Source: Oscillospiraceae bacterium
GTDB taxonomy: Bacteria > Bacillota > Clostridia > Oscillospirales > Ruminococcaceae
Reading direction: 5' to 3'
DNA: 64,000 nucleotides
Assembly: GCA_047972265.1 (NCBI GenBank)
Contig: JBKEAM010000046.1
Location: forward strand, 1,009 to 65,008
In this document: in pieces, positions 1-64,000 of the stretch
How the letters are laid out: each line of letters opens with the position of its first letter
How positions within the stretch are numbered: the stretch's first letter is position 1
The notes under the pieces: model-generated
Seen by the model: only the letters and a program-made list of their open reading frames with translations
Database searches by the model: none
Told to the model about the DNA's origin: nothing
Program-made: the position numbers and the translations under genes

Positions 1-2
1 AC

Positions 3-2732
3 GATATCCCGTCTACTTTAGTATTGGAAAGCACCACTATTATAAATTGCTGGGCACCCTCCAATGTATATGGTGGCGGCATTGATGCAATGACAAACGC
101 AGTAAATGCTAGTGTAACAATAGGAGGAGCCTCCCTTATTTCTGACAACAAAGCATATTGGGGAGGGGGGATTGCCGCAGCAAACAGCTATATTACCATA
201 GAAGGCGACACAATTATCCAAAAAAATTCTCTGTCTGGTCTCGGCGCAGGCGGTGGGCTTGTTGCATGGGGGGCTATCCTTACCCTTAAAGACAATGTAC
301 AATTTTTAAACAACGATGTTGGAGGAAATCAACCCGGCGGTGCAATTTATTTGCAAGGGTCAAAAGATGCAAGTATAAGTGGAAATGTAAAGTTTGAAGG
401 CAACCGTGCTTGGGTAGGGGGCGCTATTGCTGCGGCCAGTAACAGCTACGGATATACAGGTGTACTTACAATTACCGGTAGTGTAAGTTTTGTAAAAAAC
501 TATGCCAACGGAGACGGTGGCGCGCTGTACATGCAGCTGGGCGGTACTGCCAATATTGGTACAGATAATGCCAGCAACATTGTGTTTTCTGAAAACGCCT
601 GTCTTTCTAACGGCGGGGCTATTTACCGCTTTTATGGCGCCCTTAACATTGGGGCGGGAACACAGTTTACGGGCAATACATTGGATATGCCCTACCGTAC
701 CGGCGCCAGTGGAGGCGCGGTATATGCCAGAACTACCTCGCTTACAATTACCGGTACAAGTGCCCATCGTGTACTGTTTAAAGATGGGCGCGCCGCCAGT
801 TGTGGCGGAGCATTGTGCCTGATTGAAGGAACAACCGCAAATATTTCTTACACAGATTTTATCAATAACCATGCCCGCAATTTTGGTGGTGCAATTGATA
901 TAGACAACAGCGCTGCAACCAACAATGTTACACTGGACAATTGTTTGTTTGATGGGAACTGGTGTATTTCTACCGGCGGAGCTATTGCCGTAGAGGTAAA
1001 CAGGGGAAATCTTACTGTGAAAAACAGTGTCCTAAAAAACAACAGTGCCGGTGGACAGCCTCATGACAGCGGATACCGCTCTGCCAACGGAACCGGTGGT
1101 GCTATTTATTTTGAACGCGGCACCTTGGTAATAGAGAACAGCAGTATTACAAATAACAGCAGCATTAAGCACGGGGGCGGTATTTCTAAGGCGGATTGGC
1201 TTGATCTCACGGAATTTTTAAGCAGCATTACAGTAAGCGGCACAACGTTTACAGGCAACACGGCCAATGTGCTGTATAACATGACAAACCCAACCTATAC
1301 AGCTATACATACCACCAATATAAACCCGGGCGAAGGAACAAAAATATATAGCCAAGGACTAGATTTTGCCTACAACAATTTTGATATATCCTACCAAAAC
1401 GACGGCACTTTGCCATTGCCGACGCTTACAGTTACCTTTGACGCCACAGGTGGCGAGCCAACCCCGGCACCTATAACAGATATAGGGTATGGAGATGGAA
1501 TTGACCGCCCAGGGACTGACCCTACACGGGAAAATGCGGTGTTTGAAGGCTGGGTGACTGAGAACGGCTATTTTTGGGGATTTAATACAACGGCAGGGGC
1601 CAATAACGGCGCGCCGGTGCGCAGTGATATGACCCTTTATGCCAAATGGACTATTACCCAATATTCGGTTACTTTTATGAATGGAACCGAGCGGGTAGAT
1701 TTAAAAATGGTGGATGGGGGGACCCCGGTAACTCCAACCACCAATACCGTAACCCCGCTGGCCTATAAGGCATTTGATAAATGGCTTGACACTGCGGGCA
1801 ACGTATGGAATTTTGATACGCCTGTTACCAGCAATATTGTACTATATGCTTCTTTTACAGATAAGCAATACACAGTAAGCTATAATACAGACGGTGGAAC
1901 ACCAGTGCCTCCCAATAAGGTTACAACCTGGAATGGGGCAGGATTGGTACCTGCTCAAAATCCCTCGCGCGCAGGGTACACCTTTGTGCAATGGGATGTA
2001 ACCAGCGGGGGCAATGGCAGTGGGTTAACTATAGGTGTAAACTCGGGTTCTACCTATGGTGATTTGGCCGCGGGAGAAAGCACAACCACCCTGGTGCTTA
2101 CCGCACGTTGGCAGGCGAATACCGGAGGAGGGTCCAGCACACCACCTGCCTCCTCTACTTCATCCTCTGCCAGTTCTTCGTCCATAACATCTTCTACATC
2201 TTCAACGGCATCATCTAATTCGTCCGCGTCTTCTGAGGCAAGTTCTTCCAGCAGCGCCCGTCCGGTTTCGTCTTCGGCAGGCGGAGGAAGTTCTCAGCCA
2301 GATTCTTCAAGTGGAAACGGTTTGGATATTTTACCGGACGGGAATATTCCGGCAGCAGGGTTTAGAACCTCCTGGAGCCTTATAAGCTTGATTTTCTCGG
2401 TGCTTGCTATTATAATTGCCGCATTTTTTGGGATACGTACCCTTGCAATGCGCCGTAAAACCGAAGAAGAAACGGATGAGGAACAGGAAGAGAAAAAAGA
2501 ACACAAAGGTACAGCGTTTGTACTGTTTACCGTACTTGGCATTTTATTGGGCATAGCAACCCCTGTTGTGTGGTTGATTGTGGATAAGCTAACCCTGCCT
2601 ATGATGCTGGTAAACCGATGGACTCCCTTTATTTTTGTTTTACTTGTTTTAAGCATAGTTAGCCAGGTTGCAGCATCTTTGGCAAAGCGTAAAAAACAAG
2701 AGAATGATGAAGTAGAGGAAGATTTGAGTTAG
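3..2732 (+). CDS. Large cell-surface protein, 5'-truncated by the window edge: Pmp-type beta-helix repeats, three Listeria-Bacteroides (Flg_new) repeats, Ser-rich stalk, C-terminal triple-TM anchor
   Basis: The frame is open from nt 3, with no stop upstream of the TTG at 24 and no signal peptide visible. About 12 GGAI/GGAL/GGGI...FxxN units (GGAIYLQ, GGALYMQ, GGAIYRF, GGAIYFE). Three ~70-aa units end in TLYAKW, VLYASF and VLTARW. A Ser-rich tract follows, then 3 hydrophobic helices separated by acidic/lysine loops. Confidence 0.85.
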   Translation, partial: DIPSTLVLESTTIINCWAPSNVYGGGIDAMTNAVNASVTIGGASLISDNKAYWGGGIAAANSYITIEGDTIIQKNSLSGLGAGGGLVAWGAILTLKDNVQFLNNDVGGNQPGGAIYLQGSKDASISGNVKFEGNRAWVGGAIAAASNSYGYTGVLTITGSVSFVKNYANGDGGALYMQLGGTANIGTDNASNIVFSENACLSNGGAIYRFYGALNIGAGTQFTGNTLDMPYRTGASGGAVYARTTSLTITGTSAHRVLFKDGRAASCGGALCLIEGTTANISYTDFINNHARNFGGAIDIDNSAATNNVTLDNCLFDGNWCISTGGAIAVEVNRGNLTVKNSVLKNNSAGGQPHDSGYRSANGTGGAIYFERGTLVIENSSITNNSSIKHGGGISKADWLDLTEFLSSITVSGTTFTGNTANVLYNMTNPTYTAIHTTNINPGEGTKIYSQGLDFAYNNFDISYQNDGTLPLPTLTVTFDATGGEPTPAPITDIGYGDGIDRPGTDPTRENAVFEGWVTENGYFWGFNTTAGANNGAPVRSDMTLYAKWTITQYSVTFMNGTERVDLKMVDGGTPVTPTTNTVTPLAYKAFDKWLDTAGNVWNFDTPVTSNIVLYASFTDKQYTVSYNTDGGTPVPPNKVTTWNGAGLVPAQNPSRAGYTFVQWDVTSGGNGSGLTIGVNSGSTYGDLAAGESTTTLVLTARWQANTGGGSSTPPASSTSSSASSSSITSSTSSTASSNSSASSEASSSSSARPVSSSAGGGSSQPDSSSGNGLDILPDGNIPAAGFRTSWSLISLIFSVLAIIIAAFFGIRTLAMRRKTEEETDEEQEEKKEHKGTAFVLFTVLGILLGIATPVVWLIVDKLTLPMMLVNRWTPFIFVLLVLSIVSQVAASLAKRKKQENDEVEEDLS
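2124..2312 (+). repeat. Ser-rich low-complexity coding tract (stalk/linker) inside the surface protein
   Basis: Translates to GGGSSTPPASSTSSSASSSSITSSTSSTASSNSSASSEASSSSSARPVSSSAGGGSSQPDSSSGNG; the DNA is dominated by TCN/AGY codons. Confidence 0.8.
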
Positions 2733-2838
2733 TAAGTGTTTTTAACTATTGGTTGGATACAAAGATATTGCTTTATTGTATTTAACAGCCAAACTTGATA
2801 TGTGCATTACTACAATTTTGTTTAATGCCAATTAAAAA

Positions 2839-2877
2839 AGAGCAGTGCCACCTGAAAAGGAAGCGCTGCTCTTTTTA
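2839..2877. terminator. Rho-independent terminator (bidirectional) after the surface-protein gene
   Basis: AGAGCAGTGC...GCGCTGCTCT 10-bp stem with one G-U pair, followed by TTTTT and preceded by an A-run. Confidence 0.7.
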
Positions 2878-3000
2878 TATGTTTTATAGATGAGAGAATC
2901 AAATCATAGAGGGATAGAAACGCCAATATGCAAAAATAGCCTTTATGCACTTTATAAAAACGGCTCTGCCGCACCACAAAACTTATTTTAGAAACACATA

Positions 3001-3516
3001 CTAGTTAGAAACAAAGACGGATTCTTCTATAACTCGGTTTATAAGCCAAGGGCCGTTTTCATCGGTAAGGTGTATTTTACCGGTATATGAGCAGGTGTGT
3101 TGTTTGTTGGCATCCAGGTACCTGCTGTCTACCTTAAATTTAAACCATGTTCCGCCCTCATCTGTTTCGTACGGTTCTAAAGAAATTTTAGAGATAGAAA
3201 CAGGGTTTTTTGTTTGGAGTGAAAGGGATATGCCTCTAAGCAATGTTTGGTTTATAATGCCTGTTTGTTTTCCGTTCTCTGTTAAAAAAGGGTGGTAGGT
3301 TTCGTTTACATACTGGTTTATTTTGCTTTCGCTAAAAAATTGGTTTTCGTCCATTAGCTTTTCGGCCTGCACAAGGGTGCCGGAATATACCTTTGCCAAA
3401 AAGGCATTGGCAATGCTTTTAGGAGAAGTTTGGTTTGTGAAAAAGATGGTTAAGGACAATAAGAATAAAGCAGAAAAAATACAGATAGCCGAAATAATAA
3501 TTCTTTTACGTTTCAT
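3001..3516 (-). CDS. Hypothetical membrane-anchored or secreted protein (171 aa)
   Basis: The N-terminus MKRKRIIISAICIFSALFLLSLTIFF is a signal-anchor. No recognisable catalytic motif. Confidence 0.6.
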   Translation of the reverse strand: MKRKRIIISAICIFSALFLLSLTIFFTNQTSPKSIANAFLAKVYSGTLVQAEKLMDENQFFSESKINQYVNETYHPFLTENGKQTGIINQTLLRGISLSLQTKNPVSISKISLEPYETDEGGTWFKFKVDSRYLDANKQHTCSYTGKIHLTDENGPWLINRVIEESVFVSN

Positions 3517-3744
3517 ATTGTGGATTCCTCTTTTTTGTATTATTGGGCCGTTTTACACCATTATCGTTTATACGTTCGAGAGGTTAAAAATATTTCAAAA
3601 AATACAAATAAATAAAAAACAGTGCAGGACAGAGTTGTTTTAAAGTGGTTTTACAGCAAATAATCTATTTTGCAGGAGGAAAAATAAATGCAAACTTGGA
3701 TAATGCCATTTATAAGATTGGGAAGACAAGGTAAATATGTGTAA

Positions 3745-3787
3745 AATAAAAAAGAGAGGCGAGCCAAGGCGGCGCAGCTTCTCTTTT
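3745..3787 (-). terminator. Rho-independent terminator downstream of the GNAT gene (also usable on the + strand)
   Basis: AAGAGAGGC...GCTTCTCTT 9-bp stem. On the minus strand it is followed by TTTTTTATTTT. Confidence 0.6.
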
Positions 3788-3803
3788 CTGTTAAAGTAAG
3801 TGG

Positions 3804-5021
3804 TTAAAAATAATCTGAGAAATAGGGTGTTTCGTTTGGTATTATTTTTTCTAAAGCATTTATTACACGCCGCCCTGCTTTTAAGCGATCTACCTTAGCA
3901 AGGTAGGTTGGGCGCTTATAGCCCATTAACATTGTGGTAAGGGTTTGTATATCAGTGTAAACCGCTTCGCCTATTGGCTCATTGCCTATGGCAATGGTTT
4001 CATCCTGCCATTGCAGGCTAAAAATACCGTTATTCCAAGAGGCAATAGGGTCTTTAATTACAAAGTGGAAGGGTTCGGCTGTTCCGGCAAAGGGGAACTG
4101 CTCCAAAAAATGTGCAACATCTACAATTCGTGCCATGTAGTAGGGTTCGATGGTTTCTTGTACCTCGCTCTCTTCTATTAAAAAGGCAATGGCTTCATCA
4201 GTATATCCGTTGCCGCGTACCTCGTCTATCATAGAAAAATGGGCCGAAATAAAATTCCACAGCCCCTTACGGGCCTCTTGGTTAAGGTAAAACATCTCTT
4301 TAATATGAAAGACATCTTCGGCTATCCAGTAAAACATGCATCCTTCGGGCTGGTTTTGGACATTGTAATATACCGCAGCGGTACGCTCATCTTCGTTTTC
4401 CCAGCGCCAATATTCGTCCCAATGTATTTTACTGCGCAGCATGGCGCCATGTGTGGCATGGGCAAAAATATCATAGGCAATGCCAACATCATCGTCTGTA
4501 GCCGAAAGGCGCTCTACATGGCCGGATACATCAACCGGTTTTGGTAGTTGGGTGTCTTTAAGCACAAAAGTCATATGGTCGGAAATAATCTCCCAACCTT
4601 TACGCCGGTAATAGGGGATGCTGTAGGGATATAAAAAAGAGATCCACTGCTGTTTTTCCCTCATATCGGTAAGGGCACGCTTAATAAGGTCTACCATCAG
4701 GCCCTGGCTAGAATATTCGGGATAGGTGCCAACACCCGTTACGCCCCCCATTTTTATAATTTTGCCATAAAGGTTTACCTCGCACGGGTAAATGGATATT
4801 TGAGAAACCAGTTCGTCATCCTTATTAAACCATCCATAAACCGAGGCATTTCGTAAAACGGGGCGTTTGGCGCGCTCCAGCTCTCCTTCTTCGTACCCGC
4901 CCTCTTCAAGGTCTTGCTGCGTTACCTGAAAAACATAGCGCAGCAAATCATTATATTGGTTCAGGTACTCCATACCCACTTCGCGCAGGGTAAGATTTTT
5001 ATGCGGCGACTCGCCGTCCAT
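3804..5021 (-). CDS. GNAT-family N-acetyltransferase, Eis-like (about 400 aa, COG4552-type architecture)
   Basis: GVTGVGTYPEYSSQGLMVDLIKRALTDMREKQQWISFLYPYSIPYYRRKGWE is the acetyl-CoA-binding GNAT core with a long C-terminal extension. ATG at 5021 is preferred over GTG at 5030 because of GGGAG spacing. Confidence 0.7.
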   Translation of the reverse strand: MDGESPHKNLTLREVGMEYLNQYNDLLRYVFQVTQQDLEEGGYEEGELERAKRPVLRNASVYGWFNKDDELVSQISIYPCEVNLYGKIIKMGGVTGVGTYPEYSSQGLMVDLIKRALTDMREKQQWISFLYPYSIPYYRRKGWEIISDHMTFVLKDTQLPKPVDVSGHVERLSATDDDVGIAYDIFAHATHGAMLRSKIHWDEYWRWENEDERTAAVYYNVQNQPEGCMFYWIAEDVFHIKEMFYLNQEARKGLWNFISAHFSMIDEVRGNGYTDEAIAFLIEESEVQETIEPYYMARIVDVAHFLEQFPFAGTAEPFHFVIKDPIASWNNGIFSLQWQDETIAIGNEPIGEAVYTDIQTLTTMLMGYKRPTYLAKVDRLKAGRRVINALEKIIPNETPYFSDYF

Positions 5022-5304
5022 AATTAACACGACTCCCTATTTTATTTGTTGGAGAAATTAGACTTTAAAAAATGAACAGACCATTGCTGTTTAAAATCAT
5101 TCTAGCATAGCAGAGATGGCACAACAAGGGCAAATGTGCAATATTTGACCCATATACTGATATGAGATAGCCAAATGCTGTGCAAAGCGGATGGTAAACG
5201 TAGAAATATTAACGAATAATACAAACTTACCTTAATATTGAAGTAAAAATAAAATAAAAAATACTGAGAAAAAGCAAAAAAATAAATATGGAACGGCAGC
5301 GTAT

Positions 5305-5335
5305 AAAAAGAGCCCTCAGAGAAGGCTCTTTTTTG
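5305..5335. terminator. Bidirectional rho-independent terminator downstream of ugd
   Basis: AAAAAGAGCC-ctcagaga-GGCTCTTTTTT. Confidence 0.65.
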
Positions 5336-5344
5336 CGGTAACAA

Positions 5345-6535
5345 TCATCCGATGTGGTATAAATCCCGAGTATAAATTTTAGATGCTGCATCCTCAATTT
5401 CCAGTGTGGTGCGATTTGCAATAATAAGGTCTGCACTTTCTTTAAATATTTCAAGGTCATATTCTATTGGTAATTTTAAAAGTGTTTTATTTGGGGTAAG
5501 CTCGGGCTCGTAAATGGTAATGTCTATCCCGTGTTTTTTTAGCTGTTGTATTATTTTAAAAATAGCTGTTTCTTGCATTTTGTCTATGTTAAAATTTGCA
5601 GCTAAGCGGTAAATATCAACACTTTGAGGTTGGCGGGCCAAAACCTGGCTTACAATATGCTGTATTCTTGCTTCGTTCGATTCTACAACAGCGCTAACCA
5701 TATTGCCGGGGGTTTCTTCAAACTCTGCCAGCAACTGCATAGTGCCCTTGGGCAAGCCGCTGTAGCCATATCCAAAAGAAGGGTTATTGTGGTGCTGCCC
5801 AATGCGAGAATCCATACAAACACCCTCTAGGATATTTTTTGCGTTTAATTTTTTTGTTTCAGAATAGGTGTCAAGCTCGTTAAAAAAGGCAAGGCGCATA
5901 GCATGAAAGGCATTTGAAAAAAGCTTTACGGCTTCGGCCTCTGTAGAGGGCATAATAAGTGACGGAATATCTTTTTTAACGGCAGACTCCACAATTAAAT
6001 CTATAAATTGCTGCGCCTGCTTGCGTTGGGTAGATTTTTGATTAGAAACCCCAACTATAATTCTAAATGGGTGTAAATTATCGTATAACGCATTGCCTTC
6101 GCGCAAAAATTCTGGCGAAAACACAATGTTTATATTTTTATTGGCCTGATAAATAGATTTTGTATAGCCGGTGGGAACGGTGGACTTTACCACCAGCAAA
6201 GAGGAGGGAGATACAGCCGCGGCCTCTTCTATGGCGGCATCTAAAACAGAGGTATCATATACTTTTGTGGAGGCATCATAGGCGGTAGGCAGCGCCAATA
6301 TAATAAAATCGGCGTTTTTAACCGCGGCGGCAAAATTGGTGGTTGCGGGCAGATGAAAATCTTGCCGGGACATAAAAGCAGATATTTCTTTGTCTTGTAT
6401 AGGAGAGATACTTTGATTGATAGCATCTACCCTTGCTTGGTCAACATCGGTTAATATAACCTCGTTGTTTTGCGAGAGCAGAACAGCGATGGAAAGGCCA
6501 ACATAACCGGCCCCAACAACTGTAACTTTTTTCAA
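5345..6535 (-). CDS. ugd: UDP-glucose 6-dehydrogenase / nucleotide-sugar dehydrogenase
   Basis: Rossmann motif KKVTVVGAGYVGLSIAVLL at the N-terminus; family-typical length. TTG start at 6535 is preceded by AAGGAG; the ORF-track start at 6604 adds a non-homologous extension. Confidence 0.85.
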   Translation of the reverse strand: MKKVTVVGAGYVGLSIAVLLSQNNEVILTDVDQARVDAINQSISPIQDKEISAFMSRQDFHLPATTNFAAAVKNADFIILALPTAYDASTKVYDTSVLDAAIEEAAAVSPSSLLVVKSTVPTGYTKSIYQANKNINIVFSPEFLREGNALYDNLHPFRIIVGVSNQKSTQRKQAQQFIDLIVESAVKKDIPSLIMPSTEAEAVKLFSNAFHAMRLAFFNELDTYSETKKLNAKNILEGVCMDSRIGQHHNNPSFGYGYSGLPKGTMQLLAEFEETPGNMVSAVVESNEARIQHIVSQVLARQPQSVDIYRLAANFNIDKMQETAIFKIIQQLKKHGIDITIYEPELTPNKTLLKLPIEYDLEIFKESADLIIANRTTLEIEDAASKIYTRDLYHIG

Positions 6536-7271
6536 CGGTAAAAATCTCCTTCTTAAATGCTTGCGGTTTGCTATTGGTTTGGCGGCTATAACCCATGCGT
6601 CCATTTATTTGTTTGTTAAAACAATTAGCGGGCGGCAAAAGGCACATGGCTGCCGCTGCAAAAAGGACCAATGGGTAATTTAGGATGTACGATGGGACGA
6701 TAAACATAAATATATCTATCTCTTTGCTTAAAGGCAGAGAGAATTAAAAAAATGAAGACCCATCTACCAATAAATAGTAAATGAGTTGTTGGTATAAAAA
6801 AGCTATTTAAAAACGCAAGTAATTTTTGCCTTTAATAAGGCTCTTTTATTTAACCACAATTATGAATGGATGTGTGAATAAATAGCGTAAACAACCATTA
6901 TTTATCGCAGACAACGTGGGTTAAAATGACATAAAATTCATAATTTTTATAATATTTAAACGTATTTATGCGTTTAAATAGAAAAAACAATTTAAAATTA
7001 GCTTTGATAAGGGGCTTGGCATAGATGTTTACCAACAATGTAAAATAGCAAAAAAATGGTAGGAAATACTTGAAGGATACAAAAACAGTGTCGTTCACGA
7101 AAAAAAAATGCTGTTTACGGTGTGGGGCAAAAAAAAAACGTATCTGTATGTTATATTTAAAACATTAATTATAAAGTGATAATGACACATCGTTGCTTGT
7201 AGGTGGTCAAAAGAATGCAAAGAGAAAAATAAGCCTGTCACTTTGCAAAATCACGGGAGGGGAACATAATT

Positions 7272-7820
7272 ATGAAAGAGAAAAGGCGTAAGAAAATTGA
7301 AGGCATGCTTCAGGAGTTTATCCAGCAATTTAGTACGTATGGTATGGATAAGACAACCATCAAAATGCTTGCAACAGCCGTAGATTGCAACGAGGCACTG
7401 CTGTATCAATACTTTGAGGATAAAGATGATATGATTGAAAAGTGCACAGAATATCATCACGAAAAAATCGAAAATGAATTGTCTGCCCTGTGGCTGCAGC
7501 AAATTGGCGATTTAAAAAAACTGGGTGAAAAAACAATTAAATATTTAGACAGCGTAATGGAGCCCTGCCGGTTTATAATGCAGGTTATTGCGCATCCAGA
7601 ATATTCTGATTGTGCAAAAGAGACAGGCATGAAAGAACAAGACCACGCGCACGAGTTTGTAGAAGAACTGCAAAAGATTTATAGTGTAACAGAAGAAGGC
7701 GCAATGGGGATTGCGCTGGGGATTAATAGTTTTGTAAACAACTATATTTTGCGGCCGGACAAAAAATGCTTCTTTTTGCAATATAACGCTCTTACGGCGG
7801 TTTTACAAAAAGCAGCTTAA
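7272..7820 (+). CDS. TetR/AcrR-family transcriptional regulator
   Basis: N-terminal HTH-like FSTYGMDKTTIKMLATAVDCNEALLYQYFEDKDDM; 182 aa; GGGAGGGG RBS. Confidence 0.75.
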   Translation: MKEKRRKKIEGMLQEFIQQFSTYGMDKTTIKMLATAVDCNEALLYQYFEDKDDMIEKCTEYHHEKIENELSALWLQQIGDLKKLGEKTIKYLDSVMEPCRFIMQVIAHPEYSDCAKETGMKEQDHAHEFVEELQKIYSVTEEGAMGIALGINSFVNNYILRPDKKCFFLQYNALTAVLQKAA

Positions 7821-7830
7821 ACTGGGAAAA

Positions 7831-7867
7831 AACAGAACATCCTTTAACAAGGGTGTTCTGTTTTTTT
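7831..7867 (+). terminator. Rho-independent terminator after tetR
   Basis: AACAGAACATCC-tttaacaa-GGGTGTTCTGTT followed by TTTTTTT. Confidence 0.8.
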
Positions 7868-7992
7868 GTAAAGATATTTTATAGTATCGTTTACAAAAAG
7901 GAAAATAGTTGTTATCCTTATAAATACAAAAACAATACCTGTATGTGTAATTTGGCAGTGCTTTATATTGCGGTAGTATTGGAGTGATACAA

Positions 7993-9946
7993 ATGCAAAA
8001 AAAAAAGAGGTATAGTTTACGCAATTGTTTTTGCCGTTATTTTACTTGTATGCCTTGGGTTATTGGCACTTATACCACTAGATAATGTTAAAATTATAGA
8101 GCCGGATGCCTCTTTAAGGGGACCGGAGGGAGAGCTGGAACTTACAGGGTATGATTTTTCTTCTCATTTAGTATACATACCCACGCAAGAATTTGAAAAA
8201 TATGGGGGCCAATTATATATGCCCCAAGATTTTAAAAATGGGGGGGCATTGCCGCAAAACCAAGATGAAAAGTATATTGCAACTTATCGGCTGCGGCTGC
8301 GCCTGCCCCAAGGCAAGCTTTTGGGTATTTCGGGGTACAGCGCAGAATATGCGCAAAAAGTTTTTATAGATGGCGAAGAGGTTTCAGCGGTTGGTGTCCC
8401 CGCAAAAACGGCAGAGGAAATGACCGCAAGCGTAAGTTTTTTACAATTTACTTTATCCCTCAAAACGAAGTAACCGATATTGTTGTACAAAGCTCGGGGT
8501 TTGGGCATATAGACGGCGGGGGGATATTTTCTTATCATATTGGTGGGCAGCAAATAATACAGGCAAGAAATCAACTTTCTTTGCTACGCATTGGCTTTAT
8601 AAGCGGTTGCATTATTTTAACCGGTATTTTATGCTTTGGTATTTTTTCTTTTTTTCCAGAGCGAAAATCCAGCATATGGCTTGGTTTAATGTGCTTTGGC
8701 ATCGCACTTCGCATTTTACTGTTAGAAGAAAAAGCGATTATGAACTTATTTCCCACTTTAAAGTGGGAAATGGTTATAGGAATGGAATACTTATCTTTGG
8801 TTGCACTGGTGTTTTGCATGTTTCAGTACATCAATGCAATATTTGATAAAAAATGCAGCAAATGGGCAGTTGGTTTTACTTGGGCGGTATGCGGTATAGA
8901 CACACTTGTAGTAATAATAATGCCGTCGCTTTTTTATACACGTTTTGTACATTGGTTTCAGTATGCGGGGGTATTAATAGGGCTATATTTGGGCAGCTTT
9001 TTGGTTTATAAAATGTGGATTAAAAAAGAAAAGCGCGGCATAGAATATACATTGCTTTTGGTGGGGTTTGTGGCGTTTTTGGCAATGTCTGCCAAAGATA
9101 TCGTGCAGCACGATTCTGGCAGAAACATACAGGTAATGGGGCTTACTCAGGCGGGAATGGTTATTTTTTTGGTGGCAAATATTGCCGCACTATTATTGCA
9201 GTTTTCTCGTACAGAGGGAGAGCTGGACAAAGCGCGAGAAAACGAAAAAGAGTTGGAAGAACAAAACCGGACACTGGATAAAATGAACAGCCTGAAAGAA
9301 GATTTTTTGGCGATGGTTAGCCACGAGATAAAAACCCCCTTGGCGGTTATCTCGGGCTATGCACAGATGGAAAAATGGAAGATAAAGCAGGGCAATATAA
9401 ATGAAGAAAGCCTGCAAAATATGGAAACCATAAGCATTGAGAGTGTTCGCCTTTCTAAAATGGCAGAAGAGTTTTTGCGGGAATCGGGAAAAAAGCAGGA
9501 GCACCGTGAGAAGCAAAATGTAGACTTGGGTATTTTGGTGGCGGCAGGCGCTGCGTATGTGCAAACCAATTGCCGAGGTGAAAAGAAATACACTAATAAG
9601 CAAAATACCGCCAGAATTACCGCTGTTGTTGGCAAACGAAACACTGATTTCTCAGGTGCTGTTAAACTTAATTGCAAACTCGAACAAAAATACCCAAGAG
9701 GGTGAAATATGCGTTTTTGCATTGCAGCAAAAAAATCATGTGCAAATATCTGTAGAGGATACGGGTGATGGAATTGAGGATGAGATTTTTCCGTATATAT
9801 TTGAGCGCGGTACAAGCGGCAATGATGGAAATGGGATAGGGCTTTTTCTTTGCCGCGAAGTCATTCAAACACACGGCGGCCTTATTTGGGCCGAAAACCT
9901 GGAACTAGGCGGGTGCAGGGTTTCGTTTACACTTCCGGTAGCGTAA
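7993..9946 (+). pseudogene. Sensor histidine kinase (7TMR-DISM-like extracellular domain + 7 TM + HisKA + HATPase_c) interrupted by three frameshifts
   Basis: ATG at 7993 with a GGAGTG RBS. The reading frame must switch at the A10 tract 7997-8006, at the T6 tract 8437-8442 and near 9538-9545. Across those breaks the protein reads MQKK..GIVYAIVFAVILLVCLG (anchor), the extracellular domain, 7 TM helices, SHEIKTPL (H-box), then NLIANSNKNT...DTGDGI...GIGLFLCREV (N, G1, G2 boxes). Confidence 0.8.
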
Positions 9947-9979
9947 TTGCGGTTAAAAGTAAGATGAAGGGGCGAGATA

Positions 9980-10713
9980 ATGCGGCAGGTAACAAGCCCA
10001 GAGGGGCAGCAGAAAAAAAGAGAGTTAATCCTTTTGGTAGAGGATAACCCAGATATAATGCGTATTAACAGTTTTTTTCTGTCTAAGGCAAAAGGGTATA
10101 GAGTAGAGGAAGCCACCACACTAGAAGAAGCGGAGCGCATGGCCGAGGCACATGGGCCCGATTTGGTTGTGATGGATATATTAATGCCCGATGGCTCCGG
10201 CATGGATTTTTGTAAAAAACTGCGCACCACAAAAAATACCCCGGTGCTTTTTTAAGTGCCTTAAGCGAAAATAAGGATATTATTGAGGGGCTGCATGTGG
10301 GGGGAGATGACTTTATCTCTAAAACCTACGATTTAGACGTACTTTCGGCACGGATAGAAGCGCTGCTGCGCCGGGCAGGGATGGAAAAAACCAGCGCAAG
10401 GGGAGATATTTATAAATACAAAAATTTTACAGTAGATTATTTGTCCCGCAGGGCCTATGTAAATGATATGGATATTCTGCTTAAAAATAAAGAGTTTTCT
10501 TTAATGGAGGTAATGCTTAAAAACAAGGATGTACTCTACTCGGCAGAGCAACTGTACAGCCTTGTGTGGGGTATGCAGGCAGGCGAGGATGTGCGAACCA
10601 TAAAGGCGCATATTTCTCGTATACGCCACAAACTTAGCGATGCCTGCCCCCTGTATGTAGAGGCCGTGCGGGGCAGAGGCTACCGCATGACGGAAAGAGA
10701 AAGCAAAAAGTAA
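9980..10713 (+). pseudogene. OmpR-family response regulator interrupted by one frameshift in a T6 tract
   Basis: The receiver domain (ILLVEDNPD...VVMDILMPDGSG...TPVLF) stops at TAA 10253-10255. The next frame continues LSALSENKDIIEGLHVGGDDFISK and the winged-helix domain (RGRGYRM). The join needs T7 instead of the T6 at 10248-10253. Confidence 0.8.
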
Positions 10714-10781
10714 AAAGAGCGTAATATTTGTAATTAGGCATATGTTGGTAATATTTAAACAAAACCAGTGGATTTATCACC

Positions 10782-10810
10782 TTGTTGCCGTTTGGGAGGA
10801 AAGGTATAAT
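10782..10810 (+). promoter_or_regulatory. Candidate sigma-A promoter for the FGGY kinase gene
   Basis: TTGTTG, 17 nt, TATAAT. Confidence 0.4.
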
Positions 10811-10838
10811 AAAGAAAATGGGAAAATGAGGTGTTTTT

Positions 10839-12314
10839 GTGTACCTGCTGGCTATTGATATTGGTACAAGTGGCTGCAAGGCCTCTTTTGTAGATGATAT
10901 GATGAATGTGGTTGACAGTGAAACCATAAACTACGCCACCAGCTTTGTTAAAAATGGCTGGGCAGAGCAAAATGCGCAGGATTGGTGGGATGGCGCCGTG
11001 CAGGCAGTGCGCCTGCTTTGTGCGCGCAATGCGGGTATAAAGATAGAGGGAATAGGGTGCAGCGGGCATATGCTGGGGATGCTGCCGGTAGATGAGCATT
11101 GCTTGCCTTTGCGCCCGGCAATGATACATGCCGATACGCGTGCCGTACAGGAACGTATGCTGTTGGAAAAAGCGTTTGGCGCGCAGAAAATGTATGAAAA
11201 AACAGGAAATGTGCTAAGCGAAACCAGCACTTTATGCAAAGCAATGTGGCTGCAAAAAAATGAACCGGAAACCTATGCAAAAGCCGCCCGTTTTTTACAA
11301 TCGAAAGATTATATTGTGGCAAAGATTACGGGAAATATAGACAGTACCGATTTCTCGGATGCTTCGCATGCAATGTTGATTGATATTTACAGCAAAAAAT
11401 ATCTTGAGGATGTATTTGCAGAGGTAGGTCTGCACCGGCAAAAATTTCCTGCATTGCACCGGGCTATAGATATAGTAGGTACCTTGCAGCCGGGCCCTGC
11501 CGCAGAGCTGGGGCTGGTGCCGGGTATACCCGTTGTGGCAGGCGGGGGAGACGGCGCCTGCGCAAGCGTGGGTGCGGGTGCGGCATCGCCGGGGGATATC
11601 TACCTGTCTTTGGGCACCACTGCATGGATAGCTTATACACAGCAAGAACCAATTGTAGATAACCCGCCCCGGGTTTTTAATATTATGTCTTTAGATGCCG
11701 AAAGCTATGGGGTATTTGGTACCACACAGGCGGCCGGGCGTGTGGTAAGCTGGGTACAGGAACTGTTTGGCCTGCCATCCCCCAAAGATGTAGATTTATT
11801 GGCGGCAAAAGCACCCGCGGGCAGCAACGGCCTGTTGTTTTTGCCCTATATAGAGGGCGAGCGTTCGCCTATATTTGACGCAAAGGCCAAAGGCGACTAT
11901 TTTGGCATTGGCCCTGTACACAAAAACAGACATTTTGTGCGTGCGGCATTAGAGGGAACCGCCTACGCATTGCGGGATATTTTATCTGTAATGCGAGAGA
12001 AAGAAGAAATTACAGAGCTGCGCATACTGGGTGGTGGGGCAAAATCGGCATTTTGGAAGCAGATTATTGCGGATGTGGCCGAAGTAAGCCTTGCGGATAT
12101 TACCGCCTCTGCGGAAAGCGGAACCTCGCTTGGCGCTGCTGTTGCAGCCGGGGTGGGCATTGGTGCCTTTAAAGATGTGGCCAGCGCCGCGTCAAAAATA
12201 GGCATACGCTCGCGTACAAGCCCCAATAAAGAAAATGCCGAGGTACACAGGCAGGCATTTACTAGGTATAAAAAATTATATAAGCAACTGCAGCCCTTGT
12301 TTGCAGAAGCTTAA
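10839..12314 (+). CDS. FGGY-family carbohydrate kinase (xylulokinase-like)
   Basis: GTG start after GAGGTG. N-terminus YLLAIDIGTSGCKASFVD; C-terminal GGGAKSAFWKQIIADV...GAAVAAGVGIG FGGY_C pattern. Confidence 0.8.
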   Translation: MYLLAIDIGTSGCKASFVDDMMNVVDSETINYATSFVKNGWAEQNAQDWWDGAVQAVRLLCARNAGIKIEGIGCSGHMLGMLPVDEHCLPLRPAMIHADTRAVQERMLLEKAFGAQKMYEKTGNVLSETSTLCKAMWLQKNEPETYAKAARFLQSKDYIVAKITGNIDSTDFSDASHAMLIDIYSKKYLEDVFAEVGLHRQKFPALHRAIDIVGTLQPGPAAELGLVPGIPVVAGGGDGACASVGAGAASPGDIYLSLGTTAWIAYTQQEPIVDNPPRVFNIMSLDAESYGVFGTTQAAGRVVSWVQELFGLPSPKDVDLLAAKAPAGSNGLLFLPYIEGERSPIFDAKAKGDYFGIGPVHKNRHFVRAALEGTAYALRDILSVMREKEEITELRILGGGAKSAFWKQIIADVAEVSLADITASAESGTSLGAAVAAGVGIGAFKDVASAASKIGIRSRTSPNKENAEVHRQAFTRYKKLYKQLQPLFAEA

Positions 12315-12321
12315 GAAGTGC

Positions 12322-12354
12322 AAAAGCCCCCGTATTTATATACGGGGGCTTTTG
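12322..12354. terminator. Bidirectional terminator between the convergent FGGY kinase and cysK genes
   Basis: AAAGCCCCCGTA-tttata-TACGGGGGCTTT, a perfect 12-bp stem with flanking A/T runs. Confidence 0.85.
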
Positions 12355-12398
12355 TGTGACTATATAAAAAAGAAAGAGAGAGAAGGAAGGAGGCTTAT

Positions 12399-13331
12399 TT
12401 ATTCGGCAAACATGGCGGTAGATAGATAGCGCTCGCCGGTATCCGGGAAAATCGCAACAATCAGTTTGCCTTTGTTTTCTTCGCGTTTTGCAAGCTCTAC
12501 TGCGGCATGCAGTGCGGCGCCGGAGGAAATACCTACCAGTACACCTTCGGTGCGGGCAATGCGGCGGCCGGCGGCAAATGCGTCTTCATCGGCAACGGTA
12601 ACAATTTCGTCATAGGCTGCGGTATCCAGCGTATTGGGTACAAACCCTGCGCCAATACCCTGTATTTTATGGGGACCCTTTTGCCCGGTAGAAAGCACAG
12701 GAGAACCGGCGGGCTCTACTGCAACAATTTTAATGTTTGGGTTTTGCTTTTTAAGGTAGTGGGCAGCACCGCTTATGGTACCACCGGTGCCAACACCGGC
12801 AACTAAAATATCTATTTTGCCATCGGTATCGTTCCAAATTTCGGGGCCGGTGGTTCTTTCGTGCACAGCGGGGTTGGCCGGGTTTTCAAACTGACGGGGC
12901 ATAAAGCTGTTGGGGGTAGAGGCGGCAAGCTCTTCTACGCGTTGTATAGCGCCGGGCATGCCGTTGGCACCGGGGGTAAGCTCTAGCTGTGCGCCATATA
13001 CACGCAGCAGGTTGCGGCGTTCAATGCTCATGGTTTCGGGCATGGTTAAAATCAATTTATATCCACGGGCGGCGGCCAAGGCGGCCAAACCGATACCGGT
13101 ATTGCCGGAGGTAGGCTCTATAATAACAGAACCCGGCTTTAATGCGCCAGAAGCCTCTGCATCATCCAGCATGGCAAGGGCAATTCTGTCTTTAACACTG
13201 CCGCCAACATTAAACAGCTCTAGTTTTGCAACAACGGTTGCGGCAAGGTTATCTTCTTTTTCAATATGTGTAAGCTCTAAAAGCGGGGTGTTGCCAACAA
13301 GTTCGGAAATATTTTTTTTGATGTCGCTCAT
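12399..13331 (-). CDS. cysK: Cysteine synthase A (O-acetylserine sulfhydrylase)
   Basis: [13 protein letters not shown]-lysine context [31 protein letters not shown]. Confidence 0.9.
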
Positions 13332-13364
13332 GATAGAGACTCCTTTTATAATTAATGTTATATT

Positions 13365-13802
13365 TTATATAGAATAATCGGGAACATATGGTCCGCTGGC
13401 CTGATCAATCAGGTCTTGCAGGGTGGTTGCATTTAAGTACTCGTCAATCGTCGCGACCAATCCCTGCCAAAAAGGCAATGTGGGGGAATCGGCCGCGTTT
13501 GTACAGCGTTCCCGTTGGTTGTCTGTATATTCTGCGGGTAGCAGAGGGCCTTCGGTGGCATGCAATATATCCCCTACAGTATAAGAAGAGGGGGCCTGTG
13601 CCAAACGGTACCCGCCCTGGGGGCCTCTTTCACTTTGCAATATCCCGGCTTTTGTAAGCGGGCTTATAATTTGTTCCATATACTTCATAGAGATATCCTG
13701 CCTGCTGGAAACTTCCCGCAAAGATACGAAGCTGCCATTGCTGTGTACGGCAATGTCTACCATCATGCGCAATGCATACCTTCCTTTTGTAGAAATTAAC
13801 AT
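13365..13802 (-). CDS. Rrf2-family transcriptional regulator, CymR-like (no Fe-S ligand triad)
   Basis: MLISTKGRYALRMMVDIA Rrf2 N-terminus. Only one Cys in the protein. Directly upstream of cysK and co-oriented with it. Confidence 0.8.
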   Translation of the reverse strand: MLISTKGRYALRMMVDIAVHSNGSFVSLREVSSRQDISMKYMEQIISPLTKAGILQSERGPQGGYRLAQAPSSYTVGDILHATEGPLLPAEYTDNQRERCTNAADSPTLPFWQGLVATIDEYLNATTLQDLIDQASGPYVPDYSI

Positions 13803-13827
13803 TTTAATATCCTTCCGTTTATGATAT

Positions 13828-13865
13828 CCCTACTATACAATAGGAATAATAGGAAATCAATAGGC
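13828..13865. promoter_or_regulatory. Candidate Rrf2/CymR operator: ATAGGA-type repeats upstream of rrf2-cysK
   Basis: ATAGGAAT (13840), ATAGGA (13849) and ATAGGC (13860) as direct repeats, plus an inverted CCCTACTAT (13828). Confidence 0.35.
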
Positions 13866-13984
13866 AAATTAAAAAATAATCCACAAATTACAGCTTATAT
13901 GGTACTATATAAAAAACAAAAAAACCTGTAGATAAGACAATTTACAAACTGGGTGCCTATTCCCCTGCAAAAAAGGTGAAAATT

Positions 13985-14710
13985 ATGAGCGCATTTGTGT
14001 TAAAGTGCATTGCTTTGGCAACCATGTTAATAGATCATTTGGGGTATATAGGACAAATGAACTCTTCGAGGGAAGGATTTTATATTATGCGGGGCATTGG
14101 GCGTGTGGCTATGCCAATTTATATGTTTTTAATTGCCCAGGGCTGCCGCCGTACCCGCAACGCAAAAAAATATCTGTTTACACTTCTCTTGTTTGCCTTT
14201 ATTTCCGAAATTCCGTTTGACCTTATTTTTCAAAATGCGGGGCCGGTATATCCCGGCAGGCCGTTAACGGTATTTTTTTGGCAGTCTCAAAATGTTATGT
14301 TTACCCTGTTTTTAGGTGCCGCATCTGTTATTGCTTTTGATAAAATAAAACAAACAAAAGCCTATATGCTTTGCCTTTTGCCTTTGGCTGCCTGCGCGTT
14401 TTTGGCCATTTTTATGTATACGGATTATTCCTGGATTGGCGTAGTGGGTATTTTTATCCTTTCCCTTGCCAAAAACAAGTGGCAATTGTTTGCGGCAATG
14501 GCAGCAGTAATTATTTTGCTGCGCATAAATAGTTATTCAATGCTATTTGTGGTGTTTACGGGCATAGCACTGCTACTGGTAATGCTGTACAACGGCAAGC
14601 GCGGGCCATCATTTAAGTGGGGCTTTTATCTTTCTTATCCGGTTCACCTGCTTTTGTATGCAGTGGGGTGGATATGGTGGATTGGGCCATACCTTTATAA
14701 TATAAGGTAA
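13985..14710 (+). CDS. TraX-family membrane protein
   Basis: LKCIALATMLIDHLGYI motif; multi-pass membrane protein. ATG at 13985 after AAGGTG. Confidence 0.7.
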   Translation: MSAFVLKCIALATMLIDHLGYIGQMNSSREGFYIMRGIGRVAMPIYMFLIAQGCRRTRNAKKYLFTLLLFAFISEIPFDLIFQNAGPVYPGRPLTVFFWQSQNVMFTLFLGAASVIAFDKIKQTKAYMLCLLPLAACAFLAIFMYTDYSWIGVVGIFILSLAKNKWQLFAAMAAVIILLRINSYSMLFVVFTGIALLLVMLYNGKRGPSFKWGFYLSYPVHLLLYAVGWIWWIGPYLYNIR

Positions 14711-14740
14711 GCAGATAAGCTTATGAAATAAAGTGAAAAC

Positions 14741-14769
14741 TTGACAGATACGGTATAGAAAGGTATGAT
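14741..14769 (+). promoter_or_regulatory. Near-consensus sigma-A promoter upstream of marR-degV
   Basis: TTGACA (14741-14746), 17 nt, TATGAT (14764-14769). Confidence 0.5.
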
Positions 14770-14836
14770 ACTTTATATTTATTTCAAAATTTTGAATTAA
14801 ATATAAAGTATCTTTCTTTTATGCTTGTTTTGTTTT
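14767..14836 (+). terminator. 46-bp near-perfect AT-rich palindrome plus T-rich tail (traX terminator and/or operator)
   Basis: GATACTTTATATTTATTTCAAAA/TTTTGAATTAAATATAAAGTATC (22 of 23 positions pair) followed by TTTCTTTTATGCTTGTTTTGTTTT. Confidence 0.5.
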
Positions 14837-14969
14837 AAAATACTTTTAATTGTTATGTTGGCGGGCTTTAATGGGGTGAAAAGCCGCCGGTAGCAGGTGC
14901 TGTACAAAAACATGTAAAGCGCAAACTGTAAAGTTTGTATTTATATACTATAAAATTTGGAGGCCTGCG

Positions 14970-15434
14970 ATGGAACAAAGCTTTGAAACACTGTATACCC
15001 TGTTTAGAACAAAATATTGCAGACGTATCTTACAAAGTTCGAGCCGAGTAAAGGGCGTTTCTATGGCCGAAAGTTATTGTGCCGAGGTAATATGCCTGAT
15101 GAAGAAGCCCACCGTTACCGAATTTGCCGATTTTTTGGGCATTTCCCCCTCTAACGCACACTACAAAATATCCAGGCTGGAAGAAAAGGGCTATGTGGTA
15201 AAAGAGGTATCCTTGCACGATAAAAGAGAATACCGGCTGCTGCCCACGCCCGCCTGCGAGCGGGATTTTGGAACAGGAAACAAGGATAATGCAAAATTGA
15301 TGGAAAAAATAAAAGAAAAATTATCCTTAGAAGAACAAGAAGATTTAAAAAGCAGTATGAAAAGGGTAATACTTTTATTGCAGGAAGTATGGGAGGATTT
15401 GGATGGTAAAAATAATAACAGATACCGCCAGTGA
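14970..15434 (+). CDS. MarR-family (winged-helix) transcriptional regulator
   Basis: TVTEFADFLGISPSNAHYKISRLEEKGYVVKE wHTH segment; GGAGG RBS. Confidence 0.7.
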   Translation: MEQSFETLYTLFRTKYCRRILQSSSRVKGVSMAESYCAEVICLMKKPTVTEFADFLGISPSNAHYKISRLEEKGYVVKEVSLHDKREYRLLPTPACERDFGTGNKDNAKLMEKIKEKLSLEEQEDLKSSMKRVILLLQEVWEDLDGKNNNRYRQ

Positions 15435-16248
15435 TATAACCTTGGCACAGGCACAGCAAATGGATGTTGAAATTGTTTCTTTAGGGGTACAGTTTGGTAG
15501 TACACCGTACTTTCAACTAGAGGATGAAACTTTTGAGGAGTTTTACCGCCAGCTAGAAACCTCGAAAGAACTGCCTGTTACCAGCCAGCCTTCTCCCACG
15601 GATTTTTTGGTGCACTTTGCAAAGGCAAAGCAGCAAAAAGATGAAGTGGTGGTAATTTTACTTTCGGGTGCATTAAGCGGCACCGTGCAATCGGCCCTAA
15701 TTGCCAAAAATATGGCAGAATATGACAAAATACACATTATAGATTCGCACTCCGCCATTATGGGGCTTCGCCTTTTGGTAGAATATGCCGTAAAACTACG
15801 CAAAGAGGGAAAAACAGCCGCAGAAATAGCCGATTTGGTTGAAAAGGGAACCGGCAGAATAAAACTGTATGGTGCTTTGGACACTCTTAAATACCTGCGC
15901 AAAGGGGGACGTATCCCAAAAAGCACAGAGGTAATAGGCTCTGTTTTGGGGATAAAACCCCTAATAACCCTTACGGCCGAGGGCAGCATTGAAATGGCAG
16001 GCAAGGCAAGGGGACATGCAGGCGCAGTAAGTATGCTGATTAAAAAGATGGATGAATGTCCCGCGTTTGACCCTGAAGTGCCGGTATATTTTGGCTATAC
16101 AAAAGATGCCGTACCCTGCCACAGTTTTAAAAAAATAGCCGCGGCCAGGTATAAGCTAACCAATATAAAGCAATATCCGATTGGTGGGCTAATAGGCACC
16201 CATGTGGGGCCCGGCGGGCTTGCGGTTGTTTATATGGAAAAAGAATAA
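15403..16248 (+). CDS. DegV-family fatty-acid-binding protein
   Basis: MVKIITDTASDI N-terminus, 281 aa, family-typical; overlaps the marR 3' end. Confidence 0.85.
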   Translation: MVKIITDTASDITLAQAQQMDVEIVSLGVQFGSTPYFQLEDETFEEFYRQLETSKELPVTSQPSPTDFLVHFAKAKQQKDEVVVILLSGALSGTVQSALIAKNMAEYDKIHIIDSHSAIMGLRLLVEYAVKLRKEGKTAAEIADLVEKGTGRIKLYGALDTLKYLRKGGRIPKSTEVIGSVLGIKPLITLTAEGSIEMAGKARGHAGAVSMLIKKMDECPAFDPEVPVYFGYTKDAVPCHSFKKIAAARYKLTNIKQYPIGGLIGTHVGPGGLAVVYMEKE

Positions 16249-16259
16249 TAAAACTGCGC

Positions 16260-16298
16260 GGCCCTTTTATCCGGTGGGTAAAAGGGCCGTATTGTGTT
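16260..16298 (+). terminator. Stem-loop after degV (weak T tail)
   Basis: GGCCCTTTTA-tccggtggg-TAAAAGGGCC, a 10-bp stem. Confidence 0.5.
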
Positions 16299-16360
16299 GA
16301 CACACCGCCTTTTACTGGGGTATATTGAATAGCAGTACCAATAACAAAGGAGAGGTTATT

Positions 16361-17029
16361 TTGAGCAAAAAGTTTACTATAACAATGGTTATAGTGGTTG
16401 TGGTGGCGGTAGCAGCCGCATTGGTTGCCCTGTTGGGCTTTGGCAACCAGCAAGAGGCACCATCTTCTTCTATTCCGCAAAGCAGTTCGGTTATTAGCCA
16501 GGTGCCAGAAGAAGATTTGTACGAAAACCCGGTAATAGCACAAATTACCATGGAAAACGGCGGCGTTATTACGCTGGAGCTGTACCCAAATCTTGCTCCT
16601 GTTACAGTAGAAAACTTTGTAAAGCTTGCCAACGAAGGATTTTATGACGGGCTTACCTTTCACAGAATTGTGCAGGGCTTTATGATTCAGGGTGGGGATC
16701 CCGATGGAAACGGCACAGGGGGCCCCGGCTATGGCATAAAGGGAGAGTTTTCTTCTAACGGATGGAACAACCCCCTTTCGCATAAACGTGGGGTTATCAG
16801 CATGGCGCGCAGCCAGGGCAACGATACAGCAGGCAGCCAGTTTTTTATTGTGGATGCAGATTCTACCTTTTTAGATGGTAACTATGCCGCATTTGGGCAG
16901 GTAGTAGAGGGGCTTGACGTAGTAGATGAAATTGCCGCTACCCCTGTAGAAAAGGCTGCCAACGACGATGTGGCCCAAACCCCCATAGACCCTGTGGTGA
17001 TAGAAAGCATAAAAATTATTGAAGAATAA
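16361..17029 (+). CDS. Cyclophilin-type peptidyl-prolyl isomerase with N-terminal membrane anchor
   Basis: FHRIVQGFMIQGGDP...GYGIKGEF...GVISMAR...SQFFIV. TTG start at 16361 after AAAGGAGAGG; TM segment ITMVIVVVVAVAAALVALLGF. Confidence 0.85.
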   Translation: MSKKFTITMVIVVVVAVAAALVALLGFGNQQEAPSSSIPQSSSVISQVPEEDLYENPVIAQITMENGGVITLELYPNLAPVTVENFVKLANEGFYDGLTFHRIVQGFMIQGGDPDGNGTGGPGYGIKGEFSSNGWNNPLSHKRGVISMARSQGNDTAGSQFFIVDADSTFLDGNYAAFGQVVEGLDVVDEIAATPVEKAANDDVAQTPIDPVVIESIKIIEE

Positions 17030-17070
17030 TTTTGCAGTTGTCTTTAGCATATAAACAATAAGCCAACAAT

Positions 17071-17104
17071 AAAAGCACAGAGCGGCTAAATGCTCTGTGC
17101 TTTT
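17071..17104 (+). terminator. Rho-independent terminator after the PPIase gene
   Basis: AAAAGCACAGAGC-ggctaaat-GCTCTGTGCTTTT. Confidence 0.85.
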
Positions 17105-17276
17105 ATATTGCAAAAAATAAAAGAAGTTCTTTTATTAAAGAGTAGATACTTTTGTACTGTGCAGAGAGTGAGAATGCATTTGTGCTTATTTTTTAGTATA
17201 GCGTATACGGGCTTTATTGATTGCCGAAATAGCTTTTAGAGGTTGAATATAAATAAAAACATAAAGAGAAGCAAAA

Positions 17277-17723
17277 CTATTCTTTGGCCTGCTCTTGCTT
17301 ATCAATTAGTACGTTAATAGCAAGGCCTGCGGCTACCAAAAGCCCTCCCAAAAGGCTGCCCAAAGAGAAAGACCCCCCAATTAAAACATCCAGTAAAATA
17401 CTGGTAAAAACCTGCCCCACAAATAAAAGAAGAGTCATGTAAAAAGAAGAAATTTTTTGTACGGTAATATTAAGCAGCAGGGTAACCAATACCCCTAAAA
17501 GGCCACCTGTCCATGCCCACCATGGGGCAGTAGTGCCAGTGCCTGTATTGGCAGAGATTGCCATTGTAGCAATAAGGGCAACGCCAGACACTAAAATACC
17601 AACAATATAGTTGTATACGGTGCTGGCAATGGGGCCAGTTTGTTTGGCAAGCCCCGCATTTAATGTGCGCGAAAGCACCACGCTTATACCAGCCAAAAAA
17701 GAAACAATTACTGCGCCAAGCAT
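17277..17723 (-). CDS. DMT-superfamily half-transporter (DUF606/YdcZ-like)
   Basis: 148 aa with about 5 hydrophobic helices; paired with a paralogue immediately upstream. Confidence 0.6.
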   Translation of the reverse strand: MLGAVIVSFLAGISVVLSRTLNAGLAKQTGPIASTVYNYIVGILVSGVALIATMAISANTGTGTTAPWWAWTGGLLGVLVTLLLNITVQKISSFYMTLLLFVGQVFTSILLDVLIGGSFSLGSLLGGLLVAAGLAINVLIDKQEQAKE

Positions 17724-17735
17724 AGCGGCCTCCTT

Positions 17736-18158
17736 TTAGTATAAAATCATAACGGTTATACCGGCTGCTAAAAACACAAGGCCGATTAACTTTTTTTTGT
17801 TAAAGTTGCGTTTTGGCATGCCCAGAAGACCAAAATGATCGATTACCACAGAAGCAATGCTTTGGCCGAGCAGCCCCAGCGCCACAATGGCTGAAATACT
17901 TATTTTGCCAAAAGCTAAATTGTTAAAAACAGTGGTGGCAACACCCACAGCTCCCCCTAAAAAATAAAAAAAGGGCAGCCGCTGGCGTGGGCGCAGGGGT
18001 TCTCTCCGAAAAAGCTGTACAATAATAACAGCAACAAGGCCCACGGCGTGAATAAGCACGGAGGCAAGGTATACCCCATAGGAGTTGGTTAACCCGCCGT
18101 TAGCGGCTACCATAGCGGCAATGCAAAACCCAATAAACATAGAAAGGGCATAATACAT
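17736..18158 (-). CDS. DMT-superfamily half-transporter (DUF606/YdcZ-like), paralogue
   Basis: MYYALSMFIGFCIAAMVAANGG...; start trimmed to 18158 (the ORF-track start at 18278 adds 40 non-homologous aa). Confidence 0.6.
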   Translation of the reverse strand: MYYALSMFIGFCIAAMVAANGGLTNSYGVYLASVLIHAVGLVAVIIVQLFRREPLRPRQRLPFFYFLGGAVGVATTVFNNLAFGKISISAIVALGLLGQSIASVVIDHFGLLGMPKRNFNKKKLIGLVFLAAGITVMILY

Positions 18159-18307
18159 GGTAAGGTCCTTTCTTGCCGATGATGCGGCAGCCAGTGCAAT
18201 CAATGGTTTGCAAAAATTTAAAACAAACTTGAGTGGGCTAAAATCAAAAGAGATATTTTTAATAGGGCACTTACGCACATAGTAGATACTGCCCGTTGTA
18301 TAGTACC

Positions 18308-18844
18308 CTAATGCTCAAACAGGCTATTTCCGTAACAATCGATAACAACCACAACAGGAAAGTCCTTTACTTCTAGTCGGTTAATGGCCTCGGCTCCCAA
18401 TTCCTCAAACGCAACAGGCTCGCAGCTTGTAATACAGCGCGCAAGCAGTGCGCCTGCGCCGCCTATAGCGCCAAAGTAAACCGCATGGTGCTGCTGCATT
18501 GCGTCAACCACTTGGGGGCCGCGCATCCCTTTGCCAATCATGCCGCGCAGGCCCCTTTGCAAAAGGGCAGGGGTATAGCTGTCCATTCGGTAGCTGGTAG
18601 TGGGGCCAGCTGAGCCAATTACCTGCCCCGGCTTTGCAGGGGTGGGGCCAACATAGTAAATGGTGGCATCTTGCAAGTCAAACGGGAGAGGCTGGCCGTT
18701 TTTTAGCATTTCTATCATCCGCTTATGCGCGGCGTCGCGCGCCGTGTATAAGGTGCCGCTTAACAGCAGGCTGTCTCCACAGTGCAAGCCCAATGCTTTT
18801 TGCTGGGTAAGGGGAAGCTCTAGCTTTGTTGGCATGTTGTGCAT
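18308..18844 (-). CDS. Fe-S hydro-lyase beta subunit (class I fumarate hydratase / L-tartrate dehydratase family)
   Basis: GTLYTARDAAHKR...IYYVGPTP...GPTTSYRMD...GKGMRG pattern of the C-terminal fumarase domain. Confidence 0.8.
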   Translation of the reverse strand: MHNMPTKLELPLTQQKALGLHCGDSLLLSGTLYTARDAAHKRMIEMLKNGQPLPFDLQDATIYYVGPTPAKPGQVIGSAGPTTSYRMDSYTPALLQRGLRGMIGKGMRGPQVVDAMQQHHAVYFGAIGGAGALLARCITSCEPVAFEELGAEAINRLEVKDFPVVVVIDCYGNSLFEH

Positions 18845-18894
18845 TCCCTCCTTGGGGGTAACTTATAAAATATAAACAAGTGCGGTCTTATAGG

Positions 18895-19734
18895 TTAAAT
18901 GGTTTGGCTGGCGTGCCGCGTTACATGGCAGCTTATGTTTACAGCGCAGGGCAGGCCTGCAATATGGGTTGGCATGGTTTCAATGGCAACCGCTAATGCG
19001 GTGGTATCGCCGCCATAGCCTTGTGGGCCAATGTTTAGCCCGTTTATTTTTTGTAGCAAATCCTGTTCCATTTGGGCATATAAGGGTTTTGGGTTGGGCT
19101 GGGTTGTGGGGCGCAGCAGTGCCTTTTTTGCAAGCAGGGCGGCTTTATCAAAGGTGCCGCCAATGCCTACCCCCACCACCATGGGTGGGCAGGGGTTTGG
19201 CCCGGCTTCTTTTACGGTTTGCAAAACAAAATCGATTACGCCCTGCTGGCCAGCGGCAGGGGTAAGCATTTTAATCTGGCTCATATTCTCGCTGCCAAAG
19301 CCTTTGGGCGCCACCGTTATGGTAAGAGCATCGCCCGGCATAAACTCTGTATATAGCATAGCAGGGGTGTTGTCTTTGGTGTTTATGCGCTCTAGTGGGT
19401 CTGCCACTACCGATTTGCGCAAATAGCCCTCGGCATAGCCTTGGCGCACACCCTCGTCCACCGCTTCGTTTATGTTGCCGTCAATGTATACTTCTTGCCC
19501 AATTTCTAAAAAAACGCAGGCCATGCCGGTATCTTGGCAAATGGGTACTTGGTTTTGCTCTGCAAGGGTATAGTTTTGTACCAATTGGTTTAAAATATCC
19601 TGTGCCAGCGGGTTAGTATCCCGTGCGGCAAAATCAACAATTTGTGTTTGTATGTCTTTTGGCAGATAAAGGTTGGCTTGTATGCAAAGCTGTTTTACTG
19701 CGGTGGTAATTTGGCTTGCCGGGATGGTTCTCAT
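18895..19734 (-). CDS. Fe-S hydro-lyase alpha subunit (class I fumarate hydratase / L-tartrate dehydratase family)
   Basis: CQDTGMACVFLEIGQEV and GVGIGGTFDKAALLAKKAL motifs. Confidence 0.8.
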   Translation of the reverse strand: MRTIPASQITTAVKQLCIQANLYLPKDIQTQIVDFAARDTNPLAQDILNQLVQNYTLAEQNQVPICQDTGMACVFLEIGQEVYIDGNINEAVDEGVRQGYAEGYLRKSVVADPLERINTKDNTPAMLYTEFMPGDALTITVAPKGFGSENMSQIKMLTPAAGQQGVIDFVLQTVKEAGPNPCPPMVVGVGIGGTFDKAALLAKKALLRPTTQPNPKPLYAQMEQDLLQKINGLNIGPQGYGGDTTALAVAIETMPTHIAGLPCAVNISCHVTRHASQTI

Positions 19735-19983
19735 TAAAAAAGCCCCCTAAAAAATAAGCAGATGCGAATAAGCTGTTTTGGTAGATGAAAGGTTTGTATA
19801 AAGAACAGGCTGAAATAAAGTTGCTTGGCGCAAAACTGCTAAATATATAATGTAAAGTATGCGTATGCCGCGGTTTTGCCGCCTAATAAAGCATATCACT
19901 TTACTTTGGTTGCTTCTATAAGTATAGGCGCAAAAGCGGGATATACACAAGCAAATAAAATGGAGAATAACAGCTAGCGCGGT

Positions 19984-20742
19984 TTAAAGGTCTTCTTCTA
20001 AAAGATATGCCAGCATTTGCTCTGGGTTATTTAAAAACTGTCGTGTTATTTGGTAATGCTCGGTTTGTTGGTAGGGCGTTTTTTGTATACCGTTTTGAGA
20101 CAACACGTAAATATCAGCATTTGGGTAGGCCATTAAAACAGGCGAATGGGTGCAAATAATAAATTGAGATCGCTGCTGCACCAGCTTGTGGATAGCGCTT
20201 AAAAGCGCCATTTGCCTTGTGGGAGAAAGAGCTGCTTCGGGCTCATCTAATATATACAGCCCCTGCCCGCCAAAGCGGTTTAGGATAAGGGATAAAAAAC
20301 TTTCTCCGTGAGATTGATTGTGCAAAGATTTGCCCCCGTAATACTGCAAAGAGGCACCAATTTCTTCTAACCTGTCTAGCTCAGTTGCTGCGTTATAAAA
20401 ACTTTCTGCCCGCAAAAAAAATCCATCTTTGGGGCGAATGGGACTGCGCACTACGGTAAGGGCATTGTAAAGGGGAGAGTGCGTTTCTTTTGTAGAAAAA
20501 TGAAAGTTAATGGTACCGCCCTCGGGGTTAAAACCGCAGTTTATGGCCAAAGCTTCTAATATGGTGGATTTTCCGGTGCCGTTTTCGCCAGTAAAAAAAG
20601 TGACAGGGCTTGAAAAATTCAGTTGCTCTTGCCGGGCCAAATGCTGCACAGCAGGCAAGTTTTGTAGGTAAGAATCATGCATGTCACGGGTTTGCCCCAG
20701 CCGTATAGCCCGTATGTAAATAGAAAAAGAATCTTTTTGCAC
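19984..20742 (-). CDS. Stand-alone ABC-like AAA ATPase (COG3910-like)
   Basis: Walker A GENGTGKST, signature-like SHGESF, Walker B LYILDEPEAALS, H-loop THSP. GTG start at 20742 after AAAGGAGG. Confidence 0.7.
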   Translation of the reverse strand: MQKDSFSIYIRAIRLGQTRDMHDSYLQNLPAVQHLARQEQLNFSSPVTFFTGENGTGKSTILEALAINCGFNPEGGTINFHFSTKETHSPLYNALTVVRSPIRPKDGFFLRAESFYNAATELDRLEEIGASLQYYGGKSLHNQSHGESFLSLILNRFGGQGLYILDEPEAALSPTRQMALLSAIHKLVQQRSQFIICTHSPVLMAYPNADIYVLSQNGIQKTPYQQTEHYQITRQFLNNPEQMLAYLLEEDL

Positions 20743-21020
20743 AGCGGGCCTCCTTTGGGATTGTATTTTAATGTTGATAAATGCATATAGGCTGCTTATA
20801 CAGATACAATCCCTTTGCTTAACTGTAAAATGCAAAGAACAATAAAGTACTTTGTAAAAGTGAAGTATATGGTAAGGATGTTCTTAATATGAAGGATTTT
20901 AAATTTGTTTGCTATACCATTATATACCGGCAAAGTGGATTAAACAAAACCAAAAATAAAGCGAAGTTTACGGTTATAAAGCATTGTAAAATAAAAACAA
21001 AAAATGCCGAAAAAAGGGGC

Positions 21021-21049
21021 TTTTCAAGCCCGCTTATATTTGGTATAAT
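21021..21049 (+). promoter_or_regulatory. Candidate extended -10 promoter for the tRNA gene
   Basis: TTTTCA, 17 nt, (TGg)TATAAT. Confidence 0.4.
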
Positions 21050-21129
21050 AGTCTTTGCGCAATACGCCTGTGCAGGTAACAAAGTATAGCTATGGAGCTA
21101 TAAGCGCAATTTTAATATTGTTATATCGT

Positions 21130-21206
21130 GGGCCTTTAGCTCAGTTGGTTAGAGCAACCGGCTCATAACCGGTCGGTCCTGGGTTCGAGTCCCCGAAGGC
21201 CCACCA
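21130..21206 (+). tRNA. tRNA with anticodon CAT, elongator type (Met, or Ile2 if lysidine-modified), encoded CCA end
   Basis: Hand-folded cloverleaf: acceptor GGGCCTT/AAGGCCC, D arm GCTC-AGTTGGTTA-GAGC, anticodon arm ACCGG-CTCATAA-CCGGT, variable CGGTC, T arm CTGGG-TTCGAGT-CCCCG (one mismatch), ACCA. The G1-C72 pair excludes an initiator. Confidence 0.85.
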
Positions 21207-21217
21207 CGATATAAATA

Positions 21218-21252
21218 ATCCACCTAGAGAAAATCTCTAGGTGGATTATTTT
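21218..21252. terminator. Bidirectional terminator between the tRNA and lemA
   Basis: ATCCACCTAGAGA-aaa-TCTCTAGGTGGAT, a 13-bp stem followed by TATTTT. Confidence 0.85.
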
Positions 21253-21277
21253 AGGTTTACTATTTAAAAAGAAGAAG

Positions 21278-21823
21278 CTAAAATTTAAGATTTACATCCT
21301 CGTGTTTATGGGCATCGGCAATAAACATAGGTGCCGCTGTTACATTGGCCATCCCTGCAATAATATTGGTAGGGATGGAAATTACTTTTTGATTTAAGAT
21401 AGACACATTGGCATTGTACAGTCTGCGGGCGGCTTGCAAATGTTCCTCCGCATCCATAATGCCATGTTGCAAATCAGAAAAGACCTTTTGAGAGGAAAGT
21501 GCGGGATAAGCCTCTGCAACGAGCTTAATTTCTCTGGTGGCCAGGTCCATCTGCTGTGTGGCCTGTTGCTTTTCCTCGATGGGCATATTGCTGCGCAGCC
21601 GGATGGCCTCTAAAAGCGTTTTTTGTTCCTGAGACAGATATCCCTTGGCAACATCAAACAGTTTTGTTAGCATATCATAGCGCTTTGTCAGCGCTACATC
21701 TATGCCCGAGTTGGCCTCTTGTACCTTTATTTGGCAGCGCTTAAGAGCATTGTATGTGCCAACAGCCCAAATAAATAAAAGCAAAAGTAAAAAAAGGATG
21801 GCAGCAACTATAATCCACGGCAT
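21278..21823 (-). CDS. lemA: LemA-family protein
   Basis: N-terminal TM, then YNALKRCQIKVQEANSGIDVALTKRYD...YNANV, the LemA pattern. Confidence 0.8.
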   Translation of the reverse strand: MPWIIVAAILFLLLLLFIWAVGTYNALKRCQIKVQEANSGIDVALTKRYDMLTKLFDVAKGYLSQEQKTLLEAIRLRSNMPIEEKQQATQQMDLATREIKLVAEAYPALSSQKVFSDLQHGIMDAEEHLQAARRLYNANVSILNQKVISIPTNIIAGMANVTAAPMFIADAHKHEDVNLKF

Positions 21824-21894
21824 AAATAATACCTCCCTATGTTATGCAAATGTATAAAATATATAATTTTAAAAAAGGCAATGAGAGCCTTATA

Positions 21895-23250
21895 CTATCC
21901 GGGCAAAGCGCTGGATGCCAATGCATCCATCATATCGGTAACAGGCAAAATGTCTTTTATAATTCGGCTTCTTACTTCGTCCTCCGTTAATGCGCCAACG
22001 TAAAGAAATTGAAAAGCATCGGGTACGCCGCTAAGAGCAAAATGAATCTGATTTTGAAAACAGCAGATACCAATGCCTTCCCTCATGGGTTTATCTTCGG
22101 TGGTGGTTACAAACTCCTTTAAACGCTCCATTAAGCGTGGGGTAAGCAGATAAAACGCTTCCTGAGGATTTTGCGCATAAATTGTAAATAGGCTGTTAAA
22201 TTCCATATCCTCTGTTTGAACATTTTGCAGGGCTGGATTATCAACTATTTTTTTGCCAATACTGTCAAACCGGCGGTTGTATAGATATACAGAGCCAGTA
22301 ATGGTTTTGGTATTGGTTACGCTAAGCCAGCGGCCAGAGAAAATATCGGTTGTTTTTGACGAATTGTCGTCTTTAAAATGCTCTATCATAGAATACTTAA
22401 CGTCAGACTGCGCAAAGGCAAACCCGCGGTATTCTCCCTGAATATAGTCGTTTGAAGAGAAAGAGTTGCCCCATGGCATCAGGTTGGTATTATCGATGAT
22501 GTCTTTGGGGATGCCGCTTTCTCGCACAAAAACAGCATTTTTAAAGACTTTATCCAAAACACTTTTAATCATCTCGTGCGGAGAAACCGGAACGCCTGTG
22601 TTGGTAAAAAGTTTAATTGCTTTTAATAAGGGGATAAAAAGCAGCACAATGCCTATAATGCCAAGCCCCTGTGCCGAACCTACCGTAAATAGGGTAATGT
22701 TTTTGGCAAAAAGTTCGGGATCTATTCCACTGTTTGCTGGTGGCAGTAAAGGGATAATTTGAGATAAGGGGAATGAGAGAAGAGCCGGTACAAGCAGCAA
22801 TAAACCAAAGATCCAAAAACGTTTAGTAGACTTTTTGTGTTTTTTCCATCGCTCTGCCTGTGCAATATCGTATTCACTTTTGCCATTTTGGTAAGAGGCC
22901 TGGTAGCGCTTATCAAGGGCGGACATATCCCGGATAGTAGAATAGAGCGCAATTAAAATACCAATGATGAGAGAAGCCATGGCCATTATGCCAAGGTAGG
23001 GGGCAATGGGGGCTAAGCCGTACTCTTGTATAAATTGTTTGCTAAGATCTACCCCGCCGGAAACGAAGCCACGTTGTCCCAAAACAGAATAGGCAGCTGT
23101 ATTTAGCAAAACAACAGAAACAAATGCTAAAATATAGCCAAAGCATCCAAAGCATCCCTTTCTTTCTTTTTTGCTTCTCTCCTGCCTTACATAGTTTGTT
23201 TCTTGCCAAGACTGATTTTTCGGATTGGGGCCTGCATTGTGTTGCTGCAT
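21895..23250 (-). CDS. Multi-pass membrane protein with C-terminal soluble domain (DUF3137-like), LemA partner
   Basis: 4-5 TM helices, then YIQGEYRGFAFAQSDV...FSGRWLSVTN. ATG at 23250 after GGAGG. The family assignment is from memory. Confidence 0.5.
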   Translation of the reverse strand: MQQHNAGPNPKNQSWQETNYVRQERSKKERKGCFGCFGYILAFVSVVLLNTAAYSVLGQRGFVSGGVDLSKQFIQEYGLAPIAPYLGIMAMASLIIGILIALYSTIRDMSALDKRYQASYQNGKSEYDIAQAERWKKHKKSTKRFWIFGLLLLVPALLSFPLSQIIPLLPPANSGIDPELFAKNITLFTVGSAQGLGIIGIVLLFIPLLKAIKLFTNTGVPVSPHEMIKSVLDKVFKNAVFVRESGIPKDIIDNTNLMPWGNSFSSNDYIQGEYRGFAFAQSDVKYSMIEHFKDDNSSKTTDIFSGRWLSVTNTKTITGSVYLYNRRFDSIGKKIVDNPALQNVQTEDMEFNSLFTIYAQNPQEAFYLLTPRLMERLKEFVTTTEDKPMREGIGICCFQNQIHFALSGVPDAFQFLYVGALTEDEVRSRIIKDILPVTDMMDALASSALPG

Positions 23251-23551
23251 AATTCCTCCGGTATCTGCTTTTTTGGTTTGCCTTTGCACATCAAAACATT
23301 CAATGCAAAATTACACTTCCAGCTTATTGTACAGTAATAAAGCCGAAGGTGTAAACAAAATAATTTTAAGCAACGATGATTTTTAGCAAAAGGGCTCCCG
23401 AAATTAGGTTAGAGCAGCGCCTTTCTGCCGTAATTACCAGCGCCTAAAAACAGGCAAGTGCTTGCTCTGTTGCATCTATAGGCAGTAAACGCCGTGTAAA
23501 AAAGCATAATTCCCGTATTGGTTTACTAGTGACAAATAAAAATGCTTCTAT

Positions 23552-23599
23552 TAAAAAATAATCCCTAGGGGCGCAGCATTTTAACGCTGTACCCCTAGG
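23552..23599 (-). terminator. Terminator at the end of the acid-sugar locus (after the VOC gene)
   Basis: CCCTAGGGG-CGCAGC...GCTG-TA-CCCCTAGGG stem with an internal mismatch. On the minus strand it is followed by ATTATTTTTT. Confidence 0.65.
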
Positions 23600-23618
23600 G
23601 TGTTTTTAAAGCTGTTAT

Positions 23619-23966
23619 TTACTTTTGCATAATGTGTATGGCAAAGCCGCCAAATTCGCCATCCAGGTATACATTTTTTATTTTGCCGTCTTCGGTATAT
23701 GCGGCGGTGTCCATGTTAAAAGAGAAGCCTTTCTCTTTTAATTCTTCTACCGCGGTGGTTAAATTGGGGGTGCGCATGGCAATGTGGCCATTTGCGCCCA
23801 AAAAGGGAGCCTTCATGCATTCAAAATAGGGGCCGCCAAACTCCGATTTTTGCCCATGGCGGGGTTCTAGGTTAAACATCATGCTTAAAAGCTGTGCAAG
23901 CTTTTCGGCTTCTTCGGCATTGGGGGTATTAATGCCAATGTGCTCCAGTTCAAATTTAGTATTCAT
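23619..23966 (-). CDS. VOC (glyoxalase/bleomycin-resistance fold) family protein, 115 aa
   Basis: LEHIGINTPN...GHIAMRT...GGFAIHIMQK. Clearly homologous to the C-terminal domain of the eda fusion at 37219-38181. Confidence 0.7.
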   Translation of the reverse strand: MNTKFELEHIGINTPNAEEAEKLAQLLSMMFNLEPRHGQKSEFGGPYFECMKAPFLGANGHIAMRTPNLTTAVEELKEKGFSFNMDTAAYTEDGKIKNVYLDGEFGGFAIHIMQK

Positions 23967-24033
23967 AGTAATCCTTTTCTTTTTACGTATAGAGGATTTT
24001 TGTATATGCAGTCTACCTTGCTGTGCTAAACCA

Positions 24034-25314
24034 CTACATGGGGAACATAAGCAGGGCGCCCGCTGTTAGGGCAAGCAAGCGGATAAAGTACATTGGTACA
24101 GTAAATTTCCAAAACTCAGTTAGTTTGTAGTTACCAATACCCATAATCATGGCGGGCATGCCATCGATGGGTAAAAAGTGGCCGTTCCAGCCAGAAACTA
24201 CAATGGCAGCGGCAGCAGCTGTTGGGTTTAGGCCAAGGCTCATGCAGGTAGAAATAGCCAAAGGGGCAAATACATACACGGTGCCAAGGGTAGAGCCGGT
24301 AAGGGTTGCCAAAACACTGGTAAGTACACAGAAGGCAAATACCAAAATAAAGGGGTTGATGTTATTGCCCAGTAAATTGGCTACACTTTCGCCTACCAAA
24401 GCGGTTAGGCCGGTACTGCCAAGTGCATCGGCAACACCAATAACACCGGCGGACATTAAAATAATGGGAGAGCTGATGCTGTTGCGGATTTCTTTAAGAT
24501 CCATAGCGCCAACAGCCAGCAACAGGGCAACAGCCAGGCCGGTAATGGCGTAGCCTGCATCACCAATGCTGCTTTGCAACAACATGCCAACAACGGCAAT
24601 TAAAAATGCGGCATATATGGTGTATTCTTTCCAGCGGGGCATTTCAACAACATTTTCGTCCGCGGCTTTTGCATCTACCTCAGGCTCTGCAATGGGATGG
24701 TTTGGCAGAGGTTTGTAAGCAATAAGGCACCAGATTAAGAACCCGGCAGAAAGAATAAAGGTCATGATAGAAAATTTAAATACAGAAATTTCGCCAACAA
24801 GGGCTCCGGCGCTTTGCAAAACGGCTACGGCAATACCGTACTGTAACGCTACGTTTACGGGGATTAAGGGATGGTTTGCTGCAAAGCCTGCGGGCATTAT
24901 AATTTTAGAGCCGGGCAGCTTTTCGTTGTGGGGAATGGTGGAGAGAAGCCCTAGAGTTAGTACGTAGTATGCGGTAGACCCAGTGCCGAACAGGCTGGTG
25001 CCCAGCATAACAACAAGAATAAGCAAAACATATGCTTTAAATCCGCCTTTGCTGGCCACTTTATTCATGGTTCTTTTAAAGGCAACAATAAAGCGGGTTT
25101 TTTGCAGGGCGGTCATAATAGCCATAAATGAAGCAAGCATAACAACGGTAGAGTTTGAGAAGCCTGCAAAAGCAGATTTGATATCAGCTATACCAAATAC
25201 TACCAGCAGCAAGCATGCGAGCAAGGGAGGCGCACCGAAGGGGAGTTTCTCTGTCATGATTAAAATAATCATAAGCACAGTGATTGCAAGAGCAATAATC
25301 ATTGAAACTGTCAT
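24034..25314 (-). CDS. Anion permease of the ion-transporter superfamily (SLC13/CitMHS/ArsB-like)
   Basis: 426 aa, about 11-12 TM helices, family-like N-terminus ...LPFGAPPLLACLLLVVFGI.... Confidence 0.6.
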   Translation of the reverse strand: MTVSMIIALAITVLMIILIMTEKLPFGAPPLLACLLLVVFGIADIKSAFAGFSNSTVVMLASFMAIMTALQKTRFIVAFKRTMNKVASKGGFKAYVLLILVVMLGTSLFGTGSTAYYVLTLGLLSTIPHNEKLPGSKIIMPAGFAANHPLIPVNVALQYGIAVAVLQSAGALVGEISVFKFSIMTFILSAGFLIWCLIAYKPLPNHPIAEPEVDAKAADENVVEMPRWKEYTIYAAFLIAVVGMLLQSSIGDAGYAITGLAVALLLAVGAMDLKEIRNSISSPIILMSAGVIGVADALGSTGLTALVGESVANLLGNNINPFILVFAFCVLTSVLATLTGSTLGTVYVFAPLAISTCMSLGLNPTAAAAAIVVSGWNGHFLPIDGMPAMIMGIGNYKLTEFWKFTVPMYFIRLLALTAGALLMFPM

Positions 25315-25543
25315 TTGTTGGCTTTCCTTTCTGCTATCAATTTTTTGTGGTTGGGCAATAACTAGCTAAAGATAAGCGTTTGGACAGGCGGCATACCCGT
25401 TACATACCAATAAGCAAGCAGCTTGGCGGCAGGCATATTTGCATACGGCCAAATAAGGGGGGGAGGCACGGGTTTACCAGGCTTTGGCAGCAGAAAGCCG
25501 CCGCAACATAAAGTAGAAATAGTACAGATTCCTCCGCTATTTT

Positions 25544-26620
25544 TTAAGCTTTGTTTTTGGCGTTTGCCATAACAATTGAATAATCAATTGCGTTTACAAG
25601 GCTAAGTTCACTGCTGGTACCCTTGCCAGCAAGGTCAAAGCCGGTGCCGTGGTCTACGCTGGTGCGTATAATGGGAAGCCCAAGTGTTACATTAACGCCC
25701 TCTACCGCTTTCCAGGCCTGCTTTTCGCGGTCGAACACAAAACCTACGGTTTTTAGCGGAATATGCCCCTGATCGTGGTACATGCACACCACAATATCGT
25801 ACATACCGCCCAAAGCCAAAGAAAATACACTGTCTGCCGGCAGGGGGCCAATGGCGTTAATGCCTTTTGCCTTTGCCTCTGCAATAGCGGGGTTTATTTC
25901 TTCAATTTCTTCGGTGCCAAACAAACCGTTTTCGCCGCAGTGCGGGTTTAAACCTGCCACAGCTACCCGGGGGGCGGCTATGCCCATCTCTTTGCAGGCT
26001 TTATCGGCAATCTCTATCACCTCCAGTACCCGCGCTTTCTTTACCCTGTCGCATGCTTGCCGTAAAGATACATGGGTAGAAACGTGTACCACACGCAAAT
26101 CGTGGTGGGCAAGCATCATGGTGTATTTTTTGGCACCGGTGTAGGTGGCATAAATTTCGGTGTGCCCGTCAAAGTGGGTGTGACCGTCGGACTTTTCGCC
26201 TTTATAGTATTCTAGGGCATTATTAAGAGACTCTTTGTTTAGTGCATTGGTGCAGGTGGCAACTACTTCTCCGGCCATTGCAAGCCTAATAACCTCGCGC
26301 ACGCACTGAAATGCGGCGTTGCCGCCCTCAACGCTAATTTTGCCAATTTCAAACCGAGAAATATCGGCAACAAGGGGAAGGTGCAGTACATCTATTGTGC
26401 CGGGAACAAACTGCGCATCGGCCACAGTATTGCAATGACGAATTTTAATTTCGGACCGCCCTACAAAGCGGGTGGCTTGTTCCATTATTGCGGCATCCCC
26501 CACAACAAGGGGGCGGCAGCGAGTGTACAAATTGGGGTTTGCCAATGCTTTTATAGTAATCTCGGGGCCATTGCCCGCGGGGTCACCCATTGTAATTGCA
26601 ACAATTGGTTTTTTATCCAT
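25544..26620 (-). CDS. PdxA-family NAD-dependent dehydrogenase (PdxA2-like 4-phospho-aldonate dehydrogenase, decarboxylating)
   Basis: ITMGDPAGNGPEI, GLNPHCGENG, HDQGHIPLK and VDHGTGFDLAGKG motifs. Confidence 0.85.
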   Translation of the reverse strand: MDKKPIVAITMGDPAGNGPEITIKALANPNLYTRCRPLVVGDAAIMEQATRFVGRSEIKIRHCNTVADAQFVPGTIDVLHLPLVADISRFEIGKISVEGGNAAFQCVREVIRLAMAGEVVATCTNALNKESLNNALEYYKGEKSDGHTHFDGHTEIYATYTGAKKYTMMLAHHDLRVVHVSTHVSLRQACDRVKKARVLEVIEIADKACKEMGIAAPRVAVAGLNPHCGENGLFGTEEIEEINPAIAEAKAKGINAIGPLPADSVFSLALGGMYDIVVCMYHDQGHIPLKTVGFVFDREKQAWKAVEGVNVTLGLPIIRTSVDHGTGFDLAGKGTSSELSLVNAIDYSIVMANAKNKA

Positions 26621-26635
26621 TGGGGATATCCTTTC

Positions 26636-27544
26636 TTACTGCATACCTTTGGCGGTATTTTCCTTTAAAACCTGCTGCAGCGCTTCAATTCCTTCGTCAC
26701 ACAGGTAGTTAAAAGGACGGCGGCAATCGCCTACGGGGTAGCCAAGTAAAGAAACAGCTTTTTTAACAATGGTGTTGGGGTTGCCATATTTAAATACAGC
26801 ACGGAAAGAAGCAATAGAATCCTGTGCAATTTTTGCTTCTTCCAATTTACCGGCTTTAAATAGCTCGTAAATAGAAGCCAAGACATGGGGATATACGTTG
26901 GCGCAACCGGCAATACCACCGGCACCGCCCTCTTGCAAGCAGGGCAAAATCAACGAGTCGTTTCCGGACAAAACGCGAAAATCTTTGTCTAGCTCTTTGG
27001 TTTGGGTTATGTAGGCCAACAGGTTGTCCCAATCTCCGCTAGAGTCTTTGGCACCCATAATAACGTCTACATCTTTGGCAAGTTTTGCAACGGTTTCGGG
27101 CAATAGTTTGTTGCCGGTACGTGCGGGAATATTGTAAAGCACAATGGGGGTATCTACGTGTTTTGCAACTTCTACATAATGGTCGTACAGCTCTTTTTGA
27201 GAGGCCACGGCAAAACTGGGGGTGATGATAGACAATACATCGGCACCTAAATCTTGTGCTTTTTTGCTCATGCGAATGGTGTCGGCAGTAGAGATGCAGC
27301 CGGTACCGGCGTATACGGGTACGCGCCCTTTTACCTGGTCTATGGTGGCTTCCAACACTTCAATTTTTTCGTTTTCGTTTAAAATATAGCCCTCGCCATT
27401 GGTGCCAAAGGGGAAAAGTCCATGTACGCCACCCGCCAATAGGCGTTCTATTTGGTTGCACAGTTCATCCAAATTAACCGATTCGTCAGCGTTCATGGGG
27501 GTTAAAATGGGAGGGATAATGCCCTTAAGTTCAACGTTTTTCAT
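26636..27544 (-). CDS. DapA/NanA-family class I (Schiff-base) lyase
   Basis: GVHGLFPFGTNGEG, YAGTG, LYNIPARTG, and the Schiff-base Lys context MGAKDSSGD. Confidence 0.8.
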   Translation of the reverse strand: MKNVELKGIIPPILTPMNADESVNLDELCNQIERLLAGGVHGLFPFGTNGEGYILNENEKIEVLEATIDQVKGRVPVYAGTGCISTADTIRMSKKAQDLGADVLSIITPSFAVASQKELYDHYVEVAKHVDTPIVLYNIPARTGNKLLPETVAKLAKDVDVIMGAKDSSGDWDNLLAYITQTKELDKDFRVLSGNDSLILPCLQEGGAGGIAGCANVYPHVLASIYELFKAGKLEEAKIAQDSIASFRAVFKYGNPNTIVKKAVSLLGYPVGDCRRPFNYLCDEGIEALQQVLKENTAKGMQ

Positions 27545-27570
27545 TCTGATGTTCTCCTTCTTGTAATACT

Positions 27571-28734
27571 TTATAAAATTTCTAGGTACAAATTTTTTGC
27601 ATCTTCGGCGGTGACAGGGCGGGGATTATTTACCAGCAAGCGCTGTACCTGCATGCCGGCTTCTACAAGGCCGTCCAAATCCTCACGGGGCACACCAAAC
27701 TCTTTAAGGCTGGTAGGAATGTTTAGGTGGCGCACAATATGCTCTAGCTGCTCAATTACCCAATCGGCCTTTTCTTGGTTGGTGTGTTTGTCTTTAATAT
27801 CATCATGGCAGCATCTGTTGTATACCTGCGCCAAACGCTCGCAGCAAAAAGGTGCGTTAAACCGCATTACAGGTGCCAGCAAAATGGCGTTAGATACGCC
27901 GTGCGCAATGTGGTATTTGCCACCCAGAGGATAGCTTAAGGCGTGTACGGCGGTGGTGCCCGACGAGGCAATGGCAAACCCCGCATAAAGCGCGGCAATT
28001 TGCATATTGTTTTTGGCATCCATGGCATCGGCATCATCGCAGGCGGGGATAATGTTGTTTAAAATAAGGTCAAGTGCTTCCAGCGCAAAAGTATCAGAAA
28101 AAGGGTTGGCTTTGTTGCTTGTATAGCACTCAATTGCATGGCACAATGCATCAACACCGGTGGCGGCCGCAATGGGGCGGGGAAGGCTTTTAATCATGCG
28201 AGCATCTAAAATAACATAGTCTGCAATCATGTGTTCGTTTACAATGCCTACCTTCAGTTCTTTTTCGGGCACGGCAACAATGGCGTTGGGGGTTACCTCG
28301 GCGCCGGTGCCTGCCGTGGTGGGAATCATAATGGCAGGCACACATTTTTTGGCAAGGCCGGGGGTATCTAGCAATTCTTTTACGCCATATTCGTCGGTTA
28401 CCAGCACACTGGCCAGCTTTGCGGCATCCATAACGCTGCCGCCGCCGCATGCAATAATCATATCTGCGCCACTTGCCTTAAACTGGTCTACAATTTTTTG
28501 AACATCGGTATAAGAGGGCTCGGCAGGGATTTCATCTAAAATATAATAGCTTGCGTCCGCATTTTTAATGGCGTTTTCGGATAGGGCAAGCAGGCCGCAG
28601 GCCCTAATGCCCTTATCGGTAAAAATTGCCACGTTTTTGCTGTTACTGCTTTTTAAAATGGTGGTAATGTTGTCTATTGCATTTTCGCCCCCGTATACAG
28701 CGTGAGGCATTTTTAAATTGTAAGCAGTTTGCAT
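27571..28734 (-). CDS. Iron-containing (group III) alcohol dehydrogenase
   Basis: ACGGGSVMDAAK, PTTAGTGAE, and His-rich metal-site segments HAIECY / HALSYPLGGKYHIAHG. Confidence 0.85.
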   Translation of the reverse strand: MQTAYNLKMPHAVYGGENAIDNITTILKSSNSKNVAIFTDKGIRACGLLALSENAIKNADASYYILDEIPAEPSYTDVQKIVDQFKASGADMIIACGGGSVMDAAKLASVLVTDEYGVKELLDTPGLAKKCVPAIMIPTTAGTGAEVTPNAIVAVPEKELKVGIVNEHMIADYVILDARMIKSLPRPIAAATGVDALCHAIECYTSNKANPFSDTFALEALDLILNNIIPACDDADAMDAKNNMQIAALYAGFAIASSGTTAVHALSYPLGGKYHIAHGVSNAILLAPVMRFNAPFCCERLAQVYNRCCHDDIKDKHTNQEKADWVIEQLEHIVRHLNIPTSLKEFGVPREDLDGLVEAGMQVQRLLVNNPRPVTAEDAKNLYLEIL

Positions 28735-28784
28735 TTTGTATCACTCCTATTGATAGAACCAGATAAAATTGCTTGTTTAAAAAA

Positions 28785-29948
28785 TTACTTTGTGCCCTCG
28801 CCAGAGGTGGGGTTGTATACGCCCACCTGCTCGCGCTTTTTGCCAATAACGTCATCTTCGGTAAAGCTTACATATTTTATGCATTTGCGGGTATAAGCGG
28901 CATAGGTAAGGTGCAGCCTGCCATCGGCGCTTTGTATTAAATAGGGGTATTCGTACTGTTTATTGTTGGTTTTGTTTTCTTCGCCAACATATCCTTCGCC
29001 GCGCTCCATCCAGCGGATGAGAGGAAAAGTTAAGCCGCCATCCTCCGAAAGTGCCACGGCAACCGGGCACCGTAAACCGGGCCATGCAGCCTTACCGGGC
29101 ATTGGGTTGGGGGTGCAGGTAGGGTTGTGCGCTACGGCAACGCGGCCGCTGTTGGTGCGTATGGCGCTGATGGAGGAGTTGTTGTTGGGCAGTGGGGTGG
29201 GTTTTGGCACAGACCATGTTTCGCCCCAATCCAAAGATTCGCTCCGGTACACATTGTCGGCTTCGCGGCTGCGCATAAATGCGGTTAGGTGGCCATTGTC
29301 CAGTTCTACCACTGTGGGATGAACCCGCCCGCGGCTGCCCGGCATTTCTACCATGCGCCAGGTTTTGCCCTGGTCATCGGATATTTGAAAAACACTGGGA
29401 TCTCCCGAAAGGCCCTCTTCCGAATCGGTGCATAGCCAGTTGCCAAAAATCCAGCGGCCATTTTTTAACACCTGTATGGGCTGGCGGCAAAAACTGCCCT
29501 CACGAGAAAACACGGTTTCGTAATCACCCCAAGTTAGGCCGCTGTCAAAGCTTTTTTGGCAGCGGATTTGAGAGGTAAACTGCATGTTGTCTTTGCCGGC
29601 CACACGGTCTAACTGGGCGGTGTACATACACCAAACGGCACCGTCGGGCCCGTAAAATAAAGAGGGGTTTTGTTCGCTGCGCTCGGGGTCTCCCGAAACG
29701 CTCACGGGTTCTGTCCAGTGGCCTGCCCCTTTGGGCAGGCGGGCGCAAACAATGTGCACGTCGGCGTCGCCCTCGTAGGTGCCGGCAAACCAACAGCAAA
29801 GCATGTCGCCGTTGGGTAGCTCTAACATAGCGGGAGAGTGGCAGGTGGCAAACGGGCCGGGGGGAATCATTGATTCTACAGTGCCCATGTCTTCGTTAAA
29901 AAAAATCTGACCATTTAAGTCTAGGCCCGGGAGTGTAGGATAGTTCAT
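28785..29948 (-). CDS. BNR/Asp-box beta-propeller protein (sialidase superfamily, BNR_2-like), cytoplasmic, no FRIP motif
   Basis: Asp-boxes SFDSGLTW, SDDQGKTW, SLDWGETW and SEDGGLTF. The N-terminus MNYPTLPGLDLNGQIFF is not a signal peptide. No RIP tripeptide anywhere. Confidence 0.75.
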   Translation of the reverse strand: MNYPTLPGLDLNGQIFFNEDMGTVESMIPPGPFATCHSPAMLELPNGDMLCCWFAGTYEGDADVHIVCARLPKGAGHWTEPVSVSGDPERSEQNPSLFYGPDGAVWCMYTAQLDRVAGKDNMQFTSQIRCQKSFDSGLTWGDYETVFSREGSFCRQPIQVLKNGRWIFGNWLCTDSEEGLSGDPSVFQISDDQGKTWRMVEMPGSRGRVHPTVVELDNGHLTAFMRSREADNVYRSESLDWGETWSVPKPTPLPNNNSSISAIRTNSGRVAVAHNPTCTPNPMPGKAAWPGLRCPVAVALSEDGGLTFPLIRWMERGEGYVGEENKTNNKQYEYPYLIQSADGRLHLTYAAYTRKCIKYVSFTEDDVIGKKREQVGVYNPTSGEGTK

Positions 29949-29966
29949 GTAAGATATACCTCCTGT

Positions 29967-31232
29967 TTATAATAGGTTGGCTGTATGGGAAAGGTTCTTT
30001 GCCAAAGATACAAATAAATCATGGTCTCCAAATCCGCCAGATTTTGAAATAATATGATAGGTTTTGCTGTTGTAAACAAATTTTGTTAAAACAACACCAG
30101 TGGCCATTTCTCCAAGCGGGGTTAGCTCTGTCACGCCCACTGCCTGCATTAATGCCAGCAGGGTATCGCCGCCGGTGCACAAAAGGGTGGCAAGCAGGCC
30201 GCTATCCAGCATTTTTTTTATCAGTGCGGCCAAATTAACCGAAATTCGCACCCGTAAATCTTCTAATGTAAGCCCGTTTTGGTCTGCATATATATCGGTG
30301 TCGTTTTGCCCCTCAGGGTCATTTACATCCAAAATAAATCTTTTTTCGGCAGCGGCTTGCGCAATCCATTGCTTTACGCAGGCATTTGCATCTTCGCGGT
30401 TTATCCAGCTTGCTTCTAACTTTTGGATTGGTGTTAGGTGCACCCGCCTAAAGCCATGTTCTTGCGCGGTTTTCATCTGTTGCAGGCTAACGGGGTTTAC
30501 GCTGCCGCAGGCCACAAACAGTGCTTGCTCCAGCGCCGGCAGCTGCGGAGGCTCTCCCTGCAAGTGGAGCATATCGGCTAAAACCGCAGCAAAGCCCGAG
30601 CATCCCGCGCTAAATTTTAATTGTTTCAGGCTTAGGGCGTTGCCTATGCGCAACAAATCTTCGTCAGTTTCTGCATCAAACAGTTGGATACCGGGAGTGG
30701 AAATTTTGTTTTTTTCTTTTTTGGGGTGCACTACCACCGGCACAGAGGTTTGCCGCCCCAAAATTTCTGCCACGTCAGAATCTAAAACGGGCTCAAAGGG
30801 GTCCTGTCCAAATACGCTTTGGGCAACAGGGATGCCGTCTATATAGTGAACGCCGCCTTTGGTAATGCGATTAAGCTTAGGAAGTGCCGGAATAAAGGGG
30901 AGGCTATCTACACCGGCCGCGTCCATCAGGGCGGCCAGTTCGCTGCCTGCGTTGCCCCGCAGGGCAGAATCGGTTTTGTTGTAAATGTAAGAAATACCGG
31001 ATTGTAAGGCTTTGTGGGCGGTGTTGTACACTATGCTGTAAGCCTGTTGCGGAGAAAGATGCCGCGTTTTTGTAACCATTACCAAAACTTCTACCGTTTT
31101 ATCAATCAAATCAAAATCGTAGTTAGGATCGGTAACTACGGTTGTAGAAGCCCCTTTGGATACAAATTGCACGCCGGTATCAAAAGCCCCTGTAAAATCA
31201 TCCGCAAGAACTAAAAGCTTTACCACAGACAC
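29967..31232 (-). CDS. Four-carbon acid-sugar kinase family protein (DUF1537)
   Basis: N-terminus LLVLADDFTGAFDTGVQF; 421 aa; C-terminal LLCTGGDT...SKSGGFG nucleotide-binding domain pattern. Confidence 0.8.
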   Translation of the reverse strand: MSVVKLLVLADDFTGAFDTGVQFVSKGASTTVVTDPNYDFDLIDKTVEVLVMVTKTRHLSPQQAYSIVYNTAHKALQSGISYIYNKTDSALRGNAGSELAALMDAAGVDSLPFIPALPKLNRITKGGVHYIDGIPVAQSVFGQDPFEPVLDSDVAEILGRQTSVPVVVHPKKEKNKISTPGIQLFDAETDEDLLRIGNALSLKQLKFSAGCSGFAAVLADMLHLQGEPPQLPALEQALFVACGSVNPVSLQQMKTAQEHGFRRVHLTPIQKLEASWINREDANACVKQWIAQAAAEKRFILDVNDPEGQNDTDIYADQNGLTLEDLRVRISVNLAALIKKMLDSGLLATLLCTGGDTLLALMQAVGVTELTPLGEMATGVVLTKFVYNSKTYHIISKSGGFGDHDLFVSLAKNLSHTANLL

Positions 31233-31289
31233 ACCCCTGAGTGTTTAATTTTAAAACAATTTGAAAAAGTTTAAAGATAAAATCGCTTT

Positions 31290-31310
31290 ATTATAGAGGT
31301 TTTGCAAACC
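31290..31310 (-). promoter_or_regulatory. Candidate -10 (TATAAT, minus strand) with adjacent 13-bp inverted repeat GGTTTTGCAAACC upstream of the acid-sugar operon
   Basis: The reverse complement of 31290-31295 is TATAAT. The repeat at 31298-31310 lies where the -35/-10 spacer would be. Confidence 0.3.
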
Positions 31311-31410
31311 TTTTTAACTTACTTCGTGTTTATTCTACAGGTTAAACTGCCTGTCTACAATCATTTATAAGTATTACAAGCGTACATATTTGAAACGATA
31401 GAAAAAAATA

Positions 31411-31439
31411 TTGATTATTTTTTGTGCAATCGGTATAAT
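31411..31439 (+). promoter_or_regulatory. Sigma-A promoter of the PrpR-like regulator gene
   Basis: TTGATT (31411-31416), 17 nt, TATAAT (31434-31439); AGAGG RBS and ATG at 31473 follow. Confidence 0.6.
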
Positions 31440-31472
31440 GTGTTCATAATTGAAACGCAATTAGAGGTGTTT

Positions 31473-33257
31473 ATGAAAAAGAGCGTTCGAGTTTTAGGCA
31501 TTGCCCCCTATGAGGGGATGAGAATACAAATGTTAAACCTAGCAGAAGAATATCCCCAGATGGATTTGACGGTATATGTGGGGGATATGGAGCAAGGCTT
31601 GGCAATTGTACAAAACAATTTTCACGGAGATTACGACGTGGTAATTTCCCGTGGTGCTACCGCCCAAATGTTGCGGCAGCATTTGGTAATTCCGGTGGTG
31701 GAAATTGACATTTCTATGTACGATATTTTGTGTGCAATAAAACTGGCAAACGGTTTAAAAGAAAAAACAGCCATGATATTTTTTGCCGATATACGTAACC
31801 AGGTAATGACTTTGTGCGATTTACTGGAGTGTGATACAGACATTTATACGCTGGACACGGTGGAGGATTTGGAGCCGACCCTGCACAGCATTCAGGATAA
31901 AGAGTACCAGGGGATTTTGTGTGATGTAATAGTAAATACTGCGGCCCAGCGCCTTGGCATCAACTCTTACCTTATTACCTCCGGTACAGACAGTATACGC
32001 AATGCATTTAACAGGGCACTTTTATTGTACGACAGCCAAAAGTACCTGCGAGATGAAAACCTGTTTTTTCAAGATTTGCTGCGGGGGCAAATTGGGCAAA
32101 CCCTGGTGTTTGACAGCCAGGGCAATCTGTTTTTGTCTACCTTGGATGACCCGGAACCGACCCTGCTGGAAATGCTGCGCCAGGAACTGCGCCAATCTCC
32201 GCAGGAAAAGGAGCGGAGGATTAACCGTTCTTTAAAAGGTATGCTTTATTCCATCCGGGTAAAAAAAATTATCAATGGCACCCTGCATTACACAGCTTTC
32301 TTTTTTGATGCCAGAAAGCTCCCTGTATCGCCCAGCCAAGTGGGGATTCATTTTTTAAGCAAGGCAGAAGCCGAGACAGCTTATTATAACAGTGTTTTTA
32401 GTTTTACAGGCAACTTGTATGGTTCTCAGCAAGAGTTTGAGCAGGTAAACCAAAGCACAGCCCCAGTTATACTTGCGGGTGAGGACGGAACAGGAAAAGC
32501 ATCAATTGTGAATATGTTGTATATTCGCGGGCCGCTGCAAAATAACCCCTTAGTGTCCATAGATTGCAGTTTAATGAACAGCCGCAGCTGGGCTTTTTTA
32601 ATGGAACACCACAACTCGCCTTTGGCAGACAAAGACAATTTGTTGTTTTTTAATAATGTAGATGTACTGCCAAAAGAGAGGCAGTATCAGTTAATTGCTG
32701 TGCTTACAGAGATGGATGTTTGCAGCCGCAATAGGGTAATGTTTTCTTGCGTATGCGAAAGCGGAGAGTATATTTCTAAGGCAGGGGCGCTTTTTCAGGA
32801 TAAACTTTCCTGTATTTCTTTATTTGTGCCACCTCTGCGGCAAATTTCTGAAAAAATCCCCACTTTAATGAACCTGTGTTTAAGCCACATGAACGTAAAT
32901 ATGCCGCGGCAAATTTTAGGGGCAGACCCCGAAGCTTTGTCTTTGCTGCAAAACTATAGGTGGCCACACAACTACACCCAGTTTAGGCGGGTTATTAATG
33001 AGCTGGCCATAACCAGCAGCGGCCAAATTATAACAGCCGAAAATGTGCGCCAGGTATTGCGTAAAGAAAGGCATGTAGGGGCCTTTTCATTTCAAAAAGA
33101 AAACGCAACCTCTCCGTTGGATTTAAACCGAACTTTGGCGGAAATTAGCCAGGATATTGCCCTTAGAGTAATTGACGAAACCAGCGGCAACCACACATCC
33201 GCCGCCAAACGCCTTGGCATTAGCCGCACAACCTTGTGGCGGCTAATGCAAAAGTAA
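31473..33257 (+). CDS. PrpR_N-domain / degenerate AAA+ / Fis-HTH transcriptional regulator (sigma-54 activator-like but probably sigma-54 independent)
   Basis: The N-terminus VRVLGIAPYEGM...DVVISRGATAQMLR...IPVVEIDISMYDIL matches the PrpR N-domain. Walker A GEDGTGKA. HNSPLADKDN stands in place of GAFTGA and LLFFNNV in place of the LFLDE Walker B. C-terminal HTH is AAKRLGISRTTLWRLMQK. Confidence 0.75.
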   Translation: MKKSVRVLGIAPYEGMRIQMLNLAEEYPQMDLTVYVGDMEQGLAIVQNNFHGDYDVVISRGATAQMLRQHLVIPVVEIDISMYDILCAIKLANGLKEKTAMIFFADIRNQVMTLCDLLECDTDIYTLDTVEDLEPTLHSIQDKEYQGILCDVIVNTAAQRLGINSYLITSGTDSIRNAFNRALLLYDSQKYLRDENLFFQDLLRGQIGQTLVFDSQGNLFLSTLDDPEPTLLEMLRQELRQSPQEKERRINRSLKGMLYSIRVKKIINGTLHYTAFFFDARKLPVSPSQVGIHFLSKAEAETAYYNSVFSFTGNLYGSQQEFEQVNQSTAPVILAGEDGTGKASIVNMLYIRGPLQNNPLVSIDCSLMNSRSWAFLMEHHNSPLADKDNLLFFNNVDVLPKERQYQLIAVLTEMDVCSRNRVMFSCVCESGEYISKAGALFQDKLSCISLFVPPLRQISEKIPTLMNLCLSHMNVNMPRQILGADPEALSLLQNYRWPHNYTQFRRVINELAITSSGQIITAENVRQVLRKERHVGAFSFQKENATSPLDLNRTLAEISQDIALRVIDETSGNHTSAAKRLGISRTTLWRLMQK

Positions 33258-33337
33258 GCGGGTGAAGATAAAGAAGAAAAAGGCAAAAGCAGATTTGCCT
33301 TAAAAGGTTTATGGTTGTAAAAATAAATAACATATAA

Positions 33338-33377
33338 AAAGAAACGCCCTCTTTGCAGATGTGGCGTTTCTTTTTAT
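33338..33377 (+). terminator. Rho-independent terminator after the regulator gene
   Basis: AAAGAAACGCC-14 nt-GGCGTTTCTTT followed by TTAT. Confidence 0.75.
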
Positions 33378-33629
33378 ATGGATTAAAGACAGGCATATAA
33401 TTTTGTTTTAGCAGTTCGACATAGAATAAACAATGCGAAAATTACAATTCCTCTTATTAGTGTTTTTGAAAATTAGACAAGAAGCCTTTTGTTGCTAAAA
33501 ACTCTTTATGTATGGTTAAAAGGTGTTTTACAATTGGAGTATAATAGAAATAGAATATTTATATGTAGTATAGGTATACTATAAGCAAAAGAACCCTATT
33601 TAAGCGGGATTATAACGAAAGGTGAAGAA

Positions 33630-34976
33630 GTGAAAATAAATCTCCCCCCACACGTAGCGTTTATACTAAAAAGCTTAAACAGTAAAGGGCATGAGGCATT
33701 TGCTGTTGGCGGCTGCGTGCGTGATAGTATAATGGGAAAGTCACCCCATGACTGGGATATTTGCACCTCGGCTTTGCCGCAGCAAACAATGGAGTGTTTT
33801 GCTGGTTTTACTGTTTTACCGTCGGGTTTGCAGCATGGTACGGTAACACTGATACTGGAGAAAATCCCTTACGAAATTACCACTTATCGTATAGATGGAG
33901 AGTATGCAGGGCACCGCCGCCCCCAGCAGGTGGTTTTTACGCAGGATATTGAGCAAGACCTTGCCCGGCGGGATTTTACCATGAATGCTATGGCTTATTC
34001 CTCGGGTGCAGGGCTTATTGTCCCCTTTGGTGGGGTAACCTCTATTAAAAACAAAGAGATAAAATGTGTGGGGCTGGCTGCGGCCCGTTTTGAAGAGGAT
34101 GCCCTGCGTGTTTTACGTGCTCTTCGGTTTGCCTCGGTATTGGGGTTTAAAATAGAAGAAAATACCCAAAAAGCCATTTGGGACAAATACAGCTTGTTAA
34201 GCGAAATTTCGGCAGAGCGCATTTCGCAAGAGTTTATGCAAATGCTGCTAGGGGCCTATGTTTTGCCGGTACTGCTGCAATATAAAGAGGTAATTGCACA
34301 GTTTATACCCGAAATTACCCCTATGTTTAATATGCAGCAGCATAACCCACACCATTTGTACGATGTTTGGGAACATACGACGCGTGCAATAGCCGCTGCA
34401 CCGGCACAAAAAAGTGTGCGTTTGGCTATGCTTTTTCATGATATGGGTAAGCCCCAAACCTTTACCATAGGGCAGGATGGGGTAGGGCATTTTTATAAAC
34501 ACCATCGCTTTAGCGCAGAAATGGCAAAAAGCTGTATGCGCCGTTTGCGCTTTAGTAATGCATTGATAGAAGAAGTGGCCGAGCTTGTGTATTACCACGA
34601 TGCAACCATTTTGCCGCAGCACAGGTATGTGCGTAAATGGTTAAACCGCATGGGAGAAAATCGACTATTGCTTCTGCTAGAGGTAAAGCGGGCCGATGTA
34701 CTTGGTAAGGGTACCGCAGAGATGGAAGAAAACCTAGCAGAAATTAATAACATAGAGGCCGTGGTGCAGGAAGTGCTGCAAAGCCAACAGTGCTTTAGGC
34801 TAAAAGATATGGCGGTGAACGGAAAAGATTTAATGTCTCTTGGCTTGCCAGCCGGAATAGAAATTGGCCTATTGCTTAATGCACTTTTGGCAAAGGTTAT
34901 AAACGAAGAATTGCCCAATGACAAGCAGGCGCTGATGCAATATGCGCAAAAAAAAGTGGAAGAGAATAAAAAATAA
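33630..34976 (+). CDS. cca: CCA-adding tRNA nucleotidyltransferase with HD domain
   Basis: GHEAFAVGGCVRDSIMGK, RDFTMNAM, EDALRVLRALRF, and the HD segment LFHDMGKP. Confidence 0.85.
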   Translation: MKINLPPHVAFILKSLNSKGHEAFAVGGCVRDSIMGKSPHDWDICTSALPQQTMECFAGFTVLPSGLQHGTVTLILEKIPYEITTYRIDGEYAGHRRPQQVVFTQDIEQDLARRDFTMNAMAYSSGAGLIVPFGGVTSIKNKEIKCVGLAAARFEEDALRVLRALRFASVLGFKIEENTQKAIWDKYSLLSEISAERISQEFMQMLLGAYVLPVLLQYKEVIAQFIPEITPMFNMQQHNPHHLYDVWEHTTRAIAAAPAQKSVRLAMLFHDMGKPQTFTIGQDGVGHFYKHHRFSAEMAKSCMRRLRFSNALIEEVAELVYYHDATILPQHRYVRKWLNRMGENRLLLLLEVKRADVLGKGTAEMEENLAEINNIEAVVQEVLQSQQCFRLKDMAVNGKDLMSLGLPAGIEIGLLLNALLAKVINEELPNDKQALMQYAQKKVEENKK

Positions 34977-35019
34977 AAAGAACTCTTGCAGTTGTAAACA
35001 CAAAGCAGGAGTTCTTTTT
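34976..35019. terminator. Bidirectional terminator between cca and the HpcH aldolase gene
   Basis: AAAAGAACTCTTGC...GCAGGAGTTCTTTT, a stem with one mismatch. Confidence 0.7.
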
Positions 35020-35067
35020 AAATAGTATAAAGTAAGGTTTTATTTTTTTATACAGGCAAAAGCAAAA

Positions 35068-35823
35068 TTAAAATTCTTTTACAATGTTTTTAGACGCCTT
35101 TAGCAACATACCCACTTCGCTGTCGCAGCTAAATACGCTCATGCCCTGGCTGCGGCAATCCTGCAAAAATGGGATATTGCCAGAGATAATGCCGCTTGGC
35201 TTGCCAGCCTTGGCGGCACCGGCAATAACGGCGGTAATGTTCTTTTTCATTAAATCGGTGCCAAAATTGCCGGGGGTTTTGCAGTCTGCTGCCAAATCGT
35301 TGGGGCCAATCATAATGGCATCCACGCCCTCTACGGCAGCAATTTCGTCAATATTGGCAACACCCTCGTTGGTTTCTATCTGGGGCAAAATTACTGTATG
35401 TTGGTTGGCAAAAGCCATGTATTCCTCTAGGGGTGGCGGTGCATAGTTGGTGTGGATGCGCTGTGTAGAAATACCGCGTTGGCCAAGAGGCGCATACTTT
35501 GCATATTTTACAACGGTTTCAATATCTTCTTTTGTGCTTACCATAGGTACCAAAAGGCCGTCTGCGCCCATATCCAAATATTTGGTAATTACTTCGCGCT
35601 TTATTTCGGGTATGCGAACAACAACCGGAAAATTAGCGCCTTTTGCCACGCCTATAATTGCGGCTACCTGTGGGTAATCAAAATAACCGTGCTCGCAATC
35701 TACAATTAAAAAAGAAAAACCACCGGCAGAAAGTACGCGTGCTACATTAGGGGTAGCAAGCTCGCTTAACATGGTACCCAATACAAACTGCTTATTTAAA
35801 ATACGCTCTTTTAACAGGTTCAT
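35068..35823 (-). CDS. HpcH/HpaI-family class II (metal-dependent) 2-keto-3-deoxy-acid aldolase
   Basis: FLIVDCEHG, VVRIP, YLDMGADGLLVPMV, PQIETNEGV, IMIGPNDL. ATG at 35823 after GGAGGAG. Confidence 0.8.
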   Translation of the reverse strand: MNLLKERILNKQFVLGTMLSELATPNVARVLSAGGFSFLIVDCEHGYFDYPQVAAIIGVAKGANFPVVVRIPEIKREVITKYLDMGADGLLVPMVSTKEDIETVVKYAKYAPLGQRGISTQRIHTNYAPPPLEEYMAFANQHTVILPQIETNEGVANIDEIAAVEGVDAIMIGPNDLAADCKTPGNFGTDLMKKNITAVIAGAAKAGKPSGIISGNIPFLQDCRSQGMSVFSCDSEVGMLLKASKNIVKEF

Positions 35824-35828
35824 AATAA

Positions 35829-37211
35829 TTACTGCTCCTCCTGCATCCACTGCAATGTGTTTTTAGGGTTTTGAGAAAGGGAAGAGATACGCCCGGTTGC
35901 AAGTAAAGAGAGACGGTACATGCCGGCCACGGCTTCATCTGGCATGGCGGATTTTGAGTAGGGCAGGCCGGTGTGATGGCTTACGGTTTCCAGCAAGGCT
36001 TCGTTTTTCCAGCTTACACCGCCCGAAAAGGTAAGCCCGTCCGGCAGTTTGCCGCCACATATGGGGGGCAGGTTTTGGGCGTAAATTTCTGCCATATCGG
36101 TATAGCTGGCTGTAAGCAGTGCGTTTAGGGTAAAATTGCCCGGCTTAATGCCACTTATGCCGCCGCCATCCAGTTTAGAGGCCGTGGGCCAAAAAAGGGT
36201 GTCCACGTTTATATCCGATGGGGCAACCTCCCACTGCTGCTGCAAAGCGCTCCATACATCAGCGGTAGATAGCGTTTGGCCGCATAAAACATTGGCACAG
36301 TGGATTAAAAAATCGGTAATTACCGCAAGGTTACGCCCGCCCGGCATATTAGAGATGGTGTTGATATAGGTGTTTTGAAAATAAGGACGAATTTCGTACT
36401 CGCCGGGAGAAAAAGCATCGGTATTGTAAGATACCTGACAGGCAGTGGCAATATTAATTACCGCATTGCCGGGGGCGGCCATTGCACCCAAAATACTTAC
36501 CTGCTGGTCTCCATAATCGGGCAAAAGCTTTACAGTGAAACCGTTTGTACTGTAGCTGTCGCAGTACTCAAAGTCGCTTTGGGCAAGTTTTGGCAGGTGT
36601 ATGCCGGTAAGGCCTGCTTTAACAAGGATATCTTGGTTCCAGCAGTGGTTTTTAACATCCACAAGGCCCAAGGGGGCGGCATTGGTAATGTGGCAGATGT
36701 TTTGCCCGCCCAAGCGGCTGATGATGTATGAGCCAAGGGTAAACAGCTCACCGTTTTGCAAAATAGAAGAATCGCTGTTTAAAAGTGCATATAAGTTGCA
36801 TAGTCCAAGGCTGGGTTTTAGGTCTACCCCGCAGGGGCGCATATCCTCTGGGGTTAAAAGCAGACGCAACTTTTGCAAATAAGTTTGCTGCTGCCCCGGC
36901 ATAAGGTCGGCACAGCGGCTGTCCTGCCAAGAAACATACACGTCCTCGTGCCCGGGGGTAGAATACACAAAACCGTGCATTTGGGTAGAAAAAAGCACCA
37001 TCTCTATAGGGTAGTGTGCGGCGGCTTCATCAATTAGGCTGCGCACGGTATCTACAATATCACCGGCAGAAATTTCAAAGATAAGGGGATTGGGGCTATC
37101 TTTACGGGGGAAAGACGGAAAAGAACGTCGGAACACGCACTGCGCTGTATCTAAACAAAAAACAGCTGCTTTTATAAAGCTGGAGCCAATATCAATGCCC
37201 AATGTATACAT
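35829..37211 (-). CDS. FGGY-like (ASKHA) carbohydrate kinase, divergent
   Basis: MYTLGIDIGSSFIKAAVF N-terminus; C-terminal GGVSWKNEALLETVSHHTGLP...AVAGMYRLS. ATG at 37211 after AGGAG; the ORF-track start at 37400 runs into the eda gene. Confidence 0.7.
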   Translation of the reverse strand: MYTLGIDIGSSFIKAAVFCLDTAQCVFRRSFPSFPRKDSPNPLIFEISAGDIVDTVRSLIDEAAAHYPIEMVLFSTQMHGFVYSTPGHEDVYVSWQDSRCADLMPGQQQTYLQKLRLLLTPEDMRPCGVDLKPSLGLCNLYALLNSDSSILQNGELFTLGSYIISRLGGQNICHITNAAPLGLVDVKNHCWNQDILVKAGLTGIHLPKLAQSDFEYCDSYSTNGFTVKLLPDYGDQQVSILGAMAAPGNAVINIATACQVSYNTDAFSPGEYEIRPYFQNTYINTISNMPGGRNLAVITDFLIHCANVLCGQTLSTADVWSALQQQWEVAPSDINVDTLFWPTASKLDGGGISGIKPGNFTLNALLTASYTDMAEIYAQNLPPICGGKLPDGLTFSGGVSWKNEALLETVSHHTGLPYSKSAMPDEAVAGMYRLSLLATGRISSLSQNPKNTLQWMQEEQ

Positions 37212-37218
37212 GCTGCTC

Positions 37219-38181
37219 CTACTTCCTGCGCAAATGAAGTGCAAACCCAGCCACTTCATCTTTAAAATATACGGTAAGCAGGCGGCCTTTGTCGTCACGC
37301 ACAAAGGTATCGGGATTAAACGTAACACCGTTGCGCTGGTAGTAGGCCACGGCGCGGTCGATGTCTGCGGTTTGGATTGCAATGTGCCCCTTTGCGCCAA
37401 GGTAACTGCCCTTTATCACTTCAAACATGCTGCCTGCAAAATAAGCGGTGGGAAATTCGGTTACCTGCGTTCCAAACAGGGTGGCCAGTGTATTGGCAGT
37501 TTGCAGGCCGTCGGCCTGGTCTTGGGTATTAATGCCCACGTGCACCAAAGAAAAGTTTAGTATTTTAAGCATGACCTGCTGGCAAAGCAGGGCAATATCC
37601 TCCCAGCGTTTTTCTTTTATCAAGTTATCGGGGGTTACAAAGCTGCCGCCCACGGCTGCCACGTTGGGCAGGGTAAGGTAATCGGCCATATTTTCGGTGT
37701 TTACACCGCCGGTGGGCATAAACTGCACCCCGCCATACGGCCCGGCCAATGCTTTAAGGGTCTTAATTCCGCCATATGCTTCGGCCGGAAAAAACTTTAC
37801 AGTATCCAGCCCAAAAGACAGGGCTTGTTCAATATCGGCGGGAGATACACAGCCCGGCAGCACATCAATGTTGTTTTGCACACAGTAGGCAACCACTTCG
37901 GCATTAAAGCCGGGGGTTACAATAAATTTCGCACCCGCCTCAACGGCCAACTGCGCATTTTTTACATTGTGTACGGTACCGGCCCCCAAAATAATTTGAG
38001 GCACATTTTGCGCAATCTCTTTTATAATATCCAGCGCGGCATCTGTTCTAAATGTAACCTCGGCCACGGGGATGCCCCCTTTTACCAGCGCCTTTGCCAA
38101 AGGTACTGCGTCCTGCACGTCTTCCAGCACAATTAGGGGTACTACACCAATTTCAAATATTTGTTTTGTAAGTTCACTCAT
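37219..38181 (-). CDS. eda: KDPG/KHG aldolase (Eda) fused to a C-terminal VOC-fold domain
   Basis: Eda part: VVPLIV...GGIPVAEVTFRT...GAGTV...KFFPAE...PTGGV. Residues from about 205 to the end (HVGINTQ...GHIAIQT...FALHLRRK) align with the stand-alone VOC protein at 23619-23966. Confidence 0.8.
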   Translation of the reverse strand: MSELTKQIFEIGVVPLIVLEDVQDAVPLAKALVKGGIPVAEVTFRTDAALDIIKEIAQNVPQIILGAGTVHNVKNAQLAVEAGAKFIVTPGFNAEVVAYCVQNNIDVLPGCVSPADIEQALSFGLDTVKFFPAEAYGGIKTLKALAGPYGGVQFMPTGGVNTENMADYLTLPNVAAVGGSFVTPDNLIKEKRWEDIALLCQQVMLKILNFSLVHVGINTQDQADGLQTANTLATLFGTQVTEFPTAYFAGSMFEVIKGSYLGAKGHIAIQTADIDRAVAYYQRNGVTFNPDTFVRDDKGRLLTVYFKDEVAGFALHLRRK

Positions 38182-38251
38182 TTATTTTGCCTTCCCGCAG
38201 TACTGCTGCCTGTATTTTAACAATATAAGGGGCGATTGTTGAAAACAAAAA

Positions 38252-39199
38252 CTATAAAGCCTGCACGCCCATAAAGCCGGCTAATTTTTCCCTGCTGGGC
38301 AACCCGTCGTTATCGCCACGGCTCATTACCTGTATGGCGCCTACGGCGTTGCCGCGTTTTACCGCCTCTTGTAAAGAAAGGCCCTCCATCAAAGCACTAA
38401 TGGTGCCGGCTGCAAATCCGTCTCCGGCGCCTACGGTATCAATTACCTTTTCTACCACAAATCCGGGCACGGCGTAGCGCTGCTGTGCGGTGGCAACAAA
38501 GGCGCCCTTGCTGCCGGTTTTGGTAACAACGGCTTTTGCCCCAAGAGAAAGATAAAAATCACTGATTATTTCGGGATCGCTGCTGCCCATCAAAATTTCC
38601 CCTTCGTTTTCTCCCGGAAAAACAATGTCCGCCTTGGCGGCCAATTGATTTATGGTTTGTATCATAGTTTCTTGGTCTTCCCAAAGCTGCGGGCGCAGGT
38701 TGGGATCAAAGGTGATAAAAAGGCCGCTTTTGCGCGCGGCTTCCATTAAATCAAAAACCATTTGGCGGGTGGTAAGGTTTAAAGCGGGTAAAATGCCCGT
38801 AACATGCAGGTGAGAATATCCGCTAAAATCCAATTTTTGGATATCCTGCGTGTTTAATGTAGAGGCAGCAGAGCCGCGGCGAAAATAAAAAATTTCGGGG
38901 TCTCCCTCGCTTACGCGGCTTTTAAGCATAAATCCGGTAGAGTTTGAATCGGAATAAAGAACAAATTCGCTGCCAATTTGGTTATCTTTTAAAAGATGAA
39001 CAATGTGTTTGCCAAAAGGGTCGTTGCCCAGCTTTGTAATATAGGTAACTTTATGTTCCAACCTTGCCATGCCCACGGCTACATTAAACTCTGCGCCGGC
39101 AACAGCAAAAGAATATTCTCCAACAGAATCCAGTGGGCCTTCTTGTTTTGCAATAAAAAGCCCCATTGGTTCTCCAATCAACATCACACCGGATGCCAT
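38252..39199 (-). CDS. kdgK: PfkB-family sugar kinase, 2-dehydro-3-deoxygluconokinase-like
   Basis: VMLIGEPMGLF...GAEFNVAVGMARLG-like N-terminus; C-terminal DTVGAGDGFAAG. Start trimmed to 39199, downstream of the lacI-family stop. Confidence 0.8.
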   Translation of the reverse strand: MASGVMLIGEPMGLFIAKQEGPLDSVGEYSFAVAGAEFNVAVGMARLEHKVTYITKLGNDPFGKHIVHLLKDNQIGSEFVLYSDSNSTGFMLKSRVSEGDPEIFYFRRGSAASTLNTQDIQKLDFSGYSHLHVTGILPALNLTTRQMVFDLMEAARKSGLFITFDPNLRPQLWEDQETMIQTINQLAAKADIVFPGENEGEILMGSSDPEIISDFYLSLGAKAVVTKTGSKGAFVATAQQRYAVPGFVVEKVIDTVGAGDGFAAGTISALMEGLSLQEAVKRGNAVGAIQVMSRGDNDGLPSREKLAGFMGVQAL

Positions 39200-39239
39200 G
39201 ATAAAACACGCCCTTTCAAAATATAGATGCCGTTTTGCT

Positions 39240-40295
39240 TTATTTAAAATCCGAAAGCTTTGTGCTGGTGCGCACATGAAGAGGGGCAGGCACGCTTACG
39301 TGCACTTTTTTACTGCCCGGGTTTTGAATGCGGTTGAGCAGAGCCTTTACGGTTAGCTTGCCTAACTGGTCTATAGAGGGGGTGAGGGTGCTGATGCCTA
39401 CGTTCATCAACTGGGCCCAGCCCAGCTCAGACGCCCAGCCCCATTCATCATAACCGCAAAGGCCAATTTGATTTGGCATATGCAGGCCAAGCGAGCGGAT
39501 GGCCTGTGCCACACGCATCAAAGTAACGCCGTTGGAGGTAATAATTGCGGGAGGAGCGGTATCGTTTGCCGATTGCTTCATCAATTGCTTTACAGCGGCG
39601 CAAACACTGTTTTGGTTATCCTCAATATCGTATACAAAGTCGGCAGCGTTTTGCACACCAAGCTCGGTCAGGGTTTCGATGTGGGCGCGGCGGCGGTATA
39701 AACGAGGAGATATTTGCTCGTGAGGGGTTTGGGTTATATAGGCAATGTTGCCAAAGCCCTCTTGATGCAGATGCAAAACAGCCTCACGTATAGGGGATTT
39801 GTTTTCTATAAAAGCATAGTCAAACTTATAGTCGGTTACATCACGGTCCAGCAGCACCACAGGCAGGCCGCCGTTGGCAATATTAATTAAAAAAGGATTT
39901 TGCCGTTGTGTGGTGTTGATAATAAGGCCGTCAATTTTTTGCCCTAAAAGAGATTGAATAATGCTTTGTTCTTTTTTAGGGCTTTTATCGCTGTTTGCAA
40001 TAATAATGTTGTAGCCGGTATTGTTCATAGCGTCGCCAACACTTTTTATAACAGCCGAGCTGAAAGGGCTTTCGATATCGGCAACAACCAGGCCAATCAA
40101 CATGCTTTTGTGACTTTTAAGGCTGCGGGCTATGTTATTTGGTTGGTAATTGGCGTTTTCTATAACGGCCTTAATGCGCAAGCGCGTGTCCTCAGACATA
40201 AATTCGTACTTTTCGTTTAAATAGCGGGAAACAGTGGTTTTAGAAACGCCAGCCATATGCGCAATGTCGGCAATGGTAAGGTTTTTTTTGGGCAT
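39240..40295 (-). CDS. LacI-family transcriptional regulator
   Basis: LTIADIAHMAGVSKTTVSRYLN HTH plus a periplasmic-binding-fold effector domain. Confidence 0.85.
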   Translation of the reverse strand: MPKKNLTIADIAHMAGVSKTTVSRYLNEKYEFMSEDTRLRIKAVIENANYQPNNIARSLKSHKSMLIGLVVADIESPFSSAVIKSVGDAMNNTGYNIIIANSDKSPKKEQSIIQSLLGQKIDGLIINTTQRQNPFLINIANGGLPVVLLDRDVTDYKFDYAFIENKSPIREAVLHLHQEGFGNIAYITQTPHEQISPRLYRRRAHIETLTELGVQNAADFVYDIEDNQNSVCAAVKQLMKQSANDTAPPAIITSNGVTLMRVAQAIRSLGLHMPNQIGLCGYDEWGWASELGWAQLMNVGISTLTPSIDQLGKLTVKALLNRIQNPGSKKVHVSVPAPLHVRTSTKLSDFK

Positions 40296-40712
40296 ACAGG
40301 ATTATACTCCCTTAGCAGTTATTTTATTATTAAAGGGCAAGAAGCGCGGTTTTGATAGTTAGAAACCGATTAACATAATATTCTCGTTTATTATAAAAAG
40401 ATTTAGAAGTTAAGTCAATTGCTATAAGAAAAAAACAGAGCAAATATGAACGATTTTTTAAAAAAATAGTGCACAAAAATAAAAGCTATTTTTATTGCTA
40501 TTGAACAAACTTTGGATAAGATTATATTTTTTGCATAAAATACTGGCATTTTACGGCATGCGTTGATATACTTAGGCATAATTCTTGGACGGGTTACGTG
40601 TGCAAACTCTGCAAAACGTTGCTGCGGGAGAAGCGGTTTTGCGCCGGATTTTGTTTTTCGGCACAGGCTGAAAAAAGGAAAAAGAAGCCTGTTTTTCTTA
40701 TTTTTTTTGCTT

Positions 40713-40728
40713 TGTGTACCGGTACACA
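40713..40728. promoter_or_regulatory. Perfect 16-bp palindrome TGTGTACCGGTACACA with central CG, candidate LacI-family operator
   Basis: Flanked by TTGCTT (possible -35) and TAACTT (possible -10). A half-site-like TGTACACA recurs at 40870-40877. Confidence 0.5.
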
Positions 40729-40909
40729 TAACTTGGTTTTAAGAAGCTACTACCATTTAAGAATGGGGCAATTAGCCCAAGGGTAAAAGCAGGTTAATTG
40801 TTAGAAATAACAGGGATTAAGAAAGGGGGAGGGTAGGATACAGGACAGTTTTTGAGTGCGGATAAACTTGTACACATCCTAGATCAATTTGAATTGAGGA
40901 GGCAAAACA

Positions 40910-42238
40910 ATGTCTACGTTCATTGGTATTTTACTGCTTGTCACTTACATTGCATTTGCTATTTATGCAGCTAAGGGCGGCAACCTAATGCTCGGCTTCT
41001 TTATCATGGCTGTACTATGGGCTGGTCTGGGTGCCCTTGCCGGGGTTACCACTTGGGCAGCAGATGCTGCACAAACAGAAGCCGGAATGATCGATATCAA
41101 CAATGGTATTTTCCAACAAGGACCCGAGCTTTGGGGTTCTACCGCAGCGGTTATCATCTTTGGTTCTTGGTTTGGCCGCGTTTTGGTAGATACCGGTATT
41201 GCTCGTTCCATCATCCGTACAGCGGTAGAGCTGGGCGGCGACAAACCGGCCATCACCTGCGTTTTGCTGGCCATTGTAACCAGCCTTATCTTTACCTCGG
41301 CCTATGGTGCTGGCTCTGTAGTTGCTATTGGTGTTATCGTATTTCCCATTCTTCTTTCTCTTGGCATTTCCAAAGCATTGGCAACAGCTTCGTTCTTAAT
41401 GTCTGTTGGCGCGGGCTTGTATCTCAACGGCGGCTGGCTAAGCCAGGTATCTGCCCTGATTCCTGAATTTGACCGCACCACAGATGCTTGGAAGATTTTT
41501 GGATTTATCGCTTTTGGCGTGCAAATGCTGGCCACCGTTGTTATGATTTTGGTATTTAGCCGCAACAAAACCAAAAAGCATGCGTGGGCTGCTCAAGCTG
41601 CCGGCGGAGAAGAAAAGAACGTTAATATTTTTGCTATGATTACCCCCCTTATCCCTGTTGCATTGTCAATCTTTTTAGGCGTAAAGCCTATAACCGCTAT
41701 TTTGATTGCTGTTCTTTGGGCGTTGGCTTTCACCGGCAAACTGTTCCAAAAATGGAGCGATCTTGCGGCTTTGGTGCAAAAAACATTCCACGACGGTGTT
41801 GTAGACGTTGCATTGGTTTTTGCATTCCTGTTCTTCCTGCAAATGTTCCTGCGCGCGGCAAAGGTGTGCGCACCTCTGCTTTCTCCCATTCTTGGGCCTA
41901 TTATGCCTAAAACCCTATTGCCCCTGTTTATCATCTTTGGTGTGCTTAGCGTTTTGGCTTTGTTCCGTGGTCCTCTTACATTGTGGGGCGCCGGTGCTGC
42001 TACCCTGGCTATGTTCCAGGCAATTGGCGGTATCTTTACTCCCACCGTTTTGTTCCCCTTGTTTATGGTTCCCACCACAACCGTTAATGGTTCTATCTGC
42101 CCCACCCAGTCTTGGTGCTTGTGGGCCATTGGTTACACAAAAACAGGGCTAAAAGAATACCTAAAAATTTGCATGCCGTTTGTTTTGGTGGCTGCATTGA
42201 TACTTGAAATGGTTGCATACTTTATGTTTGCACTGTAA
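40910..42238 (+). CDS. Ion-transporter-superfamily anion permease (GntP/CitMHS-like)
   Basis: 442 aa, about 12 TM helices; GSWFGRVLVDTGIARSIIRTAVELGG resembles the GntP-type re-entrant region. GAGGAGG RBS. Confidence 0.6.
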   Translation: MSTFIGILLLVTYIAFAIYAAKGGNLMLGFFIMAVLWAGLGALAGVTTWAADAAQTEAGMIDINNGIFQQGPELWGSTAAVIIFGSWFGRVLVDTGIARSIIRTAVELGGDKPAITCVLLAIVTSLIFTSAYGAGSVVAIGVIVFPILLSLGISKALATASFLMSVGAGLYLNGGWLSQVSALIPEFDRTTDAWKIFGFIAFGVQMLATVVMILVFSRNKTKKHAWAAQAAGGEEKNVNIFAMITPLIPVALSIFLGVKPITAILIAVLWALAFTGKLFQKWSDLAALVQKTFHDGVVDVALVFAFLFFLQMFLRAAKVCAPLLSPILGPIMPKTLLPLFIIFGVLSVLALFRGPLTLWGAGAATLAMFQAIGGIFTPTVLFPLFMVPTTTVNGSICPTQSWCLWAIGYTKTGLKEYLKICMPFVLVAALILEMVAYFMFAL

Positions 42239-42298
42239 GCTGTAATTACAAACCAGTTATAAATGCCGCTGAACTGTAAAAAACGCGGTATGGCGGCT

Positions 42299-42337
42299 CC
42301 CACCCCGCCTTTTGCAAGGCGGGGTGGGGTTTGTTTT
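42299..42337 (+). terminator. Strong rho-independent terminator between the permease and the hydantoinase-like gene
   Basis: CCCACCCCGCC-ttttgcaa-GGCGGGGTGGG followed by GTTTGTTTT. Confidence 0.85.
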
Positions 42338-42390
42338 GAAATCAAAATAGGTTTTTGCCTATTGCATATATTTATTTGGAGGTTCTGGAC

Positions 42391-44514
42391 ATGGCTAGAG
42401 AAGTACGAGTAGGAATTGACGTTGGCGGCACACATACCAAGGCTGTTGCCATTGACAACGAAACCCACGAAATTGTGGGGCAAAGCGTGGTAATGACAAG
42501 CCATGACCATAAAATGGGTGTTGCGGCCGGTGTTATTGAGTGCTTTGAAAACTGCCTTACAAAAAACAATATCTCTCCGGATGATGTGATTTTTATTGCC
42601 CACTCTACAACCCAAGCTACCAATGCACTGCTGGAAGGCGACGTTGCAAAGGTAGGCGTACTGGGCATTGGCCCGGGGGGCCTGTCTGGCTTATTGTCTA
42701 AAAGCCAAACCAAAATACCAGATATAGACCTTGGAACAGGGCGCTCTATTAAAGTGTGCCACACATATTTAAACCAAAAAAAGTGCAACCCCGAAACCAT
42801 TGATGAATCTATAAAAGAGTTACAGGGACAGGGTGCCGAAGTTTTGGTTGCATCCAAAGCGTTTGGAGTAGACTCTATCCGCGAAGAGGAAGAAGTGCGT
42901 GATGTTGCGGATAAAAAGGGCATTATGGTATCTGTGGCATCGGATATTTCTAAACTGTACGGCCTTACCCGCCGTACCCGTACAGCCGCCATCAATGCAT
43001 CTATTTTGCCTAAAATGATGAACACCGCCAACTCTACAGAGAAGGCAGTGCGTGACACAGGCATTAAAGTACCTTTAATGATTATGCGCGGCGACGGTGG
43101 TGTTATGGATATTAGTGAAATGAAAAAACGCCCCGTTCTTACCATGTTATCCGGCCCTGCAGCCAGCGTTATTGGCGCGCTGATGTACCTGCGTGCATCC
43201 AACGGCATTTATTTTGAGGTTGGCGGTACTTCTACCAATATTGGTGTAATTAAAAACGGACGCCCGGCAGTAGAATACTCTATTGTGGGTGGGCACCGTA
43301 CTTATGTAAACTCGTTGGATGTTACTGTGCTTGGTGTAGCAGGCGGTTCTATGGTGCGTGCGGCCGACGGCCAATTGGTAGATGTAGGCCCGCGCAGTGC
43401 GCATATTGGCGGCATGGGCTATGCTGTGTATACCCCGCTGGAAGAAATTGTGGACCCTGAACTGGAATTTTTTGCCCCCAAAGAGGGTGACCCTGCCGAT
43501 TATGTACGCATTAAGCTGGCAAACGGCAAACGTGTAACACTTACCAATTCCTGCGCCGCCAACATTCTTGGCTACGTAAAAGAGGGGGATTACAGCCGCG
43601 GTAATGTGGAATCTGCCCGCGCCTGCATGCAACCCTTGGCAGATTTTATGGGTGTAACGGTAGAAGAATGCGCCCGCCAAATTTTGCAAAAAGCGTTTGA
43701 AAAGATAGAGCCGGTTATCCGCGGCTTTGCCGAAAAGTATAAAATTGAAGAAGACCAAATTACTCTGGTAGGCGTAGGCGGCGGTGCCAGTGCATTATTG
43801 CCCTTCTCGGCCGAAAGCATGAAGCTGCATTACTCTATCCCCAAATTTGCAGAGGTAATTTCTTCTATAGGCGTGGCGCTGGCTATGGTGCGCGATGTTA
43901 TCGAGCGCGTTATACCAAGCCCCACCAGCAAAGACATTGCCGATATTAAAAAAGAAGCCAAAACGCTGGCCATTAAATCGGGCGCGGTGCCGGATTCTAT
44001 TGAAGTGCAAATTGAAATTGATCCGCAAACCAGTAAGGTTACTGCCATTGCACTGGGCTCTACCGAAGTAAAAACCACCGACCTGTTAAAAGAGTGTGAC
44101 GAGCAGGAAGCCCGCCAGCTTGCTGCCGACAGCATGAACCTGAAAGCCGAAGAGGTTACCTGCGATGTGCAGAATGATATCTTTTATGTGTTTAGCGGCG
44201 ATAAAGGTGGCAAACGCCAGATACGCCTGTTAGATAAAAAAGGATTTATTCGTGTACAGCGGGGCGATGCCGAGGCTGTTATGTTTAAGGCAGAAAACTG
44301 GGAAGAAGAAACCGCAAAAATGTGGGAAAAATGCCTTACCTATAAGGCCGAAATGGAACGTACTCCCGACCTATACCTGTGCATAGGCGGTAAAGTACTG
44401 GATTTTGCCAACACCGTATCGTTAGAGCAGCTTAAAATTATTCTTTCTACCGAGTTTGTGGATGCAGACCCGGAAGAAGAAGCAATTTTGATTGGCGCCC
44501 GCAGCGAGCTGTAA
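42391..44514 (+). CDS. Hydantoinase-A/oxoprolinase-family ASKHA ATPase (no B-subunit partner in window)
   Basis: VRVGIDVGGTHTKAV (phosphate-1-like), LSGPAASVIGA, YFEVGGTSTNIGVIKNGRP, LVGVGGGASALLP. ATG at 42391 after GGAGG. Confidence 0.7.
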   Translation: MAREVRVGIDVGGTHTKAVAIDNETHEIVGQSVVMTSHDHKMGVAAGVIECFENCLTKNNISPDDVIFIAHSTTQATNALLEGDVAKVGVLGIGPGGLSGLLSKSQTKIPDIDLGTGRSIKVCHTYLNQKKCNPETIDESIKELQGQGAEVLVASKAFGVDSIREEEEVRDVADKKGIMVSVASDISKLYGLTRRTRTAAINASILPKMMNTANSTEKAVRDTGIKVPLMIMRGDGGVMDISEMKKRPVLTMLSGPAASVIGALMYLRASNGIYFEVGGTSTNIGVIKNGRPAVEYSIVGGHRTYVNSLDVTVLGVAGGSMVRAADGQLVDVGPRSAHIGGMGYAVYTPLEEIVDPELEFFAPKEGDPADYVRIKLANGKRVTLTNSCAANILGYVKEGDYSRGNVESARACMQPLADFMGVTVEECARQILQKAFEKIEPVIRGFAEKYKIEEDQITLVGVGGGASALLPFSAESMKLHYSIPKFAEVISSIGVALAMVRDVIERVIPSPTSKDIADIKKEAKTLAIKSGAVPDSIEVQIEIDPQTSKVTAIALGSTEVKTTDLLKECDEQEARQLAADSMNLKAEEVTCDVQNDIFYVFSGDKGGKRQIRLLDKKGFIRVQRGDAEAVMFKAENWEEETAKMWEKCLTYKAEMERTPDLYLCIGGKVLDFANTVSLEQLKIILSTEFVDADPEEEAILIGARSEL

Positions 44515-44518
44515 AAAT

Positions 44519-45196
44519 ATGGATATTACAATACTGCAAAACTTAATAGGGGTTGCACCCCGCGTGTGGGATATATACGGCATGCGGCACGAGCCCCTGC
44601 GCAATAAAATACCACCAGAGCAACTGCCGCAACTGCTGCAGCTTGCACGCAATACAGCCGAGGCTTTGGTGGAAAAAGTAAAAACTGAGTTTGCAGGAAA
44701 AACGCCCGAAGAAGTGTTGCAGGAATTAAATGTTACTATTTGCCGCCAGCCCCAAATGGATGGGGGAGGCTATGATGTTTTTGCCTGCTACGAAGAGCCC
44801 AATACGGTTACCCTGTATACAAAACCGGTAGAAAAGGCCGATGCGATGCTGGCAGAAATACCCGGTGGAGCAGAGCTTATACAAACCGACCTTTCGCAAG
44901 TATTGTTTACACACGAACTTTTTCATTATTACGAGTATAGTGAAAAAGACGGCCTGCCCACAGCGCAAAAACAACTTACTATGTGGAAAATAGGCCGCTG
45001 GGAGAGAAAATGCCAGGTGCGCGCCCTTGGCGAGATAGCCGCTATGCATTTTGCGGCCGGCATGCTACAATTAAATTATTCTCCTTATATGCTGGATGTA
45101 CTTCTTTTGTACCCAAGCAACCGCCCCAAAGCAGAAGAACTGTATACTTATATTATGCAACTGGCGGAAAAAGATGGAAACGGAGGCTGCGGATGA
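44519..45196 (+). CDS. HExxH-motif protein (putative zinc metallopeptidase, ImmA/IrrE-like core), 225 aa
   Basis: VLFTHELFHYYEY, with HELFH at nt 44912-44926. Starts 4 nt after the preceding stop. Confidence 0.5.
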   Translation: MDITILQNLIGVAPRVWDIYGMRHEPLRNKIPPEQLPQLLQLARNTAEALVEKVKTEFAGKTPEEVLQELNVTICRQPQMDGGGYDVFACYEEPNTVTLYTKPVEKADAMLAEIPGGAELIQTDLSQVLFTHELFHYYEYSEKDGLPTAQKQLTMWKIGRWERKCQVRALGEIAAMHFAAGMLQLNYSPYMLDVLLLYPSNRPKAEELYTYIMQLAEKDGNGGCG

Positions 45197-45747
45197 TAGC
45201 AATTGGCTTATGTGCATTTTTTGTGGTAGTACTGGTCGCCACAGGCATTGTAATAGCAACACGTAGGTTACCGCCCCAACCCGGAGAAGCAATACGTGTA
45301 AAAGAAATTGGTTTTACTGTTTTGCTTGCGCTTTTGTTGTGGTTAGAGGCAGGCATGGTACTGTATTACGCCTTTACAGTGCCAGAAAGGTTGTTTATCA
45401 ATCAAAATTCTATCATCAATGTATCTATATTTTTGGTGCTAAGCATTTTAATTGGTGCAGTTGCAATGCTGTTTTATTTTGTAAAATGTATAACGGCAGA
45501 TGCAGAGGGCGTTATTTATCATAGCTTTTGGGGTGTTTCTTCTCGTATAATCTGGAGCGAAGTAACCGGATTTGGCAAAGCCAACGGTAAGCGCCTTACC
45601 TTAATGGGCAAAAACAACGAGAAGTTAACGGTTGGCGGCGATCGCGAAAAGGTAAAAGAGTTTATTAAATATGCCGAAACCTATTTGCCCAAAGATATAG
45701 ATAAGGAACAATTGGATCTTTTAAAAATATCTTTGAAGATGCGGTAG
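45193..45747 (+). CDS. 3-TM membrane protein with small C-terminal cytoplasmic domain
   Basis: ATGA overlap with the upstream gene. TM helices IAIGLCAFFVVVLVATGIVIA, FTVLLALLLWLEAGMVLYYAF and VSIFLVLSILIGAVAMLFYFV. Confidence 0.55.
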   Translation: MIAIGLCAFFVVVLVATGIVIATRRLPPQPGEAIRVKEIGFTVLLALLLWLEAGMVLYYAFTVPERLFINQNSIINVSIFLVLSILIGAVAMLFYFVKCITADAEGVIYHSFWGVSSRIIWSEVTGFGKANGKRLTLMGKNNEKLTVGGDREKVKEFIKYAETYLPKDIDKEQLDLLKISLKMR

Positions 45748-45755
45748 CATCATTT

Positions 45756-45792
45756 AAGAAAGCATCGGGGGTTCCCGATGCTTTCTTTTTAT
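45756..45792 (+). terminator. Rho-independent terminator ending the three-gene operon
   Basis: AAGAAAGCATCGGG-ggtt-CCCGATGCTTTCTT followed by TTTATTT. Confidence 0.9.
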
Positions 45793-45966
45793 TTACATCT
45801 TACTTGCAAATAAAACCGCAGGTTATTATTTACGGTTTATTGCAAAAATAGCATCAATATTGCATAATAGATTTGCTGCATAAAGCGGACAAATTTGCCG
45901 GCAGAATTATTTCGCCTTTATTTTTAAGGGCTTGGCAAAAAGAGAAAATAGCAGGAGGGTTTTTGT

Positions 45967-47037
45967 GTGAATAGTTTAAAGATGATTGAAGAATTTTCTA
46001 ATGCGCATGGTGTATCGGGCTTTGAGGACGAGGTGGTTGCTCTGGGGCGCAAATATGCGCCTAAAAAAAGCGCCTTAAAAGAGGATAGCTTGCGTAATTT
46101 ATATATATGGAACCCGGAAGATGAAAAAAGCGGAAAGCCGGTGGTGCAGCTGGATGCCCACACCGACGAAGTTGGGTTTATGGTACAAGCGATAAGGCCA
46201 AACGGCTTGCTGCAAATAATACCACTGGGTGGCTGGGTAGAGTATACCATCCCCGCCCACCGTGTAATGGTAAAAAACAGAGAGGGCAAATACCTGCCCG
46301 GCATTATTGCCACAAAACCGCCCCATTATATGACAGAAGGTGAGCGCCGTGCACCGCTGGATATTGGGCAGATGTGTATTGATATGGGCGTATCCAGCGC
46401 ATATGCAATTGATAAAGAGCTGAACATTGGCATTGGTGCGCCGGTGGTGCCCGATACCGTATTTGAGTACAATGAAAATACAGGTATAATGATGGGCAAA
46501 GCCTTTGACTGCCGTGTGGGCTGTGCCTGTATGATGGAAGTAATGAGCCGTTTGCAGGATAAAAAACTGCCGGTGCGCATGGTGGGTGCACTTTCCTCTC
46601 AAGAAGAGGTAGGTACCCGCGGGGCACGGGTAACCGCAAATGCCATACGCCCTGATATTGCCCTTGTTTTTGAGGGGGTGCCTGCGGATGACAGCTTTGC
46701 GCCCGAGTATGCGGCCCAAAGCGTAATGGGCAAAGGCCCCATGTTGCGCCATGCAGATAAAACCATGATTACCAACCCGCGGTTTCAGCGGTTTGCGCTT
46801 TCGGTAGCAGAAAAGCAGGGTATTCCGGTACAAGAGGCGGTAAGAACCGGCGGGGGAACCAACGGTGCGGTTATTCATCTTGCGGCACAGGGGGTACCCT
46901 GCATTGTAATTGGTGTGCCGGTACGTTACCCACATACCCACTATGGATATGCAAGCTATGCCGACTACCAAAACAGCGTAAAACTGGGGATAGCCGTTAT
47001 ACAAGCCTTAAATGCAGAAACAATTGCGGAGTTTTAA
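45967..47037 (+). CDS. M42-family metallo-aminopeptidase (FrvX/glutamyl aminopeptidase-like)
   Basis: AHGVSGFEDEV, LDAHTDEVGF, AFDCRVGC, SQEEVGTRGA, HTHY. Confidence 0.85.
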   Translation: MNSLKMIEEFSNAHGVSGFEDEVVALGRKYAPKKSALKEDSLRNLYIWNPEDEKSGKPVVQLDAHTDEVGFMVQAIRPNGLLQIIPLGGWVEYTIPAHRVMVKNREGKYLPGIIATKPPHYMTEGERRAPLDIGQMCIDMGVSSAYAIDKELNIGIGAPVVPDTVFEYNENTGIMMGKAFDCRVGCACMMEVMSRLQDKKLPVRMVGALSSQEEVGTRGARVTANAIRPDIALVFEGVPADDSFAPEYAAQSVMGKGPMLRHADKTMITNPRFQRFALSVAEKQGIPVQEAVRTGGGTNGAVIHLAAQGVPCIVIGVPVRYPHTHYGYASYADYQNSVKLGIAVIQALNAETIAEF

Positions 47038-47088
47038 GGTTTGTACAAACGCATAAATGCCAGATAAAACAATAAACAGGGGAAAAGT

Positions 47089-47697
47089 ATGTTTATAACA
47101 ATAGATGGGCCGGATGGTGTAGGCAAAACAACAGTTGCAAACTTGCTGGTGCAAAAAATACAAAATGCTGCTTTGCAGGCGGTGTATACGGCAGAACCTA
47201 GTAAGCTAGAAACAGGGGTAGAGATACGCCGTATTTTAAGGGAAGGCACCCCCGAAGAAGCAGAAAAACTGGCAGACCTTTTTGTAGAGGATCGCCGCTT
47301 GCATCTGGCAAAAGAGATTGAACCTTGGCTGCAACAGGGCATTTATGTTGTGTGCGACAGGTATAAGTACTCTACCATTAGTTACCAGCAGTTGCAGGGT
47401 GGTGCAGATGTGGAAAAACTGATAGAAATGAATGCCGATTTTTTAAAGCCGGACATAGCTTTTATTTTAAATGTGGCGGATGCCGATATTTTGTTAAACC
47501 GCATAGATGGCAGGCAGCAGCAAAAAGAAATTTTTGAGACAAAAGCAACCCTAGAGGTTGTGGTAAAGATATACAAAGAAATGAAAACACGGTATTTTCC
47601 GCAGGAAAATATTGTGGAAATTTTGCTTGGCGCAGAAGAAACGCCAGACCAAATAGCAGAGAAAATGTGGCAGGTGGTAAAAAAAGCAAAGCAGTAA
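47089..47697 (+). CDS. tmk: Thymidylate (dTMP) kinase
   Basis: MFITIDGPDGVGKTT P-loop; DRYKYSTISYQ. Confidence 0.85.
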   Translation: MFITIDGPDGVGKTTVANLLVQKIQNAALQAVYTAEPSKLETGVEIRRILREGTPEEAEKLADLFVEDRRLHLAKEIEPWLQQGIYVVCDRYKYSTISYQQLQGGADVEKLIEMNADFLKPDIAFILNVADADILLNRIDGRQQQKEIFETKATLEVVVKIYKEMKTRYFPQENIVEILLGAEETPDQIAEKMWQVVKKAKQ

Positions 47698-47771
47698 TAT
47701 AGTGTGATAAGAAACTATATTGCTGAATGCGATAAAAATTTAAAATGCGATAATACGAATAATTTAATTTT

Positions 47772-47812
47772 AAAGGTCCTATCCCAGATACTAGGATAGA
47801 ACCTTTTGTTTT
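47772..47812 (+). terminator. Terminator after tmk
   Basis: AAAGGTCCTATCC...GGATAGAACCTTT, a stem with one mismatch, followed by TGTTTT. Confidence 0.65.
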
Positions 47813-47821
47813 ATTTATTTA

Positions 47822-47865
47822 AGAAAATAAGATTGCGGCAAAGTGAATATAAAACTTTGCCGCAA
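47822..47865 (-). terminator. Terminator after argH
   Basis: TTGCGGCAAAGT / ACTTTGCCGCAA, a perfect 12-bp stem. On the minus strand it is followed by TCTTATTTTCTT. Confidence 0.8.
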
Positions 47866-47913
47866 AGCCTATAATATGAAAATACGGAAAATGCAGAGGA
47901 TAGAAGAAGCAGG

Positions 47914-49287
47914 CTACAGGCCAAGCTCGGTGCGGTAACGCGCAATTTGTATACGTACCGCATCTGGAGAGGGGCCGCCCTCGCTGTCGCGCTGCTCTAC
48001 ACAAACCGAAAGATCGATGGTTTCGTAAATATCATCATCAAACAACGCGCTTGCTTCGCGATAGTTTTCCATTGGCAGTTGCTCCAGGGTGGTTTGCATA
48101 TGGATGCAGAGTGCAACCAGCTTGCCAGTAACACGGTAGGCGTCTCTAAAAGCCATACCCTTGCGCACAAGGTAATCGGCACAATCGGTAGCGTTTATAA
48201 AACCACGAGCGGCGGCATTGCGCATAGCCGCAATGTTTACGCGCATGGTGCGCAGCATGGGGGCAACCGCCCGCAGGCAGGCAAGGGTGGTTTCTATACT
48301 GTCAAAAATAGCCTGTTTATCCTCCTGCAAATCTTTGTTGTAAGCAAGGGGCAGGCCTTTCATCATGGTAAGCAGGGTGGTAAGGCTGCCAAACACGCGG
48401 CCGGATTTGCCGCGTACCAGCTCGGTTATATCGGGGTTCTTTTTTTGGGGCATAATAGAAGAACCCGTGGCAAAGGCATCGTCCAGCTCTACAAAATGAT
48501 ATTCGCTGGAGCACCACAAAATAACCTCCTCCGATAAGCGAGAAAGATGTACCATTACCAGCGCAAGTACGCTGCCAAGTTCGATGCAAAAATCTCTGTC
48601 GGATACGGCATCCATACTGTTTTGGCAGGGGGCAGAAAAACCCAGCGAAGCCGCGGTTTGTTCGCGGTCTATCGGGTAGGTGGTGCCCGCAAGGGCGCAG
48701 GCACCAAGCGGAGAAAAATCCATGCGCTCCCGCCAGTCAGACAACCGGGAAAGGTCTCGCCCTATCATTTGGGCATAGGCCATTAAATGGTGGGCAAAGG
48801 TAACGGGCTGGGCAACCTGTAAGTGGGTATAGCCCGGCATCACCGTGTTTGTATGGTGCTCGGCCAAATCCACAAAAACTCTTGCAAGTTCCCGTAGGGC
48901 AGCCTCTAAATCATCGGCTTTGTTTTTTAAGTAAAGGCGCAGGTCTGTAGCAACCTGGTCGTTTCGGCTGCGGGCGGTGTGCAGGCGCTTACCGGCTTCG
49001 CCAATCCGCTCGGTAAGTTCTTGCTCTATAAACATATGTATGTCTTCGGCTTCGGGGTCTATGGTAAGGTCTCCACTTTCTAAATCGTCTAAAATACCGC
49101 GCAAGCCAGCTACAATATCATCGGCGTCGGTTTGCGAAAGAATCTCCTGCCCGGCAAGCATGCGGGCATGCGCAATAGACCCGGCAATATCCTCCCGAAA
49201 CATCACCCAATCGAAAGAGATGGAAGAGTTGAAATCGTTGATGGCGCCATCCAGTTCCTTTTCAAAGCGTCCAGACCACATTTTCAT
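47914..49287 (-). CDS. argH: Argininosuccinate lyase
   Basis: MKMWSGRFEK N-terminus; GSSIMPQKKNPD signature. ATG at 49287 after AGGAGG. Confidence 0.9.
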   Translation of the reverse strand: MKMWSGRFEKELDGAINDFNSSISFDWVMFREDIAGSIAHARMLAGQEILSQTDADDIVAGLRGILDDLESGDLTIDPEAEDIHMFIEQELTERIGEAGKRLHTARSRNDQVATDLRLYLKNKADDLEAALRELARVFVDLAEHHTNTVMPGYTHLQVAQPVTFAHHLMAYAQMIGRDLSRLSDWRERMDFSPLGACALAGTTYPIDREQTAASLGFSAPCQNSMDAVSDRDFCIELGSVLALVMVHLSRLSEEVILWCSSEYHFVELDDAFATGSSIMPQKKNPDITELVRGKSGRVFGSLTTLLTMMKGLPLAYNKDLQEDKQAIFDSIETTLACLRAVAPMLRTMRVNIAAMRNAAARGFINATDCADYLVRKGMAFRDAYRVTGKLVALCIHMQTTLEQLPMENYREASALFDDDIYETIDLSVCVEQRDSEGGPSPDAVRIQIARYRTELGL

Positions 49288-49388
49288 ACAAAAACCTCCT
49301 GCCAAATTGCCAGCCTATTTTACAATACGTGTTTAAAAGCCAAATATATTTACAAATAAGTGTTAAATAGTTTAAAATGTGCCAATTT

Positions 49389-50342
49389 TTACAAAGCCGC
49401 GGCGCCAATCAGCCCGGCATCATTTCCAAGCTCGGCCACAGTAATTGGGGGTACAAAGCCTTTTTCGCCCCCAAAGCATCGGGGACGCACATACTCGTTA
49501 AGGGGTACTACCAGCGGATCACCCTCGTTAGAAATACCTCCGCCCAATAAAACCTTTTCTGGGCGCCAAATATTTACAAAATTGATGATCCCTTCACCAA
49601 GGGCGCGGATATAAAAATCCACAACCTGCTTTGCAGTTTCGTCACCGGCCTGCGCGGCTTTAAAAGGGATAGCGCCGTTCATATTGGTAAGGTCTCCACG
49701 GCAAAGCGAGTGCATAAGGGAAGAAGGATCTTTTTGTGCGGCACGTACTGCCCAGCGCGCAAGAGAGGATGCGGAGCAATAGGCCTCTATGCAGCCTTTA
49801 TGCCCACAGGTGCAGGGTTCTCCGTCCATTACCAGCAGGGTATGGCCCAGTTCCATGCCGCCTGCCGAGCCGCCCTCTTGCAAACGAGAATCGACCACAA
49901 TGCCACCGCCAACACCGGTGCCAAGGGTAAGCAGCACCACATTGTCGCAGCCACGACCCGCACCGGCACGTGTTTCGCCCAGAGCGGCACAGTTGGCGTC
50001 GTTAGAAAGACGCATGGGTACATTAAAATAGTGGCCCAGTTCCTCTACAAGGGGCACATCATTCCATTCTAAATTGCCTGCAAAAATAACAACGCCATTT
50101 ATATGGTCTATCATGCCGGGGCTGCCAATGCCTATTTTTTGGCACTGGTCTATGGAGACATTCAATTCATCCAAAAGCGCCTGCACAGTTGCCGCAATAT
50201 CGGCAACTACCTCTGTATAGGGTCTGTCTGCCTTTGTTTTTGCGCTTTTTTTGCCAAGAATGGCATCGTTTTCGTCCACAAGGCCAACCTTTATATTGGT
50301 GCCGCCAAGGTCTACCCCTATACGATATGGTTTATTTGCCAT
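49389..50342 (-). CDS. glcK: ROK-family glucokinase
   Basis: YRIGVDLGGTNIKVGLVD; Zn motif CTCGHKGCIEAYCS. Confidence 0.85.
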   Translation of the reverse strand: MANKPYRIGVDLGGTNIKVGLVDENDAILGKKSAKTKADRPYTEVVADIAATVQALLDELNVSIDQCQKIGIGSPGMIDHINGVVIFAGNLEWNDVPLVEELGHYFNVPMRLSNDANCAALGETRAGAGRGCDNVVLLTLGTGVGGGIVVDSRLQEGGSAGGMELGHTLLVMDGEPCTCGHKGCIEAYCSASSLARWAVRAAQKDPSSLMHSLCRGDLTNMNGAIPFKAAQAGDETAKQVVDFYIRALGEGIINFVNIWRPEKVLLGGGISNEGDPLVVPLNEYVRPRCFGGEKGFVPPITVAELGNDAGLIGAAAL

Positions 50343-50403
50343 GATTAAAAATCCCCCTGCCTAAATATACAAACTTCTCTGAAAAATATAGCATATCCAA
50401 TAT

Positions 50404-50467
50404 AGAAAGAAAACCCGCCCGCCGGATTTTCCCCGGCTGCAAAAGGGGAAGGCTCGGTGAGCGGGTA
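50404..50467 (-). terminator. Long imperfect GC-rich stem-loop with T tract between secA and glcK
   Basis: Minus strand reads ACCCGCTCACCGAGCCTTCCCC...GGGGAAAATCCGGCGGGCGGGTTTTCTTTC. Confidence 0.4.
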
Positions 50468-50568
50468 CACTTTTTAGGATATGGAAAAAACAAAAGAAAT
50501 AAAGTTTAAGTTGAAACTAAAAGAAAAGCTGCAATAAAGCATATGCAAGCGCTTTATTTTGCAAAAGC

Positions 50569-53316
50569 TTATTCTTCACGTCCGTGGCAAAGCTTATACT
50601 TTTTGCCGCTGCCACAGGGGCAGGGGTCGTTGCGTCCAACTTTTTTATTTTTACGCACGGGCTGCTTTTTAAGGGTGCCATCGCCTGCGCCGCTTTCACT
50701 GGTGGGTTTTGCCACCTGCTGGCGTTTGGGGGCGCCTTCCTGCTGCTTAATTTCTATGGTCATCAACATTTTGGTGGTATCTTCTTTAATGGATTCTACC
50801 ATGTCATCAAACATGTCAAAGCCTTCAATACGGTACTCTACAACAGGGTCTCGCTGTGCGTAGCCACGCAGGTAAATGCCCTTGCGCAGTTCTTCCATTG
50901 CGTCTATGTGGTCCATCCATTTGGTATCTACATTGCGCAGCAATACCCAGCGCTCAATATCGCGCATAACGGTCTCGCCATATTTTTTCTCTTTGGCATC
51001 CAAAATTTCTTTGGCATTGTCATGCAAAATAGAAGAAACATCGTCACGCTTTTTATCAGACAATTCTTCTTTTTTGTATTTAAAATCTTCGGGCTTGGTA
51101 AGCCAGCCAAGGTAATGGTCACGCAGGGCAGACAGGTTCCATTCATCCGAATCTTCGCCGCCGCAATACAAGGCTACGTTGGCATCGATAGAATCACGCA
51201 CCATATTGCGTACGCTTTCAGAAACATCCTCGCCCGAAAGCACCTGCTGGCGCTGGCCGTAAATAATTTCGCGCTGGCTGTTCATAACATCGTCAAAGCG
51301 CAAAACATTTTTACGCATTTCAAAGTTGCGGGCTTCTATTTTGCGCTGGGCGCTTTCAATAGAGCCGGTAATCATGCGGTTTTCTATAGGAGTATCTTCG
51401 TCTACACCAAGGGTGTCCATCATGTGCTGTACGCGCTCGCCGCCAAACAAACGCATCAAATCATCTTCTAAAGACAGATAGAAGCGGCTAGCGCCGGGGT
51501 CTCCCTGGCGTCCGCTGCGTCCACGCAGCTGATTATCGATACGACGGCTTTCGTGCCGCTCAGTACCCATAATAAACAGGCCGCCTGCTTCACGTACTTC
51601 TTCGGCTTCTGCTTCAATGTCTTTTTTGTGTTTAGAGTACAGTTCCTCGTAAGTAGAACGCGCAGTCAAAATTTCTTCGTCCTCAGTTTCGGCATGGCCG
51701 GTGGCCTCTACCAGCATTTCTTCCGAAAAGCCTTTTTTGCGCATCTCTTCTTTGGCCATAAATTCGGCGTTACCGCCCAGCACAATATCGGTACCACGAC
51801 CGGCCATGTTGGTGGCAATGGTTACCGAGCCTTTACGGCCGGCCTGCGCAACAATCTGTGCCTCTTTTTCGTGGAACTTAGCATTCAAAACTTCGTGGCG
51901 AATGCCCTTTTTCTTTAAAAGCTTAGACAAAGCCTCGCTCTTGTCGATAGAAACAGTACCAACCAAAACAGGCTGGCCCTTTTCGTGGCAAATGGCTACC
52001 TGCTCTACCACGGCGTTGTATTTGCCCTTAATGGTTTTATACACAGCATCGTGGTGATCTTTACGAACCATGGGGCGGTTGGTGGGTATTTCAATAACCT
52101 GCAGCCCATAAATTTCGTTAAATTCGTCCTCTTCGGTTTTGGCGGTACCCGTCATGCCCGAAAGTTTTTTGTACATACGGAAGAAATTTTGGAAGGTGAT
52201 GGTGGCAAGCGTTTTGCTTTCGCGCTCTACTTCTACGCCCTCTTTTGCTTCAATGGCCTGGTGCAAGCCCTCGTTGTAACGGCGGCCCAACATTAAACGG
52301 CCGGTAAATTCGTCAACAATAATTACTTCGCCATCGCGTACCACGTAATCTACGTCCAACTTCATAATACCGCGGGCTTTAATGGCTTGGTTGATGTGGT
52401 GAGAAAGCTCCATATTCTCGGCATCCGAAAGGTTGTCCACATGAAAAAACTGCTCGGCTTTTTGAATGCCGCGCTTGGTAAGGGTGGCGGTGCGCTGCTT
52501 TTCGTCTACAATGTAGTCGCCGTCAATGCTTTCTTCTTCGTCGTAGTCTACCTTGTCATCGGCATCTATAATTTTAGAAACTTTAAGGGTTTTGGCAAAG
52601 TTATCGGCCAGCTTATACATATCGGTGCTTTTACTGCCCTGGCCCGAAATGATAAGAGGAGTACGAGCCTCGTCCACCAAGATGGAGTCAACCTCGTCAA
52701 CAATGGCAAACGAGTGCCCGCGCTGTACAAGCTGCTCTTTATAAACAGCCATATTATCACGCAGGTAATCAAACCCAAACTCGTTGTTGGTACCGTAGGT
52801 AATATCTGCCGCGTAGGCTTCTTTGCGGTCTTTAGGGTCTATATCGTGGATGATAAGGCCAACGCTAAGCCCTAAAAAGCGATATAGTTTGCCCATCCAT
52901 TCCGAGTCACGCTTGGCCAGATAGTCGTTAACTGTAACAACGTGCACGCCATCGCCGGATAAGGCATTGAGGTATACAGGCAGGGTGGCCACAAGGGTTT
53001 TGCCTTCACCTGTTTTCATCTCGGCAATCATACCGCGGTGCAAAACAATACCGCCTATAATTTGCACGGGAAAGTGCGTCATACCCAGTACACGGGTAGA
53101 GGCCTCGCGGCATACGGCAAAAGCCTCGGGCAGGATATCATCCAATGTTTCGCCGCCGGCAAGACGCTCTTTTAACGCAGGGGTCATTTCCTGCAGTTCT
53201 TCATCGCTCATATCCTTAAAACGGTCTGCCAAAGCCAAAACTTTGTCTACCGTAGGCTGAAGGCGGCGGATCTCCTTTTCAGAAGGAGTGCCAAAAATTG
53301 CTTTTAAAATTCCCAA
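50569..53316 (-). CDS. secA: Preprotein translocase ATPase SecA
   Basis: 915 aa; [14 protein letters not shown] Walker A; C-terminal zinc-binding [14 protein letters not shown]. Confidence 0.95.
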
Positions 53317-53410
53317 ATCCGTTCTCTCCCGTAATATGCAAAGCGCCGACCGCTTGGCCCAATGCCTGCGCGGCCGGCCGCCTTGAAAATAAAGTGCTAT
53401 AAGGCGGTGG

Positions 53411-55096
53411 CTACTCCACCGAAATCATATAATAATAAACAGGTTGTCCGCCGTTTAACAAGGATACTTCAATATCTGCCGGCAGTTTGGCTTTTACAGC
53501 TTCCAGCGTTTGGGCGGCTTCTTCCTCGCTTACGTCACACCCCGAGATAATGGTAACAAAACTGGTGCCGCGTTTGCACATGCTGCGGGTAAGGCGGTAG
53601 GTAACCTTTGTAATGTCACTGCCCACTTGGCTCAGTTTTCCGTTTTCGAGGCCCAGTATTTCGCCGCGCTGTATTTTGCGCCCATCAAAGTTAGAATTGC
53701 GGGCGGCAAAAGTAACAAGGCCGGTATCTACCTTTTCGGCAACTTTGCCCATTTCAATGGCGTTGGCATCGGCTGTGCCGTCTGGGTCAAAGGCCAGCAT
53801 GGCGCTCATGCCCTGCGGGATGGTGCGGGTGGGGATAACAACCACCTTGCGGTCTGCCAGTTTAGAGCTTTGTTCGGCGGCCATAATAATGTTTTTGTTG
53901 TTGGGCAAAACAAAAACGGTTTGTGCCGGTACGCTTTGGATGGCAGCAAGAATATCCTCGGTGGCGGGGTTCATGGTTTGGCCGCCAGAAACAACGGCAT
54001 CCACGCCCAAATCGGCAAAAACAGTGCGCAATCCTTCGCCAGCGGCCACAGCTACAAAACCATAGGCACGGTCTGTATCTACTGCTGCATAGGGAAACTG
54101 TGCGGTTGCCTCTTTTTCGTCCAGGGCCTGCTTTTCTAGGCCGGCGCCCTGGCTTTGACGGGCAACATACTGCTCGTGCATGTTTTCAATCTTCATCTTG
54201 GTTAAAAAGCCATGTGTAAGCGCCTGAGAAATTATCTTGCCGGGGTCTGCGGTGTGCACGTGGCATTTAATAATTTCGTCATCGTCTACAACCACAACCG
54301 AATCACCGTTGGACTCTAAAAAGGCACGCAACTTTACAGGGTTGGCGTTATCCTCTTTATTAATCAAAAATTCGGTGCAGTAGGCATTGGTAATATCGGG
54401 GTTTAGCTCTTGTGCAAATACGCCCTTGCCAACATTGGCGGTAGAAAGACGGTCTTTCTTTTTAGGTGCAACGTGGCCGTTTTTAATAATTTTACCGGTT
54501 TGGAAAACCGAATCCATGCCCTCAAAAATAAAACACAGACCCTCGCCACCAGCATCTACTACGCCCGCCTTTTGCAAAATGGGTAGTTGCTCCGGTGTAT
54601 GAGACAAAGCCTCGCGGGCCTCTTTTAATATCAGGGTCCACAGCTTTTTTTCATCGGTTTCGGGGCTTTCGGCGGCTTTTTCGCTGGCAACACGCGCTAC
54701 AGTAAGCATGGTGCCCTCGGTGGGTTTCATTACCGCTTTGTAGGCGCTCTCTACGCCTTTAGATAAAGCCTCGCGCAAATCGTTGGCTTCGGCGGTTTTT
54801 TTGCCGGCCAACGCCTTAGAAAAACCACGAAACAACAGCGAAGTAATAACGCCCGAGTTACCACGCGCGCCGCGCAGCATAGCGGAGGCAGCCATGTGAG
54901 AAGCCTCTGCAACTGTACAGTTATCGGGCAGGTTTGCCAGCTCGTCACGGGCAGCCTGGGTGGTCATGCTCATATTGGTTCCGGTATCACCGTCCGGAAC
55001 AGGGAATACGTTTAGCTCATCTACTTCAGCGCGATGCTTTGAAATATTGTTTGCGCCCGAAATAATGGCATCACGAAGAGTTTTACCGTCTATCAT
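53411..55096 (-). CDS. DAK2-domain fusion protein (YloV family)
   Basis: N-terminal Dak2 ([13 protein letters not shown]) plus a C-terminal DegV-like domain; 561 aa; follows the Asp23 gene as is typical. Confidence 0.85.
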
Positions 55097-55192
55097 TTTC
55101 CTTCACCTCATAAACCTAAACTGAAAGTGGCCTGTGGGCTACCTTGTTGCATGGCAAAGCTGCCCGCCAGCCGCCCCTTTAAAGCTTGCCGG

Positions 55193-55540
55193 TCAGGCAA
55201 CTACGTCGTCTACCGATACATTGATACGTTTGACAGAAAGGCCGGTGGCCTGTTCTAGCACATACTGCACATTGTGGGTAATGCTTTTTACGGCCGCCGC
55301 AATATTAAGGCCGTAGGTAACTTTAATGTGCAAGTCTATCACCAAACGTCCGCCTTCTTCGGTTACACGCACGCCTTTTTCTGGAAAATTGGGCATAATA
55401 AGAGTTTTTAAACTATCCGATGCCCCGTTTGCCGTCATACCGGCTACGCCAAAACCGCTTTGGGTAGCACGAGAAACAAGCTCGGCAAAATAGCCGGCTG
55501 TCATACTTACTTTACCCAATGTGTTTTCAAAAGAAATCAA
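55193..55540 (-). CDS. Asp23/Gls24-family envelope stress protein
   Basis: TTG start at 55540 after AAGGAGG. ISFENTLGKVSMTAGYFAELV...GVAGM pattern. Confidence 0.75.
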   Translation of the reverse strand: MISFENTLGKVSMTAGYFAELVSRATQSGFGVAGMTANGASDSLKTLIMPNFPEKGVRVTEEGGRLVIDLHIKVTYGLNIAAAVKSITHNVQYVLEQATGLSVKRINVSVDDVVA

Positions 55541-55719
55541 TTCTGCTGCCTCCTTTACACTGCGTACAGCTTCGCAGAAGAATCCACGCATAAAGTTTAT
55601 TCATTATACACCGTTGCGGGTACAATGTACAGGTTTTCGGTAATTTTGGTGCCTGTTTAACACCATATTTTCACAAATTAGCACAAAAAACAAAGGGAAG
55701 CTTTTAAAAAGATGTGTTT

Positions 55720-56841
55720 TTATGGCTGGGTATAGCGGGCTATTGTTTGCTGCATCTTTTGCCAGCTTTCTTCCATATCATGCACCAGCTTAAATTGAGT
55801 GCGGGTGCGTACCAAATTGTGGTCTGGCCGGGCAATTTTAAAATAGGTATCGCCCAAAAGATAATCGGTTAAAAAGCGCATTCCGCACTCCAGTGTCATC
55901 AGTTTGGCGCCCCAGGGCAGCAGTTCCTTTTCCAGCGGAGAAAGATAGGGGGCCAGCACCTCAAGGTAACCTTTGGTATAAGCCTCAAAATAAGGCAGGC
56001 TAAAAGAAACATGCCCCAAATCCCGCTCATCTTCCGATGCACTGTGCGCGCCGGAGCGGATGGAATCGCCATAGTCGTGCAGCAGCAGCCCGGGCATTAC
56101 TGTATCTAAATCAATAATGCAAACACCCTCGCCGCTGGTTTCGTCTAGTAAAACGTTGTTTAGCTTGGTATCGTTATGGGTTACGCGCAAAGAAAGCCTG
56201 CCTGCGCTTAAATGGTTTGCAAGCACAAAGCAATCGGTTTGCCGCTGTAAGGCAAAATCAATCTCACTTTGGCAATTGTGTGCGCGTCCCATAGGGTCTG
56301 CCGCCACGGCGGCCTGCAAATCAGCCAAACGCTTGGGCGTATCATGAAAATGGGGGATGGTTTCCCGCAGGGTTTCGGCCGGGTAATCTTGTAACAGCAG
56401 GCTGAAGCGGGCAAAGGCCCGGGCAGCCTGATACAGTACATTGGCATTGGGGGCAACCTGATAGCAAACGGTGTTTTGAATAAAATAATAGCACCGCCAT
56501 GCGCCGCCATCGGCTGTGGTGTAAAAAGGGCTGCCATTTTGCGCGGGGATAACGGTAAGCGCCTCCCGCTGGGGGCTGCCGCCCGTTTGGCTTATGGATT
56601 GCTGCAAATGCCGGGTAACCCCAACAATATTGCCCATTAAAGAAACGACATCGGGGAAAACATGGGTGTTGATGCGCTGCAAAATAAACGGGCGGGTTTG
56701 CCCGTTTGGCAAAACTATATCTACAAGGTAGGTTTCGTTAATGTGCCCCTTGCCATAAAGCTGCGCTTGTGCCACGCGGCCGCCAAAGGGAAAAGCGCCC
56801 AGCGCCTCGTGTAAGGCGGCGTCCGCAACAGGCAGGGTCAT
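55720..56841 (-). CDS. APH-fold anomeric sugar kinase (N-acetylhexosamine 1-kinase NahK / AmgK-like)
   Basis: LYGKGHINETYLV...ILQRINTHVF N-terminus; catalytic segment THNDTKLNNVLLD...IDLDTV. ATGA overlap with the upstream gene; GGAGGA RBS. Confidence 0.65.
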   Translation of the reverse strand: MTLPVADAALHEALGAFPFGGRVAQAQLYGKGHINETYLVDIVLPNGQTRPFILQRINTHVFPDVVSLMGNIVGVTRHLQQSISQTGGSPQREALTVIPAQNGSPFYTTADGGAWRCYYFIQNTVCYQVAPNANVLYQAARAFARFSLLLQDYPAETLRETIPHFHDTPKRLADLQAAVAADPMGRAHNCQSEIDFALQRQTDCFVLANHLSAGRLSLRVTHNDTKLNNVLLDETSGEGVCIIDLDTVMPGLLLHDYGDSIRSGAHSASEDERDLGHVSFSLPYFEAYTKGYLEVLAPYLSPLEKELLPWGAKLMTLECGMRFLTDYLLGDTYFKIARPDHNLVRTRTQFKLVHDMEESWQKMQQTIARYTQP

Positions 56842-57770
56842 CCCATGTTCCTCCACAAGGGGGTGGGGTACAGCCCCTGCTGGTGCAGGGCAGAGATAGA
56901 AGCAACCACCTCGGGTTTATCCTCTTTATAGGTTACGCCGTGCCACCTGTCTTTGCTGGAAAGCACGCTTACATCTGCCTTGCCGGCTTTAATAAGCTGA
57001 TCTACCGAGAAGGGAAGAAGATATTCGCACTTCATGGGGTTTTTGGACAGGTTCTCGGTTAAAAAGGCAGCAAAACCAGCCTCGGCGGCAGCTATAAAGT
57101 TTTCGTCAAAGCCCCAAAAATTCATCGAAACCAATGTGTTGCCGGGGATGTCTGTCCAAGTAGCACCGTCATCCTCGGTAAAGCGCGCGCCATTTTCGGT
57201 TTTTTCTATTTTGGTGCGCTCTACAATGGCGGTAAGATAACCCGCATCGTTTGCTTGGCACACGCCGCGCGCCACACTGCCCTTATCGGTAACGGTGTTT
57301 TGCAGGTGGTAGCCCACCATTGCGTAATGGCTTTTACCGTCTTGGGGTTTTTCTGCCGTTAAAAACTTGTAAATGGTATCAAAAGCGGCGGGGCCATAAT
57401 AATCGTCGGCGTTAATTACGGCAAAGGGGCCCGTTACAATGTCTTTAATGCTCATTACGGCGTGGGTGGTTCCCCATGGTTTTTCGCGCCCTTCGGGAAC
57501 CGAAAACCCGGCAGGCAGTTGGTTTAATTTTTGAAAAGCATATTCTACCTCAATGCTTTCGGATACACGGTTGCCAATCGCTTCGCGAAAAGACTGCTCC
57601 AGCTCTTCTTTTATAATAAAAACAACTTTTTTAAATCCCGCGCGCACTGCGTCAAAAATAGAATAATCAATAATCAGTTCGCCCTCGGGGCCTACTGGGT
57701 CAATTTGCTTTAAGCCGCCGTAACGGCTGCCCATACCGGCTGCTAAAACCACCAATACTGGTTTTTCCAT
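56838..57770 (-). CDS. Sugar-1-phosphate nucleotidyltransferase (NTP_transferase fold)
   Basis: VLVVLAAGMGSRYGGLKQ P-loop-like motif. ATG at 57770 after GGAGG; the ORF-track start at 57995 lies inside galE. Confidence 0.7.
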   Translation of the reverse strand: MEKPVLVVLAAGMGSRYGGLKQIDPVGPEGELIIDYSIFDAVRAGFKKVVFIIKEELEQSFREAIGNRVSESIEVEYAFQKLNQLPAGFSVPEGREKPWGTTHAVMSIKDIVTGPFAVINADDYYGPAAFDTIYKFLTAEKPQDGKSHYAMVGYHLQNTVTDKGSVARGVCQANDAGYLTAIVERTKIEKTENGARFTEDDGATWTDIPGNTLVSMNFWGFDENFIAAAEAGFAAFLTENLSKNPMKCEYLLPFSVDQLIKAGKADVSVLSSKDRWHGVTYKEDKPEVVASISALHQQGLYPTPLWRNMG

Positions 57771-57804
57771 TTGTAAATACCTCCTGCATTGTATATGCTG
57801 CTGT

Positions 57805-58821
57805 TTATTTTTTATACCCGTTGGGGTTGTTTTTTTGCCAGTTCCAAGAGTCGGCACACATCTGCTGTATGCCGTACTGGGTTTGCCAACCAAGGTCTTT
57901 TTTTGCCTTAGAGGCATCGCCGTACACTTCGGCAATGTCACCGGCGCGGCGCGGCGCAATGGTATAGGGTATGGTTTTGCCGCAGGCTTCTTCAAAGGCT
58001 TTTATTACTTCCAGCACACTGTAGCCCTTGCCGGTACCTAGGTTGTACACAAAATGGCCGGGTTTGCCGCACAGGTGCTCCAGTGCGCTTACGTGGCCGC
58101 GGGCAAGGTCTACCACATGGATGTAATCCCGCACGCCGGTGCCGTCTGGTGTGGGGTAGTCGTTGCCGTATACACTTACTTTTTGCAGGCGGCCTACCGC
58201 TACCTGTGCAATATAGGGGATAAGATTGTTGGGGATGCCGTTGGGGTCCTCGCCAATTAAGCCGGAAGAATGTGCCCCAATGGGGTTAAAGTAACGCAAT
58301 GCCACCCCGCAAAAAGAGGGGTCCGCTACGCAAAGGTCGGATAAAATACCCTCGATAAACAACTTTGTGCGGCCATAGGGGTTGGTGGCCGAAGTGGGAA
58401 AGTCTTCTTGCACCGGCACGCTTGCGGGGTCTCCGTACACAGTGGCCGAGGAGGAGAATACAAAGGTACGCACGCCATGTTTTCTCATTGCATTTAAAAC
58501 CACAAGGGCGCTGTCTAGGTTGTTTTGGTAGTATTCCAGCGGTTTTTCAACGCTTTCTCCCACCGCTTTAAGCGCGGCAAAGTGAATAACTGCGTCAATG
58601 CCGGTTACCTGTGTAAACAGCTTTTCTACCGCCGCAGCGTCACAGGTATCAATATTGATAAAGGCAAGCGGTTTGCCAGTTATTTTTTCTACCCGTGCCA
58701 CCGCTTCTTCGCTGGCGTTTACCAAATTGTCGGCCACCACAACTTCGTGTCCGGCCTCCAGCAACTCTATGCAGGTATGGCTGCCAATATAACCGGCGCC
58801 GCCTGTAACCAAAACTTTCAT
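57805..58821 (-). CDS. galE: UDP-glucose 4-epimerase
   Basis: MKVLVTGGAGYIGSH; YGRTK catalytic motif; 338 aa. Confidence 0.9.
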   Translation of the reverse strand: MKVLVTGGAGYIGSHTCIELLEAGHEVVVADNLVNASEEAVARVEKITGKPLAFINIDTCDAAAVEKLFTQVTGIDAVIHFAALKAVGESVEKPLEYYQNNLDSALVVLNAMRKHGVRTFVFSSSATVYGDPASVPVQEDFPTSATNPYGRTKLFIEGILSDLCVADPSFCGVALRYFNPIGAHSSGLIGEDPNGIPNNLIPYIAQVAVGRLQKVSVYGNDYPTPDGTGVRDYIHVVDLARGHVSALEHLCGKPGHFVYNLGTGKGYSVLEVIKAFEEACGKTIPYTIAPRRAGDIAEVYGDASKAKKDLGWQTQYGIQQMCADSWNWQKNNPNGYKK

Positions 58822-58962
58822 TTCTGTCTCCTCTCCGCAGGCAAAGGGTGCGGGTGCCGCGGTTTATTTTATTGCGGTTTGGCAAAAAAATTGGGGCGCC
58901 CGGCAACAATGGCAAACCGCATACAGCAAACTGCCGGGTTTTACTTTTTATAAAAAAGCTGA

Positions 58963-58979
58963 AATTGCAATATGCAATT
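58963..58979. promoter_or_regulatory. 17-bp palindrome AATTGCA-ATA-TGCAATT in the galE / ROK-like divergent region
   Basis: Perfect 7-bp arms with a 3-bp centre. Confidence 0.3.
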
Positions 58980-59144
58980 ATTAGCATGCCTATTATACCT
59001 TTTCTTGCGTCACAGTGCAAAGAAGAAGTACCAAAACGGGGGCGGATATGATACAGTAAGAAAAGCGCACTCCGCCAAAGGCGGTTTTTGTTTGCACTTT
59101 TGTAAAATGGCGGTGGGTGCCGTCAACGGAAAGGAACCACGTTT

Positions 59145-60515
59145 ATGGAATTTTTGTCTTTATCTTTACCAAACTTTGAAGTGCCCGGCCTGGACCCGCA
59201 ATTTGTACCACTGCCTCTGTTTTTTGCTGCCCATCAAAAAAAGGCCGAGCAGCCCTTTGCCGTTGCCCTGCAAGACGCAGGCGGCAGAACTTCGGTATAC
59301 AAAACAAAGGTGGTTGGCACAGCAGAGCACAGGCAGGCAGATGTTTACTATATAGAGCGTCTTGCAAAATTTATGTTGTGGAGCCGCGGCGGCTGCCGCA
59401 TGCTGCTGTGCGGCAATGCCGAACTGGGGCAGGCGGTTAAAAACAACTATGCCAAGCAGGGTGCCCGTTCCTTTGATTGCGGTTTTATGCAGCGGGTATA
59501 TGGCAAGCCCTTTGAAACCGTGGTGTGCAGTTACGAGGAATGCCCCGCGCCGCAGCAGGCTTCTGTTTCTTTGGGGCGCCATTTAGACGGTTGCCGCATA
59601 GGGTTTGATGCGGGAGGGTCTGACCGCAAGGTAAGCGCAGTGGTAGATGGTAAGCCTGTTTTTTCAGAAGAAGTGGTATGGTTCCCCAAAACAAACTCTA
59701 ACCCCGATTACCATTACGAGGGGATTGTGCAGGCTTTTAAAACGGCGGCTTCTAAAATGCCCCGCGTAGATGCTATTGGCATTAGCTCGGCGGGTGTATA
59801 TGTAGATAACCAGTGTAAGGTTGCCTCTTTGTTTTTAAAAGTAAACGACAAAGACTTTGCCGAAAAGGTAGAGGATATTTACATCCGCGCTGCCAAAGAA
59901 ATTGGGGATGTGCCTGTGGCGGTAGCAAATGATGGAGATGTAACGGCATTGGCAGGCTCGATGGGGCTAAACGATGGCGGGGTGCTTGGCATTGCCATGG
60001 GCACCAGTGAGGCGGTTGGTTATGTGGATACTGAAGGCAACATTACCGGCTGGCTAAACGAGCTGGCCTTTGCCCCCCTGGATGGGCAAACAAATGCCGC
60101 GCGGGACGAATGGAGCGGAGACATTGGCTGTGGGGTAAAATACCTAAGCCAAGATGCCATAATAAAATTGGCCCCTGCTGCGGGGATAACCCTGCCGGGC
60201 AAAACGCCTGCCGAAGATTTGCTTGAAGTGCAAAAATTGATGGAAAAGGACGATGCCAGAGCGGCAGAAATTTATAAAAACATTGGCATTTATTTGGGCC
60301 ATGCCCTTGGGCTTTATAGCCTATTTTACGAGATACGCCATGTTTTAATGCTGGGGCGCGTAACCAGCGGCAAAGGCGGAGACATTGTATTGCAGCAGGC
60401 AACGGATGTTTTAAAGCAAAACTACCCACAGTGCAATTTTTACCCCCAGGCGCCAGATGAAAAAACCCGACGTGTGGGCCAAAGTGTTGCCGCCGCAAGC
60501 CTGCCCCAAATTTAA
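59145..60515 (+). CDS. ROK/PPGK-like ASKHA kinase-fold protein with about 140-aa N-terminal extension, lacking the ROK CxCGxxGC zinc motif
   Basis: IGFDAGGSDRKVS, GISSAGVYVDN, VANDGDVTALAG, GIAMGTSEAVG. No HTH is recognisable in the extension. Confidence 0.6.
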   Translation: MEFLSLSLPNFEVPGLDPQFVPLPLFFAAHQKKAEQPFAVALQDAGGRTSVYKTKVVGTAEHRQADVYYIERLAKFMLWSRGGCRMLLCGNAELGQAVKNNYAKQGARSFDCGFMQRVYGKPFETVVCSYEECPAPQQASVSLGRHLDGCRIGFDAGGSDRKVSAVVDGKPVFSEEVVWFPKTNSNPDYHYEGIVQAFKTAASKMPRVDAIGISSAGVYVDNQCKVASLFLKVNDKDFAEKVEDIYIRAAKEIGDVPVAVANDGDVTALAGSMGLNDGGVLGIAMGTSEAVGYVDTEGNITGWLNELAFAPLDGQTNAARDEWSGDIGCGVKYLSQDAIIKLAPAAGITLPGKTPAEDLLEVQKLMEKDDARAAEIYKNIGIYLGHALGLYSLFYEIRHVLMLGRVTSGKGGDIVLQQATDVLKQNYPQCNFYPQAPDEKTRRVGQSVAAASLPQI

Positions 60516-60575
60516 TAAAGCTGTAATTGGCTAAAGGGTAGTACAACACAAAAATAATTATACATAAACGCAAGC

Positions 60576-60615
60576 AAAAAATTCCGGCCTGCTGTTACAG
60601 CAGCCGGAATTTTTA
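60576..60615. terminator. Bidirectional terminator between the ROK-like and LspA-like genes
   Basis: AAAAATTCCGGC(C)TGCTG-tta-CAGCAGCCGGAATTTTT. Confidence 0.85.
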
Positions 60616-60645
60616 TTTGTAGGTGTTGGCGGTACTGTATAAAGA

Positions 60646-61332
60646 TTACTGGGGCGGGGCATCAGTTAACTTCTTTTTTTGTTTGGCGTCTTTTTCCCAA
60701 TGGTATACAACTATGATAAAGAGACCCATGCCGTACATAATGCAAAGGTCCTTAATATCAAAAGAAACAAGGGAAGCAAACGAGATAAAATCCAGCACAT
60801 ATCCTCTGTAAAAACTTTCGATAATAGACGAAAGCGCCCCAGCCGAAACAAACATAACCGCCCACAAAAAACGCGGGTCTTTTACATCGTATTTTTCTTT
60901 GCGGCAAAGCAGGTAAAGCAGTACCCCAACCACCGCAAAAATAAGCAGCTTTGAAACGGCGTGGAATAGGTTCGATTCAACTACTATATTAAGCAGGTTT
61001 AAAAATACATTGTTGCTGTAATTGGGTGCAAAGTTAATGCTTAGCCAGCCCGGAACAAGGGTAATAACGGTGCCGTTGGCCAAATAATGGAATACAAATT
61101 GTTTTGTAATAAGGTCTGCCGCCAGCAAAAGTATACCAAGGGGAATAAGCATTTTTAACGATGCCCGAACCCGTCCAATAAGGGCAAGCAGGCCCCAAGC
61201 GGTAAGCCACATAAAAACACTGCCAATTACCAAACCCAAAAAAGAAGTTACGGTACGGCTGCCGGGGTTTGGTATAATTACAGCAAGGCAGTATGCAATC
61301 CAGGCAAAGCTAAATACCAGTGAACTGCGCAT
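60646..61332 (-). CDS. Divergent signal peptidase II (LspA, peptidase A8)-like membrane protein with extra N-terminal TM helices
   Basis: AADLITKQ (compare DxxSK), INFAPNYSNNVF (compare N.GAAF), GALSS...RGYVLDFISF and SFDIKDL (compare VVDFI and FN.AD). The start is uncertain, between 61332 and 61548. Confidence 0.45.
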   Translation of the reverse strand: MRSSLVFSFAWIAYCLAVIIPNPGSRTVTSFLGLVIGSVFMWLTAWGLLALIGRVRASLKMLIPLGILLLAADLITKQFVFHYLANGTVITLVPGWLSINFAPNYSNNVFLNLLNIVVESNLFHAVSKLLIFAVVGVLLYLLCRKEKYDVKDPRFLWAVMFVSAGALSSIIESFYRGYVLDFISFASLVSFDIKDLCIMYGMGLFIIVVYHWEKDAKQKKKLTDAPPQ

Positions 61333-61631
61333 GTTTTTGGTTTTTTCCACAGTTACCCTCCATTTGCAAGATACAGGTATTATAAACCAAACCAGCTTAA
61401 AAAGGATAGCCTTGCAGCAAGAGAGTATAGGCGCAACAAAGATACAAGACCGGATATTTAAAGACATATAAGCAAAAAGAATACACGCTGCACAAAATGC
61501 AAAACCCAAACAGCTTTGATTTATTGTTTTGTAAAACTGTAAAACCAACTGTGCTGTATAAATTTTGGCAAAACAAAAAGAGCAAAGAGATATCTCTTTG
61601 CTCTTTTTAAATTTGCCATGGTTGGCAAAAC

Positions 61632-62048
61632 TTATTTAATGATGCTGATGTTGCCAATAAGGGGCAAGGTTTTTGCTTTGCCGTTTGCAGCGTTAAGAAT
61701 GCCAATGATAAGGAATACGAAGAACACAATACCTACCAGGCCCAAAACAGCCGAGAAAATTGCGCCCAAAACCCAGCTAATGGCATAAAAAATGGTGGTA
61801 AGAACGCCATAAACAATACCGTATGCAGCTTCTGCAATAAACAGAACCAGGCCCTGGTTTACGTGGAAGCGGGCAAAACGGGAGTTGGGAGCGGCCAACA
61901 GGGGAATAAGAAAAAGAAAACCAAGGTAAGAAAGAATAGCCATACCTTTGTTTGCGGCAATATCCGCAGGGTCGAACTGACTTGTCTGATCCGGGGTGTT
62001 CATAATGTTTGTAACATTATCTTTGAGATTGTTAGGATCGTTTTGCAT
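61632..62048 (-). CDS. DUF4870-like small membrane protein
   Basis: ILSYLGFLFLIPLLAAPNSRFARFHVNQGLVLFI motif. ATG at 62048, 9 nt after GAGGAG. Confidence 0.6.
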   Translation of the reverse strand: MQNDPNNLKDNVTNIMNTPDQTSQFDPADIAANKGMAILSYLGFLFLIPLLAAPNSRFARFHVNQGLVLFIAEAAYGIVYGVLTTIFYAISWVLGAIFSAVLGLVGIVFFVFLIIGILNAANGKAKTLPLIGNISIIK

Positions 62049-62373
62049 AATAAGCATCTCCTCTTTTTTTGTATACAGCCCGCATACCGTGCCCCTTGTA
62101 TGGTGAAGACTGTCATAAACAATTGTGGCTATGCAAAAAAGACATGACCTTTGTTTAAGTAAGGTGAATAGTATACAATTACAGTCTAAAATGCAAGTAT
62201 TTTTTGATTTTGTTGTAAAAAACGATAGTAAATAAAATTTACCCTGCTGTTGCTTTGTGCAATAAAATAAGAAAATGTAATGCTGCTTGACAAAATATAT
62301 TATACAAAATATAATATAGAAAAGCAACACATACTATCAAAACATTTACATAAACTTGAAGGGAGAGAGCAAC

Positions 62374-62691
62374 GTGACATTTACAACCGGAGCTGCATTG
62401 CTGGACGCGCTGGTACTTAGCGTTGTAAGCAACGAAGACAGCTATGGATATAAAATTACGCAGGAGGTTAGGGAGGCCGTGGACGTTAGCGAAAGCACCC
62501 TGTACCCTGTATTGCGCCGCCTGCAAAAAGATGGCTGCTTAGATACGTACGACCAAGAATTTGCCGGGCGTAACCGCCGGTACTACCGCCTTACGGTACA
62601 GGGTATACAAAAACTGGCCGAAAGCCGCAAAGAATGGAAAAGCTACAGAAAAAGCATAGAAACCGTATTGTACGGAGGAGATAAACAATGA
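62374..62691 (+). CDS. PadR-family transcriptional regulator
   Basis: DSYGYKITQEV...STLYPVLRRLQKDGCL...RRYYRLT. GTG start after AGGGAGAG. Confidence 0.8.
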   Translation: MTFTTGAALLDALVLSVVSNEDSYGYKITQEVREAVDVSESTLYPVLRRLQKDGCLDTYDQEFAGRNRRYYRLTVQGIQKLAESRKEWKSYRKSIETVLYGGDKQ

Positions 62692-63668
62692 ATAAAAACG
62701 AATTTTTGCAGCAGTTGGCAGAAGAACTGAGAGCCCTGCCCCAGGATGAAAGGGATGCGGCGGTACAGTATTTTGCCATGTATTTTGAGGATGCAGGCCC
62801 CGAGCGCGAAGAAGAGGTTTTGCGTGGGCTTGGCAGCCCGGCCGCGGTAGCGGCAGGCATTTTGGCCGAGGCACAGGCCGATAATGGGTCTTTTAAAAGC
62901 ACAAGCGGAGAAAACAAAAAAATATTTGTGCCGGATAAAGACAAGCTGCGCCGGGTGCAAATTTCTTCTCGGGACGGTAAGGTATATGTAAAAAGGGCCG
63001 CAGTACCCAGCATTTTTGTAGAGGGATTTGGGGCGCCGGTAGATTCTAATTTTGATGAAGCCACCGGCACATGGAAACTGGATATACGCAGTACCCCCAT
63101 TACAGAGCGGCTTTCTTCTTTATTGCGCCATTTAAATGTAATGGAAAAACCCGAAAAAGGGCCGGTATATACCATATGCCTGCCCGACGGGCTGGAAGAA
63201 CTAGCGATTAAAGCCGGTATGGGCAGCATTGTGGTAGAAGAACTTGCCGCCAACGATGTAAACCTGCGTGCCGAAATGGGCAGCCTTGTGGCACAAAAGA
63301 TACATGCAAAAACCGGCAGCTTTAGCGCCGAAATGGGCAGCATGAAAATTGAACAATTTGACGGCGAAACCTGCACCCTAACAGCAGGGGTTGGCGTAGT
63401 ACGTTTTAATGGGCAGGTGGCCGATACATTGCATGTAGATTGCAGCATGGGCCGCGTGCAGGCCAATCTTCCGCGCCCCCAAAATTATAATTGGACAGCG
63501 CAAGGCGGCAGCGGCAGCATTAGTGTAGACGGCAAGTGGATTGCAGGGGTGTTTGGTGTACAGGGAGAGGCCCCGCAGGCAAAACCCAATTTTGACCTAA
63601 AATGCGGTATGGGCAGCATAGCCGTTACCTTTGATGAGCAAACACAAGAAGAAGCCACGCAAGCCTAA
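62688..63668 (+). CDS. DUF1700-like N-terminal domain fused to a DUF4097-like beta-helix repeat domain (PadR partner)
   Basis: MNKNEFLQQLAEELRALPQDERDAAVQYFAMYFEDAG, then repeated ...MGS(I/L/M/V)... strands (GMGSIVV, EMGSLVA, EMGSMKI, SMGRVQA, GMGSIAV). ATGA overlap with padR. Confidence 0.6.
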   Translation: MNKNEFLQQLAEELRALPQDERDAAVQYFAMYFEDAGPEREEEVLRGLGSPAAVAAGILAEAQADNGSFKSTSGENKKIFVPDKDKLRRVQISSRDGKVYVKRAAVPSIFVEGFGAPVDSNFDEATGTWKLDIRSTPITERLSSLLRHLNVMEKPEKGPVYTICLPDGLEELAIKAGMGSIVVEELAANDVNLRAEMGSLVAQKIHAKTGSFSAEMGSMKIEQFDGETCTLTAGVGVVRFNGQVADTLHVDCSMGRVQANLPRPQNYNWTAQGGSGSISVDGKWIAGVFGVQGEAPQAKPNFDLKCGMGSIAVTFDEQTQEEATQA

Positions 63669-63767
63669 CAATGGTTTGCAAAGCAACTTGATGGATGCCC
63701 TTGTTTAGGCAACAAAGTTATCCACAGCAGCCCAGCGCTGTTTTATATAAATGCCATGTACGGCAAG

Positions 63768-63805
63768 AAAAAAGACAGGGAGAAAGCTCTCTGTCTTTTT
63801 GTTTT
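63768..63805. terminator. Bidirectional terminator between the DUF1700 gene and pncB
   Basis: AAAGACAGGGAG-aaag-CTCTCTGTCTTT followed by TTGTTTT. Confidence 0.75.
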
Positions 63806-63826
63806 GCGTTATTCAATTGTAAAAGG

Positions 63827-64000
63827 TTAGTGCCCTGCTTCATTTAGCAGGCGTTGGCGTTCATCCCACAAATTTTGAGAAAAGTCTACATAATAGCGGT
63901 GGGGGTTTTCAAAACGGGTAACCTCATCCCACAGGGTATCCATTTGTTCTGCGCGGTGCTGTCGCACCTCCTCTAAGGTGGGCAGGTTGTAAACCAGCTT
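63827..64000 (-). CDS. pncB: Nicotinate phosphoribosyltransferase, C-terminal 57 codons (5' part beyond the window)
   Basis: My own translation of the minus strand gives KLVYNLPTLEEVRQHRAEQMDTLWDEVTRFENPHRYYVDFSQNLWDERQRLLNEAGH*. The ...NPH.Y.VD.S..LW... tail is typical of NAPRTase. It is too short to appear in the ORF track. Confidence 0.55.
   Translation of the reverse strand, partial: KLVYNLPTLEEVRQHRAEQMDTLWDEVTRFENPHRYYVDFSQNLWDERQRLLNEAGH

Follow-up and report, generated by a model that had tools for sequence, protein, structure and literature searches.

Catabolism of D-threonate and D-erythronate relies on the DUF1537 kinases DtnK and DenK together with PdxA2, as reported by Zhang et al. 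2016 PNAS (cited in PMC9997740 and PMC10971088), and D-threonate is thereby converted to DHAP by a kinase and a dehydrogenase (PMC10079672; PMC10971088). These known tetronate routes comprise two enzymes and start from the free tetronate. In nan catabolism, which involves a sialidase, NanA and NanQ/YhcH, the ring of a cyclic ulosonic acid is opened and the chain then split into pyruvate and an aldehyde, YhcH being a Zn protein that gives NanA the open form of Neu5Ac (PMC8141875). The glucarate/galactarate pathway (GarL aldolase, GarR tartronate semialdehyde reductase, GarK glycerate kinase) turns a keto-deoxy diacid into pyruvate and an aldehyde-acid, followed by reduction and phosphorylation.

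The locus described here lies in a window of 64,000 nucleotides, the whole stretch analysed, from contig JBKEAM010000046.1 of an Oscillospiraceae bacterium. It shares with the tetronate routes the same two families, adjacent and co-transcribed, and the predicted end products DHAP and CO2, but adds five conserved proteins upstream. These extras, a propeller, a lyase, an Fe-ADH, a VOC-like protein and different transporters, imply that the tetronate would arise within the cell by breakdown of a larger acid. The features are as follows.

31473..33257, plus strand: divergent regulator (Pfam PF06506, PF14532, PF25601, PF02954)
31233..31472, no strand: divergent promoter region between regulator and kinase, with sigma-70-like sites on both strands
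29967..31232, minus strand: DUF1537 acid-sugar kinase, predicted D-threonate or tetronate 4-kinase (PF07005 and PF17042)
28785..29948, minus strand: six-bladed cytoplasmic propeller of the BNR/sialidase fold, its active site remodelled (PF13088, E 9e-57)
27571..28734, minus strand: group III Fe-dependent alcohol dehydrogenase, predicted C4 aldehyde-acid reductase (PF00465 and PF25137)
26636..27544, minus strand: DHDPS/NanA-family class I (Schiff-base) pyruvate lyase (PF00701, E 1e-70)
25544..26620, minus strand: PdxA2-type NAD-dependent oxidative decarboxylase, predicted to convert 4-phospho-D-threonate to DHAP and CO2 (PF04166, E 3e-98)
24034..25314, minus strand: CitMHS / ion-transporter-superfamily anion permease, predicted importer (PF03600, E 4.5e-24; weak DASS match)
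23619..23966, minus strand: 115-aa VOC-fold protein, predicted to assist the lyase as a metal-dependent ring opener (AF2 and Foldseek)
23553..23600, minus strand: intrinsic terminator at the end of the operon (hairpin, -29.8 kcal/mol, z = -5.38, about -5.4, then a U-run)

An ORF check of the window revealed seven co-directional genes (23619-31232, minus strand) with one strong terminator and a divergent regulator; the ORFs lie exactly where the preliminary description had put them, and the intergenic gaps from the kinase to the 115-aa gene (18, 50, 26, 15, 229 and 67 nt) agree with it. All the motifs that it had quoted (ADDFTGAFD, GGGSVMDAAK, GAKDSSG, GDPAGNGPEI and HGTGFDLAGKG) occur in the translations, and its family names were recovered by Pfam as SBD_N+NBD_C, BNR_2, Fe-ADH, DHDPS, PdxA and CitMHS (E 1e-20 to 1e-98). 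The single terminator was found as a hairpin and U-run after the last gene, and the regulator as a plus-strand ORF with a PrpR_N sensor, a degenerate AAA+ domain and a Fis-type HTH (HTH_8). The mechanical ORF of the regulator (31422-33257) begins at TTG 31422; its start is probably ATG 31473, preceded by GAGGTG, giving 594 aa as in homologues. GAFTGA is absent from its translation, LFFNNV standing at the expected Walker B, and a search for a -24/-12 promoter upstream of the operon found none. Sigma-70-like sites, as consensus matches only, were located on the minus strand (31317-31290, TTAAAA-16-TATAAT) and the plus strand (31411-31439, TTGATT-17-TATAAT). For the kinase, a second GTG (31226) may be the start instead. 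Among relatives the length of the 229-nt gap varies from 35 to 590 nt, so that it does not represent a conserved element, and it gave no match in an Rfam search.

Synteny was counted in the 80 best-matching species genomes. All five core genes (propeller, DUF1537 kinase, Fe-ADH, DHDPS-family lyase and PdxA2) occur together in 67 of the 80 loci, and the remaining 13 are mostly cut off by the end of a contig. A TAXI-TRAP system replaces the CitMHS permease in 17/80 loci, a homologous regulator stands beside the module in 69/80, mostly divergent and upstream of the kinase, and the flanks contain no further recurrent gene family. The module is also present on an Enterococcus raffinosus megaplasmid; its hosts are gut, rumen and biogas anaerobes, including Faecalibacterium prausnitzii and many gut commensals. 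In dozens of species the genes remain linked although their order has been rearranged and the transporter exchanged, so that propeller, lyase and ADH form one functional module with the kinase/PdxA pair. The preliminary description had grouped them in this way, naming a lack of synteny in related genomes as the sign of two unrelated adjacent operons; synteny is what the genomes display. A reading as two such operons, or as biosynthetic genes (DapA for lysine, PdxA for vitamin B6), is thus largely refuted and carries a minimal probability. TIGR00674 (dapA) and TIGR00557 (pdxA) do match the lyase and the PdxA-family protein just over their cut-offs, so annotation pipelines will label both as biosynthetic enzymes, but the genes are interleaved, keep together across at least five orders, and are accompanied by a dedicated transporter and regulator. 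The locus is a genuine seven-gene operon, probably a single regulated catabolic one, and uncharacterised: the gene combination had been called unfamiliar at the outset, and a literature search found no paper describing it and no published pathway for this gene set.

At the C4 end, the top NCBIfam model of the kinase is D-threonate kinase (DtnK; 181 bits against a cut-off of 450), followed by 3-oxo-tetronate kinase (116 bits), and its top PDB matches are 4xfr and 4xfm (E 1e-24). The PdxA-family protein is, by its structural matches, PdxA2-like, being much nearer to PdxA2 (2hi1, 9e-83) and D-threonate 4-phosphate dehydrogenase (6e85, 7e-79) than to E. coli PdxA (1e-50), which also speaks against a role in vitamin B6 synthesis. 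The Fe-ADH comes closest to the models for lactaldehyde reductase (268 bits) and 4-hydroxybutyrate dehydrogenase (222 bits) and stays under every cut-off; the equivalog models for kinase, PdxA2 and ADH likewise score below their curated cut-offs. The same genes bear on a non-orthologous GarL/GarR/GarK route, in which the lyase would split C6 aldarate-derived 5-keto-4-deoxy-glucarate/-galactarate into pyruvate and tartronate semialdehyde, the ADH would yield glycerate and the kinase phosphoglycerate. For glucarate, the logic of aldolase, semialdehyde reductase and kinase is established, a dicarboxylate would suit the transporters, and KdgD-type models are among the lyase matches. This route is nevertheless improbable: it has no role for PdxA2, which is present in 68/80 loci, DUF1537 kinases are not known as glycerate kinases and the top model here is D-threonate kinase, a dehydratase is missing, and the sialidase fold and YhcH would stay unexplained. 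The chemical logic of the Gar pathway is identical to the one favoured here, but all protein families differ and the predicted fragment is C4 rather than C3; one carbon longer, it would become a triose phosphate only after PdxA2 had decarboxylated it oxidatively in an additional step.

Aligned to true DapA, the lyase keeps K161 (the Schiff-base Lys), Y133 and R138 but carries the changes T45N and Y106S/Y107F; with Thr45 and the catalytic Tyr107 replaced, the alignment indicates that it is not a true DapA, a further point against lysine biosynthesis. Arg138 of DapA binds the carboxylate of aspartate semialdehyde, a C4 aldehyde-acid. The second-best NCBIfam model of the lyase is the C7-diacid aldolase TIGR02313 ('HpaI-NOT-DapA', 2,4-dihydroxyhept-2-ene-1,7-dioate aldolase), likewise of the DHDPS family, which cleaves a C7 dicarboxylic 4-hydroxy-2-keto acid to pyruvate and a C4 aldehyde-acid, as proposed here; its substrate, however, comes from aromatic catabolism and has no C5/C6 hydroxyls, and the score is far under cut-off (194 against 397).

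The propeller has no signal peptide in its translation, and its AF2 model (pLDDT 80.8) finds GH33 sialidases as top Foldseek matches (TM 0.68-0.70). Motif alignment and invariant positions give H37, E59, H210, R226, R293 and Y334 as its active-site residues; aligned with sialidases, it keeps Arg2, Arg3 and a Tyr, whereas His stands in for both the first Arg and the catalytic Glu. Owing to these replacements it is, on this alignment, no canonical sialidase, and ketosidase activity is not assured. The BNR profile also detects the N-terminal propeller of BT1020 (5mqr, E 1.3e-10), a GH143/GH142 enzyme from the RG-II PUL of Bacteroides thetaiotaomicron that acts on side chain D (Araf-Dha). BT1020 is a two-domain protein of 1108 aa in a polysaccharide utilisation locus, while the propeller of the operon is cytoplasmic and single-domain (387 aa); its similarity to GH33 sialidases exceeds that to the GH143 domain of BT1020, for which it scores lower, and it is at most a putative GH143 member. 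Its nearest outgroup adjoins a GH2 and an aldose epimerase gene, a neutral-sugar context that speaks against the reading favoured here.

The nan genes are typified by a sialidase-family protein, a NanA-family lyase and a homologue of YhcH, and with many gut commensals among the hosts a variant operon for sialic acid or another nonulosonic acid (Neu5Ac, KDN, Leg, Pse) might be considered. We regard this as very improbable, since equivalents of NanK, NanE, NagA and NagB are missing from the module, a tetronate kinase and PdxA2 would be useless for a hexosamine or hexose product, the lyase scores well under the nanA cut-offs (129 against 382), and the propeller lacks the two sialidase residues. 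Unlike in nan catabolism, the aldehyde half would pass to the ADH, the kinase and PdxA2, and a VOC-fold protein usually takes the place of YhcH.

This 115-aa protein gave no significant match in a Pfam search (Glyoxalase_4, E 0.0015), but the initial label 'VOC' holds at the fold level, its predicted structure (pLDDT 80.5) matching methylmalonyl-CoA epimerases and other VOC proteins. With the C-terminal domain of an Eda aldolase at 37219-38181 it shares 35% identity (E 3e-24), meaning that a VOC-like domain is fused to a KDPG aldolase elsewhere in the same window; conserved residues are H9, E49, H61, E104 and H111. The gene occurs in 54/80 loci. Two module variants (E. raffinosus and L026) carry a DUF386/YhcH protein and no VOC-like gene, the DUF386 gene of L026 following the permease, the usual place of the VOC-like gene. 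Eight TAXI-TRAP-type loci (L049/L058 architectures) have neither, and a ring-opening role is therefore accessory at best.

The preliminary description had suggested that an ulosonic acid is split into pyruvate and a C4 unit that reaches DHAP via ADH, kinase and PdxA2. Of this interpretation, the single module stands, and the chemical scheme, which we still infer, has gained independent support from Arg138 of the lyase, the PdxA2 likeness and the YhcH-type proteins of two variants. Each step is predicted from family membership and context. The anion would be taken up by the CitMHS permease (TAXI-TRAP in other species); the cytoplasmic propeller, in the least certain step, may free or convert the ulosonic acid from a small conjugate or dehydrated form; and the VOC-fold protein (the YhcH/DUF386 'openase' in two variants) would supply the open-chain keto form. 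The lyase would then cleave C3-C4 to pyruvate and a C4 aldehyde-acid, which the Fe-ADH would reduce with NAD(P)H to the tetronate; its 4-OH would be phosphorylated by the DUF1537 kinase, and PdxA2 would release DHAP and CO2 by oxidative decarboxylation.

This general mechanism, acting on a cyclic 2-keto-3-deoxy (2-ulosonic) acid with a second carboxylate, has, in our estimate, an even chance of being correct. The sialidase fold with the retained Arg2, Arg3 and Tyr, the DUF386 variants and the VOC/KDPG-aldolase fusion suggest an ulosonic acid, the CitMHS/TAXI-TRAP transporters and the PrpR_N domain point to a dicarboxylate, and the PdxA2 likeness and D-threonate kinase model argue for the C4 end. 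Dha (3-deoxy-D-lyxo-hept-2-ulosaric acid, or 3-deoxy-D-lyxo-heptulosaric acid), a rare sugar of pectic rhamnogalacturonan-II and prasinophyte walls, is the leading candidate, albeit a tentative one. Its C4-C7 fragment would be D-threuronate and yield on reduction D-threonate, the known DtnK/PdxA2 substrate, a stereochemistry predicted from nomenclature. The profile match to BT1020, remover of side chain D, and the gut, rumen and biogas hosts are consistent with Dha. RG-II degraders release rare sugars for cross-feeding, and the Dha ketoside is labile to heat and acid (bioRxiv 10.64898/2026.03.13.711244). Against Dha, it is a very minor dietary sugar while the module is common, no RG-II or pectin glycosidase recurs in the flanks, and the propeller is nearer to GH33 than to GH143.

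An alternative substrate would be an ulosonic acid with a single carboxylate, for example Kdo from LPS or RG-II, which greatly exceeds Dha in gut abundance and is also released by RG-II degraders. Cleavage by the lyase would leave pyruvate and D-arabinose. After oxidation of this pentose to a pentonate, the DUF1537 kinase would phosphorylate it and the PdxA-like enzyme would carry out an oxidative decarboxylation like that of 6-phosphogluconate dehydrogenase, yielding a tetrulose phosphate. Sialidase-fold, NanA-like and YhcH-like proteins suit any 2-ulosonic acid, OiaK is among the kinase matches, and in apiose pathways PdxA-family and DUF1537 enzymes act on non-C4 acids. We nonetheless consider Kdo unlikely, as Fe-ADHs work between alcohol and aldehyde rather than turning aldoses into acids, the module contains neither a lactonase nor a tetrulose-phosphate isomerase for the following step, the PdxA resembles PdxA2 in particular, Arg138 points to an acidic aldehyde partner, and the transporters are of the di-/tricarboxylate type.

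On the dicarboxylate reading, the compound taken up is most probably a keto-deoxy sugar acid resembling sialic acid, from which the operon would produce pyruvate, DHAP and CO2. As PdxA2 would regenerate the reduced cofactor spent by the Fe-ADH, the route would be redox-neutral, which fits fermenters.

The seven ORFs at 23619-31232 all run co-directionally on the minus strand, with spacers of 18, 50, 26, 15, 229, and 67 nt, and at 23553-23600 a hairpin (-29.8 kcal/mol, z = -5.4) and the U-run after it close the operon. This seven-gene layout and the families named in the preliminary description were borne out by the ORF calls and by Pfam and NCBIfam, which revealed SBD_N and NBD_C (the DUF1537 kinase), BNR_2 (the propeller), group III Fe-ADH, DHDPS, PdxA, and a CitMHS-type permease. 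The 229-nt PdxA-permease spacer showed no match in Rfam, and in relatives it measures 35-590 nt and is alignable solely in its RBS-proximal part; a riboswitch or other conserved RNA at this site was rejected. In the window, the module is surrounded by housekeeping genes, e.g., SecA, ArgH, Tmk, and fumarase. The operon displays a G+C content of 47-51% in comparison with 41-44% in its immediate flanks (24001-30000 compared), and the identity to homologues across lineages varies widely among the seven proteins; both features would be compatible with lateral spread, but the whole window spans 37-52% G+C.

Homologues of the propeller protein with 76-93% identity were found in many Clostridia. In two unrelated lineages, the genes for kinase, propeller, ADH, lyase, and PdxA are clustered together with a PrpR_N regulator, while the transporter differs: one lineage has CitMHS, the other TAXI-TRAP. 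A scan with one genome per species, covering about 185,000 species-level genomes, uncovered propeller relatives in 266 of them, the 80 best matches of which have the gene inside this module; these best 80 loci include Faecalispora jeddahensis as the closest (92%), as well as Lacrimispora, Clostridium merdae, Proteiniclasticum, Oscillibacter, Faecousia, Faecalibacterium prausnitzii ATCC 27768, Enterocloster, Caloramator, Anaerobium, and Herbinix. According to tblastn, all five core genes, including kinase and PdxA, are present at 67 of these best 80 loci, and most of the remaining 13 stop at a contig boundary. Among the same 80 loci, the module occurs in at least five gene orders and is variably accompanied by the VOC-like gene (54/80), CitMHS (48/80), or TAXI-TRAP (17/80). 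Since the module was kept through rearrangement and transporter replacement, the genes are to be regarded as one functional module and not as two neighbouring operons; the latter possibility, which the preliminary description had left to a synteny check, does not agree with the joint occurrence of the five genes, and we are highly confident that kinase, propeller, ADH, lyase, and PdxA act together. Clustering of about 3000 ORFs from 82 loci unveiled no recurrent flanking family beyond the module, apart from antisense artefacts, and hence no glycosidases, arabinose genes, or pectin genes from which a substrate could be read.

The module is also found outside the Clostridia, on a 1.19-Mb megaplasmid of Enterococcus raffinosus (locus L093; NZ_CP072889.1, 1087897-1108721). 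This Bacilli version comprises regulator, kinase, ADH, lyase, PdxA, a DUF386 gene (YhcH/NanQ family), propeller, and CitMHS, its propeller being 55% identical to that of the window. A plasmid-borne mobile island was considered and rejected, as the module, whole or partial, was present in only two plasmid records (Subdoligranulum and the E. raffinosus megaplasmid) and the window copy lies amid housekeeping genes.

The divergent regulator (ORF 31422-33257, plus strand) combines a PrpR_N sensor with an AAA+ domain and an HTH of the Fis type; its mechanical start is TTG 31422, and the true start is probably ATG 31473, yielding 594 aa as in homologues. Such an architecture would bring sigma-54 control to mind. 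The translated sequence, however, has no GAFTGA and reads LFFNNV instead of LFLDEI at the Walker B position, Sigma54_activat matches at profile positions 12-62 of 168 alone, and the intergenic region upstream of the operon revealed no -24/-12 element (TGGC-N8-TGCW), while sigma-70-like hexamers face both ways between regulator and kinase. Lacking GAFTGA, the Walker B acidic pair, and a -24/-12 promoter, the regulator is not a working sigma-54 activator, and sigma-54 control was rejected; judged by its motifs, it is a sigma-54-independent member of an enhancer-binding-protein lineage with a dead AAA+ core.

The back end of the module resembles a known pathway, in which D-threonate is converted to DHAP via D-threonate kinase together with 4-phospho-D-threonate dehydrogenase (PMC10079672; PMC10971088). 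The DUF1537 kinase matches PF07005 (N-terminal sugar-binding, E 1e-44) and PF17042 (C-terminal nucleotide-binding, E 6e-20), both at full length. Its best curated model is that of D-threonate kinase (NF047819), reached with 181 bits, below the cut-off of 450, and ranking above the 3-oxo-tetronate kinase model, which also stays under its cut-off; for the orthologue from E. raffinosus, the score against the D-threonate kinase model is 220 bits. The protein is predicted to be an ATP-dependent tetronate kinase acting on the terminal OH. The PdxA homologue (PF04166, E 3e-98), encoded in the same operon as the kinase, matches the structures of Salmonella PdxA2 (2hi1, 9e-83) and D-threonate 4-phosphate dehydrogenase (6e85, 7e-79) far better than that of E. 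coli PdxA (1ps6, 1e-50), and with 321 bits it does not reach the PdxA2 equivalog cut-off of 583 (NF002891).

The lyase is a PF00701 TIM barrel (E 1e-70) whose motifs GAKDSSG and LYNIPARTG align at the catalytic positions, namely the Lys that forms the Schiff base and the YN(I/V)P-motif Tyr, which assigns it at the sequence level to the DHDPS/NAL class I pyruvate lyase superfamily. The most similar structures are genuine DapA enzymes, and alignment with 3a5f and 1o5k showed that K161, Y133, T44, and R138 are retained, while Thr45 is replaced by Asn and Tyr106/Tyr107 by Ser/Phe. As Tyr107 is part of the DapA catalytic triad (Tyr133-Thr44-Tyr107), a true DapA is ruled out by these active-site residues. 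Arg138, in turn, serves DapA to bind aspartate semialdehyde, a C4 aldehyde-acid, by its carboxylate. Among the curated models, a DapA-like aldolase for a C7 diacid ranks second, and in the simplest reading the lyase would cleave a 4-hydroxy-2-oxo C7 diacid into pyruvate and a C4 aldehyde-acid. The nearest models of the Fe-ADH are lactaldehyde reductase and 4-hydroxybutyrate dehydrogenase. Because the PdxA product (25544-26620; 323 against a cut-off of 290 in TIGR00557) and the lyase (26636-27544; 218, barely above the cut-off of 206 in the dapA model TIGR00674) score just over these thresholds, annotation pipelines will automatically name them biosynthetic PdxA and DapA, though they are catabolic here.

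The propeller is six-bladed with Asp boxes, four S-x-D-x-G-x-T-W/F boxes being visible in the sequence, and Foldseek superposed its AlphaFold-type model (pLDDT 80.8) on the GH33 sialidases 1eur, 4fj6, and 7qxo at TM 0.68-0.70. In HMM alignments, R226 and R293 take the places of Arg2 and Arg3 in the sialidase triad; by our motif reading, the RIP position reads CHSPAM with an invariant His37, so that the full Arg triad of GH33 is not present. At the position of the nucleophile-activating Glu of sialidases (TEAQVVE) stands His210, replaced by Gln in distant relatives, and the acid/base loop of sialidases is missing. Y334, also invariant, may be the counterpart of the nucleophile Tyr, the HMM alignments stopping short of it. 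No signal peptide was found at the N-terminus, MNYPTLPGLDLNGQ... A GH33 exo-sialidase shares the fold, but neither its Arg triad, nor its Tyr/Glu/Asp catalytic set, nor its secreted or surface location was recovered, and this assignment was rejected. Filing under GH143, the Dha hydrolase family of the BT1020 N-terminal domain (residues about 30-420), was not adopted: the propeller profile matches the N-terminal propeller of BT1020 (5mqr) over 118 residues with E 1.3e-10, while the GH33 matches are stronger (3e-20). The sialidase fold, the His substitutions, and the missing signal peptide thus argue for a cytoplasmic, remodelled sialidase-fold enzyme.

The nearest homologue outside the module, P0121 (metagenome contigs L089-L091), is 54% identical, carries the same H37, E59, H210, R226, R293, and Y334 signature, and has genes for a GH2 protein (beta-mannosidase-like) and an aldose 1-epimerase next to it. 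Given these neighbours and the common signature, the His-type BNR_2 subfamily may consist of cytoplasmic glycosidases. P0131, a distant homologue, is accompanied by sulfatase, GFO, and enolase-superfamily genes, and no clear substrate emerges from the contexts of P0121 and P0131.

For the 115-aa protein, no Pfam family reached its gathering score, and the VOC label it had been given earlier holds on the basis of predicted structure. Its AlphaFold model (pLDDT 80.5) resembles methylmalonyl-CoA epimerases and other VOC proteins, with Foldseek probability 1.0 to 3oa4, 6qh4, 1jc5, and 5hcw, and displays the paired beta-alpha-beta-beta-beta modules of the superfamily; the candidate metal ligands H9, E49, H61, and E104/H111 are invariant. 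Two module variants without the VOC-like gene carry a DUF386 gene instead. In E. raffinosus, it is located between PdxA and propeller (L093:11860-12318), and its product exceeds the TIGR00022 cut-off with N-acetylneuraminate anomerase as second match; in an Oscillospiraceae MAG (L026:7157-11990; CANQIO010000010.1), it follows the permease, the usual slot of the VOC-like gene. The MAG locus also has two alpha/beta-hydrolase esterase-like genes between PdxA and permease (a weak PHB-esterase-like match and BD-FAE), a hint that the module substrate can be esterified. The Zn protein YhcH/NanQ opens the ring of sialic acid and provides NanA, the lyase, with the substrate in open-chain form (PMC8141875).

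A second copy of the small domain is encoded elsewhere in the window:

37219-38181, minus strand: Eda-VOC fusion, 320 aa, with the KDPG/KHG aldolase domain (PF01081) at residues 10-197 and a C-terminal domain at residues 210-320

This C-terminal domain is 35% identical to the 115-aa protein over the latter's whole length (E 3e-24), has the putative metal ligands in common with it, and links the VOC-like domain to class I pyruvate aldolases. Together with the DUF386 genes in the VOC-less variants, the fusion suggests that such aldolases have a non-orthologous openase in the VOC-like protein and that the module substrate is a cyclic 2-ulosonic acid. The fusion gene itself belongs to a minus-strand cluster (35068-40295) of LacI, PfkB (KdgK-like), Eda-VOC, FGGY, and HpcH-aldolase genes. 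Free VOC-fold homologues (P0272, P0356, P0386) are named '2-dehydro-3-deoxyphosphogluconate aldolase / 4-hydroxy-2-oxoglutarate aldolase' by JGI and in one NCBI MAG, a name probably carried over from the Eda fusion.

Taken as a variant of known acid-sugar catabolism, the module would join a nan-like front end to a DtnK/PdxA2 back end. The lyase would cleave a cyclic-derived 2-keto-3-deoxy C7 diacid into pyruvate and a C4 aldehyde-acid, the Fe-ADH would reduce the latter to the tetronate used by the kinase, and the PdxA2 step would regenerate the reducing equivalent spent by the Fe-ADH, from which we infer a redox-neutral route fitting fermentative hosts. The scheme of the preliminary description, from an ulosonic acid via pyruvate and a C4 unit to DHAP, has gained independent support from Arg138, the likeness to PdxA2, and the DUF386 variants, and is the best one available, but still something we infer; to a route from an ulosonic acid to pyruvate and tetronate, and on to DHAP, we would give an even chance.

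A cyclising 2-keto-3-deoxy acid recognised by a sialidase fold, bearing a second carboxylate and leaving a C4 acid after loss of pyruvate, leads to 3-deoxy-D-lyxo-hept-2-ulosaric acid (Dha), which we take to be a natural compound combining all these properties. By our own derivation with Fischer-projection rules, C4-C7 of Dha correspond to D-threuronate, whose reduction would give D-threonate, on which the characterised DtnK/PdxA2 pair acts. Dha scarcity speaks against this assignment, as do the lack of recurrent pectin glycosidases near the module, a propeller closer to GH33 than to GH143, and the missed cut-offs of all equivalog models for kinase, PdxA2, and ADH. Dha occurs in side chain D of rhamnogalacturonan-II (RG-II) and in prasinophyte walls, and BT1020 removes Araf-Dha from RG-II. 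Circumstantially in favour are the detection of the BT1020 propeller by our profile, the two carbohydrate-esterase-like genes of the L026 variant, the release of the Dha ketoside by nothing more than heat or acid, and the rare sugars that RG-II degraders leave for cross-feeders (bioRxiv 10.64898/2026.03.13.711244). On balance, Dha is a tentative candidate that we consider somewhat improbable as the module substrate. In the literature, we found no description of Dha catabolism or of this gene cluster. It is conceivable, if rather doubtful, that the module represents the first Dha catabolic pathway, used by cross-feeding butyrate producers such as Faecalibacterium; the His-substituted cytoplasmic sialidase-fold enzyme would then take a Dha conjugate or dehydrated Dha as its substrate, and the VOC-fold openase, also fused to Eda, would replace YhcH/NanQ non-orthologously and feed class I pyruvate aldolases.

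The module is real, widespread, and uncharacterised, and its hosts include abundant, health-associated gut anaerobes such as Faecalibacterium prausnitzii, Oscillibacter, Enterocloster, and Lacrimispora, as well as rumen and biogas Clostridia, in whose genomes current pipelines will give some of its parts wrong names (DapA, PdxA, sialidase, even KDPG aldolase). It yields two specific predictions of new enzyme function that can be tested. If true, the proposal would turn the two-step tetronate pathway into a full route that starts from a larger ulosonic or ulosaric acid, explain in a testable way where D-threonate for the DtnK/PdxA2 pair comes from in nature, and give both an uncharacterised VOC-fold family and a large His-type BNR_2 subfamily a function; it would also supply the missing catabolic step for a rare sugar of the most complex plant glycan.
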